A stretch of 64,000 bases of DNA, taken from assembly GCA_035297105.1 (NCBI GenBank), contig DATGZO010000006.1, positions 5,415 to 69,414 of the forward strand, in the 5' to 3' direction. This DNA comes from Thermoplasmata archaeon (lineage in GTDB: Archaea; Thermoplasmatota; Thermoplasmata; Lutacidiplasmatales; UBA184). This document shows, one piece after another, positions 1 through 64,000 of this stretch. Both the position numbers and the translations under genes were made by a program. Below the pieces are notes generated by a model. The model did not search any database. It worked only from the letters and a program-made list of their open reading frames with translations, and had not been told where the DNA came from. Positions within the stretch are counted from its first letter, which is position 1; every line of letters begins with the position of its first letter.

Positions 1-1
1 G

Positions 2-388
2 AAGTTCGTCGAGGCCGCCAAGGCGAGCGGCGCGTCGAGCGCACGCATCGTCCGGAAGCACATCATTCCGAACTCGGTCTACCCGGTGTTCGTCCAGATG
101 TCCCTCGACGTGGGGTCCATCCCACTGACGCTGGGAGCGCTGGTCTTTCTCGGGTTCACTACGATCTTCCCTTCGAACACGTTCCCGGAATGGGGCTCCC
201 TATCGGCCCTCTCGGTCAACCCGCACGTGCTCCAGGCGATTCTGGTCAACGGCGAACTGGGCATTCCGGTCTACGTCCCGTGGTGGATGATCCTCTTCCC
301 GGGTCTCATGCTCTTCCTGTACGCGCTCAGCGTCAACTTCCTGTCCGACGGGCTGCGCGATGCACTGGACCCACGCCTGAGGCGGTAG
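2..388 (+). CDS. ABC transporter permease, DppC/OppC family (C-terminal fragment; N-terminus is upstream of the window)
   Basis: Frame-2 translation from the window edge gives ...IIPNSVYPVFVQMSLDVGSIPLTLGALVFLGF...WWMILFPGLMLFLYALSVNFLSDGLRDALDPRLRR. This matches the conserved last TM segments and the GDGLRDALDPR tail of peptide/nickel ABC permeases. Stop TAG at 386-388. Confidence 0.75.
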   Translation, partial: KFVEAAKASGASSARIVRKHIIPNSVYPVFVQMSLDVGSIPLTLGALVFLGFTTIFPSNTFPEWGSLSALSVNPHVLQAILVNGELGIPVYVPWWMILFPGLMLFLYALSVNFLSDGLRDALDPRLRR

Positions 389-481
389 ACGGCGTTCTTC
401 GTCGGAACCGAAGGCGCATAGACCCACCTTGCCGGTCGGCGGCCGACCGACCAGGGGCTGGGTGCAATGGCGGTTGCACCC

Positions 482-2395
482 CTACGGGTCGAACTCGCGC
501 TTCCGGACCCGTTCCACGATGTGAGAACGAAGCTCGGCTCGGGACAGGGTGCGCGTGTCCTTCGTCCCCCGTACGCGAAGGGCCACCGTCCCATCGGCGG
601 TCTCCTTGTCGCCGAGCACCAGGACGTACGGGATCCGTTCCACCTCGGCCGTTCGGACGCGCTTGGAAAGCGACTCCTCGGTTCCGGCGACCTGTACCCG
701 GATCCCGTCCGCCGCCAGCTCTTGAGCCAGTCCCGAGGCCGCCTCGGCTTGGCGCTCCGTCACCGGAAGGATGCGCGCCTGGACCGCGGCGAGCCAGGGA
801 GGGAGTCGTCCTCCGGTGTGCTCCAAGAGGACTCCCAGGAACCTCTCGAACGACCCCAGGATGACCCGGTGGATGACCACGGGCGTGTGGAGCTGGCCGT
901 CCGGGCCCTGGAACTTGAGGCCGAACCGCTCGGGGATCTGGTAATCGAGCTGGATGGTGCCCGTCTGCCACGGACGTCCGAGGCTGTCCCGGATGTGGAT
1001 ATCGATCTTCGGACCGTAGAACGCACCCTCGCCCGGTGAGACCCGGTACTCGATACCGGATCCGCGCAGGATCTTCTCCAGGATCGCCTCGGCCCGGTCC
1101 CAGGTCTCCTTCTCGCCGAGGAACTGGGCGGGGCGCGTGGAGAGCTCGTAGCTCCATTTCAGGTGGAACGTCGAGAACGCCCGGGCGATCCAAGCGAGCA
1201 GGGTCTGGATCTCCGGCTCGATCTGGTCCTCCGTCACGAAGAGGTGGGCGTCGTCCTGGATGAACTCGCGCACGCGGGTCAAGCCGTGGAGCGTGCCGCT
1301 CGCCTCGAGACGGTGAAGCGGCGCGAACTCGGCCAGGCGGAGCGGTAGCTCGCGATAGCTCCGGGCCCGGGACTTGAAGATCAGCATCGAGCCGGGGCAG
1401 TTCATCGGCTTCCAGCCGAACTTGCGATCGTCGGCCTCGGTGAGGAACATGTTCTCCCGGTAGTGTTCCCAGTGACCGCTGGTCTCGTAGACGGACTGGG
1501 CCCACAGGAGCGGGGTCCGGATCTCGGAGTAGCCCGCGTCCTTCAGGTGCTCCCGCACGAATCGCTCCAGCTCCTGGAGGACGATGACCCCGTTCGGGAG
1601 CATCGCCGGGAACCCGGGGGCTTCCTCAAAGAAGGTGAACAACTCGAGCTTCTGCCCAAGCGAGCGGTGGTCTCTCGCCTCGGCTTCGGAACGGAGCTTG
1701 AGGTATTCCTTCAATCCGGCTTCGGTCGGGAACCCGACGCCCCGGATCCGCTGCAGCGTGACGGTCGCCTCAGGCTTGTCGGGGGTGATGGCGGAGAAGC
1801 CGAGGATGTGGACCCCGGCGAGCCAGCCGGTATCCGGCACATGCGGTCCTCGGCAGAGGTCGACGAACGTGCCGGTCTCGTAGTAGGAGACCGGCTCTCC
1901 CGGCGGGATGTCGCGGATGTACCGGAGCTTGTGGGGGTTCGCGGAGAACAGCCGTTCGGCTTCCTCACAAGTGACCTCCCGCCGTTGGAACGGCTCCTTG
2001 GCGTGGGCGCTCCGGCGCACCCCGGTCCGGACGGCATCGAGGTCCGCGGGAGTCAGCGGCCGGACGTCGAAGTCGTAGTAAAATCCCTCGTCGGTCGGTG
2101 GCCCCACGGTGGGGAGGGCTTCGGGGATCGTCTCCACGAGCGCCTTGGCCACGAGGTGCGCGGCCGAGTGTTGGAGGATCTCGCGTCCCGCCCGGTCATC
2201 GAAGGAGAGCGGGGCCACGTGGGCCGACGCCGTGAGCGGGCTCGAGAGGTCGGCCGGCCGACCGTCGACGAGTCCAGCGAGGCACAGCGTCGAGCCCGGG
2301 GCGTCCCACTGACGGAGGGCATCCCCCACGGTCGTGCCGCGAGCCACGTCGAGGGCACGACCGTTCGGGAAGGTCAGATGGATCTCGTCCGCCAC
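482..2395 (-). CDS. thrS: threonyl-tRNA synthetase (class II; TGS plus bacterial-type editing domain with HxxxH and CRGPH motifs)
   Basis: The ORF 482..2482 contains the TGS domain, editing-domain motifs HSAAHLV and CRGPH, and a class II core (...FFEEAPGFPAMLPNGVIVLQELERFVREHLKDAGYSEIRTPLLWAQSVYETSGHWEHYRENMF...). The first 29 aa of the ORF are Arg/Ser-rich low complexity. The start is probably GTG at 2395 (VADEIHLTF...), preceded by GGAGAG. Confidence 0.88.
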   Translation of the reverse strand: MADEIHLTFPNGRALDVARGTTVGDALRQWDAPGSTLCLAGLVDGRPADLSSPLTASAHVAPLSFDDRAGREILQHSAAHLVAKALVETIPEALPTVGPPTDEGFYYDFDVRPLTPADLDAVRTGVRRSAHAKEPFQRREVTCEEAERLFSANPHKLRYIRDIPPGEPVSYYETGTFVDLCRGPHVPDTGWLAGVHILGFSAITPDKPEATVTLQRIRGVGFPTEAGLKEYLKLRSEAEARDHRSLGQKLELFTFFEEAPGFPAMLPNGVIVLQELERFVREHLKDAGYSEIRTPLLWAQSVYETSGHWEHYRENMFLTEADDRKFGWKPMNCPGSMLIFKSRARSYRELPLRLAEFAPLHRLEASGTLHGLTRVREFIQDDAHLFVTEDQIEPEIQTLLAWIARAFSTFHLKWSYELSTRPAQFLGEKETWDRAEAILEKILRGSGIEYRVSPGEGAFYGPKIDIHIRDSLGRPWQTGTIQLDYQIPERFGLKFQGPDGQLHTPVVIHRVILGSFERFLGVLLEHTGGRLPPWLAAVQARILPVTERQAEAASGLAQELAADGIRVQVAGTEESLSKRVRTAEVERIPYVLVLGDKETADGTVALRVRGTKDTRTLSRAELRSHIVERVRKREFDP

Positions 2396-2594
2396 GGTTC
2401 TCTCCGAGGAACGGCGACCGCTCCCCCTTCTAAAAGGCTTGGCTGACCGCGAGGGCGAGCGGGGACGGCGGGGCCGGCCCAAGAGAGCGCGGAGGCTAAC
2501 GCCCGCGCGTATCCGCCGTCGTTCCGACCTCGGGCCGTACCGATCCGTGTCGTGCGCTCAGCTCGCCCATTCACTCATCACCGTTCAGCTGGTT

Positions 2595-3287
2595 CTAGTC
2601 TTCATCATCGCGCGGCGACACGGTTGGGGAATCGGAAGGAGGATTGTCGACCGGAAAGACGAGGTCCTCGAGCACGCGGTCGAGGTGGAAGATGCCGCCC
2701 GCGGCCCCCACTTCGGTGAGGCGTGTCTGTTGGGTCACGTCGAACGTGCCGTCGACCCACGTGGGTCCGCCGGCGGCCAGCGAGCGGATCAGGATCCAGT
2801 CGGGGTCCTGCTCGCGCGGGGAGACGATCACATCCGTGATGCCGATGCTGCGCGCGAACTGGACGAGAGTGGGAGCGTCGGTCTTGTCCGGCTGGGTCCG
2901 GGCCGTCTGCACCCGACCCTCCACGAGCTCGACCTCGAACGCCCAATCCGTGGAGAGCTTCCACGCGCGCTTCAACTCGACCGAACTGCGCAGGTACGAG
3001 CTCGAGAGCACGGCCCGCTGCGCGCCCGCGACGAGGATGTCGATGGCCGCATCCGCGGTGGCCACCCCGGAATCCACCCAGAGGTCCATGTCACGGGAGA
3101 GCTCCTGGACGTACTCCAGTTGAGGAACACCCCGCTCGATTCCGTCGAGGTCCACGAGGTACAATCGCTCGAAGTCCGGCTCCAAGCGGTCGACCACATC
3201 GAACGGGTCCAGGGCGGGCCCCGAGCGCGTGTGGACCCGCACCGGACCCTTCGGGCCCGGCAGGCATACCTGCCCTCTGCGGAGCAT
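2595..3287 (-). CDS. HisA/HisF-family TIM-barrel protein (ProFAR isomerase-like)
   Basis: The translation includes ...DPFDVVDRLEPDFERLYLVDLDGIERGVPQLEYVQELSRDMDLWVDSGVATADAAIDILVAGAQRAVLSS..., which is typical of the HisA family (LxVVDLDGA...). The ORF extends to 3536 but its first ~80 aa are low complexity, so the internal Met at 3287 is taken as the start. Confidence 0.55.
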   Translation of the reverse strand: MLRRGQVCLPGPKGPVRVHTRSGPALDPFDVVDRLEPDFERLYLVDLDGIERGVPQLEYVQELSRDMDLWVDSGVATADAAIDILVAGAQRAVLSSSYLRSSVELKRAWKLSTDWAFEVELVEGRVQTARTQPDKTDAPTLVQFARSIGITDVIVSPREQDPDWILIRSLAAGGPTWVDGTFDVTQQTRLTEVGAAGGIFHLDRVLEDLVFPVDNPPSDSPTVSPRDDED

Positions 3288-3396
3288 CAGGCACGGGATC
3301 AGGAGAGGGGCCGAGGGAGAGGCCTCCGCCCCGCTGGAGGCGGCTCGAGCCGACGTCGGGGATCCGTTCGCCACGGGCAACAGACCTCGCGGGGGG

Positions 3397-5466
3397 TTAT
3401 CCTGTTTGGCGGTCCCGACCCGGGCGCTTTTCCCCCGGCGGGAGATGGCCCTTTCGCCAGGAGGTAGAGGGCAGCTGACGGTGGTCCGAGTCGGCAACGG
3501 CTGGCCGCTGAGGAAAGTCCCCTCTCCGGGAAACACGGGGTCGGGTCGGAGCCCGACGGGCGAGAGTCCGAGCTCCGGAGCAGAAACGACACAGCCCGAC
3601 GGTACGGTGATGGTGGTGCACCGGAGGTTCCGTCGGGATATGATGAAACGGCCGCCTCCCCGGGAGCAAGCCCTGACTGACGGGGTGAGGAGTTTCCCTG
3701 ACCGTCGAGGAGAGCGCGGAGTCGAATGTTGCCTGAAACGGAAAGGGGCTTACTACTGCCACCTGGCCGCACCGGCGAGAAATCGCCGGTGCGTTACCCG
3801 CGCCCCACCGTCGCGCGAACCCTGATCGGCGTCCGAGCGATCTCACTCCGGGTAGGGCCAGCCCGACCGTCCCCTGGACCAGAGGCGCGACGCGATCGCC
3901 CGAGACGGATACGGCGGTCGCGTGGAACGGCGACCCCGATAGCCAATGCCGTGAGTTCTGGGAAATCAACCCGCGGTCGAGAGCGAGGGCCAAGCCGACG
4001 TTCGAGAGAATTGCAAGGCTCATCGGCGGGACCGTAAGGTTCGTGGGTCCGCCCGGTCCCCACGTCAGGTTGGTCGGACTCGCCGACGGCCCGTTCCAAA
4101 CGAAGATCGAGGCGTTCGCCACGTTGGGGAGGGCCTTCGCGAGATCGAGGCTGAATGTGTAGCTCGAGTTGATGTTCAGGAGGATCAAGTTCGTGAGCGC
4201 GCCGGCCGACGGGCCACCCACCGCGGCGAGCAGGCCGCTCGCGGGCGAGTTCACTCCCATGGGAGCGGCGAAGGCGCCGACGCGCTGGGCCAAATCCGCG
4301 TACGCGAAGTAGGCCGGGGACGGCGCCCCGGTGTCGGTGAACCAGGAGCCGGGAGTGTCGCTCTCGAGATTGTAGTAGTCCGCGGATGTGAGGTCGAGCG
4401 GGAGAGTTTGGAGGATCTCCGCCGACACGTACGTCGCCAGGTAACCCCCTGCGATCTCGTCCCCCTGGGGAACGAGCGTTCCGCTTCCGAGCTCGTCGGC
4501 GAGCACGCTCAGCCGGCACGTCGGGCATGCCCCTTGGAGCTCGGACAGCGTCGAGTTCACCCGGTTGGGGAGCGCGGACCCTCCCTGGAGCGAGGCGAAC
4601 CAAATCGCCGGCGGTTCCGGGCCATTGATCGTGCCGGCGGGATAGACGTGGATCGCGATTCCTGAAAGGTTGGGGCCGTTCGTCGCTACGTCGTCGGTGA
4701 TCCACGTGGATTGGGAGCCGCCGGCCCCGACTCCCCCGATTCCGAGGATGGGTGTGGAGGGGTCGACCGTGCGGATCGCCGAGACGTACGACCGGACGAG
4801 TTTAGCGAACCCGACGGGGGTCGTCCCGATGTCCTGGCTCGAGTTCCAGGACGGCCACGGAACCCCGAAATGCGTCCACATCAGGGGCTCGTTCCCGATT
4901 TCCCAGTACGTCGGCGTGAAGTGGAGGTTCTGGATCGAGTAGCTTACGATCGCCGCCGCGAGCGAGGAGTTGTTGACCTCGGCTGGCAGGGTGACGATCG
5001 ATTCGCAATGCACCCAGCCGCACCATGCTACGAACTCCGGATAGGTCGTGGCGGGGGAGACCGCGGTCCCGTTCGCATTGTAGATGACGCCCTGATCCGA
5101 ATCTCCCAAGGGGTCGAAACGGTCTCCGAGGGCCCCCCCGGGCCAACGCACCATGCGGGCGCCTGTCGAGTTGATGGCGGCGGCATTCGCCGAGGTCAGG
5201 GTCTGGTCTGCCCGAAGGTCCACTCCGAGACGCCCTGCGGTCAGCGGAACGGGGGAAGCGGTAAGCGCCGTCAGGTTCGCATTTGCGGGCGGGCCGGGAG
5301 GCACGACACCGGGCGGGGACGGCGTGGGGCTCGGAGCCGGGTGGGGGGGGAATTCCACCAGAACGTAGACTCCGACGCCGGTGATCAGGAGGACGAAGCA
5401 GAGCGCGATCGCGACGGTGGTTCGGTCCCACCCCGTGGGGGGTGGGGGTTCTCTCTTCCGCGACAA
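3397..5466 (-). CDS. membrane-anchored secreted glycoside hydrolase, clan GH-A-like (TIM barrel with YWEIGNEP catalytic motif)
   Basis: N-terminal TM/signal anchor (TVAIALCFVLLITGVGVYVLV), then a Pro-rich linker. The catalytic domain has ...VRWPGGALGDRFD...YWEIGNEP... (acid/base Glu in the NEP motif as in GH5/GH30/GH39) and many N-x-S/T sequons. The protein-like sequence ends near aa ~540 (about nt 3850). The last ~145 aa of the ORF are low complexity and run antisense to the putative rnpB. Confidence 0.6.
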   Translation of the reverse strand: MSRKREPPPPTGWDRTTVAIALCFVLLITGVGVYVLVEFPPHPAPSPTPSPPGVVPPGPPANANLTALTASPVPLTAGRLGVDLRADQTLTSANAAAINSTGARMVRWPGGALGDRFDPLGDSDQGVIYNANGTAVSPATTYPEFVAWCGWVHCESIVTLPAEVNNSSLAAAIVSYSIQNLHFTPTYWEIGNEPLMWTHFGVPWPSWNSSQDIGTTPVGFAKLVRSYVSAIRTVDPSTPILGIGGVGAGGSQSTWITDDVATNGPNLSGIAIHVYPAGTINGPEPPAIWFASLQGGSALPNRVNSTLSELQGACPTCRLSVLADELGSGTLVPQGDEIAGGYLATYVSAEILQTLPLDLTSADYYNLESDTPGSWFTDTGAPSPAYFAYADLAQRVGAFAAPMGVNSPASGLLAAVGGPSAGALTNLILLNINSSYTFSLDLAKALPNVANASIFVWNGPSASPTNLTWGPGGPTNLTVPPMSLAILSNVGLALALDRGLISQNSRHWLSGSPFHATAVSVSGDRVAPLVQGTVGLALPGVRSLGRRSGFARRWGAGNAPAISRRCGQVAVVSPFPFQATFDSALSSTVRETPHPVSQGLLPGRRPFHHIPTEPPVHHHHRTVGLCRFCSGARTLARRAPTRPRVSRRGDFPQRPAVADSDHRQLPSTSWRKGHLPPGEKRPGRDRQTG
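3456..3768 (+). ncRNA. rnpB: probable RNase P RNA (type A-like)
   Basis: A GAGGAAAGUCCCC motif at ~3511-3523 is the universal 5' strand of P4. A matching 3' strand ACGGAAAGGGGCUUAC sits at ~3738-3753, and GGGGCU pairs with AG(U)CCCC with the conserved bulged U (a covariant form of the E. coli CCGG/CCGG P4). Putative P1 pairs GCCAGG...GGCAG (3456-3475) with CUGCC.CCUGGC (3756-3767). A short P3-like hairpin GUCGGCaacgGCUGGC lies between P1 and P4. The total of ~313 nt is typical for archaeal RNase P RNA. No covariance model could be run, so the ends are approximate. Confidence 0.5.
3770..3791 (+). other. perfect 9-bp hairpin with GAAA tetraloop (CACCGGCGA-gaaa-TCGCCGGTG) directly after the putative rnpB 3' end
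   Basis: Inverted repeat read directly from the sequence. It could be a 3' processing or termination structure for rnpB, or an independent stable stem. Confidence 0.4.
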
Positions 5467-5509
5467 CCCAGTGGGTCCCTTCCTCTCCCAGCCCGACTAC
5501 CGTTGGGGC

Positions 5510-6484
5510 CTAAGACCCTCCGGGCCCTCGGTATGGGAGGTCCCCCGAAGCCGAGTGGCTCGGCTCGGAGGTGGCGGGAGGAGACCGAAGAGGCGGCGGA
5601 CGGAAGTGGGCCCGCCCGATCCCATAGATGGCCACCAAGACCAACACAACTCCCAGTCCCTGAAGGAGCGAGAGACGTTCCCCCAGCAGGAGGGCCGAAG
5701 CGGTCAAGGCGACCACCGGGACGAGGAAGAGGTAGGCGCTGATCTGGGCCGCCGGGGTGCGGTCGAGGAGCGTGAACCAGATCGCATAGCCCACCGCGGT
5801 CCCCGCCAGGCCGAGCCAAAGGGCGGCGGCGACCACATCCAGGGTCGGAGCCGGGAACGACGTGGGGGTCAGGAGCACGGAAGCGAGGAGGAGGCCGGAG
5901 AATCCCCCGGCGAGCTGATAGACGCTGGCCGACAGGATCTCGGGGGTCCGGAACCGACGTTGGAAGAGGACCGTCCCGAGAGCCCAGCTCACGGACGCCG
6001 CCCCGAGCTCGAGCAACGGGAGGACCGAGACGCCGCCGCCCGTGAGGGACCAGAATTGGGCGATGAGAGCGACTCCCACGAACCCGACCCCGATGGACGC
6101 CCACGCTCCGGCGCTGAGGGGCCGACCGAGGACGGGAGCGGAAAGGAGGGCGACCCAGAGCGGGAAGGTGTAGATCATGACCGAGGCAATGCCCGGCGGA
6201 ACCGAGCGGGCCGCCACGAACCACAGCCCGAAGAACAGCGTGGTGTTGGGGAGGCCGAGGAGCAAGGCATCTCGTTTCGCGCGCCGATCGAATGCTCCCC
6301 AACCGCGGGCCGCGGTGACGAGCACGACCATTCCGCCGAGCCCTATCCCGCTGCGGAGGGTCGCCAGCCAGAGGGGTCCCGAGCCGGTCAGTCCGAGACT
6401 GACAAAGAGGTAGTTCAGCCCCCAGATCGACACGAGGACTGCGAGCAGCGGCCAGGTCGCTTCCGACCAGGGTCGTGGGTTCAC
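5510..6484 (-). CDS. EamA/DMT-family transporter (10-TM drug/metabolite exporter)
   Basis: Two EamA-like halves with characteristic hydrophobic helices (...VLVSIWGLNYLFVSLGL..., ...ISAYLFLVPVVALTASALLLGERLS...). Confidence 0.75.
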   Translation of the reverse strand: MNPRPWSEATWPLLAVLVSIWGLNYLFVSLGLTGSGPLWLATLRSGIGLGGMVVLVTAARGWGAFDRRAKRDALLLGLPNTTLFFGLWFVAARSVPPGIASVMIYTFPLWVALLSAPVLGRPLSAGAWASIGVGFVGVALIAQFWSLTGGGVSVLPLLELGAASVSWALGTVLFQRRFRTPEILSASVYQLAGGFSGLLLASVLLTPTSFPAPTLDVVAAALWLGLAGTAVGYAIWFTLLDRTPAAQISAYLFLVPVVALTASALLLGERLSLLQGLGVVLVLVAIYGIGRAHFRPPPLRSPPATSEPSHSASGDLPYRGPGGS

Positions 6485-6602
6485 AAGAAGGGGGGAATCG
6501 TCGCCGACTTAGGCGTTGCCGGGGGATGTGCGCCGCTCAAATGGGAGAATTCAACGCGCGGCCCCTCGAAGTTCTTAAGGCGAAGACCCCCTCTCCCGAC
6601 CG

Positions 6603-7541
6603 ATGTCACTCCGTGGCCGCGACCTGATCTCCATCCGGGACCTGACCAAGGAGGAGATCCTGGCCCTCCTCGCCTCGGCCCGGAAGATGATCCCCTACGC
6701 CGAGGGAAAGCGGGTGATGCACCCGCTCGCCGATCGCATCGTCGCGATGGGTTTCTTCGAGCCTTCGACCCGGACCCGGCTCTCGTTCGAGGCGGCGGTC
6801 CATCGGCTCGGGGGCAACTGCATCACGATCGCCGACGCCGCGGCGAGCTCGATGCGCAAGGGCGAGAGCCTCTCCGACACGATCCGGATGCTCAGTTCCT
6901 ACGCCGATGCCATCGTCCTACGACACCCCAACGAGGGGGCCGCCCAACTGGCCGCCCGGGCGGCCGACGTCCCGATCGTCAACGCGGGGGACGGGGCGGG
7001 CCAACACCCGAGCCAGACCCTACTCGATCTAGCGACCATGCAGGAGGCGTTCGGAACCCTCTCCGGCCTCAAGGTCGTCCTCTTGGGCGACCTGCGATAC
7101 GGGCGCACCGTCCACTCGCTGGCCTATGCGCTCGCGCTGTTCGGGGTCGAGATCGTTCTCTCCTCGCCACCGGAGCTCCGCCTTCCCCAGGAGCTGCGCG
7201 ACGAGCTCGAGCGAACTGGGGCCAAGATGTCGCTCGAACCCGACATGCGGAAGGCCGTCCGCGACGCGGATGTCCTGTACGTCACCCGCATCCAGAAGGA
7301 ACGGTTCGGGGACGAAGGCGAGTACCGCAAGGTGGCGGGCTCCTACCGGATCGACGCCCACATCCTCGCCGACGCGAAGCAGCGGCTCGTGGTCATGCAC
7401 CCCCTCCCGCGGGCGGGGGAAGTGGCCCCCGAGGTCGACCGGACGAGCCACGCGGCCTACTTCCGGCAGGCATTCCTCGGCGTGCCGGTCCGGATGGCCC
7501 TTCTCGATGCGATCCTGGCCGGACCCAAGGGGAAAGAATGA
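6603..7541 (+). CDS. pyrB: aspartate carbamoyltransferase catalytic subunit
   Basis: MSLRGRDLISIRDLTKEEILALL..STRTRLSFE...HPLP. The STRTR and HPxQ/HPLP motifs and the 312-aa length fit PyrB. Confidence 0.93.
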   Translation: MSLRGRDLISIRDLTKEEILALLASARKMIPYAEGKRVMHPLADRIVAMGFFEPSTRTRLSFEAAVHRLGGNCITIADAAASSMRKGESLSDTIRMLSSYADAIVLRHPNEGAAQLAARAADVPIVNAGDGAGQHPSQTLLDLATMQEAFGTLSGLKVVLLGDLRYGRTVHSLAYALALFGVEIVLSSPPELRLPQELRDELERTGAKMSLEPDMRKAVRDADVLYVTRIQKERFGDEGEYRKVAGSYRIDAHILADAKQRLVVMHPLPRAGEVAPEVDRTSHAAYFRQAFLGVPVRMALLDAILAGPKGKE

Positions 7542-8005
7542 CCGCCATGCGCGAGCTCCGCATCGCGGCGATCAAGAACGGGACCGTGATCGACCACATC
7601 GGCAACGGCCTCGCGATCGATGTGCTCCGGATCATCAACGCCCGCGGTCTCGACCGGGACTCGACCGTCTCGGTGGGGATCCACGTGCGGTCCGGGAAGC
7701 TCGGCTGGAAGGACATCGTCAAGGTCGAGAACATGGAGCTCTCCGCCCGGAAGGTCAACGCGATCGCCCTGATCGCGCCCACCGCGACGATCTCCATCAT
7801 CCGGGACTTCAAGGTCCAGGAGAAGCGACCGGTCGACCTGCCCGACACGATCGTCGGGGTCGTGACGTGCCCGAACCCGAGCTGCATCTCGAACCAGGGG
7901 GAGCCGATCGAGAGCGAGTTCCGCGTCACCCGCCGGCGTCCGGTGGTCCTCACGTGCGTCTTCTGCGAGCGCACGATGGACGACTTCCTCGCCCACCTCG
8001 CGTAG
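7538..8005 (+). CDS. pyrI: aspartate carbamoyltransferase regulatory subunit
   Basis: MTAMRELRIAAIKNGTVIDHI...CPNPSCISNQGEPIESEF...VLTCVFCERTM. The Zn-binding CPNPxC...CxxC motif and 155-aa length fit PyrI. Its ATG overlaps the pyrB stop (ATGA). It is the C-terminal end of the otherwise spurious 874-aa ORF 5381..8005. Confidence 0.9.
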   Translation: MTAMRELRIAAIKNGTVIDHIGNGLAIDVLRIINARGLDRDSTVSVGIHVRSGKLGWKDIVKVENMELSARKVNAIALIAPTATISIIRDFKVQEKRPVDLPDTIVGVVTCPNPSCISNQGEPIESEFRVTRRRPVVLTCVFCERTMDDFLAHLA

Positions 8006-8017
8006 GCCCGCCGCCCG

Positions 8018-8641
8018 ATGGTCGACCTCGGGGCCGCCACCGGGTTCGTGGCCGTCTTCGCGATCGTCGGATTCTTCGAACTCTTCGACCGGACCAGTTT
8101 CGCCCTGATCGCCATCGCCTCGCGCGCCCGACCGTTCCCGACGTGGGCGGGCGGGGCGCTCGCGTTCGTCGCTTCGACGGCGATCGCGGTCGTCGTGGGA
8201 GTGGGGTTCACCGATCTGCTCGGACCGGGCCACATCGGCTGGCTCCGGGTCGCGGGAGGGGGAGTGCTGCTCGCGTACGCCGCGTGGGTCTACGTCCAAC
8301 CTGCGGAGGAGGGCGAGCGGCCACGGGGACCGCCCGGCTCCGCGTTCCTGGTCGCGTTCGCGACGATCTTTCTCCTCGAGATGGGAGACACGACCATGAT
8401 CTTCGAGATAGTCTTCATCGCCGACTGGGGATGGCTGGTGGTCCTGGTGGCCGGTGCGTCGGCGCTCGTGACCGTCGCCGCCTGGGACGTCGCGCTCGGC
8501 CGTCGGCTCGGCCTTCGGGTGCAGCCCGAGACGCTCCGCCGGATCGTCGTGGTGGTGCTCACGATCGTCGGAGCCGCGACGATCGCCTACGGGCTAGCGC
8601 CGAGCGCGTTCCCGTCGCTCGGGTTCGCGGCGACGGGCTAG
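8018..8641 (+). CDS. UPF0016/GDT1 (TMEM165)-family cation transporter
   Basis: Two repeats of the signature E-x-G-D-(K/R)-(T/S) (ELFDRTS and EMGDTTM) within 6 predicted TM helices. Length 207 aa. Confidence 0.75.
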   Translation: MVDLGAATGFVAVFAIVGFFELFDRTSFALIAIASRARPFPTWAGGALAFVASTAIAVVVGVGFTDLLGPGHIGWLRVAGGGVLLAYAAWVYVQPAEEGERPRGPPGSAFLVAFATIFLLEMGDTTMIFEIVFIADWGWLVVLVAGASALVTVAAWDVALGRRLGLRVQPETLRRIVVVVLTIVGAATIAYGLAPSAFPSLGFAATG

Positions 8642-10882
8642 CGGCTCCGTCGGGGGCAGCTTGCCTCCACCATGAGCGGACGCGGGCGCCCAGCGCGCCA
8701 GGTCGGGGAGAAGTTCCTTCCACGCCGGCGGGAGCGCGGCGGCGACCTCGGGCACTTCCAGGCGCAGGGCGAGGGGTTCGGCATCCTCGGGCCGTTTCCG
8801 GGCGTACTCCAGGAGAGCGAGTCGCAGGAGGGCCTCGGCCCGGATCCCGGGGAGCCCCGTCGATTCGGTCTCATCGATGAGCGCGAGCCACCGTTCCCGG
8901 GCCGGTTCGCTCAACTCCTCCATCGCGAACTGCCGGCCTTCGACGAGCCACAGGCGCAGGAGAAGAGGGGACGGGGGGAGCAGGTGGAGCGTCTCCGCGA
9001 TCGTGCGCGAGCGCGCGAGCGATTCTTCGACCCCCTTGGTCATCCCCTCGTCCAAGAGACCGGCGACGATCGCCAGGCGATGACCGAGCTCGACGGGCAG
9101 GAGCTTCTGCCGCTGGAGCGCGGTCAGGCTCTTCTCCCGGATCAGGCGACCTTCCGCCGTGTTGCCACGGGATTCCAACAGCCGGGCCTCCAAGTCCTCG
9201 GCGATGTAGTCGAGCTCCCATCGGCGCGCCTTGCCGAGGACGATCCGGGACGCCTTCAGGAATCGGCCCGCGAGCGCTTGTTCCTCGGGGGTCCCATCGA
9301 TCCGGGAGAGACCGACCGCGACGAGCGCGATCGCCTGCATGTGGCCCTCGGGAAGGGTGCGGGCGAGGAGCGCGGCGCGGTGGGATTCGGCCCGGGCCTT
9401 CTCAAAGTTCCGGCGAAGGCTGTGGAACTCCGCGAGCACGGCCTCGATCAACACCTCGATCTCGACGGCCCGATCGTCGTGGGCCCGCTCCGCGAGCTCG
9501 GACAGGGCCGTGATCAGGGCCGGCCGGGGACCGACCCCGCGGAGGATGAGGACGAGCGGTTCGAACCACTCGGCGATGAGGTCGTGGGGGACGTGGGCTT
9601 GGAGCGCCCCGCTCAGTCCGTCGCGAAGCTCTCCCTCCGCTTCGGTCAGTCGGCCCGCCGAGAAGAGCGAGCGCGCGTGAAGGAGCCGAAGTTCCGCTTC
9701 CACTGCGAGCCGTTCGCCGGCCGGCACCGCGCCGGTGCACCCGAGGGCTTCGGAGAGGAGTTCTTCCGCGCTGTCGAACGCGAGGAGCTGGAGCGAGAAC
9801 TCGGCGGCCTCGAGGAGGTTGCGGAGGGCCATCGGGCCGCGGAACCACGCCAGGTAGTGGCGCGCCACCTCGATCCGTCGAGCGAGGTTCGGCTCCGGCG
9901 AGAGGGCGGCCAACGCGTTGGCGATCTCGAGGTGCATTTCCTTGCGCTGCGCCTCGGGAATCAGGTCCGCGGTCAGCGGGACCCAGGGAAGGTGGGGGAT
10001 CGTGACCTTCCCGTCGGTGACCTTGATGAGTCCGACCCCCGACGCGGGGAGCAGCGCGTCCGCGAGTTGCGTGAAGCTGAGCCGAGTCACCCGGGAGAGC
10101 ACCACCTCCCCGACGCCGCCCCCCAACAGGGCCACGTAGCCGGCGATCCGCTGACTGAGCACGGGGAGGTCGTCGAACACCGCCTTCAGCCGATGCGCCT
10201 CGCGGGGGTCCCTCAGCGGCTCTAAGATCCGCACCCAATCGACGTCCCCCCGTCCCAAGAAGGCCTCTTCCCAGGCGATGTAGCCCGGGTTGGTCGAGTC
10301 GAGCGCCATCACGATCAGGAAGGGTCGATAGCGCGCCCGTCGGGAGAGCGTTACGATGAACTCGCGGCTGTCCGCGTCGAACAGGGCCGCGTCGTCGATG
10401 AAGATCACGAACGGCTGGGGGGTGGGCCCGCGGAACCCATCGAGTAACTCGTGCCAGAATCCCTCCGGGTCTCCTTCGTTCGCAGACCGTCCGCGAACCG
10501 GCTGGCCCAGGAAGGAGGAGCGCGGGCGCTCCCCACGGCTCCGCCGGCTCCGGGGGGTTTGCTCCGGAAGGTACGGGATGGGGGCGAGCGGGGGCGCGGG
10601 GACTCCGAGGGGGGAATCGTTGTCGGTGGCCGACTCCTCGTGCGGGGCATCCGCCGCCTCGGGAGATCGCAACCCGTCGAGGGCCCCGAACGGGATGGAT
10701 CGCGACCGATAGCTTCCCCGCAATTGGACGACCCGGGCGTTCCGGTTGGCGAGCAGGCTCCGGAATTCCTCCATCAGTTCGGATTTTCCACTGAGCGGCG
10801 GCCCGGTGACGACGACAGTGCGGCCCGAATTCTCGGCGAGCCCCTCGAGGGCCCGAAGAAACGGGGATGGGAGGGAAGGCAC
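8594..10882 (-). CDS. STAND/AAA+ NTPase with C-terminal TPR-like helical repeat array
   Basis: N-terminal P-loop (VVVTGPPLSGKSELMEEF) and Walker B (FVIFIDDAALF), followed by ~500 aa of Leu/Ala-rich helical repeats. This resembles the AAA_16/NB-ARC-type ATPase plus TPR architecture. Confidence 0.7.
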   Translation of the reverse strand: MPSLPSPFLRALEGLAENSGRTVVVTGPPLSGKSELMEEFRSLLANRNARVVQLRGSYRSRSIPFGALDGLRSPEAADAPHEESATDNDSPLGVPAPPLAPIPYLPEQTPRSRRSRGERPRSSFLGQPVRGRSANEGDPEGFWHELLDGFRGPTPQPFVIFIDDAALFDADSREFIVTLSRRARYRPFLIVMALDSTNPGYIAWEEAFLGRGDVDWVRILEPLRDPREAHRLKAVFDDLPVLSQRIAGYVALLGGGVGEVVLSRVTRLSFTQLADALLPASGVGLIKVTDGKVTIPHLPWVPLTADLIPEAQRKEMHLEIANALAALSPEPNLARRIEVARHYLAWFRGPMALRNLLEAAEFSLQLLAFDSAEELLSEALGCTGAVPAGERLAVEAELRLLHARSLFSAGRLTEAEGELRDGLSGALQAHVPHDLIAEWFEPLVLILRGVGPRPALITALSELAERAHDDRAVEIEVLIEAVLAEFHSLRRNFEKARAESHRAALLARTLPEGHMQAIALVAVGLSRIDGTPEEQALAGRFLKASRIVLGKARRWELDYIAEDLEARLLESRGNTAEGRLIREKSLTALQRQKLLPVELGHRLAIVAGLLDEGMTKGVEESLARSRTIAETLHLLPPSPLLLRLWLVEGRQFAMEELSEPARERWLALIDETESTGLPGIRAEALLRLALLEYARKRPEDAEPLALRLEVPEVAAALPPAWKELLPDLARWAPASAHGGGKLPPTEPLARRREPERRERARR

Positions 10883-10916
10883 CCGGTACCTCGGCCAATC
10901 AACGGACGTCGGGGTT

Positions 10917-12047
10917 ATGATGTTGCCGCGCGGTTTCGAAATCCGGCGCGAGCGTTATTTGAGCCCTCGTGTTGGCGCCCACGTGTCTCCTTCTGTCTCG
11001 GCCCGGCGTCGTGCCTACCTGAAGAAGCCCGTCCGCGCGGTCGATGTGACGAACGGCAGAGGGATCGGGGATCTCGTGGACCAGTTCCGGTCCAGTTCGA
11101 TCCAGGCCCGGAACCTGGGACGCTGCCTCGAGGTGTGGGAGAACGCCCTCACGGACCGAAAGCGCCCTACGATCCTCCTGGGTCTCTCGGGGCCGCTCAT
11201 CGCGGCGGGGCTGAGGAAGGTCCTGCGCGACCTCGTCGACTGGGGCCTCGTGGACGTCGTGGTCACGACGGGCGCGGTGATGTACCAGGACCTCTACCAA
11301 ACCACGGGCGGCCGTCACTGGATGGGGACGCCGACCGCGGACGACGTCCAGCTCCGGGACCTGTACCTCGACCGCATCTACGACACGTACGTCGACGAGC
11401 TCAAGTTCGAGGACACCGACCGCGCCATCGGCAAGATCACCGAGCAGTTCCCCCGACGACCCGCCTCTTCGCGCGAGTTCCTTCAGTTCCTCGGGGAGCG
11501 GTTCGACGACCCCGACTCGATCCTCGCCACCGCCGCACGGCGGGGTGTGCCGGTCTTCTCTCCCGCCTTGATCGACAGTTCGATCGGCATCGGTCTGACG
11601 CTCTACTACCAGAAGAACCGAAAGCGCGCGGACCGGTTCATCCTGGACGCTGTACGGGACAACTATGAGCTCGTGCAGATCCTGTCCCACTCACCCCGCA
11701 CCGCAGTGATCTACATCGGCGGCGGGACCCCGAAGAACTGGATCAACGACGGGATTGTGATGGCGAACTACGCGTTCGGGCGGGAAGGAGAGGGCCACTT
11801 CTACGCGCTGCAGATCACGACGGACGTCCCCCACTGGGGGGGCCTCTCCGGGAGCACACTCGATGAGGCCCAGTCCTGGGGTAAGATCTCCCGTACGGCT
11901 ACGCGAGCGATGGCGCATGTGGAGGCCTCCATCGGACTCCCACTGCTCGCGGGCGCCCTTTGGGACCGCCGAAAAGTCTGGCAACCGCGGACGCGGCTCA
12001 AGTTCCACTGGACCGGGGACGAGGTCAAGATCACGCGGGGAAAGTAG
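10917..12047 (+). CDS. dys: deoxyhypusine synthase
   Basis: ...GLVDVVVTTGAVMYQDLYQ...IYIGGGTPKNWINDGIVMANYAFGREGEGHFYALQITTDVPHWGGLSGSTLDEAQSWGKI... are typical DHS motifs. The ORF begins at 10746, but Met at 10917 is chosen to avoid overlapping the upstream divergent gene. The N-terminus is uncertain. Confidence 0.85.
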   Translation: MMLPRGFEIRRERYLSPRVGAHVSPSVSARRRAYLKKPVRAVDVTNGRGIGDLVDQFRSSSIQARNLGRCLEVWENALTDRKRPTILLGLSGPLIAAGLRKVLRDLVDWGLVDVVVTTGAVMYQDLYQTTGGRHWMGTPTADDVQLRDLYLDRIYDTYVDELKFEDTDRAIGKITEQFPRRPASSREFLQFLGERFDDPDSILATAARRGVPVFSPALIDSSIGIGLTLYYQKNRKRADRFILDAVRDNYELVQILSHSPRTAVIYIGGGTPKNWINDGIVMANYAFGREGEGHFYALQITTDVPHWGGLSGSTLDEAQSWGKISRTATRAMAHVEASIGLPLLAGALWDRRKVWQPRTRLKFHWTGDEVKITRGK

Positions 12048-12391
12048 GACGAGCTCGGGAAATCCCGAAGCGGAGGGTGCCCCGATGACGTTAAGGCCGT
12101 GTGACCCTGTAGCACGGGAGCCCTGCTCCGGCCCACCCAACAGGGCCCCCCGGGCGGGGGCACTATCTCCGTTTTCAGAATTCTGGAATTAGTGCGCATT
12201 TCTACGTGTTCATGCGCACCGTATAACCGACCTTGGAAAGGGGTCCGGATCTTGTGTGCTTAAATACGCCTAAAATCGAGGGCCCATCGGAGGTGAGACC
12301 GCACAATGTACATCCCCGCTCTGCCGCCGGTTCCTCGCGAACAGCTGTAAGTCCGACTTCCCGGGGCGCACCCTCAGGGGTGCGTCCCGAG

Positions 12392-14884
12392 CTACGGCTG
12401 GGCTGGAGATACTTCATCGACAGGCTTGCCGAGCGCTCCACCGGGGGGACTGCTAGGCTGCAAGGCTGCCGTAAGGCCCGGAAATTCATCTCTCAAATTG
12501 GTGTTCAACCAGTCGAGCCCAAGTTCATCGGCCAAAGCCTTAGCCTGCAGGTAATGCTCTGCGGCCCTAGTTTGATCCTTCTTGTAGCTGTACGCTTCGA
12601 CTAGATACGCGTGGCTGACGGCAAGTGAGTCAGAATGAGGCAACCGTCCCAAGATCTCGACACTCCGTTCACAGTGGACGATCGAATCCTGAACCAGTGT
12701 GGGCTCCCCGCCTTGGTCGGCTACATGGAATTCAGTGGATCCGAGGAGACCCAATGTGTGGCCAAGCACCAAGTCGTTTCCAAGCCGCTCGGCGAGGGTG
12801 ATGGCCTGCTTGGCGTAATTCGCCGCGTCGTCCAGATGGCCGGTTTGAATCGCCAGAGCCGAGAGTCCACTCAGCGCGTACGCAAGCTGATTGACGTAGC
12901 CCAAAGACTCTGCTTCTGACCGGATCTGATGCATCTCCCGGCTGGCCTCCTCCATGCGGCCGGTCACGGTGTAGGCCCGGGATCGCACAAGGAGAAGGTT
13001 GAACACGATGTCGACCCTGCCTTCCGCTCGAGCCTCAGGTAGGGCCGCCGCAATCACCTGGAGCGTTTCCTCATGTCGGCCACTGTACAGTTCCGATAGA
13101 CTCGTCCACGCCGCGATGCTCTCGAGAGCCAGGTCCGTTATCCGAGTCCTTCTTGCGTATTCGAACGCGGACTGGTACTGGCGCTCTGCCTCCCGCTTGT
13201 CCCCAGAGGCCTCGGTCAATCGGGCCTGGGTCAGCGAGAAGAACGCCTGAAGTCGTCGGTTGATGGGGCCGAACTTCTTCGCCTTCTCGAACTCGGCGAT
13301 GGCCTCGGGGACCTGCCGCAGACGGATCAAAAGGTCGACGATCGAGAGCAGGCACTGGCACGTGAGGACCGGGTCGTGGTCCGCCTCTTCCATGGCCCGG
13401 CGAAGGGACGCGATCGCCTCCGCGTAGTTGGAGTGCTGCCGCAGGAGCTTGATTTCCGTGTTCAGGGCACGAACTCGGCTCGGACCGCGGGGTAGCACCG
13501 TGGAAAGATGGCGCAGCGCGCTTCGGAGCGCCTCCGAGTATCCGAGACTGAGGAGGACCTTCTCCTGCTGGGTGAGCAGTTGGAGGGCGGCCTTCCACGA
13601 CTCCCCCTCAACTAGGTGGAGGAACCGAAGCCGGACCGAATCCGCCCGGTGACTCCGGGCAAAGTAGGAGGCCAACCGGATGTGGGAAGCCCTTTCCTGG
13701 CTGGGACGGACCTGGTTCAGGATCGCAGCTCGGACCACCTGGAGGATTTCGAGCTGTCCCTGAAGCGTTCGATGGAGGATCCCCATTCGAGTGAGATCCT
13801 GGACCCGGGCCAAGGTGAGCGCCTCGGTCTCCGTCAGGAAGCTCAGGGGAAGCGGCTCGTTGGCGATGGCCAGTGGCAGGATCGCCTCGAACTCGACCTC
13901 CGGGAGGCGCCGGAGGACACCGCTGGGCAGGGCCGAAGCGGGTCCGGAGACCTCGGGGTTGTGCACGGCGAGGTTCAGGAGTAGGGGCGAACCCAGGGTG
14001 GACTGGAAGACGCTCTCGAACCGGTCGGCGAGTCCACCTGCCCGATCGGTCAGATCGTGGGCGGAAGCCCGGTCCAAGCCCCCGACCGTCAGCCGGTAGG
14101 TAGGCACCTGGTCGAGCTCGAAAATGGGGGCCTCTTGCGAGATGAAGTACAGCCGGTGACCACCCCCCCGGATGAGACCCTGGGCGAACTCCTTCAGGAA
14201 CCGCCCGAGCTCGGACCCTGCTAGTTGGGTATCGTCCACGACAGCCACCAGTTGCCGTTCTCCGAGAGCGCGACTCGCAAGATCGGCGACCTCCTTGGGT
14301 GTCGGCGGGCGGGGGAGCTGCGCATAGTACGCCAGCTGCCGGGCTCCCAGCACCTGAAGTGAGTGGGCGAGCGCGCTCACGAAATGGCGAGGGGTGCTCG
14401 CGGGGCGGATGGCGAACCAGAACGGGATCCGTCCCCGGCGCGTCTCGCGGAGGTGTCGACTGACGAGGGCGGTCTTACCCATCCCGGGGGCCCCGTCGAC
14501 GAAGACGGCCGTCCCCAGCCCCCCGCGCACGAAGTCGGCCAGTTGGCTCAATTCCTCCCGCCGGCCCAGGAAAGGGTGGGGGGGTGCCGGGATCTCGCCC
14601 GACAGGATGGGGACTTCCTTCGTTTCCTTCCGGAGTCGGGTCCGGCCCTCCTCCGTCAGGTTGTAGGTGATCTGCTTTCGGACTCCGTCCCGGACGAGCT
14701 TTCTTCGGGCCGTGAGGAGCCCCTCCCCGATCAGGCTGTCGAGCGGGCGGGACATGGAGCACGGGTGGTAGCCCAGGGCCCGGGCGAGCTCCCGTTGACT
14801 GATGCCGAACACCGAATCGTCGGCGGGGGCGTGCGTCTGCACGTAGTCGAGGATCTCGATGGGAAGGTAAGTCTGCCCCGCCAC
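12392..14884 (-). CDS. wHTH - STAND NTPase (AAA_16/NB-ARC-like) - TPR protein
   Basis: N-terminal winged helix (ISQRELARALGYHPCSMSRPLDSLIGEGLLT), P-loop (VFVDGAPGMGKTALV), Walker B (LVAVVDDTQL), and a C-terminal ~450 aa of TPR-like repeats. Confidence 0.72.
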   Translation of the reverse strand: MAGQTYLPIEILDYVQTHAPADDSVFGISQRELARALGYHPCSMSRPLDSLIGEGLLTARRKLVRDGVRKQITYNLTEEGRTRLRKETKEVPILSGEIPAPPHPFLGRREELSQLADFVRGGLGTAVFVDGAPGMGKTALVSRHLRETRRGRIPFWFAIRPASTPRHFVSALAHSLQVLGARQLAYYAQLPRPPTPKEVADLASRALGERQLVAVVDDTQLAGSELGRFLKEFAQGLIRGGGHRLYFISQEAPIFELDQVPTYRLTVGGLDRASAHDLTDRAGGLADRFESVFQSTLGSPLLLNLAVHNPEVSGPASALPSGVLRRLPEVEFEAILPLAIANEPLPLSFLTETEALTLARVQDLTRMGILHRTLQGQLEILQVVRAAILNQVRPSQERASHIRLASYFARSHRADSVRLRFLHLVEGESWKAALQLLTQQEKVLLSLGYSEALRSALRHLSTVLPRGPSRVRALNTEIKLLRQHSNYAEAIASLRRAMEEADHDPVLTCQCLLSIVDLLIRLRQVPEAIAEFEKAKKFGPINRRLQAFFSLTQARLTEASGDKREAERQYQSAFEYARRTRITDLALESIAAWTSLSELYSGRHEETLQVIAAALPEARAEGRVDIVFNLLLVRSRAYTVTGRMEEASREMHQIRSEAESLGYVNQLAYALSGLSALAIQTGHLDDAANYAKQAITLAERLGNDLVLGHTLGLLGSTEFHVADQGGEPTLVQDSIVHCERSVEILGRLPHSDSLAVSHAYLVEAYSYKKDQTRAAEHYLQAKALADELGLDWLNTNLRDEFPGLTAALQPSSPPGGALGKPVDEVSPAQP

Positions 14885-14978
14885 GAATAACTCCGAGCGT
14901 CTCCCCCCTACTTAGAGTTATTTTGTACAAATCAACTCCCGAGCTTTATATCCCGGATTTGCCCAACCAATCATTGCT

Positions 14979-15338
14979 ATGACGCGCTCGCGGGAAAGCG
15001 GTGCCTACCTCGGAGGCATCGGAACGATGCTCGGGGAGACTCGGGCGTGCGACTCCTGTGGGGGCGTTCACGAAAGCCACCCGTTCGGCTTCCAGCACCG
15101 GGACGGACACGAGTGCCCGGCCCTGGTCGAGAAAGACTTCGCGATCGTCAGCCTGCTGGACGGAGAGACCGACCGTCCGGAAACGCTCTCCGATGAGTTC
15201 AGCATCGCCCTCCCCCGCTCGGACCTCCCGGTCGCCTTCGGGGCCGTGCCGATCCCCTCGCCCCGTGACTCCCGATCGCACCAGCGCACCCTGGAAGTCC
15301 CCTGGCTGGCCCCGCCTACCCTGAGCGAGGTGGTCTGA
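14979..15338 (+). CDS. hypothetical Cys/His-rich protein
   Basis: Strong GC3 bias (~85 percent G/C at third positions). It contains ...CDSCGGVHESHPFGFQHRDGHECP... Its stop overlaps the next ORF start (TGATG). Confidence 0.45.
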   Translation: MTRSRESGAYLGGIGTMLGETRACDSCGGVHESHPFGFQHRDGHECPALVEKDFAIVSLLDGETDRPETLSDEFSIALPRSDLPVAFGAVPIPSPRDSRSHQRTLEVPWLAPPTLSEVV

Positions 15339-15553
15339 TGCTGCGAGGCGGACGCGCCCCTCCCTCGGGCACACTGATGGACACGATCCGGGGTCAGCCC
15401 CTGCGGGCCCGGGAATTCCTGCTCGCGGTCGCTCCCCTCCCTCGCGGGGAAGCGTTCCGCATCGGGGGATGGCCTCGCTGGCTCGTTCCCTCGGAGATCT
15501 ACCTCTCTCCCAACATCTCCACCAAGGGGTCGCACCGACGCGAACGTCACTGA
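15338..15553 (+). CDS. hypothetical small protein, translationally coupled to the preceding ORF
   Basis: ATG overlaps the upstream stop by one base (TGATG). GC3 is high. No recognisable family. Confidence 0.3.
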   Translation: MLRGGRAPPSGTLMDTIRGQPLRAREFLLAVAPLPRGEAFRIGGWPRWLVPSEIYLSPNISTKGSHRRERH

Positions 15554-15699
15554 ATCACGATGTTTAGGCTCCGGCGGGATACCCGGTCCCGCCGGAGCCG
15601 GTATTTTTCCCCTCCTCCGAAAAACGAGGACCGGGAGGCGGTTCCTCCGCGCCACAAACGAAAGATACATCCCGCGAGTGGACCATCCGGTACTGGTTC

Positions 15700-15927
15700 A
15701 TGCCTGAAACGAAGTGTGCCGTCTGCGGCGGGCCCCTCGACCACGGGTACTTGACCACCACGAACGGCTCGGGACTCTTCTGGTCCCACGACAAGACCGA
15801 CCTGCGCTTTCGGCCCACCGGACTGGAGGTCCTGGTCCCGACGGGGTTCGGCGGGACCTACTCGGCCAACCTGTCGGGCCTTCGCTGTGCCCACTGCAAG
15901 ACGATCCTCGTCAGCCTCCCCAAGTAG
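15700..15927 (+). CDS. small zinc-ribbon protein (CxxC...CxxC)
   Basis: MPETKCAVCGGPLDHGY...LRCAHCKTILVSLPK has two CxxC pairs ~55 aa apart, in the intergenic gap before pmbA. Confidence 0.5.
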   Translation: MPETKCAVCGGPLDHGYLTTTNGSGLFWSHDKTDLRFRPTGLEVLVPTGFGGTYSANLSGLRCAHCKTILVSLPK

Positions 15928-15933
15928 GGCGTT

Positions 15934-17340
15934 CTAGGCCCCCGCGACGGTCAGCGGCTTCACCAGGATCGTCGGGCCGCTGAAATTCTCGGCCAGGGCG
16001 GCCGTCGAGCCCAGAAGGGCCAGGTTCGTGAGCATCGTCGGGGTTCCCGCCGGCCCCAGAACGACCCCCCCGACGGTTCCGCCTCGGACCGGCTCGGCGA
16101 GCTTCCCGTGCCGGATCCGGTAGCCGATCCGGATCTCCCCCCCGAAGGCACCGGACAGCACGTCCGGGCTCGCCCAGCCGAGCTGTTGGACCCAGATCCC
16201 GTCCCCGGCCGCCTCCACGACCTCGGCGTCCGACCCACCCTCGCCGGGTTCCAGCACGATCGTGGTGGGCCCGATGCCCGGTTCGTGCGCGAACCGCAAC
16301 CAGTCCCGGCGGCCGAACGAGAGGCCACGCTGCCCGTTTCCGGTCGGCGGCACGCCGAACGCCCCCGAGTGGCGGACATCGTAGAGCAGGTCGGCCGCCG
16401 CCCCCGCCCGAACCAGCGGCCGCGTACCGGTCGGGTTCCCCTCGTCGTCCCATGGTGTGGAGTTCGGACCCCACGGGAATCGCCCATCGTCCTGGATCGT
16501 GACCGCGGGGGCCGCGATCGTGCTGCCGGGGGTCGGGGCGATGTCGCGAAGGCGGGAAGCTCCGGAGAAACGGAACCCGACGACCCCGGGGAGGATGGTG
16601 GACGTGGCGACCGCCGGCAGGACGACCGGGAGCTCCCCGCTGGGCGGGGCTTTCGCCCGACGCGCGTCGCGGGCGTACTGGGCCCACATCGGCACTTGAT
16701 CCCCCGCGCGGGCGGGGTCGGCCTTCCGCTCGACCCCATTGACCCAGTACTCTCCCGGGGGCGCGCCCTCGGGGCCCCCGAAGGCCTTGACGGCGACCTC
16801 GAGGTCCATCGAGGTCTCCGCGTACTGGGACCGGAAACCGGCCGAGTTCGCGATCGAGATCTCGGAGAGGGTCGCCCGCACGGACCCGAAGCTGGGGAGG
16901 GCGTCCGTGAGGGGCTCGAACGGGGCGAGCAGCGCGGCCACGTACTCCTCCAGGCGCGGGAGGGGCGAGTCCCACAGTTTCGAATCGAGGATCTCAAGTC
17001 CAGGAGACGTAGCCGCGGAGCTCGGGAGCTCGATCCGCTTCGTGGGAAAGGTCGAGTGACCCGCGACGGCCTCGGCCCCCGCGAGGGCCAGAATGATCCC
17101 CGCCTCAGATGAATCGGTGGAGGCCTGGAACCCGGTACCGGTCTTGTCTTCGTGCAGGCGGAAGACCCGGAGGCCATACCCCTCGACCAGGAGCGGACCG
17201 CGGAGGAACTCGACCACCGCTCCGTTGAAGTGTACCTCGTAGCGCCTCGAGCGCTGGCCGAAGACCTCCCACGGGGCGGGCGTATGCAGCCGGTCCGCCA
17301 CCCGGTAGGCGACCGGGTTGGGGGAGAGCGGCGGCGTCAT
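15934..17340 (-). CDS. pmbA: TldD/PmbA-family metalloprotease, PmbA/TldE-like subunit
   Basis: TldD/PmbA fold with the G-rich C-terminal region (...GGTVGGVVLGPAGTPTMLTNLALLGS...). Met at 17340 overlaps the tldD stop (ATGA). Confidence 0.78.
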   Translation of the reverse strand: MTPPLSPNPVAYRVADRLHTPAPWEVFGQRSRRYEVHFNGAVVEFLRGPLLVEGYGLRVFRLHEDKTGTGFQASTDSSEAGIILALAGAEAVAGHSTFPTKRIELPSSAATSPGLEILDSKLWDSPLPRLEEYVAALLAPFEPLTDALPSFGSVRATLSEISIANSAGFRSQYAETSMDLEVAVKAFGGPEGAPPGEYWVNGVERKADPARAGDQVPMWAQYARDARRAKAPPSGELPVVLPAVATSTILPGVVGFRFSGASRLRDIAPTPGSTIAAPAVTIQDDGRFPWGPNSTPWDDEGNPTGTRPLVRAGAAADLLYDVRHSGAFGVPPTGNGQRGLSFGRRDWLRFAHEPGIGPTTIVLEPGEGGSDAEVVEAAGDGIWVQQLGWASPDVLSGAFGGEIRIGYRIRHGKLAEPVRGGTVGGVVLGPAGTPTMLTNLALLGSTAALAENFSGPTILVKPLTVAGA

Positions 17341-18731
17341 GCCGGCCCCACGACGGCGGTGGAGAGCAGGTAGGCCCCTCCGGTGCCCGCGGGAAGGGTA
17401 TCCGAATGCCCCTTTCCGCATGTGCCCGGATCGATCATGAAGTCCTTGGCGCTGCTGACCCCGCGGATGGCCTCAAGGAAGTCGAGAACGCGACCCGAGA
17501 GGGCCATGGAGCTGACGAGTCCCTTTTGCTCCCCGTTCTGGATCACGTGGCCCTTCTTCACCTTCAGCTGCATCTGCCCGCCCTGCGGGTCCTCGATGCC
17601 CGAGGTAGCACGTTCGAGGAGGATCCCGTTCTTGGCCTCCTTGACCAGCTCCTCGTACTTCCAGTCCCCCGGCTCGACGTACGTGTTCGTCATCCGAACG
17701 AACGGTCGGCTGACGAAGTCCGCGCGGCGCGTGTTGCCGGTGGGCCGGGCGTTTAGGACCGTCGCGGTTTCCCGGTCGTGCAGAGCACCGACGAACCGTC
17801 CCCGGTCGACCAGGACCGTCCGCTGGCCCGGGTTGCCCTCGTCGTCGAAGTAGATCGTCCCCCATCCGCCGGGGTAGGCGCCGTTGTCCACGATCGTGAG
17901 GAAGTCGGGACCGACGGTCTGTCCCAAGAGCGGTTTCAAGTACGAACGGTCGCGGACGAACTGGTCGGCCTCGGTCCCGTGGCCGAACGACTCGTGCGCA
18001 AAGATCCCGGCAACCCCGGGGTCGAGCAGGACGGTCATCGTGCCCGTCGGAGGCGCGCCGGCGGTGAGGAGCTCTCGGGCCGACTCCGCGACCTCCTTGA
18101 CCTTGGCTTCGGTCAGGTAGTCGAGCTGCTCCCGGCCGCCGAGTCCACCCTCCCCCAGAAAATCGAACTCGACCTTGCCGGACTCGATCGCGAGGGGGAC
18201 CACGCTCGACCGTGCCCGGGTGACCCGCTGGTAGCACCGCGCCCCCGCCGTGTTGAGGTAGAGGCGCTCATCGTCCTGCCACCCCATGTTCACGATCGTA
18301 TCCTTGATGGTGGGGACCTCGCTCGCCCACCCGAGGATGTCCCGCGCGAGATGGATCATCCCCTCCATGCCCAGGTCGGAGAGGGGATGAGGCGGATCTG
18401 TCATCCGCTCCGCCACGGTGGTCGAGGAGGGCCCCGGCGGGGGGGTTCGGGCCGGACTCGCCTTCACCGCCCGTTCCACCGACTCCGCCGCCGCGTCGAG
18501 ACCGGCGGCCGTCAGATCGGTGGTGGCTGCCTCGACCCACCTCGTCCCGGCCCACGCGCGCACCGCGGCGCCCCGGAAGAACGGTTGCGAGGACGGGCTG
18601 GTCGACCGGCGGTCGAGCCGCAGGCTCTGGCCCCGCGCACTCTCGGCCATGATGTCCGCGAACGACGCCGCGCGCTCGAGTCGGTGGAGGATGCGGGCGA
18701 GGTCGTTCTCGGAGGCGCGGAGGTCCGGCAT
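17337..18731 (-). CDS. tldD: TldD-family metalloprotease
   Basis: ...HESFGHGTEADQF... (HExxxH-like TldD motif) and the conserved C-terminus ...GTCGKGHSDTLPAGTGGAYLL.... Confidence 0.85.
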   Translation of the reverse strand: MPDLRASENDLARILHRLERAASFADIMAESARGQSLRLDRRSTSPSSQPFFRGAAVRAWAGTRWVEAATTDLTAAGLDAAAESVERAVKASPARTPPPGPSSTTVAERMTDPPHPLSDLGMEGMIHLARDILGWASEVPTIKDTIVNMGWQDDERLYLNTAGARCYQRVTRARSSVVPLAIESGKVEFDFLGEGGLGGREQLDYLTEAKVKEVAESARELLTAGAPPTGTMTVLLDPGVAGIFAHESFGHGTEADQFVRDRSYLKPLLGQTVGPDFLTIVDNGAYPGGWGTIYFDDEGNPGQRTVLVDRGRFVGALHDRETATVLNARPTGNTRRADFVSRPFVRMTNTYVEPGDWKYEELVKEAKNGILLERATSGIEDPQGGQMQLKVKKGHVIQNGEQKGLVSSMALSGRVLDFLEAIRGVSSAKDFMIDPGTCGKGHSDTLPAGTGGAYLLSTAVVGPA

Positions 18732-18853
18732 GGGAGCGTCCCAAGCGAGTACACGCCTTAATCATAGCTCACGACCGGACCTCCGCCGACGCGCGGAGCT
18801 TATGCGAGACGGTGCATGCCCGGTTCCGCCGGCACCTTGCGGTCGGTGGATGC

Positions 18854-19285
18854 ATGAAATCTCCTCCCCGAGACTTTGGGATCTTGGGCTTCGACCACGT
18901 GGACGTCCGGGTCGCCAACCGGGCCAAGCTTTCCCGGTTCCTGGTGGAGCAGATGGGGATGGACGTGATCGGCGAGGGCGGGGACCACGTCTACCTGCTT
19001 TTCGGCGATCAGGTCTTGGGGCTGCACGACGCCAAGGAAGGAGAGAAACCGACGGGACTCGACCACATCGCGCTGCGCGTCAGCGAGTGGACGGGACTCA
19101 AGAGCCGGGTGGCCCGCGCGCGGGTCGCGATCACCGGGGAGAAGGAGCGGGAGGATTCTCGCTCGCTCTACCTGCGGGGGCCCGACGGGATCCGGATCGA
19201 GCTCGTCTGGCGCCCCGACCCCCATGCCCACTCGTGCCGGCACTCGCCCCCGAAGGCGCCGACTCCCGAAGAGTCCGACGAGTAG
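18854..19285 (+). CDS. VOC-family (glyoxalase/bleomycin-resistance/dioxygenase fold) protein
   Basis: FDHVDVRVANRAKLSRFLVEQMGMDVIGE...GLDHIALRVSEW...IRIELV is typical of the paired beta-alpha-beta-beta-beta VOC modules. Confidence 0.6.
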   Translation: MKSPPRDFGILGFDHVDVRVANRAKLSRFLVEQMGMDVIGEGGDHVYLLFGDQVLGLHDAKEGEKPTGLDHIALRVSEWTGLKSRVARARVAITGEKEREDSRSLYLRGPDGIRIELVWRPDPHAHSCRHSPPKAPTPEESDE

Positions 19286-19297
19286 GGTCCTGGGCCG

Positions 19298-20251
19298 CTA
19301 CTTCCGGGCCCGTGCCATCGGCCGGACCAACGACGGGACCGGCGTGAGCCACTTGGCGTACTTCGGCTCCTCGCCTCCGATCGCCTTCTGGAAGACGGCG
19401 AGGATCTCCCTCGTGACCGGTCCGGGGGCACGCGCGCCGATGGGGAAGTGGCTGACCTCCTTGATCGGAGCGATCTCCGCGTACGTCCCCGTGAAGAACG
19501 CCTCGTCCGCGGTCAGGAGCTCGTTGACCGAGAGGAGCTTCTCGATCACCGGGTAGCCCAAGTCGGTCGCCATCTCGATGACGGATTTCCGCGTGATGCC
19601 GAGCAGGATATCCGACTCGAGGCCGGGCGTGTAGAGCTTTCCGTCGCGAACGAGGAAGATGTTCTCCCCGGAGCCCTCCGCCACGTAGCCGGCGTGGTCC
19701 AGGAGGATCGCCTCCTCATACCCGTCCTGTTGGGCGTCAATGCCGGCGAGGTAGCTCGACAGGTAGTTCCCCGACGCCTTCGCGAAGGAGGGGATCGCGT
19801 CGGAACGCGGCTTGCGGAAGGGCGAGATCTTCGCCCGCACGCCAGCCTCCGAGCCCTCGCCGAGGTACTTCTTGGCCGGGATCGCGGCGACCGCGAGCGA
19901 CACCTTCCCCTTCGAGTTCTTGACGCCGAGCGAGGGCTCGCCGCGATAGACGATCGGACGGATGTAGGAGGGAAGGACCTCATTGGCTGCCTGGGTGTCG
20001 ATGATCGCGCGCTCGATCTCCTCGGCGCTGTAGGGGATCTGCATGTGGTACATCTTCGCCGAGGTGATCAACCGGGCGACGTGGTCCGAGAGCCGGAAGA
20101 TCGCCGGCCCTCGCGTCGTCGGGTACGCCCGGATCCCCTCGAAGACCCCGACCCCGTAGTGGAACGTGTGGTTCAGGACGTGGACATGGGCGTCGGCGAA
20201 GTCCACGAGCCGGCCGTCCATCCAGACCTTGCGTCCCACCGCTGCCATCAT
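19298..20251 (-). CDS. ilvE: branched-chain amino acid aminotransferase
   Basis: MMAAVGRKVWMDGRLVDFADAHVHVLNHTFHYGVGVFEGIRAY...EAFFTGTYAEIAPIKEV. This is PLP fold type IV and matches IlvE throughout. Confidence 0.9.
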   Translation of the reverse strand: MMAAVGRKVWMDGRLVDFADAHVHVLNHTFHYGVGVFEGIRAYPTTRGPAIFRLSDHVARLITSAKMYHMQIPYSAEEIERAIIDTQAANEVLPSYIRPIVYRGEPSLGVKNSKGKVSLAVAAIPAKKYLGEGSEAGVRAKISPFRKPRSDAIPSFAKASGNYLSSYLAGIDAQQDGYEEAILLDHAGYVAEGSGENIFLVRDGKLYTPGLESDILLGITRKSVIEMATDLGYPVIEKLLSVNELLTADEAFFTGTYAEIAPIKEVSHFPIGARAPGPVTREILAVFQKAIGGEEPKYAKWLTPVPSLVRPMARARK

Positions 20252-20413
20252 TTGTTAGGACCCGACCGGGAACTCCGTGAGAACCCAATCGGCACTACAT
20301 TAAATCCTTAGACCTGCGCCGAGAGTGGTTGGGGCCATAGGAATAGCAAAATCCCCGTAGGACCTTCCTCGGCCCGCCTCGCCCGGGGGCCGGGACGGGG
20401 GGAGAGGGCGGCG

Positions 20414-21640
20414 GTGTACAGACCACCATCGGGGCTAAAGCCCGAACGCCATATCCCGCACGTGCGTCGTTCTACCCGGATCAACCTCAGCTCGGACGAA
20501 CTGGCTCGACTCCGAGGCTGGGTCGATGACCCCGCGACCCCGGCCCGGGTCCGCGACCGGTCCCGCATCCTGCTCTGGTCGGCCGCCGGTCATTCCGACG
20601 CGGAAATCTCGACCGGACTCGGCAAGGACGTGGCCACGGTCGCGCTGTGGCGACGACGCTTCCTGCTGCATGGACTCTCGGGAGCGCTCCGCGATGCGCC
20701 CCGCCCCGGTCGGAGGCCCAAGCACCGGGACTCCCTCAACGACCGCATCCTCGACGCCACGTTCAACGAAACGCCCCCTCGCGGAGCGCGCTGGAGCACG
20801 CGCGCGCTCGCCCAACGGTTCGGGGTGAGCCACATGGTCGTCCAACGCCTGTGGCAGTCTCAGGGGGTCGGCGCCAAGACCTCGTACCGGATCCCGGATC
20901 GGTTGGCGGGCGCCCAGCTCCCGTTTGTAGACTTGCTGGGGGTTATACTTCAGCCACCAACGCGGGTCGTGATCATCGGCGTGGAGCTCACCGGGGAGTC
21001 GCGAATCGCCCACGTCGAACCGTTGTTCCAGACCTTGCGGACGGAGCTCTCCGGAGGGCATCTTTTCCACTCAGTCCGAGCCGACCCCGAGGACCTGATC
21101 GCGTTGCTCGACGGGTTCCATGAGATTCCGGCCGGTCCGCCGGGACGGCGTTTGCAGCTCGCCAATCTCCTCATCCTCCTCCGAGAAATTGATGAGCGGA
21201 CGAGCGCCACGACCAGGGTCCATCTGCTGGCCGAAGGTCGGGGCGCGGCGAAGGACCCCCGGCTCGCGGCCTGGATGCGCCTCCATCCGCGCTTTGTCCT
21301 GCACAACCTGCCGGTGGGTTCGGAATGGGAACGCGAGGTCGGCCGCTTCGTCCATCAGTGGCAGTCCGTGACACTTCGCACCGGCAGTTTTCAGGGCGTC
21401 TCCGCATTCACCCGGGCCGCAGCGAGGTTCGCGGCCCGTCCTCCCGTCCACCGCGACGGCATGGCATGGAGCATCGGACCGATGCTCGATCGCGCTACGC
21501 AGCTTCATGCGAGCGGATCGGCTGTCCCGCCCCTGCCCAATTCCACGCGGTCCGTGGACGGCACATCGGCTCAACCACCGCCCACGTCAGAGAATTCACG
21601 ACTTAGTGAGAAATTTTCGTTACGAACCGTGGGTCCTTAA
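20414..21640 (+). CDS. IS630-family transposase-like protein with substituted catalytic triad
   Basis: N-terminal paired HTH typical of IS630/Tc1 (...ISTGLGKDVATVALWRRRF...WSTRALAQRFGVSHMVVQRLWQ...). The DDE_3-like region aligns as VIIGVELTG (for VLSVDEK), HLLAEGRG (for ILDNLSAH) and SEWEREVGRF (for SWLNPVERFF). No terminal inverted repeats or TA duplication were found. Confidence 0.55.
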   Translation: MYRPPSGLKPERHIPHVRRSTRINLSSDELARLRGWVDDPATPARVRDRSRILLWSAAGHSDAEISTGLGKDVATVALWRRRFLLHGLSGALRDAPRPGRRPKHRDSLNDRILDATFNETPPRGARWSTRALAQRFGVSHMVVQRLWQSQGVGAKTSYRIPDRLAGAQLPFVDLLGVILQPPTRVVIIGVELTGESRIAHVEPLFQTLRTELSGGHLFHSVRADPEDLIALLDGFHEIPAGPPGRRLQLANLLILLREIDERTSATTRVHLLAEGRGAAKDPRLAAWMRLHPRFVLHNLPVGSEWEREVGRFVHQWQSVTLRTGSFQGVSAFTRAAARFAARPPVHRDGMAWSIGPMLDRATQLHASGSAVPPLPNSTRSVDGTSAQPPPTSENSRLSEKFSLRTVGP

Positions 21641-21709
21641 TAAGCAGAACCCGTCCCCGCATTGCCCCTAGGGGCAGAACCGGGAATCTAAGGAGTGAAG
21701 GAAGGAAGA

Positions 21710-22237
21710 ATGGTAGCAAGAGCATTGTGGACATCTATTTTGGTGGTCGGGCTGTTGGCCGTGGGCGGAATCGGCTTTGCCGCGTTCACCGCGACGTATC
21801 AGGTGAACGTGCAGGGCACCGCCGGCAACCTCTCGATCGCGATCGCGAATTACAACACTCAAGTGAGCAGCTCGTACGTCGGCTGCGTCGGGAGCATTTC
21901 GGGCACCTACCTGAACATCTCGGCGGGACCGTTCGCGCCAGGCGACTGGTGCCAGGTTTACGGGAACATCACGAACACGGGCAACGTGCCCGCGACCGTC
22001 CTCGCCAACTGGCCGCACAGCGGCATCGACGCGTGCTTCGTTTGGAATGTGACGTACCCGACGCACAACCCCAACGTGCCGCCCTCGGGCCACGGCCTCC
22101 TACCGGGCGCGATGGAAAAGTTCCAGTTCGCACTCGGCTTGAACGCGACGGCCGGCAACTCGTGTGAGAACCACGTGGCGACGGTGACGATGGACTTCAC
22201 CGCGACCTCGATGGCTCCGAGCGCGCCGTTCCCGTAG
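21710..22237 (+). CDS. secreted TasA/camelysin-like (SipW-cognate signal) protein, copy 1
   Basis: N-terminus MVARALWTSILVVGLLAVGGIGFAAFTATYQVNVQGTAGNLSIAI resembles the SipW-cognate/TasA-type signal region (GG.T.AAFTD....N.F.AG.L). It is followed by a small beta-rich domain with N-glyc sequons. An SD-like AAGGAG lies upstream. Confidence 0.5.
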   Translation: MVARALWTSILVVGLLAVGGIGFAAFTATYQVNVQGTAGNLSIAIANYNTQVSSSYVGCVGSISGTYLNISAGPFAPGDWCQVYGNITNTGNVPATVLANWPHSGIDACFVWNVTYPTHNPNVPPSGHGLLPGAMEKFQFALGLNATAGNSCENHVATVTMDFTATSMAPSAPFP

Positions 22238-22273
22238 GAAAGAGGCGGTAGCCGGAATCAAGCGGAGAAGAAA

Positions 22274-22789
22274 GTGGTAGCAAAAGCACTGTGGACTTCG
22301 ATCCTGGTCGTCGGACTCCTGGCCGTGGGTGGACTGGGCTTTGCGGCGTTCACCGCAACGTACCAGGTGAACCTCCAGGGCACGGCGGGCAACCTGAGCG
22401 TCGCCTTCGGGGACTCCAACATGATCACGAGCCAGTCGTACGTCGGCTGCTGGGTCTCTGGTGAGGGCAGCAGCTGGCTCAACGTCAGCGCGGGGCCCTT
22501 CGCCCCGGGCGACTGGTGTGAAGTGTTCGGCAATCTCACGAACACGGGGAACGTCCCCGCGACCGTGACGACGTCCGCGACCCTGACCGATCCGGCGGGT
22601 TGTTTCGAGTGGGCTCTCTTGGCCCCGGAGTCGAGCTCTGTCACGGTGGCCCCGGGCGGCACCGTCGCCTTCCAAGGCGCCCTCGAGCTCAACCCCGCCG
22701 ATGGAAACAGCTGCCAGAACACGGTCGGAACTCTGTCGGTCACCTTCACGGCGACCGCCGGCAACGGCAACGAGAACGGGCCCTTCTGA
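22274..22789 (+). CDS. secreted TasA/camelysin-like protein, copy 2 (paralog of 21710..22237)
   Basis: GTG start. VVAKALWTSILVVGLLAVGGLGFAAFTATYQVNLQGTAGNLSVAF... is ~60 percent identical to copy 1 over the N-terminal half. Confidence 0.5.
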   Translation: MVAKALWTSILVVGLLAVGGLGFAAFTATYQVNLQGTAGNLSVAFGDSNMITSQSYVGCWVSGEGSSWLNVSAGPFAPGDWCEVFGNLTNTGNVPATVTTSATLTDPAGCFEWALLAPESSSVTVAPGGTVAFQGALELNPADGNSCQNTVGTLSVTFTATAGNGNENGPF

Positions 22790-22816
22790 GCGTAGGCTCC
22801 GAGTCTCCAGCACGTC

Positions 22817-22841
22817 CAACCCCTTCCTTCCTTTCTTATCC
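22817..22841 (+). terminator. pyrimidine-rich 3' motif CAACCCCTTCCTTCCTTTCTTATCC (shared with two other secreted-protein genes)
   Basis: Near-identical copies follow the stops of 27402..30815 and 30998..35605. Archaeal terminators are pyrimidine/T-rich tracts. Confidence 0.4.
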
Positions 22842-22929
22842 TACGACGGGTAGCGGGACACCTTGACCGGAGCGGCCGTCTCCTCTCGAAGGCCCCGATC
22901 GGTCCTGGCTCCGGGCTCGGACTAGACCG

Positions 22930-24357
22930 ATGATCGACTCCACCGAGGTCACGATCCTCCTCGGGACGATCGTGTTCCTCGCCCTCGTGCCAGCCGCCTT
23001 CCGACACTCCTGGTGGCCCTGGTCGGCCGCCGCCATCACGGTCTTGCTGGCGATGTTATACGACGCGCTCAGCTCCCTCGCAGTGGGCTCGTGGTTCTAC
23101 CTCGGCTATGCGCTCTTCGCCACCGCACCCCTCCTGGTCTTCTTGGTGTACGTTCGGTTCGCCGAGCGCGCGCGCCCGTTCGCCTTCGGACTCACGCTCC
23201 CCCAGGGGCAGACCCGGCGGATGGTCGCGCTCGCCCTCGTCCTCGCCGGCGTGTACTTCGTGCTCACGCTTGAACCGGGCTTTCTCCAGGGATTCACGGT
23301 CCCGGGCCTTCTCGACCCGGAAACGTTCGCGGTCTTCTTCCTCACGACCCCGCTGATCGCACTGGGGCAGGAGGCGGTCTTCCGCGGGTACTTCCTCACG
23401 AAAGTGGCCGGTCGTCATCCGTTCCGGCACGCCCTGTTCGCTTCCTCGGCCCTCTTCGCCGTGGTCTCGTTGAACCCCTTCCTCTTCGCGGAGTTCTCGT
23501 TCATCAGCCAGGTCCCCACGCTCTTCCTGACGGTCGGTACCGGGTTCGTCCTCGGCATCTTCCTCGGCCTCTTCTTTTACAAGGCCCATTGGAGCCTCCT
23601 CGGCCCCTGGGTCTTCCGTTCGGTGGTACTCGGGATCTCGCTCCTCTTCCCGGTCGCGGTCCGGGGCTTGGGGTGGGAGACCGTCTTCGTGCTCGACCTG
23701 ATCGCGCTCACCGCCGTGATCGTGGTCGTGTTCGTCGGCCTGCGGGAGCCCCGGTTCGAGGCCCGCCACTACCTGGACGAACCGCTCCAGCCACGTCGAA
23801 GGACGCTGCTCGCGCGCGCCCGCGCGCGACGGCGGGCGATCCCTCTGGTCGTCGTGCTCGGGGTTGCGGTACTGCTCGTGGCGTTCGCCGGCCCGATCGG
23901 GTCCGTTACCTCCCGGGCGCCGGTTCGTGTTCTCGCCATCGAGACCGGCAGCATGGCGCCGACATTCGATCGGGGGACGCTCGTTCTCATCGAAACGGTG
24001 GGGGGGCCGTCCGACCTCGAGGTAGGGGACATCGTGGCGTACAACGCGCCGTATCTCTCCCCGAACGGACCCGTGGTCCACCGCATCGTCGCCATCCACT
24101 TGAACGGCTCCCAAGAAGTGTTCACGTTCAAGGGAGACGCCAACCCGAGCCCCGACCCACGCCCGGTCGTGTTCAGTCAAGTGGTGGGAAAGGTTGTGAC
24201 CTACGTACCTTACCTGGGCTACCTGGTGCTGAGCCCGGAGCTCTCCGTGTCGATCCTCTTGATGCTGGTCCTCTTCGGATTCTACCGGGGTTCGCCGGAC
24301 GCGACCCCGGTTCGCCGACGGCGACCCGTGTTCCCACTTCGGAGGGAGCGCGCATGA
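22930..24357 (+). CDS. fusion protein: N-terminal CPBP-family intramembrane protease domain plus C-terminal archaeal/ER-type signal peptidase I (SipW-like)
   Basis: The N-terminal ~250 aa are polytopic with LGQEAVFRGYFL (the EExxxR motif of CAAX/CPBP proteases) and HALFASSALFA. C-terminal part: ...IETGSMAPTFDRGTLVLIE...GDIVAYNAP...VVHRIVAI...FKGDANPSPD...VVGKVVTYVPYLG. This has the S26B catalytic Ser (GSM) and His (HRIV) in the archaeal/SipW arrangement. Confidence 0.65.
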   Translation: MIDSTEVTILLGTIVFLALVPAAFRHSWWPWSAAAITVLLAMLYDALSSLAVGSWFYLGYALFATAPLLVFLVYVRFAERARPFAFGLTLPQGQTRRMVALALVLAGVYFVLTLEPGFLQGFTVPGLLDPETFAVFFLTTPLIALGQEAVFRGYFLTKVAGRHPFRHALFASSALFAVVSLNPFLFAEFSFISQVPTLFLTVGTGFVLGIFLGLFFYKAHWSLLGPWVFRSVVLGISLLFPVAVRGLGWETVFVLDLIALTAVIVVVFVGLREPRFEARHYLDEPLQPRRRTLLARARARRRAIPLVVVLGVAVLLVAFAGPIGSVTSRAPVRVLAIETGSMAPTFDRGTLVLIETVGGPSDLEVGDIVAYNAPYLSPNGPVVHRIVAIHLNGSQEVFTFKGDANPSPDPRPVVFSQVVGKVVTYVPYLGYLVLSPELSVSILLMLVLFGFYRGSPDATPVRRRRPVFPLRRERA

Positions 24358-25397
24358 GGTTCGCGGCCCTGCTTCTGGTCGCCCTTTCCCTCCTGCTCGT
24401 GGTCGCGCTGTACGCCGAGGTGAGCATCGATGCGAGCCCCACTCAGACGACGACGTCGGGCACCCTTCTTTCGTTCTCGACCACCACCAACTTCGATTAC
24501 CGGGCGACGCTTCGCCCCAACACCCTCTTCGGCAATGGAACGCTCGGCCCGGGCGGGGGTGCCCTCTACGAGAGTCTCGTCCTTCGGCTCGACCTGACGT
24601 ACTCGTACTGGCTCAACCTGAGCGCGCCGGCGAACGTGACGTGGGGAGCCGGGTTCTCCGTTACCATCGCGGTGCCGGGCCAGTGGACGTACACCCTCAA
24701 CTACAGCAAGCAGGTTCTCCCTCCCGAGGTCTACACCACCTCCGCCCCGTTCCACGACGACACGGAAGTTGCGTTGCCGCCCTTGCTGAGCCTTCTCTCC
24801 ACGTTCCAGAACGAGACGCGGTCCAACCCCTCGAGCTACGACCTCAACTTCACGGCGTACGAGGTGGCGGCCATTCAGTACGACAACCTCCCCGCTCACT
24901 CGGTGACGTACCCGGTCCTGACCTTCACGCTCGCCTCGGGGGAGCTCGTCCCGGGTCCCTTGTTCGCGAGCTCGAACGGCTCGATCCCGACGACCCTCCC
25001 AGTGACCGACTCTTCCCGCTCCACCAGCCTTGACCTCGCCATAGCGGCCTGCGTGATCCTCGCCGCCGGCGTGGGCATCGCGGCGGCCTTCACGCTACGT
25101 CCCCGGAACAAGAAGGTCGACGTCTCGGCCGAGGTCCGCTCGATGACCGCCGCCTACCAGGACGCCATCGCGACCACGTGGACCGCGCCGCGGAAGGAGA
25201 ACGTCGTAGTCATCCGCGACTGGGAGGACCTGATCCACGTGGCGGACATGTTGGGCAAACCGATCCTCCGGTACGTGCTGCGCAAGTACGACCCGCCCCG
25301 GCACTTCTTCTACGTACTCGACGGACAGGTCCAGTACATCTACCTCGTTCCGCGAGAGGGACGGCGGGCCGAGGAAGAGATCGCGGACCTCCCCTAA
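24354..25397 (+). CDS. bitopic membrane protein: signal peptide, N-glycosylated ectodomain, TM, ~100-aa cytoplasmic domain; translationally coupled to the signal-peptidase fusion gene
   Basis: MRFAALLLVALSLLLVVALYA then many N-x-S/T sites. TM segment LDLAIAACVILAAGVGIAAAFTL. The ATG overlaps the upstream stop (ATGA). Confidence 0.55.
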   Translation: MRFAALLLVALSLLLVVALYAEVSIDASPTQTTTSGTLLSFSTTTNFDYRATLRPNTLFGNGTLGPGGGALYESLVLRLDLTYSYWLNLSAPANVTWGAGFSVTIAVPGQWTYTLNYSKQVLPPEVYTTSAPFHDDTEVALPPLLSLLSTFQNETRSNPSSYDLNFTAYEVAAIQYDNLPAHSVTYPVLTFTLASGELVPGPLFASSNGSIPTTLPVTDSSRSTSLDLAIAACVILAAGVGIAAAFTLRPRNKKVDVSAEVRSMTAAYQDAIATTWTAPRKENVVVIRDWEDLIHVADMLGKPILRYVLRKYDPPRHFFYVLDGQVQYIYLVPREGRRAEEEIADLP

Positions 25398-25503
25398 CGG
25401 AGGAGCATGAAGGCGCCACGTAGAATGAAATGCGCTTGGAAGAAATTTTGAGGGAACCCACTAAAATGGATTTGACTCCGGACTTATGTTCCTGCTCGAC
25501 TAA

Positions 25504-26745
25504 ATGGTTGCCAGGTCAATCGTTACACCCCCTCTACCAGTTTCGCGCCAAACCCTCCGAATCCGCCACACGGTTCTGAGTTCACCGTCGCATCCTTTTG
25601 AATTCTGGGCGTCATCGGGACGCTCACACCGCGACTGGCTGACGATAGTGCTGGCCGTTGGGATTGTCTTGTTTGTGAGTGTGTCAACCGCCGGAAATTG
25701 GGGCCACCAACTCCAACCTAAGAACGTTTGGGCTTCTCAGATGGGTCAAACGAACGCGGCGGTCAGTCCGAGTCTTTGCGGACCCCCGTGTCCGTATAGT
25801 TCGCTTCAACTCGTCTTGCCGCCCGCTCCGGTCACTGGCTATCTTGCGAACATCAAATTCAATGGTACCATCTACACTCAGGACACTATTCTGAACGTGT
25901 TGCCCGGTACCTATCCGGTTTCTTTCGTGAGCCTGTATTCAAGCAATCCTGGAGCTGCCTTCCTTAACTGGACCGTAGTGAGTGGTTCCGTCGGTAGCAC
26001 TACGTCCTCTTCCACCACCTTTACCATCCTTAGCGGCGGGCTTTCCCCGATCCTCACCCTGAACGTGTTTCTCGTGACCTCTGTCTGGGCGGGGTATGCC
26101 GTGGCGGGGCACGCTGGTACAGTAACGCAGGTCGCCGGTTCGTGGGTTCAGCCTACGATGGGATGCAACCTAACCAAGAGCAGCAAGTCGGGGGTCCAGT
26201 TCTCGACATGGGTGGGGTTGGATGGTCTGTGGTCGACGAACCCGTACATTGAACAGATTGGGACGGAAGCGGTGTGTTCTCCGGGCGGTGCAACTTCCTA
26301 TGGGGCCTGGTACGAATTCGGTAATGGAGTTTACCCAGGTTCGGTCGCCATTACAACCATCACGCCCCATCCAGCCGACGTATTCTCGGGAACGGTCGTA
26401 TATAATTCCGCGACCTCCAATTTCACGATGAGCCTAACGGACCTCACCACGCTGGCGAGCTTCTCGATCACCCAGCCCTGGTCCTCCGCTACCGAATCAT
26501 CCGCGGAATGTATTCTCGAGCAAACGCAACCTTACTTGGCGAGTGAGTTCTGGTTCGTGGGCCAAGCCGGTTTCGGAAGTATGCACACCGGGGTCACCAA
26601 CACTTGCGATGCATCTGTCCGCTCCGCTCTTTCTCCATTCAGCTCTTTCAACTACCTTACCGTCGAGTTCTATTCGGGTACGTCGCATCAGCAACTTTAC
26701 CCCACCCAGCTCGTAGGTGGAAGTTTCAATGTCAACCACGGCTGA
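25504..26745 (+). CDS. peptidase family G1 (eqolisin / scytalidoglutamic peptidase-like) acid endopeptidase, membrane-anchored precursor
   Basis: G1 signature blocks: FSTWVGLDG, catalytic Gln in IEQIG, YGAWYEF, and catalytic Glu in SAECILEQ (compare fsaWvGiDG / lvQtG / aWyEw / sAEwIvE). TM anchor DWLTIVLAVGIVLFVSV. The gene and its flanks are lower in G+C than surrounding DNA. Confidence 0.8.
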   Translation: MVARSIVTPPLPVSRQTLRIRHTVLSSPSHPFEFWASSGRSHRDWLTIVLAVGIVLFVSVSTAGNWGHQLQPKNVWASQMGQTNAAVSPSLCGPPCPYSSLQLVLPPAPVTGYLANIKFNGTIYTQDTILNVLPGTYPVSFVSLYSSNPGAAFLNWTVVSGSVGSTTSSSTTFTILSGGLSPILTLNVFLVTSVWAGYAVAGHAGTVTQVAGSWVQPTMGCNLTKSSKSGVQFSTWVGLDGLWSTNPYIEQIGTEAVCSPGGATSYGAWYEFGNGVYPGSVAITTITPHPADVFSGTVVYNSATSNFTMSLTDLTTLASFSITQPWSSATESSAECILEQTQPYLASEFWFVGQAGFGSMHTGVTNTCDASVRSALSPFSSFNYLTVEFYSGTSHQQLYPTQLVGGSFNVNHG

Positions 26746-27365
26746 AGGATTCCTATCGAATACGTGAGTCGGTGGATTTCGAATTCCCACATCGACTGAC
26801 GCGTGCCGAGGCCATACCCCCCACATCTATCGGGCTACCAGCCTTGAGACATCAAGGCACAGCGTGATCCTTACCGCTCGAGAGGCCAACCCGGGATTGT
26901 GCCGCCCCGACCTCGCCCTGATTCCGCGGCGCTCGCGACTGTTGAGAGTGCGGAGGGGAGTGTCCCCTCCGCCCCCTTGTGGAGGGGATCGGTCCCAGGT
27001 TTCGGATCGACGGATTGGAATCGATTGACGCAAAGTAGGCACCTCGTAACTTCGTTGGCCGGCTATCACCCCACTTTGGTGTGGTCTTCTGGCGTGGCGT
27101 TTTGCTTGGGGACGCCGGCCCTCCCCCTCGAAGGAACGGGGAAAGACCTTCACGACTTTCAGGTTCAGGCCCGCGAAAAAGCCCAGACCGCGCCGGTCCG
27201 GCGAGCGATCCAGGCGGCAGGTCGGTTCGACCGGATCTCACCGAAGCGCAGACGATGAGCCCCTGACGCATCCACGTCCACGGAGGCGAGGTGGGAAATC
27301 GGGCGGCTCTAGAAGGTCTTGCGAATTGAGGGAAACTTGTTTGCAGAATTTGTGGTGCGGACGGT

Positions 27366-27378
27366 TGTTAAATAGGGT
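27366..27378 (+). promoter_or_regulatory. TATA-like box (GTTGTTAAATAGG) ~25 nt upstream of the ATG at 27402; implies a leaderless or very short-leader mRNA
   Basis: An AT-rich octamer in otherwise GC-rich DNA at the canonical archaeal -26 spacing relative to the start codon. Confidence 0.4.
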
Positions 27379-27401
27379 GCGAGATTCGCGCGTGCCGGAA
27401 T

Positions 27402-30400
27402 ATGGCCGACCGTCGAGCAGTTCTGCTGGGCACCGCCTTGGTGACTTTGATCATGGTCCTGTCTGCGATGGGACTCCTCCTCGTGGTGGCTCCGCCCGCG
27501 GGCGCCCACTCGACGGCCGTGTCCGTCGTCACAACGGGTGCGCCCGCGCGGATGGCGGCGGGCGGGACTTCGAGCCCTCCGACATCGGCGGGCCCGGCCA
27601 GCCGACTCAATGTGCCGGCGACCTCGACGACCCTGAGCCCTCTCGCTGAGAAGGTGCTCACCTCGGCCCATGCCCAAGGCATTCCGAACCGGGACGTCTT
27701 CGTTCCCCGTGCCGGAGCCACTCCCGCCCAGGAGGCTCGTGCCGGGGCCCAGGGCCACGTGACCCCGTTGTACGGCCAGTACTCCCCGGCCCCAATTGGG
27801 CTCGCCGATTACGGTCTCTCCGCGAACACGAACGGCAACGGGAGCATCGTCCCCTCGATCCTCAACACCTCGGCTCTCCTTGCGACGTTCGCCCCGAACG
27901 CCACCGGCGTTCTCGCGGCCTACCCCTTCGACAGCTCGCCAGACGCCTACGGCGTACAATTGAACGCCGTGAGCACGGCGATCAACCTGTTCGGAAACTC
28001 CAGCTACTCGTTCTGGACGCAGAACGTCGCCGAGTTCTACCCGACCTCGGGGACGCTCTACCTCGTCACCAATGTCTGGAACTTCTCCGGAGCATCCATC
28101 TCGGGCAACGCATTCTACACCACGGGGACGCTGGGGACCGACAACTCGGCGTCCTACGGGTCGGCCGGATTCTACTACTCCGAGTACATCGTCACCGGTC
28201 TCTCGTATCCGTTCACCCTGAATTTGTACATGAACAGCACGCTGAACTCGACTCGGAACATGGTCACGTTCTCCGTCGGGATCAACGACCCAAGCAACCC
28301 CGGCGTGTCAGGCGGTTACCCCTACGACTACGTCGTGTTCAACTCGTCCGCGGCGGTCCAGTCGAACTACGAGGCGAACGGCTTCACGTACAACGCCCTT
28401 GGCCTGACCAACGACTTCGAGGTCATCCTCGGAGGGCCGGGCGGCGGCGCCACCTCGGACCTGTTCGATGCGGACGCCAACCTCTCCCTCCAGTACTGGA
28501 ACGCCAGCGCGGGCTCCTACGAAGAAGTCCCGACGGCGTTCTCGTATGGCGGCGAGACGGGGGAGACGGTCACCGGCGCCAACGTGGCCTGGGCGATCAA
28601 CTCCACGGGTTCTCCCTACGGGGTCGTCACGACAGGGCCTGGCATCCTGGAAGGACTGTGGAACGCCACGGGCGCCCAGGGCGCCTACCCGGTCACCCTC
28701 GACATCACTCCATCGAACGCGTTCTACTTCGTAGCGCCGAACTGGACGAGCAACTTCACGTATGAAGGGGACCCGTACTGGGCGCCGCAGGAGTTGAACG
28801 GCGGGGTCTTCTACCTCGCTCCCGGGAACTACAACATCAGCATCCTACTGAGCGACTACGACCCGGTGTACACGAATTTCATCGTGACGTCGGCCGGTGT
28901 GACCATCACCATGACCCTGACGGCCGACGCGTCGATGGGCATCTACGCCCCCTTATACTTCTGGAACAACAATCAGTTCGCCGCGTTGTCTAGCAGTGGA
29001 TCCGGCACTCCCTCGAGCCCGTGGCAGATCGACAACACTCAGACGCTGGCGTTCCCCTCGGTGTTCGGTCTGTTCAATGACTACACGTTCCCCGTGTTCA
29101 CGGGCGTGTTCATCTGGGGCACGACCGACTCCGTGGTCCTGAACGACATGCCCGCGCTGACGACTGGGTCGCCCTACATCAACTTCCCGGCCACGAACGA
29201 CCTCGGGTACATCTTCTACTACGCGTCGAACATCGCGCTCGTCAACTCCACCCAGATCAGCGGATGGTTCACGACGAACGTGGCCTCCGGGATCGGGTAC
29301 GGGTTCATTGGGAACTATTACGCGACGTTCAGCGTCCTCGAGTGGGAGTCGACCGGAATGCTGTTCTCGGGCGACACCTTCCAGGTCCAGGCGGGCGGCA
29401 TCTACGCCGCCGACGGGACCTCGAACACGTTCTGGGGCAACACGTTCGAGGATGTCGCGATCCCGACGTTCGCGGCGTGCGCGACGTTCCACATCTGCGC
29501 CGAGAACCTGAGCCTCGGCCTCCAGCTCGCCGAGGGCGGCGACACGGTCTACAACAACGCGTTCAACCTGCCGGACCCCGCGTCGGAACCGCCGTTCGAC
29601 CTGTACACGGGCTCTGAAGTGCTCTGGACCAACACCTGGAACATCACCCCGACCCCCGCTGCGACCGTCAACTACGCGGCCGGCTGGCCGGACTTTCCCC
29701 TGACTGGGACGATCATCGGCAACGCGACCCAGGGCGGCAACTACTGGTCGAATTACGGTAACAGCGCCAACCCCACCGGCATGCTCCCGTACAACAACAG
29801 CCAGCCGACGGGCGCACCCTACGGGCAGATCTACAATGGGGGCGACTACTACCCGCTGGTCTACACCTACTACGCGGTCACCTTCACCGAGTCGGGCCTC
29901 ACGGCCGGTACCATGTGGACGGTCACGCTGAACAGCGTGGCCCAACACTCGTCGGGAACGACCATCGTGTTCAACGAGATCAACGGCGTGTGGCCCTTCA
30001 CCGTCTCGCTCGTGAGCGGCTACCACGCGCCCGTCCCCGCCACCGGGTCGATCACGGTGAACGGTGCGGCGACCGGACAGACGGTCACCTTCACGGCGAT
30101 CGCCCCGCCCCCGACGTATACCGCGACGTTCACGGAGACCGGGCTGGCGGCCTCGACCAATTGGTCGGTGACGTTCAACTCGGTCGTGTACTATTCGACG
30201 ACCGGTACCATTAGCATCTCGGGACTGGCGAACAATACGTACCCGTGGACCCTCAGGGCCCAGACCGGCTTCACGGCGAACCAGACCACCGGCAACGTGG
30301 TGATCGCGGGCGCGGACGTGGCGACCTTCATCGGGTTCACGGCCGTGACCCCGGCGACCTACACGGTGACGTTCACCGAGACGGGCCTCCCGTCGGGAGC

Positions 30401-30815
30401 CAGCTGGACCGTGACGCTCGCGGGCACTCCGAGTACCCAGACGACGGCGTCCATCACGTTCTCGGGTCTCGTGAACAACACCTATGCCTACACCCTCGGA
30501 GCCGTGACGGGCTACACGTCCTCGGTCACCTCGAGCTCGGTGATCGTGGCCGGTGCCTCCAAGACCGTGGGCGTGACGTTCACCGCGTCGAGCAGCCCCC
30601 CGCCGTCCGGCTCGGGTAGCAGCAGCGGCCTGTCCACGCTGGACTGGATCATCATCGGCGTCGTGATCGCGGTCATCATCATCGCCCTGATCATCGCGCT
30701 CGCCATGCGCGGCCGGTCGGGCGGCGGTGGGTCGAACACCGGAAGTTCCCCGAAGGAAGAGTCGGGGGACAGCTCGAACATGGACGACGGCTCGTCCGGC
30801 GGGGGCTCTGCGTAG
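27402..30815 (+). CDS. large N-glycosylated surface protein: signal peptide, thermopsin (peptidase A5)-like N-domain, four tandem ~85-aa Ig-like repeats, Ser/Pro linker, C-terminal TM anchor
   Basis: MADRRAVLLGTALVTLIMVLSAMGLLLVVAPPAGA signal. The N-domain (...PIGLADYGL...FWTQNVAEFYP...) resembles archaeal thermopsin-family proteases, but this assignment is from memory of the family. Repeats are of the type YTVTFTETGLPSGASWTVTLAGTPS...ITFSGLVNNTYAYTLGAVTGYTS. The C-terminus is ...SSGLSTLDWIIIGVVIAVIIIALIIALAMRGRSGGGG.... Confidence 0.6.
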   Translation: MADRRAVLLGTALVTLIMVLSAMGLLLVVAPPAGAHSTAVSVVTTGAPARMAAGGTSSPPTSAGPASRLNVPATSTTLSPLAEKVLTSAHAQGIPNRDVFVPRAGATPAQEARAGAQGHVTPLYGQYSPAPIGLADYGLSANTNGNGSIVPSILNTSALLATFAPNATGVLAAYPFDSSPDAYGVQLNAVSTAINLFGNSSYSFWTQNVAEFYPTSGTLYLVTNVWNFSGASISGNAFYTTGTLGTDNSASYGSAGFYYSEYIVTGLSYPFTLNLYMNSTLNSTRNMVTFSVGINDPSNPGVSGGYPYDYVVFNSSAAVQSNYEANGFTYNALGLTNDFEVILGGPGGGATSDLFDADANLSLQYWNASAGSYEEVPTAFSYGGETGETVTGANVAWAINSTGSPYGVVTTGPGILEGLWNATGAQGAYPVTLDITPSNAFYFVAPNWTSNFTYEGDPYWAPQELNGGVFYLAPGNYNISILLSDYDPVYTNFIVTSAGVTITMTLTADASMGIYAPLYFWNNNQFAALSSSGSGTPSSPWQIDNTQTLAFPSVFGLFNDYTFPVFTGVFIWGTTDSVVLNDMPALTTGSPYINFPATNDLGYIFYYASNIALVNSTQISGWFTTNVASGIGYGFIGNYYATFSVLEWESTGMLFSGDTFQVQAGGIYAADGTSNTFWGNTFEDVAIPTFAACATFHICAENLSLGLQLAEGGDTVYNNAFNLPDPASEPPFDLYTGSEVLWTNTWNITPTPAATVNYAAGWPDFPLTGTIIGNATQGGNYWSNYGNSANPTGMLPYNNSQPTGAPYGQIYNGGDYYPLVYTYYAVTFTESGLTAGTMWTVTLNSVAQHSSGTTIVFNEINGVWPFTVSLVSGYHAPVPATGSITVNGAATGQTVTFTAIAPPPTYTATFTETGLAASTNWSVTFNSVVYYSTTGTISISGLANNTYPWTLRAQTGFTANQTTGNVVIAGADVATFIGFTAVTPATYTVTFTETGLPSGASWTVTLAGTPSTQTTASITFSGLVNNTYAYTLGAVTGYTSSVTSSSVIVAGASKTVGVTFTASSSPPPSGSGSSSGLSTLDWIIIGVVIAVIIIALIIALAMRGRSGGGGSNTGSSPKEESGDSSNMDDGSSGGGSA

Positions 30816-30836
30816 GGGTTCCGGCGAACCCAGGGC

Positions 30837-30862
30837 CAACCCTTTCCTTCCTTTCTCCTTCG
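30837..30862 (+). terminator. pyrimidine-rich 3' motif CCAACCCTTTCCTTCCTTTCTCCTTC
   Basis: It lies 22 nt after the stop of 27402..30815 and is shared with 22817..22841 and 35627..35650. Confidence 0.4.
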
Positions 30863-30965
30863 GTTCATCCGACCGGGCGACGGCCCTCTCAGGCCACCGG
30901 GCCACGGGCCGGCACCGGGGAAGAGCGGCGCGCGGATTCTGCAGGAATCGCCGAGGTCACGAGAC

Positions 30966-30973
30966 TTAAGTAG
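30966..30973 (+). promoter_or_regulatory. TATA-like box (CTTAAGTA) ~25 nt upstream of the ATG at 30998
   Basis: Same spacing as for the paralogous upstream gene. Confidence 0.35.
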
Positions 30974-30997
30974 CGAGCCCCGTTCGCAACGGTGAAC

Positions 30998-33900
30998 ATG
31001 GCCGACCGTCGAGCCGTACTGCTGGGCGCCGCTCTCGTAACCGTCCTCATGGTCCTCTCTTCGATGGGGCTCCTTTCGGGTCTTGCCGGAGCCACGGGCT
31101 CTCACCCGGCTACGGCGGCCACCGTTAGCGCCACCACGACCGTCTCGAGTTCGGTCGCCCCCGCACGGATCCCGGGCGGCTCGACCGGGTTCGGAGGCGG
31201 ACACTTCCTCCCGACCCCGACCGCCGCGAACGCCCCCACAACGACCCGGGCCGCCCCGTCCGTGGGTTCGGTCTCCCCGGTCGTCGCCAAAGTGGAGAGT
31301 CAGATCGCCAACCACCAGATCAATCCGTCGAGCGTCTTCCTCCCGAGCGCCTTCACCCACACCGGCGCCGCCCCAGCGTCGGGGATCTCTCCCACGTACC
31401 CCGGCACGCCGGCGCCAATGGGCCTCGCCGACCTCGGGGTCGGCGCGGGGGGCAATTACGAATACAACACGACCAGTTTCGCCTCATTCCTGACCCTCAA
31501 CAACTTCACCGACTACAACCCCGGTTATGCCGGGTGGGACGCCCCGCCGAACTACATGACGTTCCAGCTCAACACGGTCACGGTCAACGTCTCCTACCCC
31601 GGCGGTACGCACGGGGTCTTCTGGATCCAGAACGTCGCGCACTTCAACGGGACCGACCTCCAGTTCGAGAACAACATCTGGAACATGACCGCCGCCGGGG
31701 TCGGGCTCAATGCGGGAACTCTCGCGCCCGGATACCAGGGAACCCTCGTTGCCGGCGAATTCTACTACACGTACGGACCGCTCTTCCAGGTCCATTACCC
31801 TTTTTCGCTCAACCTGTACAACAACATCTCGACCGCCGGCGGCGTGCCAAGCGTCTACTTCAACTACACGATCACCAACGCGACCCTCGGCGGGTTCACC
31901 CAGAATTGGTCGGCGTACTACGACCACGTCACGTTCAACGGCAACCTGGTCTCGGGCGCTCCCCCCGAGTTCGAAGTGAACGGGTACAACTACAATCCCG
32001 CCGGCCTCCTCTGGGACGCCGAGCTCATCTTCGGCGGGAACGGGGGCGGCGCCAACGCGGTCATCACTCAGCTGAACGGTTCGGCCAACCTCGAGTCTTG
32101 GAACAACGTCACGAAGCAGTACACGAACGTCTCGTCCGCGTACGACTACGGTGAGGACACCGGCGAGACGGCCGTGGGCGTCGCGAGCTACTACCTCGGA
32201 ACCACCGAATACCTGAGCCAAGGTCCCTCGATCCTGTACGGGCTCTGGAACACGGCCAACTCCTCCTTCGGCCCGGCGGCCCTACCCGGCTGGATCTCCG
32301 TCACCTACGGCACGACCGTGAACTACGCGTTCAGCTTCTTCGAAACCGAGGACAATTACTACACCGCGGGCGACAACTGGAGCTACGCTCCCACGGACCT
32401 CGCCGGTATCGGGGTGACCCGACTCCCCCCTGTCTGGTCGAACAACGAGTACGACTTCGCCGCTTGGGCGGACGGATACGACCCGGTGAGCCCGCTCATC
32501 GTCGGGGGCAACACGACGGTAGAAGTCCTTCTCAACAGCGACCCGAGTGTGTTTAACGCCCCGGTCTACCTCAGCTCCGACGCGCAGGCGAGCAGCTTCG
32601 GATTCGCGGGGATCTACGGGGTCTCCTGGACGAGCATCTCCGGCGTCAGCAATCTTTCCATCAATGACAGTAAGGCGGCTATCGCTCCGGCGTTCCTCCA
32701 ACTGAACGATTTCCGGTTCGCCACGTTCTTCCTGGCCGCCGTGGATAACCTCACCACGTCGGTCTACCTCAACGGATTCCTCCAGGACCCCACAACTTTC
32801 AACTACAGCTTCTACGCGCACACCCTCCATCTCCCCGGTTGGACCCAGGGTTACTACTTCAACTACGGCTCGGGAATCTACACCGTCACCAACACGACCA
32901 TCACCGGTAACGCGGATGTTGAGTTCTGGAGCACGCTGTACAGCAGTGCCTCCAACATCGTGACGTCCGGCGACTCGTTCGGAGTCGACGTCCTCCAGGG
33001 GAACTACACGGAGTTCGACAACATCACGAGCGAGACCGGCGCCAACGCGATCGGCGTGATGAACTCCTACGAGGTCTTCGGGTACGATCTTTCGTCCAAC
33101 GGGACGGACGTGAACGCGGTGCCGAGCTGGGCGGCGTACCTGTTCGCCAGCCAGGACGTCTACCTGTTCACGACCACTACGACCAACGGCGCGCTCGGCA
33201 TTTACAGCGACCAAATCGAAAGCTTCTACTACGTAGGACTGACCGCCACCAACGCCTACGCGGCCCTGGAACTTCTGGACACCGGCTTCGGCGAGGTCAC
33301 CGACCTCCTCGTCAATCACTCCTACGGCGTCTACGCCGACCTCTACGGGTACGTCGACTTCTACAACTGGACGTTCACGAACGGCTCCTCGGGGGGCAAC
33401 CTGTTGGACGGCGTCGGCGGGGAATACGTGTACGGCCTCAACGTCGTGGACTCGAGTGGGCTATACCTGGAAGGGATCACGGGCCTGCTCGCCCACTTCA
33501 TCAACGCCTCGGGCCCCTCGAGCTACGGGATCGAAGCGTCAACGACCAACTACTCCTCCTTCTACAATGTGACCGCGGTCAACAACGCCGAAGGGGTCGT
33601 CGTCGAAGGGGGGCAGAACGTTTCGGCCGCGAACATTACCTCCCGCCTCGGTTCCTTCGGATTCGGGATCCTCGGCGCCCAGAATGTCACGGTCGCGAAC
33701 GTGACCGTCTCCGACGGCGCGGCGGGTGCGCTCGTGGAGAGCAGCGAGAACGTCACGGTCGCCAACGTCACCGTCTCGGGCGTGGGCGTCGGGGTCGGCG
33801 TGATCGCGGACGAGTACGTCCTGGTCGACAACGTCAACTCGACGGCGGCCACCCCCGGGCCGGAGTACTTCTCGACCACCCAGATCCGCAGCGCCCCCAA

Positions 33901-35605
33901 CGCGGCGGTCGCTTCCATCCACAATGAATACGCGGAGATCCTGCACGTTTCCGCGTACAACGCGGGTTTCGCCCTCGAGGACAACGGCTCGAACGAATTG
34001 CTCGCCGTGAACATCACGTCCTGGTATGCCCAAGTCGGTGTCCAGTTCAACGGGACGGTGAATGCCACCGTCGCGGAGGCGTTCCTGTTCGGGAGCGGCA
34101 TTGGTGTGGTGTTCCAGAACACGACGAACGTGGATCTCGAGGCGAGCACCTTGGAAGCTTCCGCCAGCTACGGGGTCTCGGTCGAGAACGGCAGCGAGAT
34201 CTTCGTTACCGCGAACAACTTCGTCGCCAACAACGGCGCCAGTACCAACGAGCACTTCGACATGTACATCTTGCAAGCCGCGTCCGTGGGGGCGACCTTC
34301 GTGTACTTCGACGTGTCGGGCGTCGGTAACTACTGGTCGGACTGGAACCCTGCAGGCGGATCCTATATCATCGCGTCCGGCGTGACCGACGGAAACCCCA
34401 GCGGGTACTTCATCACCAACTGGCTCGAATTCATGGAAACGGGTCTCCCCGCCTACACGACGTGGGGATTCACGCTGGACACGATCACCTACACGACCAG
34501 CGCTCCTCTCGTGTTCATCCCGAGCTGGTCGCTCGGGGACCCGAACCTCGGGTACGTGGTGGACCCCCCGGTGGGGTACACCCCGACCCCCGCCTCCGGG
34601 ACCGTCCCCTACACGGGGGTCAACACGACCGTGACGATCGCCTTCGCGGCTATCCCGTACACCGTGACGTTCGACGAATCGGGACTCGCGAGCGGGACTT
34701 CCTGGTCGGTTACGTTCGACGGAACGCCCCAGTCGGGGACGGGCAGTTCGATCGTATTCTCGAACGTCATCGTCGGAACCTACGCGTATACGATCGCCCC
34801 CGTACCCGGCTACACCGCCCTACCCACCAGTGGCTCGGTCACGCTGGCAGGATCGGACAAGACGGTCGATGCGGCGTTCACCGTGGTCACGTACGCGGTC
34901 ACCTTCACGGAGAGCGGGCTCGCGCCCGGTACCTCCTGGTCGGTCACGCTCGGATCGCAGACCACCCCCTCGACCACGAATACGATCCAGTTCGGCGAGC
35001 CGAATGAGACGTACACCTACACGATCGCCGCGGTGGCGGGCTACACCGCCAACGTGACCCACGGTTCGATAACGGTCCAGGGTCAGGCGAAGTCGGTATC
35101 GATCGCGTTCACCGCAGTGACCCCCGTGACCTACTCGGTGACCTTCTCCGAGACGGGACTCGCGACGGGATTGACCTGGTCGGTGACCTTCGCCGGGACC
35201 CCGAAGTCGGCGGCCGCCGGAGCGACCATCACCTTCGCGGGCCTCGCGAACAACACGTACTCCTACACGGTCGGAGCCGTCACGGGCTACACGTCGTCGG
35301 TCACCTCGAACTCGGTGATCGTGGCCGGCAACTCCCCGTCCGTGACCGTGACGTTCAGTGCGACAAGTAGTCCGCCACCGCCCGCCTCCTCCGGGAGCAG
35401 TGGCGGCCTGTCCACACTGGACTGGGCGATCATCGGCATCGTGATCGCGCTCCTCATCGTGGGAATGCTGGTGGCCCTGATGCGGCGCGGTCGGGGCGGA
35501 GCGGCTACGACCCCTGCCGCGGCCACGAACCCGCCACCCCCCAAGCCCTGGGACGAGGGAAGCGCGGGCCAATCCCCCCCGGACCCATCGGAAGGGACCC
35601 CCTAG
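30998..35605 (+). CDS. giant N-glycosylated surface protein (paralog of 27402..30815): thermopsin-like N-domain, parallel beta-helix repeat region, five tandem Ig-like repeats, TM anchor
   Basis: MADRRAVLLGAALVTVLMVLSSMGLL (the ORF track starts at GTG 30992; the ATG at 30998 matches the paralog). The N-domain has ...PAPMGLADLGV... Right-handed beta-helix-like repeats (NVTVANVTVSDGAAGALVESSENVTVANVTVSGVGVG). Five repeats of the form VTFTESGLAPGTSWSVTLGS...YTYTIAAVAGYTA. The C-terminus ...GGLSTLDWAIIGIVIALLIVGMLVALMRRGRGG... has a DNA-level 3' end ~85 percent identical to the paralog. Confidence 0.6.
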   Translation: MADRRAVLLGAALVTVLMVLSSMGLLSGLAGATGSHPATAATVSATTTVSSSVAPARIPGGSTGFGGGHFLPTPTAANAPTTTRAAPSVGSVSPVVAKVESQIANHQINPSSVFLPSAFTHTGAAPASGISPTYPGTPAPMGLADLGVGAGGNYEYNTTSFASFLTLNNFTDYNPGYAGWDAPPNYMTFQLNTVTVNVSYPGGTHGVFWIQNVAHFNGTDLQFENNIWNMTAAGVGLNAGTLAPGYQGTLVAGEFYYTYGPLFQVHYPFSLNLYNNISTAGGVPSVYFNYTITNATLGGFTQNWSAYYDHVTFNGNLVSGAPPEFEVNGYNYNPAGLLWDAELIFGGNGGGANAVITQLNGSANLESWNNVTKQYTNVSSAYDYGEDTGETAVGVASYYLGTTEYLSQGPSILYGLWNTANSSFGPAALPGWISVTYGTTVNYAFSFFETEDNYYTAGDNWSYAPTDLAGIGVTRLPPVWSNNEYDFAAWADGYDPVSPLIVGGNTTVEVLLNSDPSVFNAPVYLSSDAQASSFGFAGIYGVSWTSISGVSNLSINDSKAAIAPAFLQLNDFRFATFFLAAVDNLTTSVYLNGFLQDPTTFNYSFYAHTLHLPGWTQGYYFNYGSGIYTVTNTTITGNADVEFWSTLYSSASNIVTSGDSFGVDVLQGNYTEFDNITSETGANAIGVMNSYEVFGYDLSSNGTDVNAVPSWAAYLFASQDVYLFTTTTTNGALGIYSDQIESFYYVGLTATNAYAALELLDTGFGEVTDLLVNHSYGVYADLYGYVDFYNWTFTNGSSGGNLLDGVGGEYVYGLNVVDSSGLYLEGITGLLAHFINASGPSSYGIEASTTNYSSFYNVTAVNNAEGVVVEGGQNVSAANITSRLGSFGFGILGAQNVTVANVTVSDGAAGALVESSENVTVANVTVSGVGVGVGVIADEYVLVDNVNSTAATPGPEYFSTTQIRSAPNAAVASIHNEYAEILHVSAYNAGFALEDNGSNELLAVNITSWYAQVGVQFNGTVNATVAEAFLFGSGIGVVFQNTTNVDLEASTLEASASYGVSVENGSEIFVTANNFVANNGASTNEHFDMYILQAASVGATFVYFDVSGVGNYWSDWNPAGGSYIIASGVTDGNPSGYFITNWLEFMETGLPAYTTWGFTLDTITYTTSAPLVFIPSWSLGDPNLGYVVDPPVGYTPTPASGTVPYTGVNTTVTIAFAAIPYTVTFDESGLASGTSWSVTFDGTPQSGTGSSIVFSNVIVGTYAYTIAPVPGYTALPTSGSVTLAGSDKTVDAAFTVVTYAVTFTESGLAPGTSWSVTLGSQTTPSTTNTIQFGEPNETYTYTIAAVAGYTANVTHGSITVQGQAKSVSIAFTAVTPVTYSVTFSETGLATGLTWSVTFAGTPKSAAAGATITFAGLANNTYSYTVGAVTGYTSSVTSNSVIVAGNSPSVTVTFSATSSPPPPASSGSSGGLSTLDWAIIGIVIALLIVGMLVALMRRGRGGAATTPAAATNPPPPKPWDEGSAGQSPPDPSEGTP

Positions 35606-35626
35606 TACGACCGAGGGCGGCCGGGA

Positions 35627-35650
35627 CCAACCCTTTCTTTTCGTCTTTCC
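35627..35650 (+). terminator. pyrimidine-rich 3' motif CCAACCCTTTCTTTTCGTCTTTCC
   Basis: Third copy of the shared downstream element. Confidence 0.4.
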
Positions 35651-35785
35651 TGGCTTCGCTGGCGGTTGAAAGCCACGAGGGGCCGGAACACCACCCGCCG
35701 TGGATGGAATGCCCCCCCGCCTCAACAAAGAATCCAGGGGCGAGGGTTCGGAGGACGCACCCCCGCCCCGGAGGGGAGATTTCGG

Positions 35786-36070
35786 TCAGCAGGCGCCGCG
35801 TTCGACTACCTCTTCGCAGTGCGAGGCGGGCGTGACCTTGAGCGTCCCCATCTGGCCGAACGGGGCGAAGTAGTCGCGCACTTTCTTCTCGTTCTCTGCC
35901 TCCACGATCAGGTAGAGGTGGTGGCCGCCATTGGCGACTGCGTCGCCGTGGACCCGGATGCCGGCCTGGCCCGCGCTATGGATGATGGCCAGAAGGCCAG
36001 CCGCCATCTGCGGGTTCTGGGCGGGGCAGCGTTCGCCGGGGTGGGTATGCTCTGCGATGAAGAGCGCCAT
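35786..36070 (-). CDS. small conserved-looking hypothetical protein (possible metal-binding: HTHP..C..H..H..HC)
   Basis: MALFIAEHTHPGERCP...HHLYLIVEAENEKKVRDYFAPFGQMGTLKVTPASHCEEV is protein-like and compositionally balanced. The overlapping 150-aa plus-strand ORF is Arg/Gly-rich and judged spurious. Confidence 0.45.
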   Translation of the reverse strand: MALFIAEHTHPGERCPAQNPQMAAGLLAIIHSAGQAGIRVHGDAVANGGHHLYLIVEAENEKKVRDYFAPFGQMGTLKVTPASHCEEVVERGAC

Positions 36071-36157
36071 GGGCGAGCGTCAAAAAGGGGTGGGATAAGA
36101 GGGTCGAGTTGGGCGTAAATTCCGCCCACCTCCGACGGATTTCGACTCGGGCCGCCC

Positions 36158-36997
36158 CTACGCCCGACCCGGTGACCCCCGATGGTCAGCCGGTCGCCCT
36201 CGGGAGGGGTCCTCGAGCGTGCCGGAAAGTACCGTCACGGCCTCCCCTGAGATCGCGATCCGTCGACCCTCCACGCGGACCCGAAACATTCCCCCTCGTG
36301 GGGAGGCCTGATACCCCGTTACCTCGGATCGGCCCAACCGGGTGGCCCAGAAGGGTCCGAGGATGCACTGGATCGACCCGGTCACCGAATCCTCCGGGAC
36401 GCCGTAGTTGGGAGCGAAGAAGCGACAGAGGTAGTGGTACTCCTTCCGGTCCGAGAGGGCGGTCACCACGACGCCGCGGCAGGGGATCCGCGCGAGGGCG
36501 TCGTAGTCCGGGACGAGCTTCCGCAGCTTCGCCGCCGACGCGACTTGGACCAGGTAATCGAACCGGGCGCGGCCCACAAAGGAGAACGGGAGTGGGATTC
36601 CCTTCTGAAGTCCGGCGGGGGCCCGAACCGGCCGCACCGGGTCCGCGGGGAAGTTCAACTCGAGACCTGTCCCGGTTCGTCGGACCCGCAGCTCCCCGCT
36701 CTGGGTGGCGAAGCGCGCGGTCTCGTCGGGACCCAGGAAGCCCCGTTCGAACAGGACGTGGGCCGCCGCCAGGGTGGCGTGGCCACACAGTTCCACCTCG
36801 ACGGTCGGACTGAACCACCGGAGCCGGTACGTCTCGCCCTGTCGGTAGAGGAAGGCGGTCTCCGCGTGCTTCATCTCGGCCGCCACCGACTGCATCCAAG
36901 CCCGGGGTGCGGGGCCGTTGAGGAGGCACACTCCCGCCGGATTCCCCCGGAAGGGTCGGGCGGTGAAGGCGTCGACCACGAAGATGGGCACCGGCAT
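36158..36997 (-). CDS. PhzF-family (phenazine biosynthesis-like) epimerase/isomerase
   Basis: MPVPIFVVDAFTARPFRGNPAGVCLL...WFSPTVEVELCGHATLAAAHVL...EDSVTGS matches PhzF/DAP-epimerase-like fold signatures. Confidence 0.8.
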   Translation of the reverse strand: MPVPIFVVDAFTARPFRGNPAGVCLLNGPAPRAWMQSVAAEMKHAETAFLYRQGETYRLRWFSPTVEVELCGHATLAAAHVLFERGFLGPDETARFATQSGELRVRRTGTGLELNFPADPVRPVRAPAGLQKGIPLPFSFVGRARFDYLVQVASAAKLRKLVPDYDALARIPCRGVVVTALSDRKEYHYLCRFFAPNYGVPEDSVTGSIQCILGPFWATRLGRSEVTGYQASPRGGMFRVRVEGRRIAISGEAVTVLSGTLEDPSRGRPADHRGSPGRA

Positions 36998-37077
36998 GCC
37001 GACCCGAATCGCCGGGGTCTCTTATCACAGGAGGGTCCCGCGAGGGGATCCGGCCCTCCCCCGACTACGACCCGGGC

Positions 37078-37464
37078 TCACTTTGCCGTTCGTTCCTTCC
37101 CTCCCCAGGCCCAAACGGCCAGCCCCGCTACGACCGATGCAACCAGGATGCCGGCCACGATAGGTGCCAGCGCGGCGACTTCGAAGGCCCCAACCGGGGA
37201 GGAGGGGCTGGGGGTGAACGTCACGTTGAACTCGGCGACCGACCGGGGCTCCGGTGGCGATCGGGCCCCGCCCGGAGAGTGAGGGGCTCCGAGCACCTGG
37301 GGAAAAGCGGGGCGACTCAACCCCGACCTGCTTCCGAGGGTGCCGGACAAGAGGAGCACAACCAAGCTAAGGATCAACGCGACGGCGCCCCCGCGTGCCC
37401 GCCAAGGTATCCGCCAATACCCCCCAACGGTACCGCAAGAGAACGGATTAGGGGGAAGCAACAC
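37078..37464 (-). CDS. small bitopic membrane protein resembling a stand-alone copy of the surface-protein C-terminal anchor module
   Basis: It fills the divergent gap between phzF and the SRPBCC gene. ...NVTFTPSPSSPVGAFEVAALAPIVAGILVASVVAGLAVWAWGGKERTAK mimics the S/P-linker, TM and basic tail of the large surface proteins. It may be a gene remnant. Confidence 0.35.
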   Translation of the reverse strand: MLLPPNPFSCGTVGGYWRIPWRARGGAVALILSLVVLLLSGTLGSRSGLSRPAFPQVLGAPHSPGGARSPPEPRSVAEFNVTFTPSPSSPVGAFEVAALAPIVAGILVASVVAGLAVWAWGGKERTAK

Positions 37465-37506
37465 GCATTTGACCCTCCGCGGAGGTCTGTCACTCGGACA
37501 AGAACC

Positions 37507-37953
37507 ATGGTCGAGTACCAGGACGAGGGTGTATTCCCCGCTCCGCCGGATCAGGTATGGCGCCTGCTACAGGCCCACTTGGACCCGGCTCGGATCACGG
37601 CGATCCACCCTCTCGTCAAGTCCCATGCCGTGGTCCGCCAGGAAGGGGACGTCACCACGGTTCGTCGGATGATCGACGTGCGGGGGAAGCTCCTCCCTTC
37701 CGAATGGAAGGTGACCAGTCGCCCGCCCGAAATGAGCCGATGGGACATCGTGAGCAGCGAGGGCCCGTGGGCGGCCGGAAGTTGGATCGAAAACCACTAT
37801 TCGGAGGCCTCGGGCGGCACCCGGATCGTGACCCGGGGCGACGTGAAGGTGAAGGTTTTGCCCTTCATCCTTCCCCAGCGCCCGGTGATCCGAAGGATCT
37901 TCTCGGACATCGATCGCGAGGACGTGGCCTACCTCCCCCGACTGCGTCCCTAA
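37507..37953 (+). CDS. SRPBCC (START/Bet v1/polyketide-cyclase-like) domain protein
   Basis: MVEYQDEGVFPAPPDQVWRLLQAHLDPARITAIHPLVKSHAVV... is the typical SRPBCC N-terminus. Length 149 aa. Confidence 0.6.
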   Translation: MVEYQDEGVFPAPPDQVWRLLQAHLDPARITAIHPLVKSHAVVRQEGDVTTVRRMIDVRGKLLPSEWKVTSRPPEMSRWDIVSSEGPWAAGSWIENHYSEASGGTRIVTRGDVKVKVLPFILPQRPVIRRIFSDIDREDVAYLPRLRP

Positions 37954-37990
37954 ACACCCCGGACGACCGGTGGGCCGGTCTCCACACGGG

Positions 37991-38632
37991 TTATCCTATA
38001 GAGCGGGACCTGCCAGCCGGATCCGTCGGCCGGCCGGTAGTGAGAAGTTTCTGAAGCAGGTGTCGTTGGACGATCCAGGAGGAGCGGACCGGCCGGACCA
38101 CCCAGGGATGACGGACTTGGAGCGCCGTCCAACGTTCGGGGACGACCCGGAGGGACGGGCGGCGTCGAAAGGGAAGCCTTCGCTTTGGGTAGGTGATCAG
38201 GGCAACCCCTCCGGGCCGAAGGATCCGCCACGCCTCATCGAGGGCCCCTTCCTTGTCGACCATGCAGCAGATCACGAGCGAGAGTAAGACCCGGTCAACG
38301 GAATCCGATGGGATGTTCGGAACCTGGGCGGCCGATCCGACCCGGAACTCGACCTGGCCGGCCCCTCCGACCCTGCGCTGGGCCAAGGCGAGGTTCTCCG
38401 AATCGATGTCGACGGCATAGAGGTGGCCGCCGGCCCCGATGCGGCGGAGGATCTCCGGGTCGAAGTAGCCGACCCCCGCCCCCAGGTCGGCCACGGTCTC
38501 CCCGGGACGGGGATCCAGTAGGGTGACCTCGCGAGAAGGAGGGGCAAAGCGGCGTCGAAGCGGGTTCTCCAACGCCCGGGGGTAGCACATGCGGTCCTCG
38601 GCCGCCATTGGAAGGGTCGTTCCGGTCGCCAT
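37991..38632 (-). CDS. class I SAM-dependent methyltransferase
   Basis: Motif I VADLGAGVGYF, then DAVDIDSENLALAQRRV and LRPGGVALIT (motifs post-I/II/III). Confidence 0.65.
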   Translation of the reverse strand: MATGTTLPMAAEDRMCYPRALENPLRRRFAPPSREVTLLDPRPGETVADLGAGVGYFDPEILRRIGAGGHLYAVDIDSENLALAQRRVGGAGQVEFRVGSAAQVPNIPSDSVDRVLLSLVICCMVDKEGALDEAWRILRPGGVALITYPKRRLPFRRRPSLRVVPERWTALQVRHPWVVRPVRSSWIVQRHLLQKLLTTGRPTDPAGRSRSIG

Positions 38633-38728
38633 GCTTGCCTCCGGGAGCCCCGGAACCGTCGGGGCCACATCACCCTGCCCCGCCGGTGTCGGGACACGGT
38701 GCAGGGCGTCGGGCCGCTCGGCAGGCTA

Positions 38729-39703
38729 ATGAGGGCGGCTCTCTCGGACAGGGACGGGCGCGATCCGTTGCGAGCACTGGTCACCGGGGGCACCGGTTTT
38801 CTCGGGAGCTACATGTCGACCCACCTGGCCAGTCAGGGGACCGAGGTGACGGCCACCTACCTTCCCCGCGTCACTCCCAAGGGTCCGGCCCCCCTTGGGG
38901 GTATCCGTTTGGTCCCTCTCGACGTCACCGACCGCCTCCAAGTCGAGCGGACGGTCGCCGAGTCGAAACCGGACGTGGTCTACCACTTTGCCGGCCAGGC
39001 CTACGTCATCCCTTCGTGGGAGGACCCCCTGGGGACCTACGCTACGAATCTGACCGGTACCCTGCACCTCCTGGAGGAGCTACGCCATCACTTTCCTCGC
39101 ACCCGGTTCGCGTTCGCGGGCAGCGGCACGGAATACGGGGACCCCCCCATCGTGCCCACGCCCGAGGACTCCCCGCTCCTACCCACCAGTCCGTATGCGT
39201 CCAGCAAGGCGGCGGCCGACCTGCTCTGCTACCAGTACTTCCGCAGCTTCGAGATCCCGGTCTTCCGGTACCGGATCTTCGGCACGACGGGCCCGGGAAA
39301 AAAGGGGGACTCTACGAACGATTTCGCGAGCCAGATCGCGGCCATCGAGGAAGGGCCCTCTCCCCGAGTACTGAGGGTGGGAAACCTCGACCGACGCCGG
39401 GACATCCAGGATGTCCGGGACGCCATCCGGGCCATGGTAACGGTGGTGGAGAAGGGCACGCCCGGGGAGGCCTACAACATCGCGAGCGGGGTCCCGCGGC
39501 TGGTCCGCCAGAATCTCGAGACCCTCCTCACGTTCGCCCGGAACCCGATCACGGTGGAGTCCGCACCGGAGAAGATCCGCCGCGTGGACGAACCGGTCCA
39601 CCTGGCCGACATCTCCCGGTTGACGGCGCTCGGGTGGGCCCCTTCGATCCCGTTCGAGCAAACGCTCAGGGATATCCTCGAGAGCTGGCGGGCGGCCCGC
39701 TGA
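38729..39703 (+). CDS. NAD-dependent epimerase/dehydratase (extended SDR; UDP-glucose 4-epimerase / GDP-mannose 4,6-dehydratase-like)
   Basis: ALVTGGTGFLGSYM (Rossmann GxxGxxG) and the catalytic YxxxK in PYASSKAAAD. Confidence 0.85.
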   Translation: MRAALSDRDGRDPLRALVTGGTGFLGSYMSTHLASQGTEVTATYLPRVTPKGPAPLGGIRLVPLDVTDRLQVERTVAESKPDVVYHFAGQAYVIPSWEDPLGTYATNLTGTLHLLEELRHHFPRTRFAFAGSGTEYGDPPIVPTPEDSPLLPTSPYASSKAAADLLCYQYFRSFEIPVFRYRIFGTTGPGKKGDSTNDFASQIAAIEEGPSPRVLRVGNLDRRRDIQDVRDAIRAMVTVVEKGTPGEAYNIASGVPRLVRQNLETLLTFARNPITVESAPEKIRRVDEPVHLADISRLTALGWAPSIPFEQTLRDILESWRAAR

Positions 39704-39803
39704 ACCGGCCCCCGTGAGGCGATGGCCCGGCGCGGATGCGGCGACCGGGAGAAGGGTTAGTCGGAGCTAGGGGCGGCAGGAAGAGGTTCGCGTGACTTGC
39801 TCC

Positions 39804-42131
39804 TTACGCCGCGGGAGGCGGAGGGGGTGGCGGGCCGCCCGCTCCGGGAGGCGGGCCGGAGGCCGCGGCGGGGGGCGGGAGGCCGGCGGCGGAGGGTTTC
39901 TTCCGCCGCAGGAGGAGCAAGGCGCCCACGACCACGATGACCACGATTACCCCCAGCAGGAGGTAGAGACCCGTCCCGGACGTGAGGGAGAACCCCGCCG
40001 AGGAATTAGGACTTGCCACGGTCACGGAGGCCTGGGCCGTCGACTTGACCCCAAAGGAGTCCGTGACGGTGACACTCACGGTGAACGTGCCCGCTTTCGA
40101 GAACGCATGGCTCGGAGCCGCTCCGGTGCCGGTGTTCCCATCCCCGAAGTTCCACGCGTACGTGGTATAGGGTGGATCCCCGTTGCTGACGGTGACCGAG
40201 AACGCGACGTTCGTCCCGGCCGGGGAATTCATCGGGAACGCCGTGACTTGGGATGCGGTGAGGAGGGGGAGCACATGCACCGTGACCGTCGTCGTGTTCG
40301 TGATCCCGTCCGAATCGGTGACGTTCAGCCGAACTGGGTAGCTACCGGCCGTGGAGAACGTGTGGTGGGTCGATGCTCCGGTCCCCGTGCTGCTGTCTCC
40401 GAAGTTCCAAGTGTAGGTAGAATAAGTCCCACTTCCGCCCGTGGCCGAGCCGCTGAACGATAGCGGGAGTCCAACTTCGGACGTGGTGACGTTGGCGGAG
40501 GCGTGCACCACCAGGGTCGGAACCACCGTAATGTTGGCGTAGACGTACTCTATTCCCCACACCCAGTCGTCGACGTACGCTACGACCGGGTAGGTCCCCG
40601 GATGCGCCTCCTTGAACGCCGCAGGGCCGAAGGCCCAGGCCGTGGTGAAGTTGATTCCGTAGCGGTCGGAGCTGAGAATCGGGGTGCCGTTGACCGACAC
40701 ATCCGCCGCCGCCCACGGGCCGGATCCGGTGCCCACCTGTACGCTGACGTTGATACTGATTAGGCTGCCCACGTCCGTGGGGTTGTGGACGATCGATAGG
40801 GTCAGATTGGGCGCGGCCTCGAAGGTGTACGAGCTGATGCTGATCGCGATAGCGCCGTTAAGCCCCCCGAACAGAACCGGTGCGATATCGGTGCTGTTGG
40901 CGGCCATCTCACCTTCGCAAATGGCTTGGTCCGGCAACGACCCGGCGTAGTAGAGGTAGCTCGGGAGCCACGTTCCGCCCTGGAACTGCCACGAGTCGCC
41001 GTAGACCGCGATCGAGCTCGAGTTGAACCCACCGTACAGCACGATCGCGCCGATCTGGCCATCCCAGGTCATCTGGCCGTAGGCACGGCCCAAGGGGTAG
41101 TACCCGCATACACTCGTGAGGGAGTCGCACCCGACCGAAGTTGCGGTGAGATTATTCCAGGTCGTGCCGGAAAGTTCGAACGTGTAGTTCGTGTCGGTCT
41201 GGCCATCGTATCCGCCGAAGAGGAGGAGCGCGTGGTCGGCGGCGTCGTACGCGAGCGACTCGCCAGCGACAGCCCAATTGAGGCCTCCCGGGCCAAGGGC
41301 TGCGCTACCCCAAGTGGCGGTGAGTTCCCACGTTGTCGTCCAACGACTCCCGCAGGTAGTCGGGAACGAGCAGCCGTCCACGTACACGAGCGCGTGAAGG
41401 GCGGGGTCCCATGCCATGGCTCCGTCGAAGGCCGGAACGCTACCGGTCGTAGCGGTGAGGTTGTACCAACCGGTCGAGTTGAATAGCCAAGTTCCGACGC
41501 TCGCACCCGTGGCATTGTATCCACCCGCCGAGATGACTCCGCCGAAAGCCGGGTCGTAATCCATGGATTGGGCTTCGAGGGGTCCCGGTGATGTGGGGAA
41601 ACTCGCGGTCACGTTAGTCCAGGAGATGCCTTCGTAAATCCAGGTGCTACCTGCCGGGCATTGGGTCGGGGTGCATCCCCCGTAGTACACCAGCGCCCCC
41701 GTCCCGTACAGGGGATCGTAGGCGACCGCGCCCTGGTAGCCCCCACCCATGGATCCCATGTTCGAGGTCTCATTGGTCCAGGAAGGCTGGAGGGTGGCGA
41801 CTAGAGGTCTCGCCGCAGGGAGACCCGTCCCCGTCATCGTCCCGGCTTGATGAAGTGAGGGAGAGCCCCCGAGGGCGCCGCTGGAGCACGTGGCCGATCC
41901 AGGTGCCTCGGTTTGGCAGGCCATCGAGGTGCCGTGAGTAGGGCCCTGCCCTTGGTCCAGTGCGGTGATCCCGCTCGTCCACAACTGCGAGGTCGCCGGC
42001 GCGACGGCTGTGGAAGAGGACGCCGAGACGGCGCCGCCATTCGTCGGGATTAGTGCGAGGGCCGGGGAGGCCGCCATCACCAAAGAGATCGCAATTACGG
42101 CCAGCCAAGACGCCATACGCCGGGAGGACAT
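39804..42131 (-). CDS. secreted surface protein: Kelch/galactose-oxidase-like beta-propeller, two PKD domains, TM anchor and a Pro-rich cytoplasmic tail
   Basis: Signal MASWLAVIAISLVMAASPALA. Repeated ...YGG...W... propeller blades. Two PKD motifs (YTWNFGDSSTGTG and YAWNFGDGNTGTG). TM LLLGVIVVIVVVGALLLL, then PPPPPPPAA. Confidence 0.75.
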   Translation of the reverse strand: MSSRRMASWLAVIAISLVMAASPALALIPTNGGAVSASSSTAVAPATSQLWTSGITALDQGQGPTHGTSMACQTEAPGSATCSSGALGGSPSLHQAGTMTGTGLPAARPLVATLQPSWTNETSNMGSMGGGYQGAVAYDPLYGTGALVYYGGCTPTQCPAGSTWIYEGISWTNVTASFPTSPGPLEAQSMDYDPAFGGVISAGGYNATGASVGTWLFNSTGWYNLTATTGSVPAFDGAMAWDPALHALVYVDGCSFPTTCGSRWTTTWELTATWGSAALGPGGLNWAVAGESLAYDAADHALLLFGGYDGQTDTNYTFELSGTTWNNLTATSVGCDSLTSVCGYYPLGRAYGQMTWDGQIGAIVLYGGFNSSSIAVYGDSWQFQGGTWLPSYLYYAGSLPDQAICEGEMAANSTDIAPVLFGGLNGAIAISISSYTFEAAPNLTLSIVHNPTDVGSLISINVSVQVGTGSGPWAAADVSVNGTPILSSDRYGINFTTAWAFGPAAFKEAHPGTYPVVAYVDDWVWGIEYVYANITVVPTLVVHASANVTTSEVGLPLSFSGSATGGSGTYSTYTWNFGDSSTGTGASTHHTFSTAGSYPVRLNVTDSDGITNTTTVTVHVLPLLTASQVTAFPMNSPAGTNVAFSVTVSNGDPPYTTYAWNFGDGNTGTGAAPSHAFSKAGTFTVSVTVTDSFGVKSTAQASVTVASPNSSAGFSLTSGTGLYLLLGVIVVIVVVGALLLLRRKKPSAAGLPPPAAASGPPPGAGGPPPPPPPAA

Positions 42132-42375
42132 GCGATTATCACGTAAGTCGTAGTATTTCTGACCACCGTCCGGGGGGGGCCCTTCCTCGAGGGCCCCGGG
42201 ACGGCAGCTAGGAGGGAATCGGTGGGCGCGGCCGGTCCTCCTCCGCTCCTGCCAAGAGCTGTCAGGCTTGGGGGAACACGGGGGGAAGGGGAGGATAGTT
42301 TTCGTTGAACTGCAAAGCCGAATCGCAACGGTTCAATGATTCGATCTAAGGAGAGAAAGTGAACCTGTAATAGAT

Positions 42376-42384
42376 ATTCATATG
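42376..42384 (+). promoter_or_regulatory. ATTCATATG motif, copy 1, inside an AT-rich hairpin-dense non-coding stretch
   Basis: The same 9-mer occurs at 43613..43621, immediately upstream of the vapB start. The two copies bracket the low-G+C vapBC islet. Confidence 0.3.
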
Positions 42385-42985
42385 CACATACATATGCATA
42401 TCACTACTTCCGCACCTACCGGGCGATGGCAAGTGGTCGCAAGTCGGCCTCCTGGACCTCGACTGCACCCAGAGGGTGGGGGCAACTTGGTCCGGGCACG
42501 GGGAGGGGATCAGAATCTCCGATCGGGCTAAGAATGGCTCACCCATACCTATGATTCTACAAGTAAGTGAGAGCCATTACTCAGGATGCGTATAGGAGTA
42601 ATTGCCGAGAGACTGGGCGCCCGAACCCGCAGATCCTTCCGGCTTGGCCCGCCCGAACCCCGCCTCAGATCCAGGCCCTGGCAGGGGGCCAACTGCGCCG
42701 TATAACTCATGTTATACGCCCTCACCTCAGAGAACCCTTGAGGCCCCCAGGGGCTCGAGCACAGGCAGACTATCCCTAATGCAGACTGAGTAATGCTTAC
42801 AACGTAATTATAGTCTCATACACTCGGAATACAGGAGAATAGCGGGTTTGGTGGGTTTGGCCCGAAAACCCCACCCCCCGGCCAAAGATCGCGGATCCGA
42901 AGGCGGGACCCACTGGTCGGAGACCGACGGGACCTCCTGTTTACACCTGTACGATTTGACAGCCAGCCAAGTAATGTAACTACCA

Positions 42986-43393
42986 TTACTTTGAATGTTT
43001 AACCCCTACACGGGTGACTTTGAACCGCCATTTGCCGGTGGCAGCGGGTCGTACGGGGGTAAACAGCTCGTCACACCCGTTCGCCTCGAGGGCTCCCCAC
43101 TCGGCCAGACGCCATAGCTCCTCGAAGGAAGGGTTCCCCGAGGCCCGACGGGCCGCCTCGGCGATCGCGCGGGCGTCAATGGGCAGGACGGTGAGTTTTC
43201 GGCGGAGACGGTCGACCGCGGTCCGGCGGGCGACCTGGGCCTTGGACGGAGAGCGCCGCGCGAGAACGGAGAGTTCGAGCATGGCCCGTTCGGTGGTGGC
43301 CACTTCCACCCCCCTTAGGCGGCGCAACAGTTCTCGGGAACCGGGATCCGCCTCGAGAACCCCTCGGAGGGCCCCTGCATCGAGGGCCTTCAC
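42986..43393 (-). CDS. vapC: probable PIN-domain toxin
   Basis: It lies downstream of and overlaps a small RHH-like gene. ...LDAGALRGVLEADPGSRELLRRL...TTERAMLEL... fits PIN N-terminal acidic patterning. The start is assigned to the GTG at 43393 adjacent to the vapB stop. Assignment is based on gene context. Confidence 0.45.
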   Translation of the reverse strand: MKALDAGALRGVLEADPGSRELLRRLRGVEVATTERAMLELSVLARRSPSKAQVARRTAVDRLRRKLTVLPIDARAIAEAARRASGNPSFEELWRLAEWGALEANGCDELFTPVRPAATGKWRFKVTRVGVKHSK

Positions 43394-43602
43394 GGCGTGC
43401 CCCTCCGGGACGGAACCGAACTCCCTGGAGCGAGGCCCGCCCGGCGGCGCTTCTCGGGAGCCCAGGCGCCCCAAAGCTCCTCGAGCCCCTCCCGCTGATC
43501 GAGCAACCTACGGAAGAGCACCGTAAAGCTCTCCCCGGTTCGTTTTTCTCGCACTAGCGCGTCGTATACCGCCTTCTGCACGGCGATATTTCGGGACGAC
43601 AT
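43390..43602 (-). CDS. vapB: probable VapB-type antitoxin (small DNA-binding protein)
   Basis: MSSRNIAVQKAVYDALVREKRTGESFTVLFRRLLDQ... is typical of archaeal VapB/RHH-like antitoxins. It is 70 aa and lies immediately upstream of the PIN gene. Confidence 0.5.
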   Translation of the reverse strand: MSSRNIAVQKAVYDALVREKRTGESFTVLFRRLLDQREGLEELWGAWAPEKRRRAGLAPGSSVPSRRGTP

Positions 43603-43625
43603 ACATACTCATATTCATATGTAGT
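43603..43625 (-). promoter_or_regulatory. AT-rich TATA-like promoter/operator of vapBC (TACATATGAATATGAGTATGT directly abutting the ATG; leaderless)
   Basis: Read directly from the sequence. It includes the palindromic CATATG and ATTCATATG copy 2. Confidence 0.4.
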
Positions 43626-43818
43626 ACTAGAAGACTGGGCCCGAAACGCGGCGACGAAACGAAGCGACCGGACCCGCCACAGGTACCCAGTTTGATCGCG
43701 CCCTGCCTCCCCGAGGAGGAGCGCAGACCCCCCTCGGGACGGTCCACTTGGAAACGGGAGGAGACGGAAGGGGGCGCCGTACGCAAGCCATTTCCCTGCG
43801 ACCCCATCCGGGCACCTC

Positions 43819-45228
43819 GTGGAGCCCGAACGGCCCCGGCTCGTGATGATCGGGCTCGACTCGATGTCCCCGGCCCTCCTCGAACGCTTCCGAGACCGGA
43901 CCCCCCGGCTTCAGGCGCTCTTGAGGCAGTCCACCCAGGCCACTCTCGTCAGTTGTGACCCTCCGATCACGGTGCCTGCCTGGGCCGTCATGTGTTCCGG
44001 AGCCGATCCGGGGATGCTCGGACTGTATGGGTTCCGTCACCGAAGGCCCGGCAGCTACGACCGGACGTACATCCCTGCCTCTTCGACCGCGCAACGCCCG
44101 ATGATCTGGGATGCTCTTTCGAGGGCCGGCCGGCGCGTGGCCGTCCTCGGGATGCCTCCGGGGTACCCCCCGCCTTCCGTCAACGGCGTCTACGTCTCGG
44201 ATTTCCTGACACCGGACGGGGTCACGGACTGGGCCAATCCGTCGTCCCTCGTGCCCGAGCTGGCCCAGGTCGCCGGAGGAGGGTTCTTTGACGTCGCCTT
44301 TCGAATCGATGACCGGCTGGCCGTGGCGCGGGACCTCTTCGAAATGACTCGACGCCGATGGAAGGTCGCTCGCCACGTCTGGCGGAAAGAGCCGTGGGAC
44401 CTCTTCGCGATCCATGAGATTGGCCCGGACCGGGTCCATCACGCGTTCTGGAAGTACTTCGACCAGTCCCATCCACGCTTCGCACACGATGCCAAGCTGA
44501 GCGGGGTCGCCGGAGACTTCTACGCCCTGCTTGACGAGGAAATCGGCCAATTCCTTGACCTCGTCGGCCCGGATGTCCCAGTCCTGGTCGCCTCGGACCA
44601 CGGCAGCCAGGCGATGGAAGGGTGCTTCTGCATCAACGAATGGCTGATCGACAAGGGCTTGCTCCGTCTCAAGAGACCCCCCGCCCGAACTGGAACCCCC
44701 CTCGAAGAGGCTTGGGTGGACTGGGGGAAGACCCAGGTTTGGGCCGCGGGCGGCTATTACGCACGATTCTTCCTCAACCTTAAGGGCCGAGAACCCCAGG
44801 GCATCGTGGCACCGAAAGACCAGGCGGCCCTCACCGAGCGACTCCGCTCGGAGCTTAACCAAGTCAAGAAGGAGGACGGAACCCCCCTCGGAGTGCGGCT
44901 CTTCTCTCCTTCCGAGGTCTATGAAGAGGTCCGGGGGGACCCGCCGGACCTGATGGCCTACTTCGGCGACCTCCGGTGGCGATCGGCCGGGACGGTGGGC
45001 CACGGCCGCTGGTTCACGACTGAAAACGACACGGGACCGGACGATGCGGTCCACTCGTTCGAGGGGATCTTCGCCTACCGGGACCCCCATGACCCGAGGG
45101 GTCGCCAACTCCCGCCCCAACGGATCCGCTCCGTGGGGGCCACGCTCTACTCGCACTTCGGCCTGCCGGTTCCGGGGTTCGTTCGCGGAGAGCCCATCAT
45201 TCTGGGCCCCGCCCGGCGCCACCGATGA
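43819..45228 (+). CDS. alkaline-phosphatase-superfamily nucleotide pyrophosphatase/phosphodiesterase (type I phosphodiesterase-like)
   Basis: GTG start. LVMIGLDSMSP...TVPAWAVMCSGADPG...LVASDHGS. The metal-ligand D/T/H motifs are characteristic of the NPP/AlkP fold. Confidence 0.75.
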   Translation: MEPERPRLVMIGLDSMSPALLERFRDRTPRLQALLRQSTQATLVSCDPPITVPAWAVMCSGADPGMLGLYGFRHRRPGSYDRTYIPASSTAQRPMIWDALSRAGRRVAVLGMPPGYPPPSVNGVYVSDFLTPDGVTDWANPSSLVPELAQVAGGGFFDVAFRIDDRLAVARDLFEMTRRRWKVARHVWRKEPWDLFAIHEIGPDRVHHAFWKYFDQSHPRFAHDAKLSGVAGDFYALLDEEIGQFLDLVGPDVPVLVASDHGSQAMEGCFCINEWLIDKGLLRLKRPPARTGTPLEEAWVDWGKTQVWAAGGYYARFFLNLKGREPQGIVAPKDQAALTERLRSELNQVKKEDGTPLGVRLFSPSEVYEEVRGDPPDLMAYFGDLRWRSAGTVGHGRWFTTENDTGPDDAVHSFEGIFAYRDPHDPRGRQLPPQRIRSVGATLYSHFGLPVPGFVRGEPIILGPARRHR

Positions 45229-45278
45229 GTATTTGACCCCCTTCCCGGCCTATTGTTGCCGTTTACGGGTCGATTTTC

Positions 45279-46286
45279 ATGGTTATCTCCGCAAGTATTG
45301 CACCCACCAAGTCAAAAGGGACCTTTTTCCCGGCGGAGTCCCCGAAGGTCCAACGACCCCGAACCACCTCCGTCACCCATCTTCTGGACCGTCTGCAGCA
45401 CGTCACCGCCGAGGAGATCTCGGACCTCGCCTCGTACATCGACATTGCCAAGATCGGCTGGGGGCTTCCGCTCCTGCTTCCGAAAGAACGCCTGAAGGCC
45501 CGGGTTCATCTCTATCAGAAAGAGGGCATCGAGGTCTCCACCGGCGGGACCCTCCTCGAGTACGCGGTCGCCCAGAACCGGGTCCCCGCCTTCCTCGACG
45601 AGGCGCGGGTGATCGGGTTCGACCTCATCGAGATCTCGAGCGGCATCCTGGAGCTGTCGGCGACCCAGATCGCCCGTCTCGCCGATGCGGTCCGGGACCG
45701 AGGGCTGCCGTACCTCATCGAGGTCGGAAAGAAGGACCCCCAGCACCAGCTCTCCCTCAAGGAGACCATCAACCAGATCGGCCACGCCCGCACCCTCGGC
45801 CCCCGGAAGGTCATCGTCGAGAGCCGCGAATCAGGACGCGGGGTCGGCATCTACGACAGCGACGGTGCGATCAAGTGGGACTGGGTCCGCTCGATCCTCG
45901 CCGAGCACCCCCGCGAGGAGCTGATCTTCGAGGCCCCCCTGGAGAGCCAGCAGATCCAGCTGCTCCGGGAACTGGGGGGAGACGTGAACCTCGGCAACGT
46001 CGCGCTCGCCTCGGTCGCCCCCCTGGCCTCCGAGCGCATGGGGCTCCGAGGGGAGACGTTCGGCACGATTCGCACCTCCCGCCCCGTCAAGGGCCCGCCG
46101 GCAGCCAAGTTCCTCTACTTCCTCCTCGAAAGTTACCGGGGTCTGGACCAGTCGCAGCTGGCCCAAATGTCTCGACTGCCGCGACGGACGGTACAGAGCG
46201 CCCTCGAATCCCTCCGCCAGCAGGGACTGGTCCAGGAGTCGATCTCGCTCCAGGATTCGCGCCGGCGCGAGTACCGGCTCACGTAG
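45279..46286 (+). CDS. (2R)-phospho-3-sulfolactate synthase (ComA)-like TIM-barrel domain fused to a C-terminal winged-helix domain
   Basis: ...YIDIAKIGWGLPLLLPKERLKARVHLYQKEGIEVSTGGTLLEYA...GFDLIEISSG... matches the ComA family. The C-terminal ~70 aa (FLYFLLESYRGLDQSQLAQMSRLPRRTVQSALESLRQQGLVQ) are MarR/wHTH-like. Confidence 0.6.
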   Translation: MVISASIAPTKSKGTFFPAESPKVQRPRTTSVTHLLDRLQHVTAEEISDLASYIDIAKIGWGLPLLLPKERLKARVHLYQKEGIEVSTGGTLLEYAVAQNRVPAFLDEARVIGFDLIEISSGILELSATQIARLADAVRDRGLPYLIEVGKKDPQHQLSLKETINQIGHARTLGPRKVIVESRESGRGVGIYDSDGAIKWDWVRSILAEHPREELIFEAPLESQQIQLLRELGGDVNLGNVALASVAPLASERMGLRGETFGTIRTSRPVKGPPAAKFLYFLLESYRGLDQSQLAQMSRLPRRTVQSALESLRQQGLVQESISLQDSRRREYRLT

Positions 46287-46350
46287 GGCCGCCGCAGCCC
46301 TCCCCTACTGAGGGAAAGGAGGCAACTACCATCGAGGGGTTACGGTGAGC

Positions 46351-47295
46351 ATGAACGCTTCCCCCAATCCGTCCATGGAGGGCCGTGTCGTCGTGATCAC
46401 AGGTGGAACATCCGGGATCGGTCTCGAGACCGCCCGGGGAGTCGCCGCCCGAGGGGCCCACGTCGTCCTGGTCGGGCGCGGTGACCCCCGGGTGCAGCAG
46501 GTAGCGACGGAAGTTGCTCGGTCGTCCGGGAATCCCCACGTGGAGGGTCTCCCCGTCACGGACCTCGCGCTCCGGTCGGAGTGGATGCGGGTCGGCCAGG
46601 AGCTCCTCCGACGGTACCCGGCCATTCATGTGCTCGTGAACAACGCTGGGGCGTACATCGCACATCGGGAAACGACGTCGGAAGGCATCGAGAGGACCTT
46701 CGCCCTGAATGTTCTGGCCCCGCTGGGGCTCACTACGCTCTTGGCCAACCGGATGCGAACCTCGCCTCCCGCCCGGATCATCAATGTCGCTTCCGCCGCG
46801 CACGTCCGTGAGTCCGTCCACCTGGAGGACCTCCAGGGAACCGGGTCGTACCACGGGTTTCGCGCCTACGGTCGCTCCAAGCTGGAGCTGGTCCTGCTGA
46901 CCCGGGAACTCGCCCGTCGGCTCGCCGGCACGGGAGTCACGGTGAATTCCTTGCACCCGGGTTTCATCCGCTCGGGATTCGGTCGGAACAACGGAGGCGG
47001 GATCGCCCTCACGATCCGGTTCTTCGCCCTGATCGCGGGCCGGAGCGCTCGGACGGGAGCCCGCACCCCAATCCACTTGGCGTGCGATCCGGACGTAGCG
47101 GGAATCACGGGGGAGTACTTCTCCGGTGGCCGAGTGGTCTCCACCTCGCGGGCAGGGCGTGACATGGCGATGGCACGCCGGCTCTACGAGGTGTGTGTTC
47201 CGCTGGTGGGCCTGCCGCCCGTCCCAGAACCGCCCGGGCCCGTCGTGAGTCCCCCCTCGGCGGCCCTGGCGAATCGGGCGTTCGCGACCGAGTAA
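46351..47295 (+). CDS. short-chain dehydrogenase/reductase (retinol-dehydrogenase-like SDR)
   Basis: VVVITGGTSGIGLETA (TGxxxGxG), NNAG, and the catalytic YxxSK in YGRSKL. The ORF track starts at GTG 46345; the first ATG is 46351. Confidence 0.85.
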   Translation: MNASPNPSMEGRVVVITGGTSGIGLETARGVAARGAHVVLVGRGDPRVQQVATEVARSSGNPHVEGLPVTDLALRSEWMRVGQELLRRYPAIHVLVNNAGAYIAHRETTSEGIERTFALNVLAPLGLTTLLANRMRTSPPARIINVASAAHVRESVHLEDLQGTGSYHGFRAYGRSKLELVLLTRELARRLAGTGVTVNSLHPGFIRSGFGRNNGGGIALTIRFFALIAGRSARTGARTPIHLACDPDVAGITGEYFSGGRVVSTSRAGRDMAMARRLYEVCVPLVGLPPVPEPPGPVVSPPSAALANRAFATE

Positions 47296-47302
47296 CGCCT
47301 TC

Positions 47303-48319
47303 CTAACGCGGGGGGGCCCTTCGGGCGAGCTGCGCTGCCCCGATCATCGCCGCGTCCTCGGCAAACCGGGCGCGGACGACCCGCGCGCCGGCGGCCGGGG
47401 GTTGGCAGCGGTACCGAACGGCCCGTTCGACCGCCGGGACCCAATCGGGCATCCCGGCGACCAGCCCTCCGCTCATCACCAGAAGGGAGGGGTTGAACGC
47501 GTTGACCACACTCACGGCTCCGTCCGTGAGATACTGTTCGGTCTCGGCCACCAGACGGACGGCCAGAGGGTCCCCGGCCCGGAACTCCTGGAAGACCGTG
47601 TGGGCCGTGATCTGTTCGATCGTGCCCGCGCGTCGAACGAGGGCCGCCCCTCCGCTCGGGTCGGCCTCGACCTCGAGCCGGGCTCGCTCGCCGATCGCCC
47701 AACCTCCCACGTAGGCCTCGAAGCACCCGGCGTTCGGGCAGTGGCATCGACGCCCGCCGGAAACGATCGTGATGTGACCCACCTCGCCCGCGGCATGGGT
47801 TCCTCCCTCCACGAGGACGCCCCCCAGGACCGCGGATCCGCCGATGCCCGTCCCCAGGGCGAGGCAGAAGAGGTCGGATGTGCCCACCCCGGCCCCGAAC
47901 TGCCATTCCGCGTAGGTGGCGGCCCGGGCATCGTTCACGACGGCGACCGGGGTTCCGAGCTCGTGGGCGATGCGGGGCCCGAGCGGGACGTTCCTCCATC
48001 CCAGGTTCGGCGCGTGGATCACCATGCCGGATGGAGGATCGACCTGCGCGGCCACGGCGACCCCCACCGCGAGCGGGGGTTCCGAGGCCCAGTCGAGACA
48101 CGTTCGCGCGGCCCTCAGGACGGCCGAGATGACCCCGTCCGGCCCGTCGTTGGCGTGCAGGTGCCGCCCGCTGTGGTGGATGACCTCGCCGTGCGCGTTG
48201 ACGAGGCCGCTGACGACCTTGGTCGCTCCGAGGTCGATCCCGAGCGTGAGGTCCGCCGTTCGTGCGACGGACGGTTCGCTACTCTTCGGGGATCTGGCCC
48301 GCGTGCTCCGACTCGGCAT
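47303..48319 (-). CDS. ROK-family sugar kinase (glucokinase-like)
   Basis: LTLGIDLGATKV (N-terminal ATPase motif) and the ROK zinc motif CHCPNAGCFEAY. Confidence 0.85.
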   Translation of the reverse strand: MPSRSTRARSPKSSEPSVARTADLTLGIDLGATKVVSGLVNAHGEVIHHSGRHLHANDGPDGVISAVLRAARTCLDWASEPPLAVGVAVAAQVDPPSGMVIHAPNLGWRNVPLGPRIAHELGTPVAVVNDARAATYAEWQFGAGVGTSDLFCLALGTGIGGSAVLGGVLVEGGTHAAGEVGHITIVSGGRRCHCPNAGCFEAYVGGWAIGERARLEVEADPSGGAALVRRAGTIEQITAHTVFQEFRAGDPLAVRLVAETEQYLTDGAVSVVNAFNPSLLVMSGGLVAGMPDWVPAVERAVRYRCQPPAAGARVVRARFAEDAAMIGAAQLARRAPPR

Positions 48320-50144
48320 ACTTGTGGACCACGTCGACGTACGTCGAGTGCGACCAGGTCAATGGGGTCGCGCTCTTGGGCTCTCCGGTGGTCCGGTCGA
48401 GCTGCTCGGGAAGCAGCTCGGTGGGGGTACCGTGCTGCGCCACCCACTCGATCAGCTCCCGGCACCGGTTCCGGTCGCCGAGCCGGAGGCGCGCCTCGGC
48501 GAGCCAGAGCGTCGCGATGATCCAGGGATTCTCGTTCCCGTAGTAGAGGTCCCCCTCATACCGAGCCAGCCCTCCCACTCCGGGACACCAGAGACGGGCC
48601 TCGATCCCGTCGACCGTGGACCGGGCTCGCGGGTCGTTCCAAGGAAGCAACCCGAGCTTGAGCGCGAGCAGGACCGAGGCGTCGAGCCGGTCGTCCCGGG
48701 GAGTGATCGACCGGAGGAACCGGCCGCGATCCGAGTCCCAGAGATGGCGGAGCGCCGCCGTCCGGATCTCCTCGCTCGCCCGGCGCCACGCTCCGGGGTC
48801 CTTGCCGATCTCCGAGGCGATCCGGGCGGCCCGCTCGAGCGCGTGGGCCACCGCCGACGTGGAGTACGTGTGGATCCCGAGCCGTTCCTCCCACAGGTCG
48901 AAGCTGGGGGCGGGCAGGTGGGTGACCGGGTCCCGGAACCCTTCCAGGAAGGCGGCGGCCCCCTTCACCAGCGGCCAGAGGTCGACGAGGACGTCGGGGT
49001 CGGCGCCCCGCTTGAAGTGGTGCCAGACGGCGGCGATGACCGAAGCGGTCTGGTCGATCTGGAGGAACGGCGGCGGGTGCCAGGTGCTGCCGATGGCGCC
49101 GTCCGGGAAGTGACGGTGGAAGAACGACCCGTCGGCACTCTGGCAGGCCTTGGCAAAATCGAGGAACCGGGCGGCGTTCTCGTAGAGCCCCGCCTCGTCC
49201 ATCGCTTTCGAGACGTACCCCCCGTCGCGCCACCAGCAGTAGTTGTACGTGTCCCCGGCCGCGACCAGGGATCGGGTGTCGGGGGAGGCGATGATCGCAC
49301 CGTTCGCTCCGGTGCAGTGTCGAAGGAGGATCACGCTCTGTCGGTAGACGTCCTTCGCGCGCTCGCTCAGGTCGCGCGGTGGGTTGGGGAGCCGGCGCTT
49401 GGTCCAGGTCTCCCAGAACCGCTCGGACTCGAGTACGAACCGGGCCGAGCCTCCGTTCCGGACGTAGTCCCGGACCTGGTGGACCGCCGGCAAGGACCGC
49501 CCGGCGACCAGGAAGAGCCGGAGCTCCGTGTCCGTATCCGGACGCGCCTCGACGTCCCATTCCATCACGCTGTCCGCCGCCCCGTGGGCCACGGCCCGGC
49601 CCTCGAGCCGCCCGTCCTCCGCATCGACGTACGTTCCGCGGAGCCCCTTCAGCGTGTGCTCGCCGCAGACGGCCCGGGTGTACGCGGGGTCGCTGAAGAA
49701 CTCGAAAAAGTACCCCCGCTTGTAATGGACAAGGGAGGGGATCGACGGGTCGACGTACGCGGTGTCCTGGTACATCGACTCCGCGATCTGGAACGCGTGG
49801 TAGGCGAAGAGCCGTAGCGACCGGGCCGGGTCGGCCCGGATCCGGTACACCCGGGCGATGAGGTCGTGGTTCGGGTGCACGTGGTCCCGGATGCCGAGCG
49901 AGATCCCGTGCCCCTTCCACGTCGACTCGGGAAGGTGCCCGGCTCCGTACGGGGCCTGGGTGATTTCGTAGCCGTTGCCACGGCGCAGCCATCCGAAGCG
50001 GGAGGCCCCGACGTCGAACACGCCGACCCGGGCCTCCCGGAGCTGTTGGAACTGGCCGGGATAGGGGTAGAAGAGTTCGTTCCAGTCCCCATGTTCGTTG
50101 ACCGTCAGGAGGACGCGGCCGTTCCCGGTCAGGCCCGTGATCAT
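48279..50144 (-). CDS. glycoside hydrolase family 15 (archaeal-type glucoamylase / glucodextranase-like)
   Basis: (alpha/alpha)6-barrel GH15 signatures: ...YNYCWWRDGGYV..., ...LWEER... and the conserved C-terminal region. Confidence 0.85.
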   Translation of the reverse strand: MITGLTGNGRVLLTVNEHGDWNELFYPYPGQFQQLREARVGVFDVGASRFGWLRRGNGYEITQAPYGAGHLPESTWKGHGISLGIRDHVHPNHDLIARVYRIRADPARSLRLFAYHAFQIAESMYQDTAYVDPSIPSLVHYKRGYFFEFFSDPAYTRAVCGEHTLKGLRGTYVDAEDGRLEGRAVAHGAADSVMEWDVEARPDTDTELRLFLVAGRSLPAVHQVRDYVRNGGSARFVLESERFWETWTKRRLPNPPRDLSERAKDVYRQSVILLRHCTGANGAIIASPDTRSLVAAGDTYNYCWWRDGGYVSKAMDEAGLYENAARFLDFAKACQSADGSFFHRHFPDGAIGSTWHPPPFLQIDQTASVIAAVWHHFKRGADPDVLVDLWPLVKGAAAFLEGFRDPVTHLPAPSFDLWEERLGIHTYSTSAVAHALERAARIASEIGKDPGAWRRASEEIRTAALRHLWDSDRGRFLRSITPRDDRLDASVLLALKLGLLPWNDPRARSTVDGIEARLWCPGVGGLARYEGDLYYGNENPWIIATLWLAEARLRLGDRNRCRELIEWVAQHGTPTELLPEQLDRTTGEPKSATPLTWSHSTYVDVVHKYAESEHAGQIPEE

Positions 50145-50265
50145 GAACCGTCCCGGGCCATTGCGGGCGCGCGGCGAACCCCACCGTTCATGGTCGGGGA
50201 AGGACGGGGCCGCGGGCTCGTATAACCCCTCGGTTACAATGGCCGCGTCGCGGCCGGGGTGCGGG

Positions 50266-51459
50266 TCACTTCAGGATGGGCACGCCCAGCCGTTCGAGGG
50301 CTCTCCGACGCAGGTCGGTGAGGGCGTTCATGTAGTTCGCGTAGGCGTCGTATGGGCTGTCGTAGCTCGAGAAGTACTCGTGGACACCCTGGTCCGCGCC
50401 GTGGCCGCCGACGTACATGTAGTAGAAGTGGTCGGAGGTGAGGAGCTTTCGCCAGTCCGTGAGAATGGCGGGGTCGTTGGCCCGACGGGCGACCAGGCCG
50501 ACCTTCTTCGCCGCCTCGAAGGCCGAACGCTGCAGGTCGTTGCCCAGCCAGGCCCCCAGATCCCGGTTCTGGTCGGCCCAGCTCATCGTGTAGGGGACGC
50601 TGAGGGGACCCCGGGGGACTCCCTGGATCGCCTCGTCGACCGTGGCCCATCCCAAGTGCGGGTGCTGGGCCACCTTGTCGGGGAGAGCGCTCAGGAAGTC
50701 CAGGATCCCCGTGCGGGCCGAGTGGTGCTCCCCGAACGTCTCGAAGTCCATGAACAGCCCGACCAGCTCGCCCGGAGTGGAGGCGATCCAATCCGCGTAC
50801 TTCTCCGCAGTGAGGGGGTATTCGGACCAGCCGGTCGAGGAGAACCGGAACCCGACGTCGTCGCTCAGCGGGTAGTGACGGAGCAGCAGCATCACGGTCG
50901 GCGCGGGCGCAGCGCAGTACCGCATCGTGGCCGGTTCGCCCTGGAGGGCGCCCTCCCAGCCTTCCGCCAGCATCCCGTGGAACCGCTCGCTTTCCGCGAA
51001 CCGGGCCAGGTCGTCGGAGTAGGCGAGCTCCGTCATCCGGAGCACCTTCGGGTTCGCGCCGAACTCGCTGTGGAGCATCGCCCGGTGCATCTCGACCTCC
51101 TCATGGAGCTCGGGCGGAGGGAGGAGGAAGGCGAGGGAGTGGTAGTACGTCTCCGCGACCAGCGCGACCTGGCCGGTACGGTAGAGCTCGCGGACGCGGT
51201 CGAGCACCTCGGGGGCCGCGAGACGGGCCTGCTCCAGGAACGTGCCCGTGATGGAGAGGCTCACCCGGAACTCGGACCGCTCCCGCGCCGACCGGATGAG
51301 CCGGTCGAGCGTCGGAATGTAGCAACGGTCCGCGATGCCCCGGAAGATCGCGAGATTGCGTTCGACGTCAAAGTACGAGCGGCCCGAGCCCAGGTCGAGG
51401 TAGCGGAATCGGGCCAGCCGCCAGGGCTGGTGCATGTGCAGGTAGAGGACGATCTTCAC
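50266..51459 (-). CDS. glycoside hydrolase family 57 (alpha-amylase / 4-alpha-glucanotransferase-like)
   Basis: VLYLHMHQPW (GH57 signature), ...GHHSARTG... region. The start is taken as the GTG at 51459 (VKIVLYLH...); the ORF extends to the ATG at 51546. Confidence 0.85.
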   Translation of the reverse strand: MKIVLYLHMHQPWRLARFRYLDLGSGRSYFDVERNLAIFRGIADRCYIPTLDRLIRSARERSEFRVSLSITGTFLEQARLAAPEVLDRVRELYRTGQVALVAETYYHSLAFLLPPPELHEEVEMHRAMLHSEFGANPKVLRMTELAYSDDLARFAESERFHGMLAEGWEGALQGEPATMRYCAAPAPTVMLLLRHYPLSDDVGFRFSSTGWSEYPLTAEKYADWIASTPGELVGLFMDFETFGEHHSARTGILDFLSALPDKVAQHPHLGWATVDEAIQGVPRGPLSVPYTMSWADQNRDLGAWLGNDLQRSAFEAAKKVGLVARRANDPAILTDWRKLLTSDHFYYMYVGGHGADQGVHEYFSSYDSPYDAYANYMNALTDLRRRALERLGVPILK

Positions 51460-52595
51460 CGCCGGCCCGCCACGTTCATCGCCTCGAGATAGACCGACAC
51501 CGTCTCCCGAGCGCGCTCGGACCATCCCTCTCGGAGCGCTTCCCACTGCCCCTGCTCACCCATGGCGCGGCTCAGGGTCGGGTACTCCAGCAGTTCCGCG
51601 ATCCGGCTCGCGAACTCCTCGACGTCCCAGAAGTCGACGTGGAAGATGCCCTGGGAGATCTCCGCGACCCCGCTCGTCTTGGAGACGATCGTCGGCACTC
51701 CGGCGGCCATCGCCTCCAGCGCGGCGATGCCGAACGGCTCGACGACCGAGGGAAGGACAAAGACCGAAGCACCGGAGAGGAGAATCTCCCGCTCCTCCTC
51801 GGAGACCCGTCCCAAGAACATCACCCGGTCCCCGATCCCGAGGGCGGCGGTCAGGTGGAGGAGCCGGGAGTACTCCGACCCCTCGCCGGCGATCACGAAC
51901 AGGACGTCCGGGAAAACCGGCACGACCCGAGCGGCCGCCCGCAGGAAGGTGTCGACGCCCTTCATCGCCGCGAGCCTACCGACGAAGAGCACGACGCGGC
52001 GATGCGGGTCGATGTTCGCCAGTCGGTCGCTCGGCCGCACTGCGTTGTAGATCACGCGGATGCGGCCCGGGTCCGCGTGATAGCGGTCGATCAGCTGCTG
52101 CCGGAGGTGTCGGCTCACGGCGATCACCCGCGTCGCGGCGTCGATGCCCCGCTGTTCGCGGTCCAGGATGTGGCCCCACGGGTTCCCGAGCGAGCGGTCG
52201 TATTCGGTCGAATGGACGGTCATGACGAGCGGGCGGCCCATCCGGTGGGCGAGACCGTTCCCCCCCTCGGTCCCGAACCAGTCGTGGACGTGGATGACGT
52301 CAACGTTCCCGAGGTCCGAAAGGTTGGCGACCCAGGTGTTGTACCCGTCCGTCGCGTTCCAGAACGGGCTTCCGGGAACGTTGCCCGCCCAGTACGCGGG
52401 CGGAAACTCGCTCGGCTTTCCCCCCTCGGGAGAGCCGGGGTATCGGATCGTCACCCCCTCGACGGGGGTGAACGGGCCGGTGAAGGGCGTCAGGAAGGTG
52501 ATGCGATGGCCGAGCCTCGTGAGCTCCTTGGCGAGTTCGTAGCAGTGGACCCCGAGGCCGCCCGTGTGATGCGGCGGCCACTCCCAACCCACCAT
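51456..52595 (-). CDS. glgA: glycogen/starch synthase-like GT-B glycosyltransferase (archaeal GlgA-like)
   Basis: IVMVGWEWPPHHTGGLGVHCYELAKELTRLGHRITFLTPF... is the archaeal glycogen synthase N-terminal signature. C-terminal GT1/GT4 motifs (E..FGIA..EAMA.G.P). The ORF continues 5' to 52910 through a basic low-complexity stretch. The N-terminus is uncertain. Confidence 0.78.
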   Translation of the reverse strand: MVGWEWPPHHTGGLGVHCYELAKELTRLGHRITFLTPFTGPFTPVEGVTIRYPGSPEGGKPSEFPPAYWAGNVPGSPFWNATDGYNTWVANLSDLGNVDVIHVHDWFGTEGGNGLAHRMGRPLVMTVHSTEYDRSLGNPWGHILDREQRGIDAATRVIAVSRHLRQQLIDRYHADPGRIRVIYNAVRPSDRLANIDPHRRVVLFVGRLAAMKGVDTFLRAAARVVPVFPDVLFVIAGEGSEYSRLLHLTAALGIGDRVMFLGRVSEEEREILLSGASVFVLPSVVEPFGIAALEAMAAGVPTIVSKTSGVAEISQGIFHVDFWDVEEFASRIAELLEYPTLSRAMGEQGQWEALREGWSERARETVSVYLEAMNVAGRR

Positions 52596-52931
52596 GACGA
52601 TGTGGAGGGGTCGAGGGGCGGTGAGCAGTCGGACCCGGGAGGGAACCCGGGACGGGCGAGGGAGCGGCAACGGGTTCGTGGCGAGCTCATCGATCCCTCC
52701 CCCGGGGACGGCGGCGGGGGTCGCCCTTCGGACCTCGGGTTTCGTGCGGCCGCTAGCCCGCCGGCCCTTGCGCCTCTTTCGGGCCGGCGGCGGGCTCCGA
52801 CGAGCCGAGTGGTGCACCTCCGAGGAGGAACGGGTTGGGGTCTTGCGCTTCACGACGGGTCGCCCATCAAACTGGGGCACTTGAACCCGCCGCCTGCGGA
52901 TCGTGCCCACGTACGGGGCGGCGAGGGAGCG

Positions 52932-53660
52932 TCAGAACCCGGCGAGCAGTTCTTCGATCGCGGCGCGAGGCGAGGAGGCGCGGGTGACCGCGCTCGCCAC
53001 CAGGATCCCACGGGCGCCGAGCTCGAGGGCGACCGCCACGTCCCGACGGTGATGGACGCCGGCCCCGCAGAGGACCGCGGTGGTCGGGGAGATGGCGGCC
53101 ACAGCCCTTACGGTGCCCGACACGACCTCGGGACGGGCGGTGGAGACCGCTCGGTCCCCGCCGATCAGCTCGGGGGGCTCGACGGCGAGGTAGGCGGGAT
53201 GGGTCCGGGCGAGCCGCCGGGCGGCCTGCTGGTCCCGGGCGCAGACGACGGCGACGAGACCGAGCCGGTGGAGTCGGGTGACCGTCTCGCGGGTCTCGGC
53301 CGGTGACAAGGGATGCTCCGAGTGGTTGACGAGGCTCCCCTTTCCGCCCGCCGCCGCCACCGACTCGGGTGGGACGAACCCCGTGTGGGCCCCCGTGGCG
53401 ACCGAGTCCACGTGCTGGGCCAGGACCGGGATTCGGAGGGAGCTCGCCAGTCGTCCCAGGTCGGGCGTGGCGGGGGCGACCGCGACGGGGACATCCGCCG
53501 CGCGACCCAACTCTTCCAGGAAGCGTCCGACGCGTTCGGCCCCAGGACCCAGGGCGGAGGGGTAGGCTTTGAGGTTCACCAGGAGCAAAGGCCGCCCCAG
53601 GGGGGCGGAATCAGTGCGGCGCGACGGCACGGGTCCGCTTCGGGCGCGAACAGATGGCAT
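52932..53660 (-). CDS. tpiA: triose-phosphate isomerase, archaeal short type
   Basis: ...LLLVNLKAYPSALG... (compare archaeal INFKTY) and ...LVNHSEH...GLVAVVCA.... At ~225-243 aa this is the short archaeal form, not the ~250-aa bacterial one. The ORF N-terminal extension to 53897 is low complexity, and the start may be further internal. Confidence 0.83.
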   Translation of the reverse strand: MPSVRARSGPVPSRRTDSAPLGRPLLLVNLKAYPSALGPGAERVGRFLEELGRAADVPVAVAPATPDLGRLASSLRIPVLAQHVDSVATGAHTGFVPPESVAAAGGKGSLVNHSEHPLSPAETRETVTRLHRLGLVAVVCARDQQAARRLARTHPAYLAVEPPELIGGDRAVSTARPEVVSGTVRAVAAISPTTAVLCGAGVHHRRDVAVALELGARGILVASAVTRASSPRAAIEELLAGF

Positions 53661-53820
53661 ACTCGTCGCCGTCGAAGAAGACCTCCCGGTCCGGGTGCTT
53701 CCGCTGGAGCTCGGAGATGCGGGTGAGGACGTCCTCGAGGGTGGTCGATTCGTCATTCGGGTCGATCCGTACGTGCACGGTCTTCTCGGGGTGGTCGTGT
53801 CCACGACCCGTATCGACCAT
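53611..53820 (-). CDS. hypothetical 69-aa protein overlapping the annotated tpiA 5' end
   Basis: MVDTGRGHDHPEKTVHVRIDPNDESTTLEDVLTRISELQRKHPDREVFFDGDEYAIC... is protein-like and acidic. A TATA-like CCTTATAGC lies ~40 nt upstream. If tpiA starts at an internal codon, the overlap disappears. Confidence 0.35.
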   Translation of the reverse strand: MVDTGRGHDHPEKTVHVRIDPNDESTTLEDVLTRISELQRKHPDREVFFDGDEYAICSRPKRTRAVAPH

Positions 53821-54020
53821 CGCGCACCGAGGGAGCCGGAAGCGGCGGGGGGGCTATAAGGGTTCGACAAGCACCAGGAGTCGTAAAACCCGCCCACCCC
53901 GCGGGGCCGGAAGGGAACGGCGAAGCCATTCGCGTGGGTCCGAAAACCAATGGAGGAACCGGTTCCCGGGCCGAGGGCAAACGTTCCGGCCCGCGGCCGG
54001 GAAGGGGTTGGAGAGGTCGC

Positions 54021-56129
54021 CTACTCCTGCTCGCCGAACCGCTTGATATCTTCGGGAACGTCCTTGGTCACGACCGGGGCGGCTCCCTGGACCTGGACCC
54101 GCACCTTCTCGACGATGTCGGGGTTGGCCAGCGTTGTTACGTCGCCGATGGCCATCCGGTTCGAGATGCTGGCGAGTACCCGCCGCATGATCTTCCCCGA
54201 GCGGGTCTTCGGCATGTCGGGGACGACGTAGACGTTCTTCGGCCGCGCGATCTTCCCGATGATGTCCTCCACGGCCTTCACGACCTTCTTGGAGACCTCT
54301 TCCGCCTGGCCCTCGTGCCCCGGCTTCAGCGAGATGTAGAGGTCGGGGACCCGGCCGCGGGTCTCGTCTGCCACGGGCACGACCGCGGCCTCGGCGACCT
54401 CGGACACCGTGAGGATCGCCGATTCGATCTCCTTCGTCCCGAGCCGGTGGCCCGCGACATTGATCACGTCGTCGACGCGGCCCAGGATGCGGAAGTAGCC
54501 GTCGGGGGATTGGGTCGCTCCGTCTCCGGCGAAGTAGGGCCAGTCCCGCCAGTCCGTGCTCTTGGGATCCTTGTTGTACTTTGCGTAGTAGGTCTTCACG
54601 AAGCGATCCGGGTCGCCCCAGATCGTCTGGAAGATCCCGGGCCATGGGTTGCGGATGCAGATGTTTCCCGCGATGCCCGAGCCCCGCTTGACCTCCTGAC
54701 CGTTCTCGTCGTAGAGCACCGGGTGAACCCCCAGCACCGGCGGACCCGCGCTTCCCGGTTTCATCGGGTCGAGGCCGGGGATCGTCGAACAGAGGAAGCC
54801 CCCGTTCTCGGTCTGCCACCAGGTGTCGACGATTACCGCGGAGCCCTTTCCGACGACCTCATAGTACCAGCGCCAGACCGCTGGCTCGATCGGTTCCCCG
54901 ACGGTCGTCATGTGCTTGAACTTGTAGTGGTACTTCTTCGGCTCGTCGGGTCCGGCCTTCCGTAGCATCCGGATCGAGGTCGGGGCCGTGTGGAAGATGT
55001 TCACCCCGAGCCGTTCCGCGATGCGCCACACCCGACCCGCGTCGGGAAAGGTCGGCACCCCCTCGTACATTACGCTCGTGGCCGCCAGCGCGAGCGGACC
55101 GTACACGATGTAGGAGTGGCCGGTGATCCACCCGATGTCGGCCATGCACCAGTAGACGTCGGTCGGGTGGATGTCCTGGTAGTACTTCGCCGTCCCCGTG
55201 ACGTAGGCGAGGTAGCCGCCGGTGCTGTGTTGGCAGCCCTTCGGCTTCCCCGTGGTCCCGCTCGTGTACATCAGGAACAGCGGGGCCTCGGCGGGCATCG
55301 AAACGGGCTCGATGCGGTGTCCCCGGTACTTCTTCAGGAGGTCGTTCACGACGAAGTCCCGTCCCTCGACGTACGGCGACTTGGTGGAGTTCTTGCCCGG
55401 GTAACGCTGCCAGACGAGCACCTTCTCGACCTTGTGCCCGTTCTCCTCTGACGTCTTGAGCGCGATGTCGGCCTGGAGTTTGTGGTCGCTGAGGGTGCCG
55501 TTGCGGTAGTACCCGTCCATGTAGATCAGGAGCCGGCTCTGCGAGTCCGCGGCCCGCGAGCCGCACGCCTGGCCCGAGAACCCTCCGAAGACGACCGAGT
55601 GGATCACTCCGAGCCGGGCGCAAGCGAGCATGGTGACCGGCAGCTCGACGCACATCGGCATGTGCACCGTGACCCGGTCGCCGGCCTTCAGGCCGCAGTG
55701 GTCGCGCAGGACCGCGGCCATCTCGTTGACCCGTGTGTAGAGCTCCTGATAGGTGACCGTGACGACCGGCTCGTCCTCCGGCTCGGGGACGTAGATCAGA
55801 GCCGCCTTGTTCCGGTACTTCGCGAGGTGTCGGTCGATGCAGTTGTAGCTGACATTGAGCCGCCCGCCGACGAACCACTTCCAGAACGGAGCGTGGCTCG
55901 TGTCGAGCGTCGTCGTCCAGTACTTGTCCCAGCTCAGGAGGTCCCCGTACTCCTTGAAACAGTCAGGGAACTTGTCGATCGTGAACCGATCCCGGAAGGA
56001 CGGGTCGGTCAGGTTCGCCTGACCCACGAACGACGGCGGAGGTACGATGTGTTCCTCCTCTCCCCAATGGACCGCGATCTGGGCTTCACTGGTCTCGGTC
56101 GCCTCTTCCCGTATCGTCTTGGTTGCCAT
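54021..56129 (-). CDS. acs: acetyl-CoA synthetase (AMP-forming)
   Basis: It matches Acs along its full length: ...YTSGTTGKPKG..., ...WWQTE..., ...RSGKIMRR.... Confidence 0.93.
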   Translation of the reverse strand: MATKTIREEATETSEAQIAVHWGEEEHIVPPPSFVGQANLTDPSFRDRFTIDKFPDCFKEYGDLLSWDKYWTTTLDTSHAPFWKWFVGGRLNVSYNCIDRHLAKYRNKAALIYVPEPEDEPVVTVTYQELYTRVNEMAAVLRDHCGLKAGDRVTVHMPMCVELPVTMLACARLGVIHSVVFGGFSGQACGSRAADSQSRLLIYMDGYYRNGTLSDHKLQADIALKTSEENGHKVEKVLVWQRYPGKNSTKSPYVEGRDFVVNDLLKKYRGHRIEPVSMPAEAPLFLMYTSGTTGKPKGCQHSTGGYLAYVTGTAKYYQDIHPTDVYWCMADIGWITGHSYIVYGPLALAATSVMYEGVPTFPDAGRVWRIAERLGVNIFHTAPTSIRMLRKAGPDEPKKYHYKFKHMTTVGEPIEPAVWRWYYEVVGKGSAVIVDTWWQTENGGFLCSTIPGLDPMKPGSAGPPVLGVHPVLYDENGQEVKRGSGIAGNICIRNPWPGIFQTIWGDPDRFVKTYYAKYNKDPKSTDWRDWPYFAGDGATQSPDGYFRILGRVDDVINVAGHRLGTKEIESAILTVSEVAEAAVVPVADETRGRVPDLYISLKPGHEGQAEEVSKKVVKAVEDIIGKIARPKNVYVVPDMPKTRSGKIMRRVLASISNRMAIGDVTTLANPDIVEKVRVQVQGAAPVVTKDVPEDIKRFGEQE

Positions 56130-56254
56130 CGGTTCCTCGCCCCTCCCCGGGTCGACCGGACCGTATCTGCCGGGCTCCCCGGAAGGGTAGCCGTTCCATC
56201 GCGGTGAGATATTAAAGCGTGCGTAACCCTAGCTCGGCACCCGGCCCGTCCTCG

Positions 56255-56992
56255 TCAACCGCTGCCCGTGGGAACCGCGGTCGGAGCGTACGTTGGGATC
56301 CGAACCAGGTGGATACCGGCCACGAGGGACCAGAGCAGGACGGGTGCCACAATCAACCGTTCCATCCCCCCCACCCCCAATCCGGAGTACGTCCCGTTGA
56401 GGAAGAGCACGAGCGCGATCAGGTCGACCAGGCCCGACACCATCGTGAAGGTGCGGAAGCCGTCCCAGCGCGTGTCCCGGAACATCGCGAACCCGAGGAC
56501 GATGAGGGCGAGACCCCCACCGGCGAAAGCGAGGAGGGCCGAGAGGGAGTGGATCGTGATGTTGACATCCTCCGGGGAGAGGCCGACGCCAATCGAGCCC
56601 AAGCCGGCGAGGGCGAGCAGCCCGAGCCCGATCCTGCGGGACTTGCGGGGCCGAAAGCCCGTCCGGATGAGGAGGACGGCGAGAACGATGAGGATCCCCA
56701 TGACGATGATCCCGACGTTGAACACGTCGTGCCACGGTGAGCAGGCGTAGTGGCCGCCGAACGAGCCGGTGCCACCGAAGACTCCGCAGTTCACGGCGCC
56801 GAGGTCGGAGATGTAGTTCTTGCTCAAGCTGTACGAAGAACCGTAACCGATCTGGGTCACGATCATCGCGACCAGGAACTCGACCGACGCCAGAATCAGT
56901 AGGAGGGCACCGTGATGCACCGAGCGATGTACCAGGGGACCATACCGTTCGCGAGGAAGCCGCGGGGTCGCGGCCTCGTCGGCGCCGGCCAT
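56255..56992 (-). CDS. DUF998-family polytopic membrane protein
   Basis: Six hydrophobic helices and a Gly-rich loop (GGTGSFGGHYACSPWHDVFN), as in DUF998 proteins. Confidence 0.6.
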   Translation of the reverse strand: MAGADEAATPRLPRERYGPLVHRSVHHGALLLILASVEFLVAMIVTQIGYGSSYSLSKNYISDLGAVNCGVFGGTGSFGGHYACSPWHDVFNVGIIVMGILIVLAVLLIRTGFRPRKSRRIGLGLLALAGLGSIGVGLSPEDVNITIHSLSALLAFAGGGLALIVLGFAMFRDTRWDGFRTFTMVSGLVDLIALVLFLNGTYSGLGVGGMERLIVAPVLLWSLVAGIHLVRIPTYAPTAVPTGSG

Positions 56993-56999
56993 GAGATCT

Positions 57000-57143
57000 C
57001 TACTCCTCGCGCGCGTTCCGTTGGTACGAGGCGTCGCTCGCCCGCTTCAGGCGAGCTCCGTCGCGGTCGCAGGTCGGACGTGCGCTCGGGGGGACGTCGA
57101 TGACGTAGCCCCCGCCGCACTTGGGACATTCATAGTACGGCAT
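57000..57143 (-). CDS. 47-aa zinc-ribbon mini-protein (not in the supplied ORF track because it is under 60 aa)
   Basis: ATG..TAG ORF read directly: MPYYECPKCGGGYVIDVPPSARPTCDRDGARLKRASDASYQRNAREE. It has a CPKCG knuckle plus a second Cys at position 25. It ends 8 nt before the DUF998 gene start on the same strand. Confidence 0.4.
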   Translation of the reverse strand: MPYYECPKCGGGYVIDVPPSARPTCDRDGARLKRASDASYQRNAREE

Positions 57144-57412
57144 GTCGACAACCCTGCCCGGCCGAGCGCAGGTCCGCTATAAAGGGGTCACGATACAGCC
57201 GTAGGGGGCCGACCATCGAGGAAAGGAAGGTTCGCCCGGCCCGCACGGCCTCTTCCGGGAGAGGCGGGGGGCGTCGCGCTCCTGCGCCCCGAGGAGCACG
57301 GGCCACGCCCGCCGGATCGACGGAGGAAGATCCCCGGACCCGGTTCCAGCGCCTCGACGAGTATCGGGTATCCCGTGAGTGGGAGCGCTACGAGGGCACC
57401 GCGCAGCGACGA

Positions 57413-58165
57413 TTGTTCCGGGAGCTACGGGCCCGATTCCTGGACCGACATGCTGCCTCCGATGGATGGGTCCTGGACCTGGGGTCGGGTCCGGGCCGAT
57501 TCTTATCGCATATCGGTCGACCCGGGACACGCCGCGTGGCCCTCGACCTTTCCGTGGAGATGCTGCGACGCGTGGAACGGCAGGGCCGGACTCCGCCCGA
57601 ACTAGTCCGGGGAGACGGAGTCAGTCCGCCTTTCCGGCCGGGCGCCTTCGGCGAGGTGGTGGTGTTGGGGAACGCCCTCGGGTTTGCGGGGAGCGAATCG
57701 GACCGTCTCTTGGTCGCGGCCGGCGACCTCGTCGGCCCCGGGGGGTCGCTGATCCTCGAGATCGTGGCGGGAGCTGGGGAGAGGGCACGGTACCTGTGTC
57801 GGCTTCCGGCTAGCAGCCTCGGGCGACTCTTCCGGGTCCCGACACCAGCCCTCGTGGCCCGGGTTGACCGCGAGGGTTTCGCCCTCGATCCCCCCCGGAA
57901 GTCCGATCCCGGCACCTTCCGGAGGTACATTCCGGATGAACTCAAGGAAATGATGACTCGGAGAGGTTGGTGGATCGAGGAGACAATGGCGGTCGCCCCC
58001 GCCTTGGGCGGAGACCGGGAGAGACTCGAGGGGGTCGCACCCGACCCGCTCGCGTGGGCCCATCTTCTCGAGTTGGAGGAGAGCGTAGGTCACCGGGAGG
58101 AGCGAACCCGAAGGGCCGCGGCCGTTCTGGTCGCCGTTCGCCGCCCGGCGCTCGGGAGCGCATGA
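57413..58165 (+). CDS. class I SAM-dependent methyltransferase
   Basis: Motif I VLDLGSGPGRF, then ALDLSVEMLRR and GPGGSLILEI. TTG start according to the ORF track. Confidence 0.65.
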   Translation: MFRELRARFLDRHAASDGWVLDLGSGPGRFLSHIGRPGTRRVALDLSVEMLRRVERQGRTPPELVRGDGVSPPFRPGAFGEVVVLGNALGFAGSESDRLLVAAGDLVGPGGSLILEIVAGAGERARYLCRLPASSLGRLFRVPTPALVARVDREGFALDPPRKSDPGTFRRYIPDELKEMMTRRGWWIEETMAVAPALGGDRERLEGVAPDPLAWAHLLELEESVGHREERTRRAAAVLVAVRRPALGSA

Positions 58166-58206
58166 TTAAGTAACTTGGGTCGCCCATCTTCTCAGTAACT
58201 GAGTTA

Positions 58207-60984
58207 ATGGCGAAGGTTACCCCCGCCACGACCGCGACGGACGCCGATCCCCCTTCCAAGGGCGGAACCGCTGCCGCCTCGTCCACCAAGACCACGAAGC
58301 CGAAGGGTCCCGCACCGACCTCACGATCGGTCACGGTCCCCCAACCCGAGGACATGGAACATGCGAAGGAGGATGCCCTCCTCCAGCTCCGTATCGGCCG
58401 TTCCGCCCACCTCTATGCGGTCCTGATCTCGGCCGCCCTCGCTCTCGACGGGATCCTGGTCCTGCTGCTCGACCCGACCCTCCCCCAGCTACCGGCTTCC
58501 GCCTCCGGACTCGTCGCGCTGAACGACAGCATCTTCCTCTTGATCCCGATCGCCGCCGGAGTAACGATCGCGGCCATCGCTCTAGTTACGAAGTGGGAGG
58601 CCTACCAGCTGTGGCCGTGGGAGCTCCACTTCTCAATGACGGTCGGGGCCGTCGGCTTGAACGGCCTCATCGCGGTGGTCTACGCCACGCGCCTCGCCGG
58701 TGTCGGACCGTTCGCCCACCTGGCCCTGGTCCCCTGGTTCTATCCGGTGACCCTCGTCGGGATCAGCGTAGCGTTTCTCGGACTCGCGCTCACCTGGACC
58801 AAGTGGTCGGTACATCAGTGGACGAGCACGCTGTGCGCCGTCCTGCCGATCGCGAGCGCGGCGTTCCTGTTCGTGGCGACTCCGAGTGGAGCGTCGGGGG
58901 CGGCCGGACTCGCGATCAGCCTCTTCCTCTCCGCCATCCTCTACCAGACCTCGGGTTCCTTCCTCCACCTCATCTCTTCCGGTACGCGGCCCCACGAGCG
59001 GGAACTGATCACCTCCGGTCAGAGCCGGATGTTCCGCCTCGCCGACGAGGTCCGCGGCAAGGAGGAGAGCCTCCACTTCCGGGAAGCCGCGATCCTGAAG
59101 CGCGAGTCGGACGCTGAGAACGCCGAGGCGTCGATCGCCCGGCAGAACGATTCCCTGAAGGAGGGTCGCCAACAGCTCGACGACCTCGAGCTCGATTACC
59201 GGAAGCGGTCGGACGATCTGATCGACCGGGAACGGACTTGGGCCGGCAGGCTCGCCGAGATGGATGCCCGGACCCGACTCACGGAGGATAAGGGCAAGGC
59301 GATCGAGCTCCGGGAACAGGAGGTCGGGCGACTCGTCCCCCAGGTCTCGGCTCGCGAGCAACGGCTGGTCGAGCGCGAGGCGGAGCAGACCCGGCGCGAC
59401 GTCGAGATCACGCAGCGCGCCCAGGAACTCGAGCGACGTTTCGGCACGCTACCCGAAATGGAAGCGCGCCTCGAAGCCCGTCGCAAGGACCTGGACCAGA
59501 AGACCGCGGAACTGTTGCGACGCGAAGGAGAGGTCGTCTCGCTGGAGACCGCGTCCAAGAACGGGCTGAAGGCTCCGACCAGCGCGCAGGCCGACCTGAC
59601 CACGCGCGAGATCAAGCTCCAGCAGTTCAAGGCGGTGCTCGACGAGGCGAACGTCGCGCTCGGTCGCCGCTCCCGCGAGACCACCGACAAGGCGAATCAG
59701 GTGCAGGATGCGCAGAAGAAGCTCGCCGACCGCGAGGGGGCGCTCGCCGCCCGCGAGGCGACCTTGAAACAGCGCGAGGCGGAGCTCGATCAGATCCGCC
59801 AGGCGGCGGAGGACCGACGCGCCCAGTACGATAGTGCCTCGAAGGATTACACGGGACGGGTGGACGAGCTGGGCCGCCAGCAGGCGGAGACCGCGCAAAA
59901 GGCCGCGGACCTCGACCGTACCCTCAAGACCCTATCGGATCGAGAAGCCGTACTGGCCGCCCGGGAACAACGGATGACCTCCGACCGCTCCAGCCTCGAG
60001 CAGCGGGAGCAGATCCTGACGTCCCGCGAGCGGCGGCTGGACGCCAACGAGGCCGAAGCCGGTCTCCGTCGTGCCGCGCTCTCCCAGACCAGCAACCTCT
60101 CCATGGCCGGCATGGCCGCCGTCGCGGCGGCGGGCCGGCTCGACGACACGTCGCGCTCGTCCGCCCGCTCGCGCGCGACCGACTCGACGACGGTTACCGA
60201 CCTCGCCGGGGAGACCGGTGGGGGAGCGAGCGAGACCCTACGGGCGGGAACGCCCCACACCGACGTGCAACGACTCCCCACGGGAATCCCCCGGTTGGAC
60301 GACCTCCTGGTGGGAGGCCTGCCCGCGAAAGCCCACATCGTCCTCCTCGGGGATGCCTTCGTCGGGAAGGAGATCGTCCTCTACTCCTTCATCGCCGAAG
60401 GACTGAAGCGGGGCGAGCCGGCCCTCCTCGTGACCGGGTCCCGGTCGCCGGAGGAGGTCGCCGCCAGCCTCGGGGTCGTTCTCCCCCAATTCAAGGACTA
60501 CGAGCAGCTCGGCCTCGTCACCTGGATCGATGCGTCCGGCTCGACGGCCCCCGCGACGCCCCATCGACTGAGGGCGACGGGGCCGGAGGACCGGGCCGGG
60601 ATCCTCACGAACCTCGTGAAGGCCTCGAAGGGATTCGAGGACGTCCACCAGACCCCGTTCCGGGTCGGGTTCCTGGGTCTCTCGGCCGTCCTCGCGGGGG
60701 GCGACGCGCGGACCGGGCTCTCCTTCCTCCAGAACGCGGTCGGGATCCTGAAGATCCGCGACGCGCTCGCGATGTACTCCCTCGAAGGGGGGGCGATCTC
60801 GGACGCCCAGGTCGAGGCCCTCCTCAGCCGGATGGACGGCGCAATCCTCTTCCGCCAGGACCGGGACAAGACCTTCCTGTCGGTCAAGGGGCTGGGTGAA
60901 GTCCAGACCCATGACTGGGTCGAGTGCCGGGCGACGAACCGCGCGCTGATCATCGGGTCCTTCGCACTCGAACGGATCCGCTGA
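58207..60984 (+). CDS. polytopic membrane protein with ~400-aa coiled coil and a C-terminal KaiC/RecA-like domain carrying a degenerate Walker A
   Basis: The N-terminal ~250 aa contain about 7 TM helices. Residues ~270-600 are heptad-rich with Glu/Arg/Leu/Ala (...LEARRKDLDQKTAELLRREGE...). The C-terminus has TGIPRLDDLLVGGLPAKAHIVLLGDAFVGKEIVLYSFIAEGLKRGEPALLVTG, with KaiC-like GIPxLD and a P-loop G-x4-GKE in place of GK[ST]. Confidence 0.6.
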   Translation: MAKVTPATTATDADPPSKGGTAAASSTKTTKPKGPAPTSRSVTVPQPEDMEHAKEDALLQLRIGRSAHLYAVLISAALALDGILVLLLDPTLPQLPASASGLVALNDSIFLLIPIAAGVTIAAIALVTKWEAYQLWPWELHFSMTVGAVGLNGLIAVVYATRLAGVGPFAHLALVPWFYPVTLVGISVAFLGLALTWTKWSVHQWTSTLCAVLPIASAAFLFVATPSGASGAAGLAISLFLSAILYQTSGSFLHLISSGTRPHERELITSGQSRMFRLADEVRGKEESLHFREAAILKRESDAENAEASIARQNDSLKEGRQQLDDLELDYRKRSDDLIDRERTWAGRLAEMDARTRLTEDKGKAIELREQEVGRLVPQVSAREQRLVEREAEQTRRDVEITQRAQELERRFGTLPEMEARLEARRKDLDQKTAELLRREGEVVSLETASKNGLKAPTSAQADLTTREIKLQQFKAVLDEANVALGRRSRETTDKANQVQDAQKKLADREGALAAREATLKQREAELDQIRQAAEDRRAQYDSASKDYTGRVDELGRQQAETAQKAADLDRTLKTLSDREAVLAAREQRMTSDRSSLEQREQILTSRERRLDANEAEAGLRRAALSQTSNLSMAGMAAVAAAGRLDDTSRSSARSRATDSTTVTDLAGETGGGASETLRAGTPHTDVQRLPTGIPRLDDLLVGGLPAKAHIVLLGDAFVGKEIVLYSFIAEGLKRGEPALLVTGSRSPEEVAASLGVVLPQFKDYEQLGLVTWIDASGSTAPATPHRLRATGPEDRAGILTNLVKASKGFEDVHQTPFRVGFLGLSAVLAGGDARTGLSFLQNAVGILKIRDALAMYSLEGGAISDAQVEALLSRMDGAILFRQDRDKTFLSVKGLGEVQTHDWVECRATNRALIIGSFALERIR

Positions 60985-62018
60985 CGCGGGGTCGTGCTAC
61001 GGGGCTTTCCGACCGACAGAAGGCGTTCCTTCTCGTACTCTTTGCTCCCCTCTTCGCGGAGATGGTGAGCGGCTCCACCCCTCCGCTCGCGTTCGTGTTC
61101 CCGTGGGTCCTCGGGATCTTCATGATGATCTACGGGGCCAGCGCGCTCCTGATCCGGGAGGCGACGATCCGGTGGAAGACCGGCCCGGCGGGGGTCATCT
61201 CCCTCGGCCTCGCGTTCGGGATCCTCAACGAAGGGATGGCGGCTCACTCCCTCTTCAACCCCTCTTGGCCCGACCTCGGCCGCCTCGCCGGGTTCGGGTA
61301 CTACGGCGGCGTGAACTGGATCTGGACCGAGTGGATAGTCCCGTTCCACGCCGTCTGGAGCATGGCGTTCCCGATCCTGCTCGTCCGGCAATTCTGGCCC
61401 GACATCCGGGACCGCCCCCTCGTGTCACTCCGGTGGTTGGCCCTCGTAGTCCCGATTCCGTTCCTCGGCGCCGCGATCACGACGGCCTGGTTCATCGGGT
61501 ACCCGCCGACCCTCGTCGAATGGATGGGGATGGGTGGCGCACTCCTCCTCCTCGTCTTCCTCACCTACCATTACGTACCTCGCCTTCGGAGCTGGCGTCC
61601 CCTCGGGAACTACGTCCCTACCCCTCGAACGGCGGCCGTGGTCGGGGTGCTGTTCTTCCTTGTCGGTCAGGTCGGGATCTTCTCGACCGCGGGGCTGGGG
61701 CTGAGCGCGGCGGTCGTGTTCCTCCTGGTCGTCCTCCTGTTCGGGGCGTTCGCCCTCTTCGGCACGGCCTTCCGCGACGATCGTTCGGGGGAGCGCGCCC
61801 GCTTCGCGTGGACGATCGGGGGCACCGGTTTCTACGTCGCCCTCTCGCCGTTCTCGGAGTTCTTCCTGGGGAGGGCCGGCCTGGTCCCCATCGACGTGGC
61901 GTTCCTCGCCTTCGTCGTCTGGCTCTACCGCCAGCGCGCCGCGGGACCGGAGGGGCTCGCCGGGGTTCCACCGGCCGGCGCGACGGGCGAGCCGGGCGCC
62001 CCGGTGGGCTCGACGTAA
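60924..62018 (+). CDS. polytopic integral membrane protein of unknown function
   Basis: 8-9 hydrophobic helices. The true start is probably internal (GTG at ~60957 or ATG at 61062), because 60924 overlaps the upstream gene by 60 nt. Confidence 0.5.
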   Translation: MPGDEPRADHRVLRTRTDPLTRGRATGLSDRQKAFLLVLFAPLFAEMVSGSTPPLAFVFPWVLGIFMMIYGASALLIREATIRWKTGPAGVISLGLAFGILNEGMAAHSLFNPSWPDLGRLAGFGYYGGVNWIWTEWIVPFHAVWSMAFPILLVRQFWPDIRDRPLVSLRWLALVVPIPFLGAAITTAWFIGYPPTLVEWMGMGGALLLLVFLTYHYVPRLRSWRPLGNYVPTPRTAAVVGVLFFLVGQVGIFSTAGLGLSAAVVFLLVVLLFGAFALFGTAFRDDRSGERARFAWTIGGTGFYVALSPFSEFFLGRAGLVPIDVAFLAFVVWLYRQRAAGPEGLAGVPPAGATGEPGAPVGST

Positions 62019-63010
62019 TCGCGCCGGTCCGCGAGGTACCGGGGCGTTTCGCCGGCGAAGAACCGCCGCACGTTCTCCACAGCCATCCTCAGGCTGTACT
62101 CCTCCGCCCCCGGGACCGCGCCGGCGGAATGCGGCGTCCCTACGAAGTTCGGCAGGTGGGTCCAGGGAAATCGCTGGCCGAGGGTGCCGGCTTGGTAGTC
62201 CTCGTCCCACCAGACGTCGAGCGCGACCCGGAACGTGGGATGAGCGGACAGATGCTGGAAGAGGGCTGCCTCGTCGACCGTACCTGCCCGACCCACGTTG
62301 ACGTAGATCGCGGTCAAGCGCATGCGGGCGAGTTGGTCCGCACCGATCGAGGCCCGGGTCGCCCGCGTCAGAGGGCGGACGTCAAAGACCACGTCCGCGT
62401 CGGCCAGCGCCTCCTCCAGCCGGTGGGCCGGGTATACCGCGTCGAGCTCCGGTGCCATTCGGCCGTTCCGGTTCAGCCCGACCCGACGCACGCCGAATCC
62501 CGCGAGGCGGCGTGCGATCTCGGTACCGATCGCGCCGTACCCAAGGATGAGGGCGGTCGTTCCCACGAGCGAGATCGCCGGCGGCGGGGGCCGAAGGCGA
62601 CCCTCCGCGACCATCCGGTCGCTCGTCCGAAGGGAACGAGCTGCGGCGAGCGCGAGGGCCACGGCGTGTTCGGCCACGAAGGGAGCGAATCCCCCCACGT
62701 TCCCTGCGATGCGGACGCTCTCGGGGAATCGCTCGAACGGGAAACCGTCGAGACCCGTGTAGGCCCGTTGGACAAAGGCGAGCTTCGGTGTGGTCTCGGC
62801 CCGGAAATCGCCGAGCTCCCGTTCCACCGACCCGACGAGGAGGGCCTCGACTGACGCGAGGTCGGCCCCCTCGGTTTCTGCGGCAAAGCGCCAAGGAACC
62901 TCCGGGAGGAATGCGTCCACGGTCGATGCGACCGAATCCCTCCGGCGCAGGGCCACGAGGAGCCGAGGCGGGGACCGATCCATGGCGAACCCAAGTCCCC
63001 CGGGGTTCAT
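61925..63010 (-). CDS. D-isomer-specific 2-hydroxyacid dehydrogenase (NAD-binding)
   Basis: Rossmann motif GYGAIGTEIARRLAGFGVR and the catalytic region ...NVGRAGTVDEAALFQHL.......PHSAG. The ORF extends to 63463 through low complexity; Met at 63010 gives a typical ~360-aa protein. Confidence 0.8.
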   Translation of the reverse strand: MNPGGLGFAMDRSPPRLLVALRRRDSVASTVDAFLPEVPWRFAAETEGADLASVEALLVGSVERELGDFRAETTPKLAFVQRAYTGLDGFPFERFPESVRIAGNVGGFAPFVAEHAVALALAAARSLRTSDRMVAEGRLRPPPPAISLVGTTALILGYGAIGTEIARRLAGFGVRRVGLNRNGRMAPELDAVYPAHRLEEALADADVVFDVRPLTRATRASIGADQLARMRLTAIYVNVGRAGTVDEAALFQHLSAHPTFRVALDVWWDEDYQAGTLGQRFPWTHLPNFVGTPHSAGAVPGAEEYSLRMAVENVRRFFAGETPRYLADRRDYVEPTGAPGSPVAPAGGTPASPSGPAARWR

Positions 63011-63042
63011 CTCCCTCTCCCCTGCCGGCGCAGGAGGAGGGG

Positions 63043-64000
63043 TCAATGGTGCGCCGGCGGGGCCGCGGAGGGGGACGTCATCTCGATCGCTGCCTCGACG
63101 GTGTGCGCCGCCTTTTCCGCGAAGGCGCGCGCTTCCTCCGTCGTCTTCCCTCGGGCGACCGCGACGCCGAGTCGACGGTCCGGGTACGCCTCGGGCTTGC
63201 CGAAGAGGAAGATCCGGACGCCGGACGGCGCGAGCGCGGTCGAAAGTCCCCCGTACGAGGGCGCCCACCCCGAGGACGAGGCGAGGATCACGTGCGCGGC
63301 GGCGGGAGTGGTCGGCTCCGGGCCCGTGTACGGGAGCCCCAGGATCGCCCGGGCGTGCAGCGCGAACTCGCTGTTCCATTGGCTGCCCAGCGTGACCAGA
63401 CCGGTATCGTGAGGGCGAGGAGAGACCTCGCTGAAGTAGACCGTCCCGCCCTTCACGAAGCATTCCACCCCGAAGATACCGACCCCGCCCAGCTGGTCGG
63501 TCACGGCCGTCGCGGTCGACTCGAGCCCGCGGGCCACGTCGGGGGGGAAGACCTCGGGCTGCCAGCTCTCATGGTAGAGCGTGCCGGGCCGAAGATGGGC
63601 GACCGGCTCCATGACCGACGTCACGACCCGACCCTCCGGGTTGTAGTGGCGGAGGGTGAGCATCGTCACTTCCCGGTCGAAGGGGATGAACTCCTCGACC
63701 ATCACCCGGGCATTTCGAACTCGGCCGTGCTCGCTAGCCTCGAGGTAGGCGGCCTCGACGGCGCCCGCATCCCGTACGACCGACATCCCGTGCCCGGAGC
63801 TCGACATCACTGCCTTGAAGACGCACGGCACGCCCAGGTCGCGAACGGCCTGCTGCGCCTCGGCGACGCTCCCGACCATCGCGAAGGCGCTCGCCTTGAC
63901 GTGGGCCTTCTCGGTCGCCAGTCGGCGGATCCGTTCCCGGTCCATCGTGGCCCTCGTCGACTCGGCCCGGGGGATGACCGTCCAGCCCTCCTCTTCGAGT
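63043..64000 (-). CDS. purT: ATP-grasp formate-dependent phosphoribosylglycinamide formyltransferase-like protein, C-terminal part (N-terminus beyond the window end)
   Basis: ...GVPCVFKAVMSSSGHGMSVV...EEFIPFDREVTMLTLRHY...SEFALHARAILGLPY...IFLFGKPEAYPDRRLGVAVARG...EEARAFAEKA matches PurT/PurK ATP-grasp C-terminal blocks. The frame continues past nt 64000. Confidence 0.72.
   Translation of the reverse strand, partial: LEEEGWTVIPRAESTRATMDRERIRRLATEKAHVKASAFAMVGSVAEAQQAVRDLGVPCVFKAVMSSSGHGMSVVRDAGAVEAAYLEASEHGRVRNARVMVEEFIPFDREVTMLTLRHYNPEGRVVTSVMEPVAHLRPGTLYHESWQPEVFPPDVARGLESTATAVTDQLGGVGIFGVECFVKGGTVYFSEVSPRPHDTGLVTLGSQWNSEFALHARAILGLPYTGPEPTTPAAAHVILASSSGWAPSYGGLSTALAPSGVRIFLFGKPEAYPDRRLGVAVARGKTTEEARAFAEKAAHTVEAAIEMTSPSAAPPAHH

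Follow-up and report, generated by a model that had tools for sequence, protein, structure and literature searches.

A family G1 glutamic peptidase gene probably inserted beside an ancestral pair of thermopsin-family genes in a Thermoplasmata archaeon from acidic peat

Introduction

Three genes for putative acid proteases lie next to each other in a Thermoplasmata archaeon from acidic peat, which raises the question of whether they form one island or differ in age and origin. A preliminary description of the locus had read them as a single secreted acid-protease island, in which a family G1 (eqolisin) gene, possibly acquired horizontally, is followed by two tandem thermopsin-like genes. The window analysed here is the whole stretch of 64,000 nucleotides around this locus; all coordinates refer to it, and features lie on the forward (+) strand unless stated otherwise.

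The thermopsin family (A5) occurs only in archaea and is associated with acidic habitats (Rawlings 2013, PMC3842238). In the G1 family, pepG1 of Alicyclobacillus sp. and the homologues from Acidilobus, Caldivirga and Picrophilus represent a prokaryotic branch (Jensen et al. 2010, PMC3009609). They are enzymes that acidophiles secrete, with the catalytic pair conserved, and horizontal transfer into archaea has been proposed (PMC3009609). Among the extracellular peptidases of acid-soil Thermoplasmatota (G+C about 69%), the most prevalent are reported to be S53, thermopsin and A4, which is equivalent to G1 (Sheridan et al. 2022, PMC9287336; Golyshina et al. 2016, PMC5155288). The peptidase repertoire of the Lutacidiplasmatales and Cuniculiplasma shows the same combination as the window; however, the Lutacidiplasmatales survey is a gene inventory, and covers neither this locus and its insertion nor the DUF1801 scar and the clade of low GC3 described below.

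Results

Organization of the locus

The host has an overall G+C content of 66.5%, and an archaeal RNase P RNA is present in the window. The gene order is DUF5305, the G1 insert, a DUF1801 remnant, thermopsin-1, thermopsin-2 and DUF3303. Proteins identical to those of the window are named 'Thermoplasmata archaeon' at NCBI, where these genes have already been annotated; all three protease genes encode known kinds of protein. Comparison of the intergenic DNA with Rfam gave nothing above noise, and no tRNA was found anywhere in the window.

The G1 glutamic peptidase

The G1 gene (25504..26745) encodes 413 amino acids. Its ORF contains the motifs FSTWVGLDG, IEQIG and SAECILEQ, from which a family G1 glutamic peptidase had been recognized in the preliminary description, and the profile and structure searches led to the same family. 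The match to Pfam PF01828 (Peptidase_A4/G1) covers aa 194-360 with an E-value of 1.8e-18 (67.2 bits; cutoff 22.3). Gln251 of the IEQIG motif (codon 26254..26256) aligned with Gln24 of the 1y43 heavy chain (Q133 of the precursor), and Glu339 of SAECILE (codon 26518..26520) with Glu110 (E219 of the precursor); this chain is the heavy chain of aspergilloglutamic peptidase. Both residues were invariant across the alignments of 31 and 32 sequences (A1 and A6), and they correspond to the catalytic Gln/Glu pair of the family. The catalytic domain (aa 187-413; 26062..26742) was modelled by AF2 with a pLDDT of about 90, and is predicted to be a β-sandwich built from two antiparallel sheets of seven strands each. 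Solved G1 enzymes filled the first five places among the PDB matches to the predicted model (E-values 2e-10 to 8e-6), the best being 2ifw, 1s2b and 1y43 (target-normalised TM 0.76-0.82); next in the structure ranking came the glutamic-class neprosin and legume lectins.

Upstream of the catalytic domain is a β-rich region (aa ~101-186; 25804..26061), located by the alignment of the relative P0178 to query aa 101-411. This pre-catalytic domain is common only to an archaeal multidomain G1 clade. It is weakly similar to the InlB B-repeat (the Pfam match to Flg_new_2 reached just E 0.047), and AF2 gave no model for it. A candidate homology to the stalk repeats of the thermopsin proteins was rejected, as the matches were weak and driven by composition (E about 3e-4 without composition correction). 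Hydropathy further indicated an N-terminal membrane anchor or signal-anchor helix at aa 44-66 (25633..25701), and AF2 placed a helix at aa 43-58.

The helix exists only in the 413-aa gene model, and the annotated start of the gene differs among sources (413 aa; 334 aa at JGI; 309 aa at NCBI). Since the JGI and NCBI models both begin downstream of the helix, the protein might start internally and be cytoplasmic or inactive rather than exported. This reading is unlikely: the frame is open from the ATG at 25504, immediately 3' of a stop codon, and encodes a clear hydrophobic helix; an N-terminal helix is also carried by the relative on contig L024 (once its ORF is extended upstream) and by P0182, P0183, P0185 and P0191; single-domain homologues all begin with signal peptides; and GC3 is equally low upstream and downstream of the internal start sites. 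The full-length product would be a membrane-anchored surface acid protease of the pepstatin-insensitive type. In front of the gene, an AT-rich leader (25415..25503; G+C 0.44) contains TATA-like AAATTTT and CTAAAAT boxes and may serve as its own promoter.

The scytalidoglutamic and aspergilloglutamic peptidases (MEROPS G1; 2ifw, 1s2b, 1y43) resemble the window protein in Pfam family, predicted two-sheet fold and Gln/Glu motifs; however, they are just 18-25% identical to it. The fungal G1 enzymes have a short propeptide, whereas the archaeal window protein has an N-terminal anchor and an extra region of about 120 aa. Moreover, its motif at the catalytic Glu reads AEC, where the fungal enzymes have AEW, and a second Cys (NTC) is specific to its clade. 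It also differs from pepG1 and its archaeal homologues, which are secreted proteins with a single domain and a length of about 270 aa, in that it is multidomain and membrane-anchored, belongs to a separate clade and has an anomalous codon composition.

The thermopsin-family proteins

Thermopsin-1 (27402..30815; 1137 aa) is annotated at NCBI as a 'thermopsin family protease', and thermopsin-2 (30998..35605) encodes 1535 aa from the ATG at 30998, or 1537 aa if the start is 30992. The N-domains of both had been described as thermopsin-like, and when checked with the thermopsin HMM (PF05317; cutoff 25) they gave E-values of 1.9e-42 (146 bits) and 1.5e-53 (182 bits), respectively, with the profile almost fully covered. 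The thermopsin (A5) domain of protein 1 spans aa 121-392 (27762..28577) and contains the motifs QLN, FWTQNV, NVWN, DFEVILGGPGGG and ETGET; that of protein 2 is located at 31391..32182 (alignment A5). The two proteins are paralogous; their identity is 31% across the first ~640 aa and rises to 54% across the last 287 aa. The relatives found in the genome scan were all archaeal, the host being Thermoplasmata from peat metagenomes.

Protein 1 consists, in order, of a signal peptide (aa 1-35), the thermopsin domain, a middle region, three stalk repeats, a Ser/Pro/Gly linker, a membrane anchor (30642..30707, by hydropathy) and a short tail. The three repeats (29871..30614) are about 80 aa long with the pattern Y.VTFTE[ST]GL...W.V, and no Pfam family covers them. 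Protein 2 has a signal peptide, the thermopsin domain, a right-handed β-helix or NosD-like region (33458..33820; matches to Pfam Beta_helix and NosD), four stalk repeats (34424..35386), a linker, a membrane anchor (35420..35485, also by hydropathy) and a tail. Its repeats share 54% identity with the repeats of protein 1, and the corresponding DNA is 79% identical over about 350 nt. The numbers of N-X-S/T sites are 24 and 46 in proteins 1 and 2, corresponding to 2.1 and 3.0 per 100 aa, whereas the cytoplasmic proteins of the window have 0.21; the heavy sequon density and the membrane anchors noted earlier were thus both recovered. The signal and anchor segments, together with the very low Lys+Arg content and the high sequon density, point to an extracellular location at the cell surface, in agreement with the earlier proposal.

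Alignment A5 shows no variation at the QLN, Q(N)V and WN motifs, at the D.E of DAEL/DFEV, or at the E of (D/E)TGE. Possible active-site residues proposed for the family are Gln109, Asn111, Gln128, Asp129, Asp144, Asn148, Asp228, Asp257, Asp302 and Glu305 (Rawlings 2013, PMC3842238). Both proteins have Asn in place of Asp129, a residue that 43 of 75 thermopsin family members also have there (PMC3842238); Asp144 is replaced by Thr (protein 1) or Asn (protein 2), and Asp302 by Glu in protein 1. The window proteins keep the residues that Rawlings found to be well conserved (QLN, FW.QNV, N.WN, DAEL/DFEV and DTGE/ETGE; PMC3842238). The thermopsin of Sulfolobus acidocaldarius is a secreted protein of 340 aa from a thermophile (Lin & Tang 1990), whereas the window proteins, of 1137 and 1535 aa, belong to a mesophilic peat archaeon and add stalk repeats, a membrane anchor and, in protein 2, a β-helix. 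The preliminary description had taken both G1 and A5 peptidases as pepstatin-insensitive; this holds for G1, whereas thermopsin is pepstatin-sensitive (PMC3842238). A distant relationship between thermopsin and G1 was also considered and rejected: the profile-profile probability was 0.1%, reflecting just a 9-column coincidence of DAELI and SAEWI, a profile search of the PDB found no such kinship, and the thermopsin model retrieved no G1 structures.

Each thermopsin gene has putative signals of its own. A TTAAATA box (27369..27375) about 30 nt 5' of the thermopsin-1 ATG is conserved in the sister genomes (alignment A4) and is the putative promoter of a leaderless transcript; a pyrimidine-rich tract 3' of the gene (30836..30863; CCAACCCTTTCC...), with a near-identical copy 3' of thermopsin-2, may be an archaeal terminator. 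A CTTAAGTA box (30965..30972), about 26 nt 5' of the ATG at 30998, is the putative promoter of thermopsin-2.

Composition of the G1 segment

In composition, the G1 gene deviates more strongly than any other gene of the window. Its ORF has a G+C content of 0.558, and only 0.6% of the 1242-bp sliding windows are equally low, all of which overlap G1 itself. Its GC3 is 0.63, as compared with a mean of 0.847 (sd 0.046) for the 41 other genes of the window (z = -4.7), and its synonymous-codon log-likelihood also deviates strongly from the window genes (z = -3.9). GC1 and GC2 are alike in G1 (0.51 and 0.54) and thermopsin-1 (0.50 and 0.54), so only the synonymous sites differ. The G1 segment therefore lies far beyond the variance of the window in G+C and codon usage. 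Neither this check nor that of the N-domains against the thermopsin HMM, either of which could have refuted the preliminary reading, did so. The low G+C reported in the preliminary description is real; however, it extends over ~25300-26850 and not over 25400-27400. The GC3 of the thermopsin genes is 0.87-0.89, which is the native composition.

Evidence for insertion of the G1 gene

A scan of the genome collection with thermopsin-1 was used to find the loci of relatives. Three sister species (L012, L009 and L011) have no G1 gene at the syntenic site. In L012 and L009 the order is TldD, glyoxalase, BCAT, HTH, two small secreted proteins, signal peptidase, DUF5305, the gap, thermopsin-1, thermopsin-2 and DUF3303, and a tblastn search found G1 in neither genome. 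The neighbouring proteins are 79-94% (L012) and 73-90% (L009) identical to those of the window, and synteny in the sister genomes extends to the nearby HTH_23/HTH_32 gene. The gap between DUF5305 and thermopsin-1 is 544 bp in L012 and 596 bp in L009, whereas it is 2004 bp in the window. Similarity to L012 ends at position 25414 and restarts at about 26985-27053. The inserted segment bearing the G1 gene (25415..26975; about 1.56 kb, G+C 0.56) is absent from the sister genomes, and each of its junctions could be placed to within about 15-40 nt. At its right edge is a G+C-rich hairpin (GCGGAGGGGA-GTG-TCCCCTCCGC; 26945..26977, inverted repeat I8, no strand assigned).

In the sister genomes the site of G1 is occupied by a small DUF1801 gene, whose frame is uninterrupted in L011 and L012 but shortened in L009, where only about 55 codons are still in frame. 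The window retains a pseudogene remnant of this gene (DUF1801, PF08818; 27054..27258), which lacks the N-terminal ~50 codons and is frameshifted at ~27124: when the DUF1801 protein of L012 was used in tblastn, aa 51-74 matched frame +3 and aa 74-117 matched frame +1. The intact homologue of L011 matched PF08818 (E 1.5e-7), whereas the remnant gave no match. The 656 nt 3' of the G1 gene, previously regarded as ~650 nt of non-coding DNA, are not simply non-coding; they consist of the 3' tail of the insert, the DUF1801 pseudogene and the putative thermopsin-1 promoter.

The synteny of the sister genomes without G1, together with the DUF1801 gene that is cut short in the window, identifies G1 as an insertion of about 1.56 kb beside an ancestral thermopsin pair. 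The suggested horizontal acquisition is hence supported for G1. The single island is not: the thermopsin pair is ancestral, with native GC3 and putative promoters of its own, and only G1 was inserted. No mobility machinery was found: the insert is flanked by neither an integrase gene nor a tRNA, and a search around it for terminal inverted repeats or a target-site duplication gave nothing convincing.

Relatives and origin of the G1 gene

An exhaustive search gave P0178, P0179, P0182, P0183, P0185 and P0191 as the closest relatives of the window G1. The clade has in common the N-terminal membrane anchor, the pre-catalytic domain and the SAEC and NTC motifs, and its members are 35-41% identical to one another. 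The sister of the window G1 was placed inside this archaeal multidomain clade in 92 of 100 neighbour-joining bootstraps; this tree superseded a first neighbour-joining tree from k-mer-based hits, in which the window G1 was on the longest branch and had an unsupported sister (bootstrap 39%). The nearest clade member is 41% identical to the window G1, and no genome natively low in G+C emerged as host of the clade. Among 1.8 billion representative proteins there was no donor sequence with more than 41% identity to the window G1, and searches of plasmids, phages and IMG/VR found none of its relatives. A degenerate DNA pattern for the clade had a single match in metagenome contigs, which was a chance match on a bacterial contig.

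The G1 genes of the clade have a GC3 of 0.57-0.68, whereas the genes flanking them in L024 and L026 have 0.82-0.95. In the four contigs with sufficient flank (the window, L024, L026 and, in part, L023), the GC3 of G1 is 0.61-0.68. An NHL β-propeller partner is also low in L024, L026 and L023 (0.63-0.71), as compared with 0.82-0.95 in the neighbouring host genes; the stalk repeats of thermopsin-1 and thermopsin-2 recur in this protein in L024 and L026. L024 is an archaeal contig with RpoK and mevalonate-pathway genes. The low GC3 across the whole clade could reflect a bias intrinsic to the gene rather than repeated recent transfer.

The composition of the clade also bears on whether G1 was ancestral at the site and deleted in the sisters, its low GC3 being a property of the clade (for example, if selection favoured rare codons or weak expression of a dangerous protease). 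A bias that lasts over such divergence, in genomes of high GC3 such as L024 and L026, is hard to square with a single recent transfer. This explanation is nevertheless improbable, since the truncated and frameshifted DUF1801 remnant lies exactly at the right junction and all three sister species are without G1 here. Moreover, the AT-richness extends to the non-coding DNA at the 5' end of the insert; the thermopsin genes have a similar amino-acid mix at native GC3; and elsewhere the adjacent NHL gene is equally low in GC3, which fits an island better than a gene-specific codon rule.

As regards the donor of the inserted gene, its one close clade is made up of G1 genes of like architecture and comparably low GC3 in archaeal contexts; the donor was therefore probably an archaeon as well, with a lower G+C (about 56-60%), and not a bacterium. 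G1 peptidases are common in acidophilic bacteria such as the Actinomycetota and Acidobacteriota, and the first homologue search had returned the names Kitasatospora, Solirubrobacteraceae and Actinomycetota; in addition, P0007 (35-42% identity) is on a contig with TonB-dependent receptor genes, and is therefore bacterial. However, the exhaustive search gave a closer clade with the same domain order, the same SAEC and NTC motifs and bootstrap support; L024 is clearly archaeal; the partner gene of the clade bears stalk repeats of the Thermoplasmata type; and the bacterial proteins found are single-domain, with AEW in place of AEC. A bacterial donor is accordingly quite improbable.

That the segment is a chimera of metagenome assembly, as its foreign composition and the origin of the window from such assemblies might suggest, is scarcely credible. 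Six metagenome samples (JGI 3300009522, 3300027905, 3300009698, 3300030707 and 3300010379, and the Logan assembly of SRR6195974) yielded seven contigs with identical junctions, an NCBI MAG carries G1 and its flanking proteins under the consecutive accessions HLM90826-HLM90829, and the DUF1801 scar fits a biological insertion. All seven contigs with these exact proteins are at least 99.9% identical to the window, so that they add no strain diversity.

Discussion

The locus thus likely has two components differing in age, an old thermopsin pair and a later-gained G1 gene of archaeal origin. The thermopsin pair (MEROPS A5) would be an ancestral tandem with one promoter per gene. Its proteins may be exported through Sec-type signal peptides, heavily N-glycosylated and held by the C-terminal anchor below a stalk of ~80-aa repeats; they presumably digest extracellular protein at low pH, near the peptide transporters of the cell. 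The G1 gene would have been gained after the lineage split from its closest sampled relatives, on a segment of about 1.56 kb that carried the gene and its own AT-rich upstream region. The segment might have landed between the DUF5305 gene and thermopsin-1, destroying the 5' half of the resident DUF1801 gene. The gain would add a third surface acid protease, with an N-terminal anchor, an extra β-domain and a Gln/Glu β-sandwich. Because no donor closer than 41% identity was found, the insertion may be called recent only on the grounds of its composition and its absence from the sister species.

The low GC3 of clade members that are only 35-41% identical indicates either repeated uptake from an unsampled archaeal pool of lower G+C, or an unexplained force that holds the synonymous sites AT-rich. 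Tentatively, the window G1 might be a solo copy of an undescribed low-G+C cassette that moves among high-G+C Thermoplasmata of acid soils without a recognisable integrase. Such a cassette would comprise a membrane-anchored multidomain G1 peptidase, usually with an NHL β-propeller surface protein on a like stalk.

This is an ordinary but clean case of gene gain, and current knowledge is not overturned. It provides a polarised example of an acid-soil archaeon enlarging its set of extracellular acid proteases, in which the pseudogene scar orders the G1 insertion relative to the sister species. The proteins are candidate acid-stable, pepstatin-insensitive proteases. The Thermoplasmatota of soil and peat are uncultured and are thought to live on peptides, and distinguishing ancestral from recent proteases helps to explain their niche. 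Moreover, low GC3 throughout a G1 clade within high-G+C genomes could signal an unrecognised route of gene flow.

The glutamic peptidase gene and its neighbours

The DNA under study is archaeal, because it carries an archaeal RNase P RNA (3459-3764, plus strand, 197 bits) and the NCBI proteins identical to those of the window are named 'Thermoplasmata archaeon'. Its G+C content is 0.665. With an identity of at least 99.9%, the same DNA was recovered in the JGI metagenome samples 3300009522, 3300009698, 3300010379, 3300027905 and 3300030707, which we take to be peat metagenomes, and in the Logan assembly of SRR6195974. Three protease genes lie on the plus strand: the G1 (Peptidase_A4, eqolisin) ORF at 25504-26745 (413 aa), thermopsin-1 at 27402-30815 (1137 aa) and thermopsin-2 at 30992-35605. 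The start of thermopsin-2 is most likely the ATG at 30998 (1535 aa), since a CTTAAGTA box precedes it by 26 nt. All three genes were already named correctly by the NCBI pipeline. Elsewhere, a C/D-box small RNA (2555-2612, minus strand) scored 45 bits, exactly at the cutoff; a 689-aa minus-strand ORF (3397-5466) is probably spurious at least in part, because it matched no Pfam family and overlaps the RNase P gene.

The assignment to family G1, first made from the motifs FSTWVGLDG, IEQIG and SAECILEQ, all of which are in the ORF, was borne out by the Pfam search (Peptidase_A4, E 1.8e-18). The residues Gln251 and Glu339 align with the catalytic Q133 and E219 of aspergilloglutamic peptidase, and both are invariant across alignments of 31-32 G1 homologues. 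The AlphaFold2 model has a pLDDT of about 90 over residues 187-413; in the PDB, its five top matches are the G1 enzymes with solved structures, 2ifw, 2ifr, 1s2b, 3trs and 1y43 (target-normalised TM 0.76-0.82), followed by glutamic-class neprosin and lectins. Public gene models disagree on the length of the protein (413, 334 or 309 aa). The 413-aa model is favoured, because the ATG at 25504 opens the frame straight after a stop codon, the sole hydrophobic helix (residues 44-66) is encoded there, clade relatives have a matching N-terminal helix, and all single-domain homologues begin with signal peptides.

The low G+C content suspected for this segment was examined by windowed composition and codon usage. 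The G1 ORF has a G+C content of 0.558 and a third-position value (GC3) of 0.63, whereas the 41 other genes of the window average 0.847 (sd 0.046, minimum 0.742), which places G1 at z = -4.7; its leave-one-out synonymous-codon likelihood gives z = -3.9. Among 1242-bp windows, only those overlapping the gene are equally poor in G+C. The anomaly is one of synonymous sites and does not result from a protein sequence rich in Ser, Thr and Asn, because GC1 and GC2 (0.51/0.54) equal those of thermopsin-1 (0.50/0.54), whereas the GC3 of the thermopsin genes is 0.87-0.89. A separate stretch of about 850 bp (42132-42985), flanked by a PKD-domain surface protein and a small gene, has no convincing ORF; the 1-kb bin spanning most of it (42001-43000) has a G+C content of 0.58.

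Insertion of the G1 gene

A genome scan with thermopsin-1, using one genome per species, returned 11 loci; 10 of them belong to Thermoplasmata MAGs, and the remaining one is a weak match from a Bathyarchaeia MAG. In the sister genomes L012 and L009, thermopsin-1 is 72-74% and 64% identical to the window copy, and its neighbours 79-94% and 73-90%, respectively. Both keep the full order of TldD/PmbA, glyoxalase, aminotransferase, HTH protein, two small secreted paralogues, CPBP-signal peptidase fusion, DUF5305, thermopsin-1, thermopsin-2 and DUF3303; tblastn with the G1 protein found no match in either. The spacer between DUF5305 and thermopsin-1 is 544 bp in L012 and 596 bp in L009, but 2004 bp in the window, where DNA similarity to L012 breaks at 25414 and restarts at about 26985-27053. 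A small DUF1801 protein is encoded in the sister-genome spacer (E 1.5e-7, above the Pfam cutoff, for the copy of the related locus L011; E 5e-5 for that of L012). Only the 3' part of this gene is left in the window, as residues 51-74 in frame +3 (27054-27125) and residues 74-117 in frame +1 (27124-27255), and the remnant no longer matches the family model.

The G1-free sister spacers, the similarity break points and the split DUF1801 remnant show an insertion, and the direction of the event is settled as a gain in the window lineage, not a loss elsewhere. The G1 gene came in on about 1.56 kb of DNA (25415 to ~26975, G+C 0.56), wrecking the 5' half of the DUF1801 gene. Its absence from both sister genomes, the scar and the anomalous GC3 support the horizontal acquisition raised as a possibility in the preliminary description. 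The roughly 650 nt behind G1 had been read as non-coding; this is not simple non-coding DNA but the 3' tail of the insert, the DUF1801 pseudogene and the thermopsin-1 promoter region. The tail ends with a hairpin (26945-26977, 10-bp stem), and the TTAAATA box of the promoter region is conserved in the sister genomes. Neither terminal inverted repeats nor a target duplication were found at the insert, and the window has no tRNA. No integrase was found, and the HTH_23/HTH_32 gene (20414-21640) is syntenic in the sister genomes. G1 relatives were not found among plasmids, phages or IMG/VR.

The spot upstream of thermopsin-1 varies among species, because the more distant relatives L011 (4744-7404) and L010 (6838-9268) hold other genes there: a MoaD/ThiS-like protein, a 373-aa protein and a DUF1211-like membrane protein (labels from sequence reading, not database search). 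Directly upstream of G1 is a SipW/TasA-like secretion module (21695-25397). It comprises two small secreted paralogues (ORFs of 180 and 171 aa, 58% identical), whose N-termini end in '...GFAAFTATYQV' and resemble SipW-cognate signals; a gene at 22930-24357 in which a CPBP/Rce1-like intramembrane protease is fused to an S26 signal peptidase; and the DUF5305 protein (24354-25397). The gene order of the module is kept in L012, L009 and L011.

Origin of the G1 gene

A k-mer-based search found no homologue between 100% and 41% identity, and the weaker matches include bacterial names; a good match, P0007, is bacterial. The best match, P0002, is on a contig with a G+C content of 0.69, adjoins a thermopsin gene and has a native GC3 of 0.89. 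In a first tree of these matches, the window gene was the longest branch, without a supported sister. An exhaustive search with HMMER across 1.84 billion representatives gave 1451 matches at E <= 1e-3, of which six share more than the catalytic domain with the window protein (P0178, P0179, P0182, P0183, P0185 and P0191). An N-terminal membrane helix is present as annotated in five of the six, and appears in P0179 (contig L024) on an upstream ORF extension. The clade has one or more pre-catalytic beta-domains in common (the P0178 alignment starts at query residue 101), together with the clade-specific motifs SAEC, in place of SAEW, and FG..TG..NTC, which brings in two more invariant cysteines. 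Among 100 neighbour-joining bootstraps with 90 sequences, 92 placed the sister of the window gene inside this clade.

All clade members have a low GC3 (0.57-0.68), with surrounding genes at 0.82-0.95 in L024 and L026. The NCBI contig of P0179 holds archaeal RNA polymerase subunit K and mevalonate-pathway genes. A large NHL/beta-propeller gene adjoins the G1 gene on three contigs, at least one of them archaeal (L024, 9590-14461; L026, 288-5871; L023, 573-4948), and both genes of the pair have a GC3 of 0.61-0.71; a partner of this kind is missing from the window. At their C-termini, the L024 and L026 propeller proteins carry repeats and an anchor homologous to the thermopsin-1 and -2 stalk (E 6.5e-29). 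An unsampled archaeon of the same broad group with a lower G+C content, rather than a bacterium, is the likeliest source, because a multidomain, low-GC3 clade groups with the window gene, one contig is archaeal, and the partner has a thermopsin-type stalk.

The thermopsin pair

The N-domains of both tandem proteins, called thermopsin-like in the preliminary description, matched the Pfam Thermopsin model at E 1.9e-42 (protein 1) and 1.5e-53 (protein 2). The two proteins are paralogues, with 31% identity across about 640 N-terminal residues and 54% across the C-terminal 287. Each has a signal peptide, a catalytic-family domain carrying the conserved motifs of the family, a middle region (a right-handed beta-helix in protein 2, which also has Beta_helix/NosD Pfam matches), and a stalk of three or four ~80-aa 'Y.VTFTE[ST]GL' repeats that matched no Pfam family; a Ser/Pro/Gly linker, a membrane helix and a short tail follow. 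The dense sequons and membrane anchors noticed earlier are present: there are 24 and 46 N-glycosylation sequons, respectively, at 10-14 times the density of the window's cytoplasmic proteins, and Lys and Arg make up only 1.2% of residues. Sequon density and low Lys and Arg are consistent with acid-exposed surface proteins.

This repeat (fuller pattern Y.VTFTE[ST]GLP.GT.W.V; 29871-30614 and 34424-35386 in the window, 11240-14461 in L024) makes up the stalk of both thermopsin proteins and also that of unrelated propeller proteins of other Thermoplasmata. In DNA, the two thermopsin genes are 79% identical over the last repeats, the linker and the anchor, which suggests gene conversion or strong constraint. 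Thermopsin-2 (30998-35605) is a fast-evolving surface protein, because it is only 53% identical to its L012 counterpart (13566-18176), compared with 72-74% for thermopsin-1 and 79-94% for the neighbours.

Sequence search detected no solved structure among relatives of these proteins. The thermopsin domain of protein 2 (31322-32314) is all-beta in its AlphaFold2 model (9-sequence alignment, pLDDT 64, pTM 0.75). In the PDB, the model matched best to the Bacillus cereus di-glutamate mucinase HC7 (8pn5; E 9e-5, TM only 0.39), followed by an ulvan lyase and coronavirus spike N-terminal domains. These matches are jelly-roll sandwiches and do not have the pepsin fold. The invariant Asp201, Asp232, Glu234, Glu282 and Gln103 (modelled-segment numbering) might be candidate catalytic residues of the family, which is a weak lead only.

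Tandem thermopsin genes also occur in L012, L009 and L011, and the window pair has native composition. Each gene is preceded by a TATA-like box of its own, and the two have similar pyrimidine-rich tails. The pair is ancestral. The three proteases, earlier grouped as one locus, are therefore an old pair and a newcomer, neither a single operon nor a single island, and only G1 was inserted.

Implications

The original observation is confirmed and its interpretation supported, with corrections, including that A5 peptidases had been taken as pepstatin-insensitive, whereas thermopsin is recorded as pepstatin-sensitive (Rawlings 2013, PMC3842238). The evolution of the thermopsin family, including lateral transfer, was described in the same work. 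For the G1 family, a transfer of genes into archaea had been proposed earlier (Jensen et al. 2010, PMC3009609). Among extracellular peptidases of the Lutacidiplasmatales, a high-G+C acid-soil order, S53, thermopsin and A4 were reported to be the most prevalent (Sheridan et al. 2022, PMC9287336). What is new is confined to three points: the demonstrated insertion with its scar, an archaeal G1 clade recognised here as multidomain and membrane-anchored, and the persistently low GC3 of that clade. The G1 and propeller pair could be a recurring low-G+C islet; that a low-G+C G1 cassette (plus propeller) is moving among high-G+C soil Thermoplasmata is a tentative and rather doubtful extension of this.
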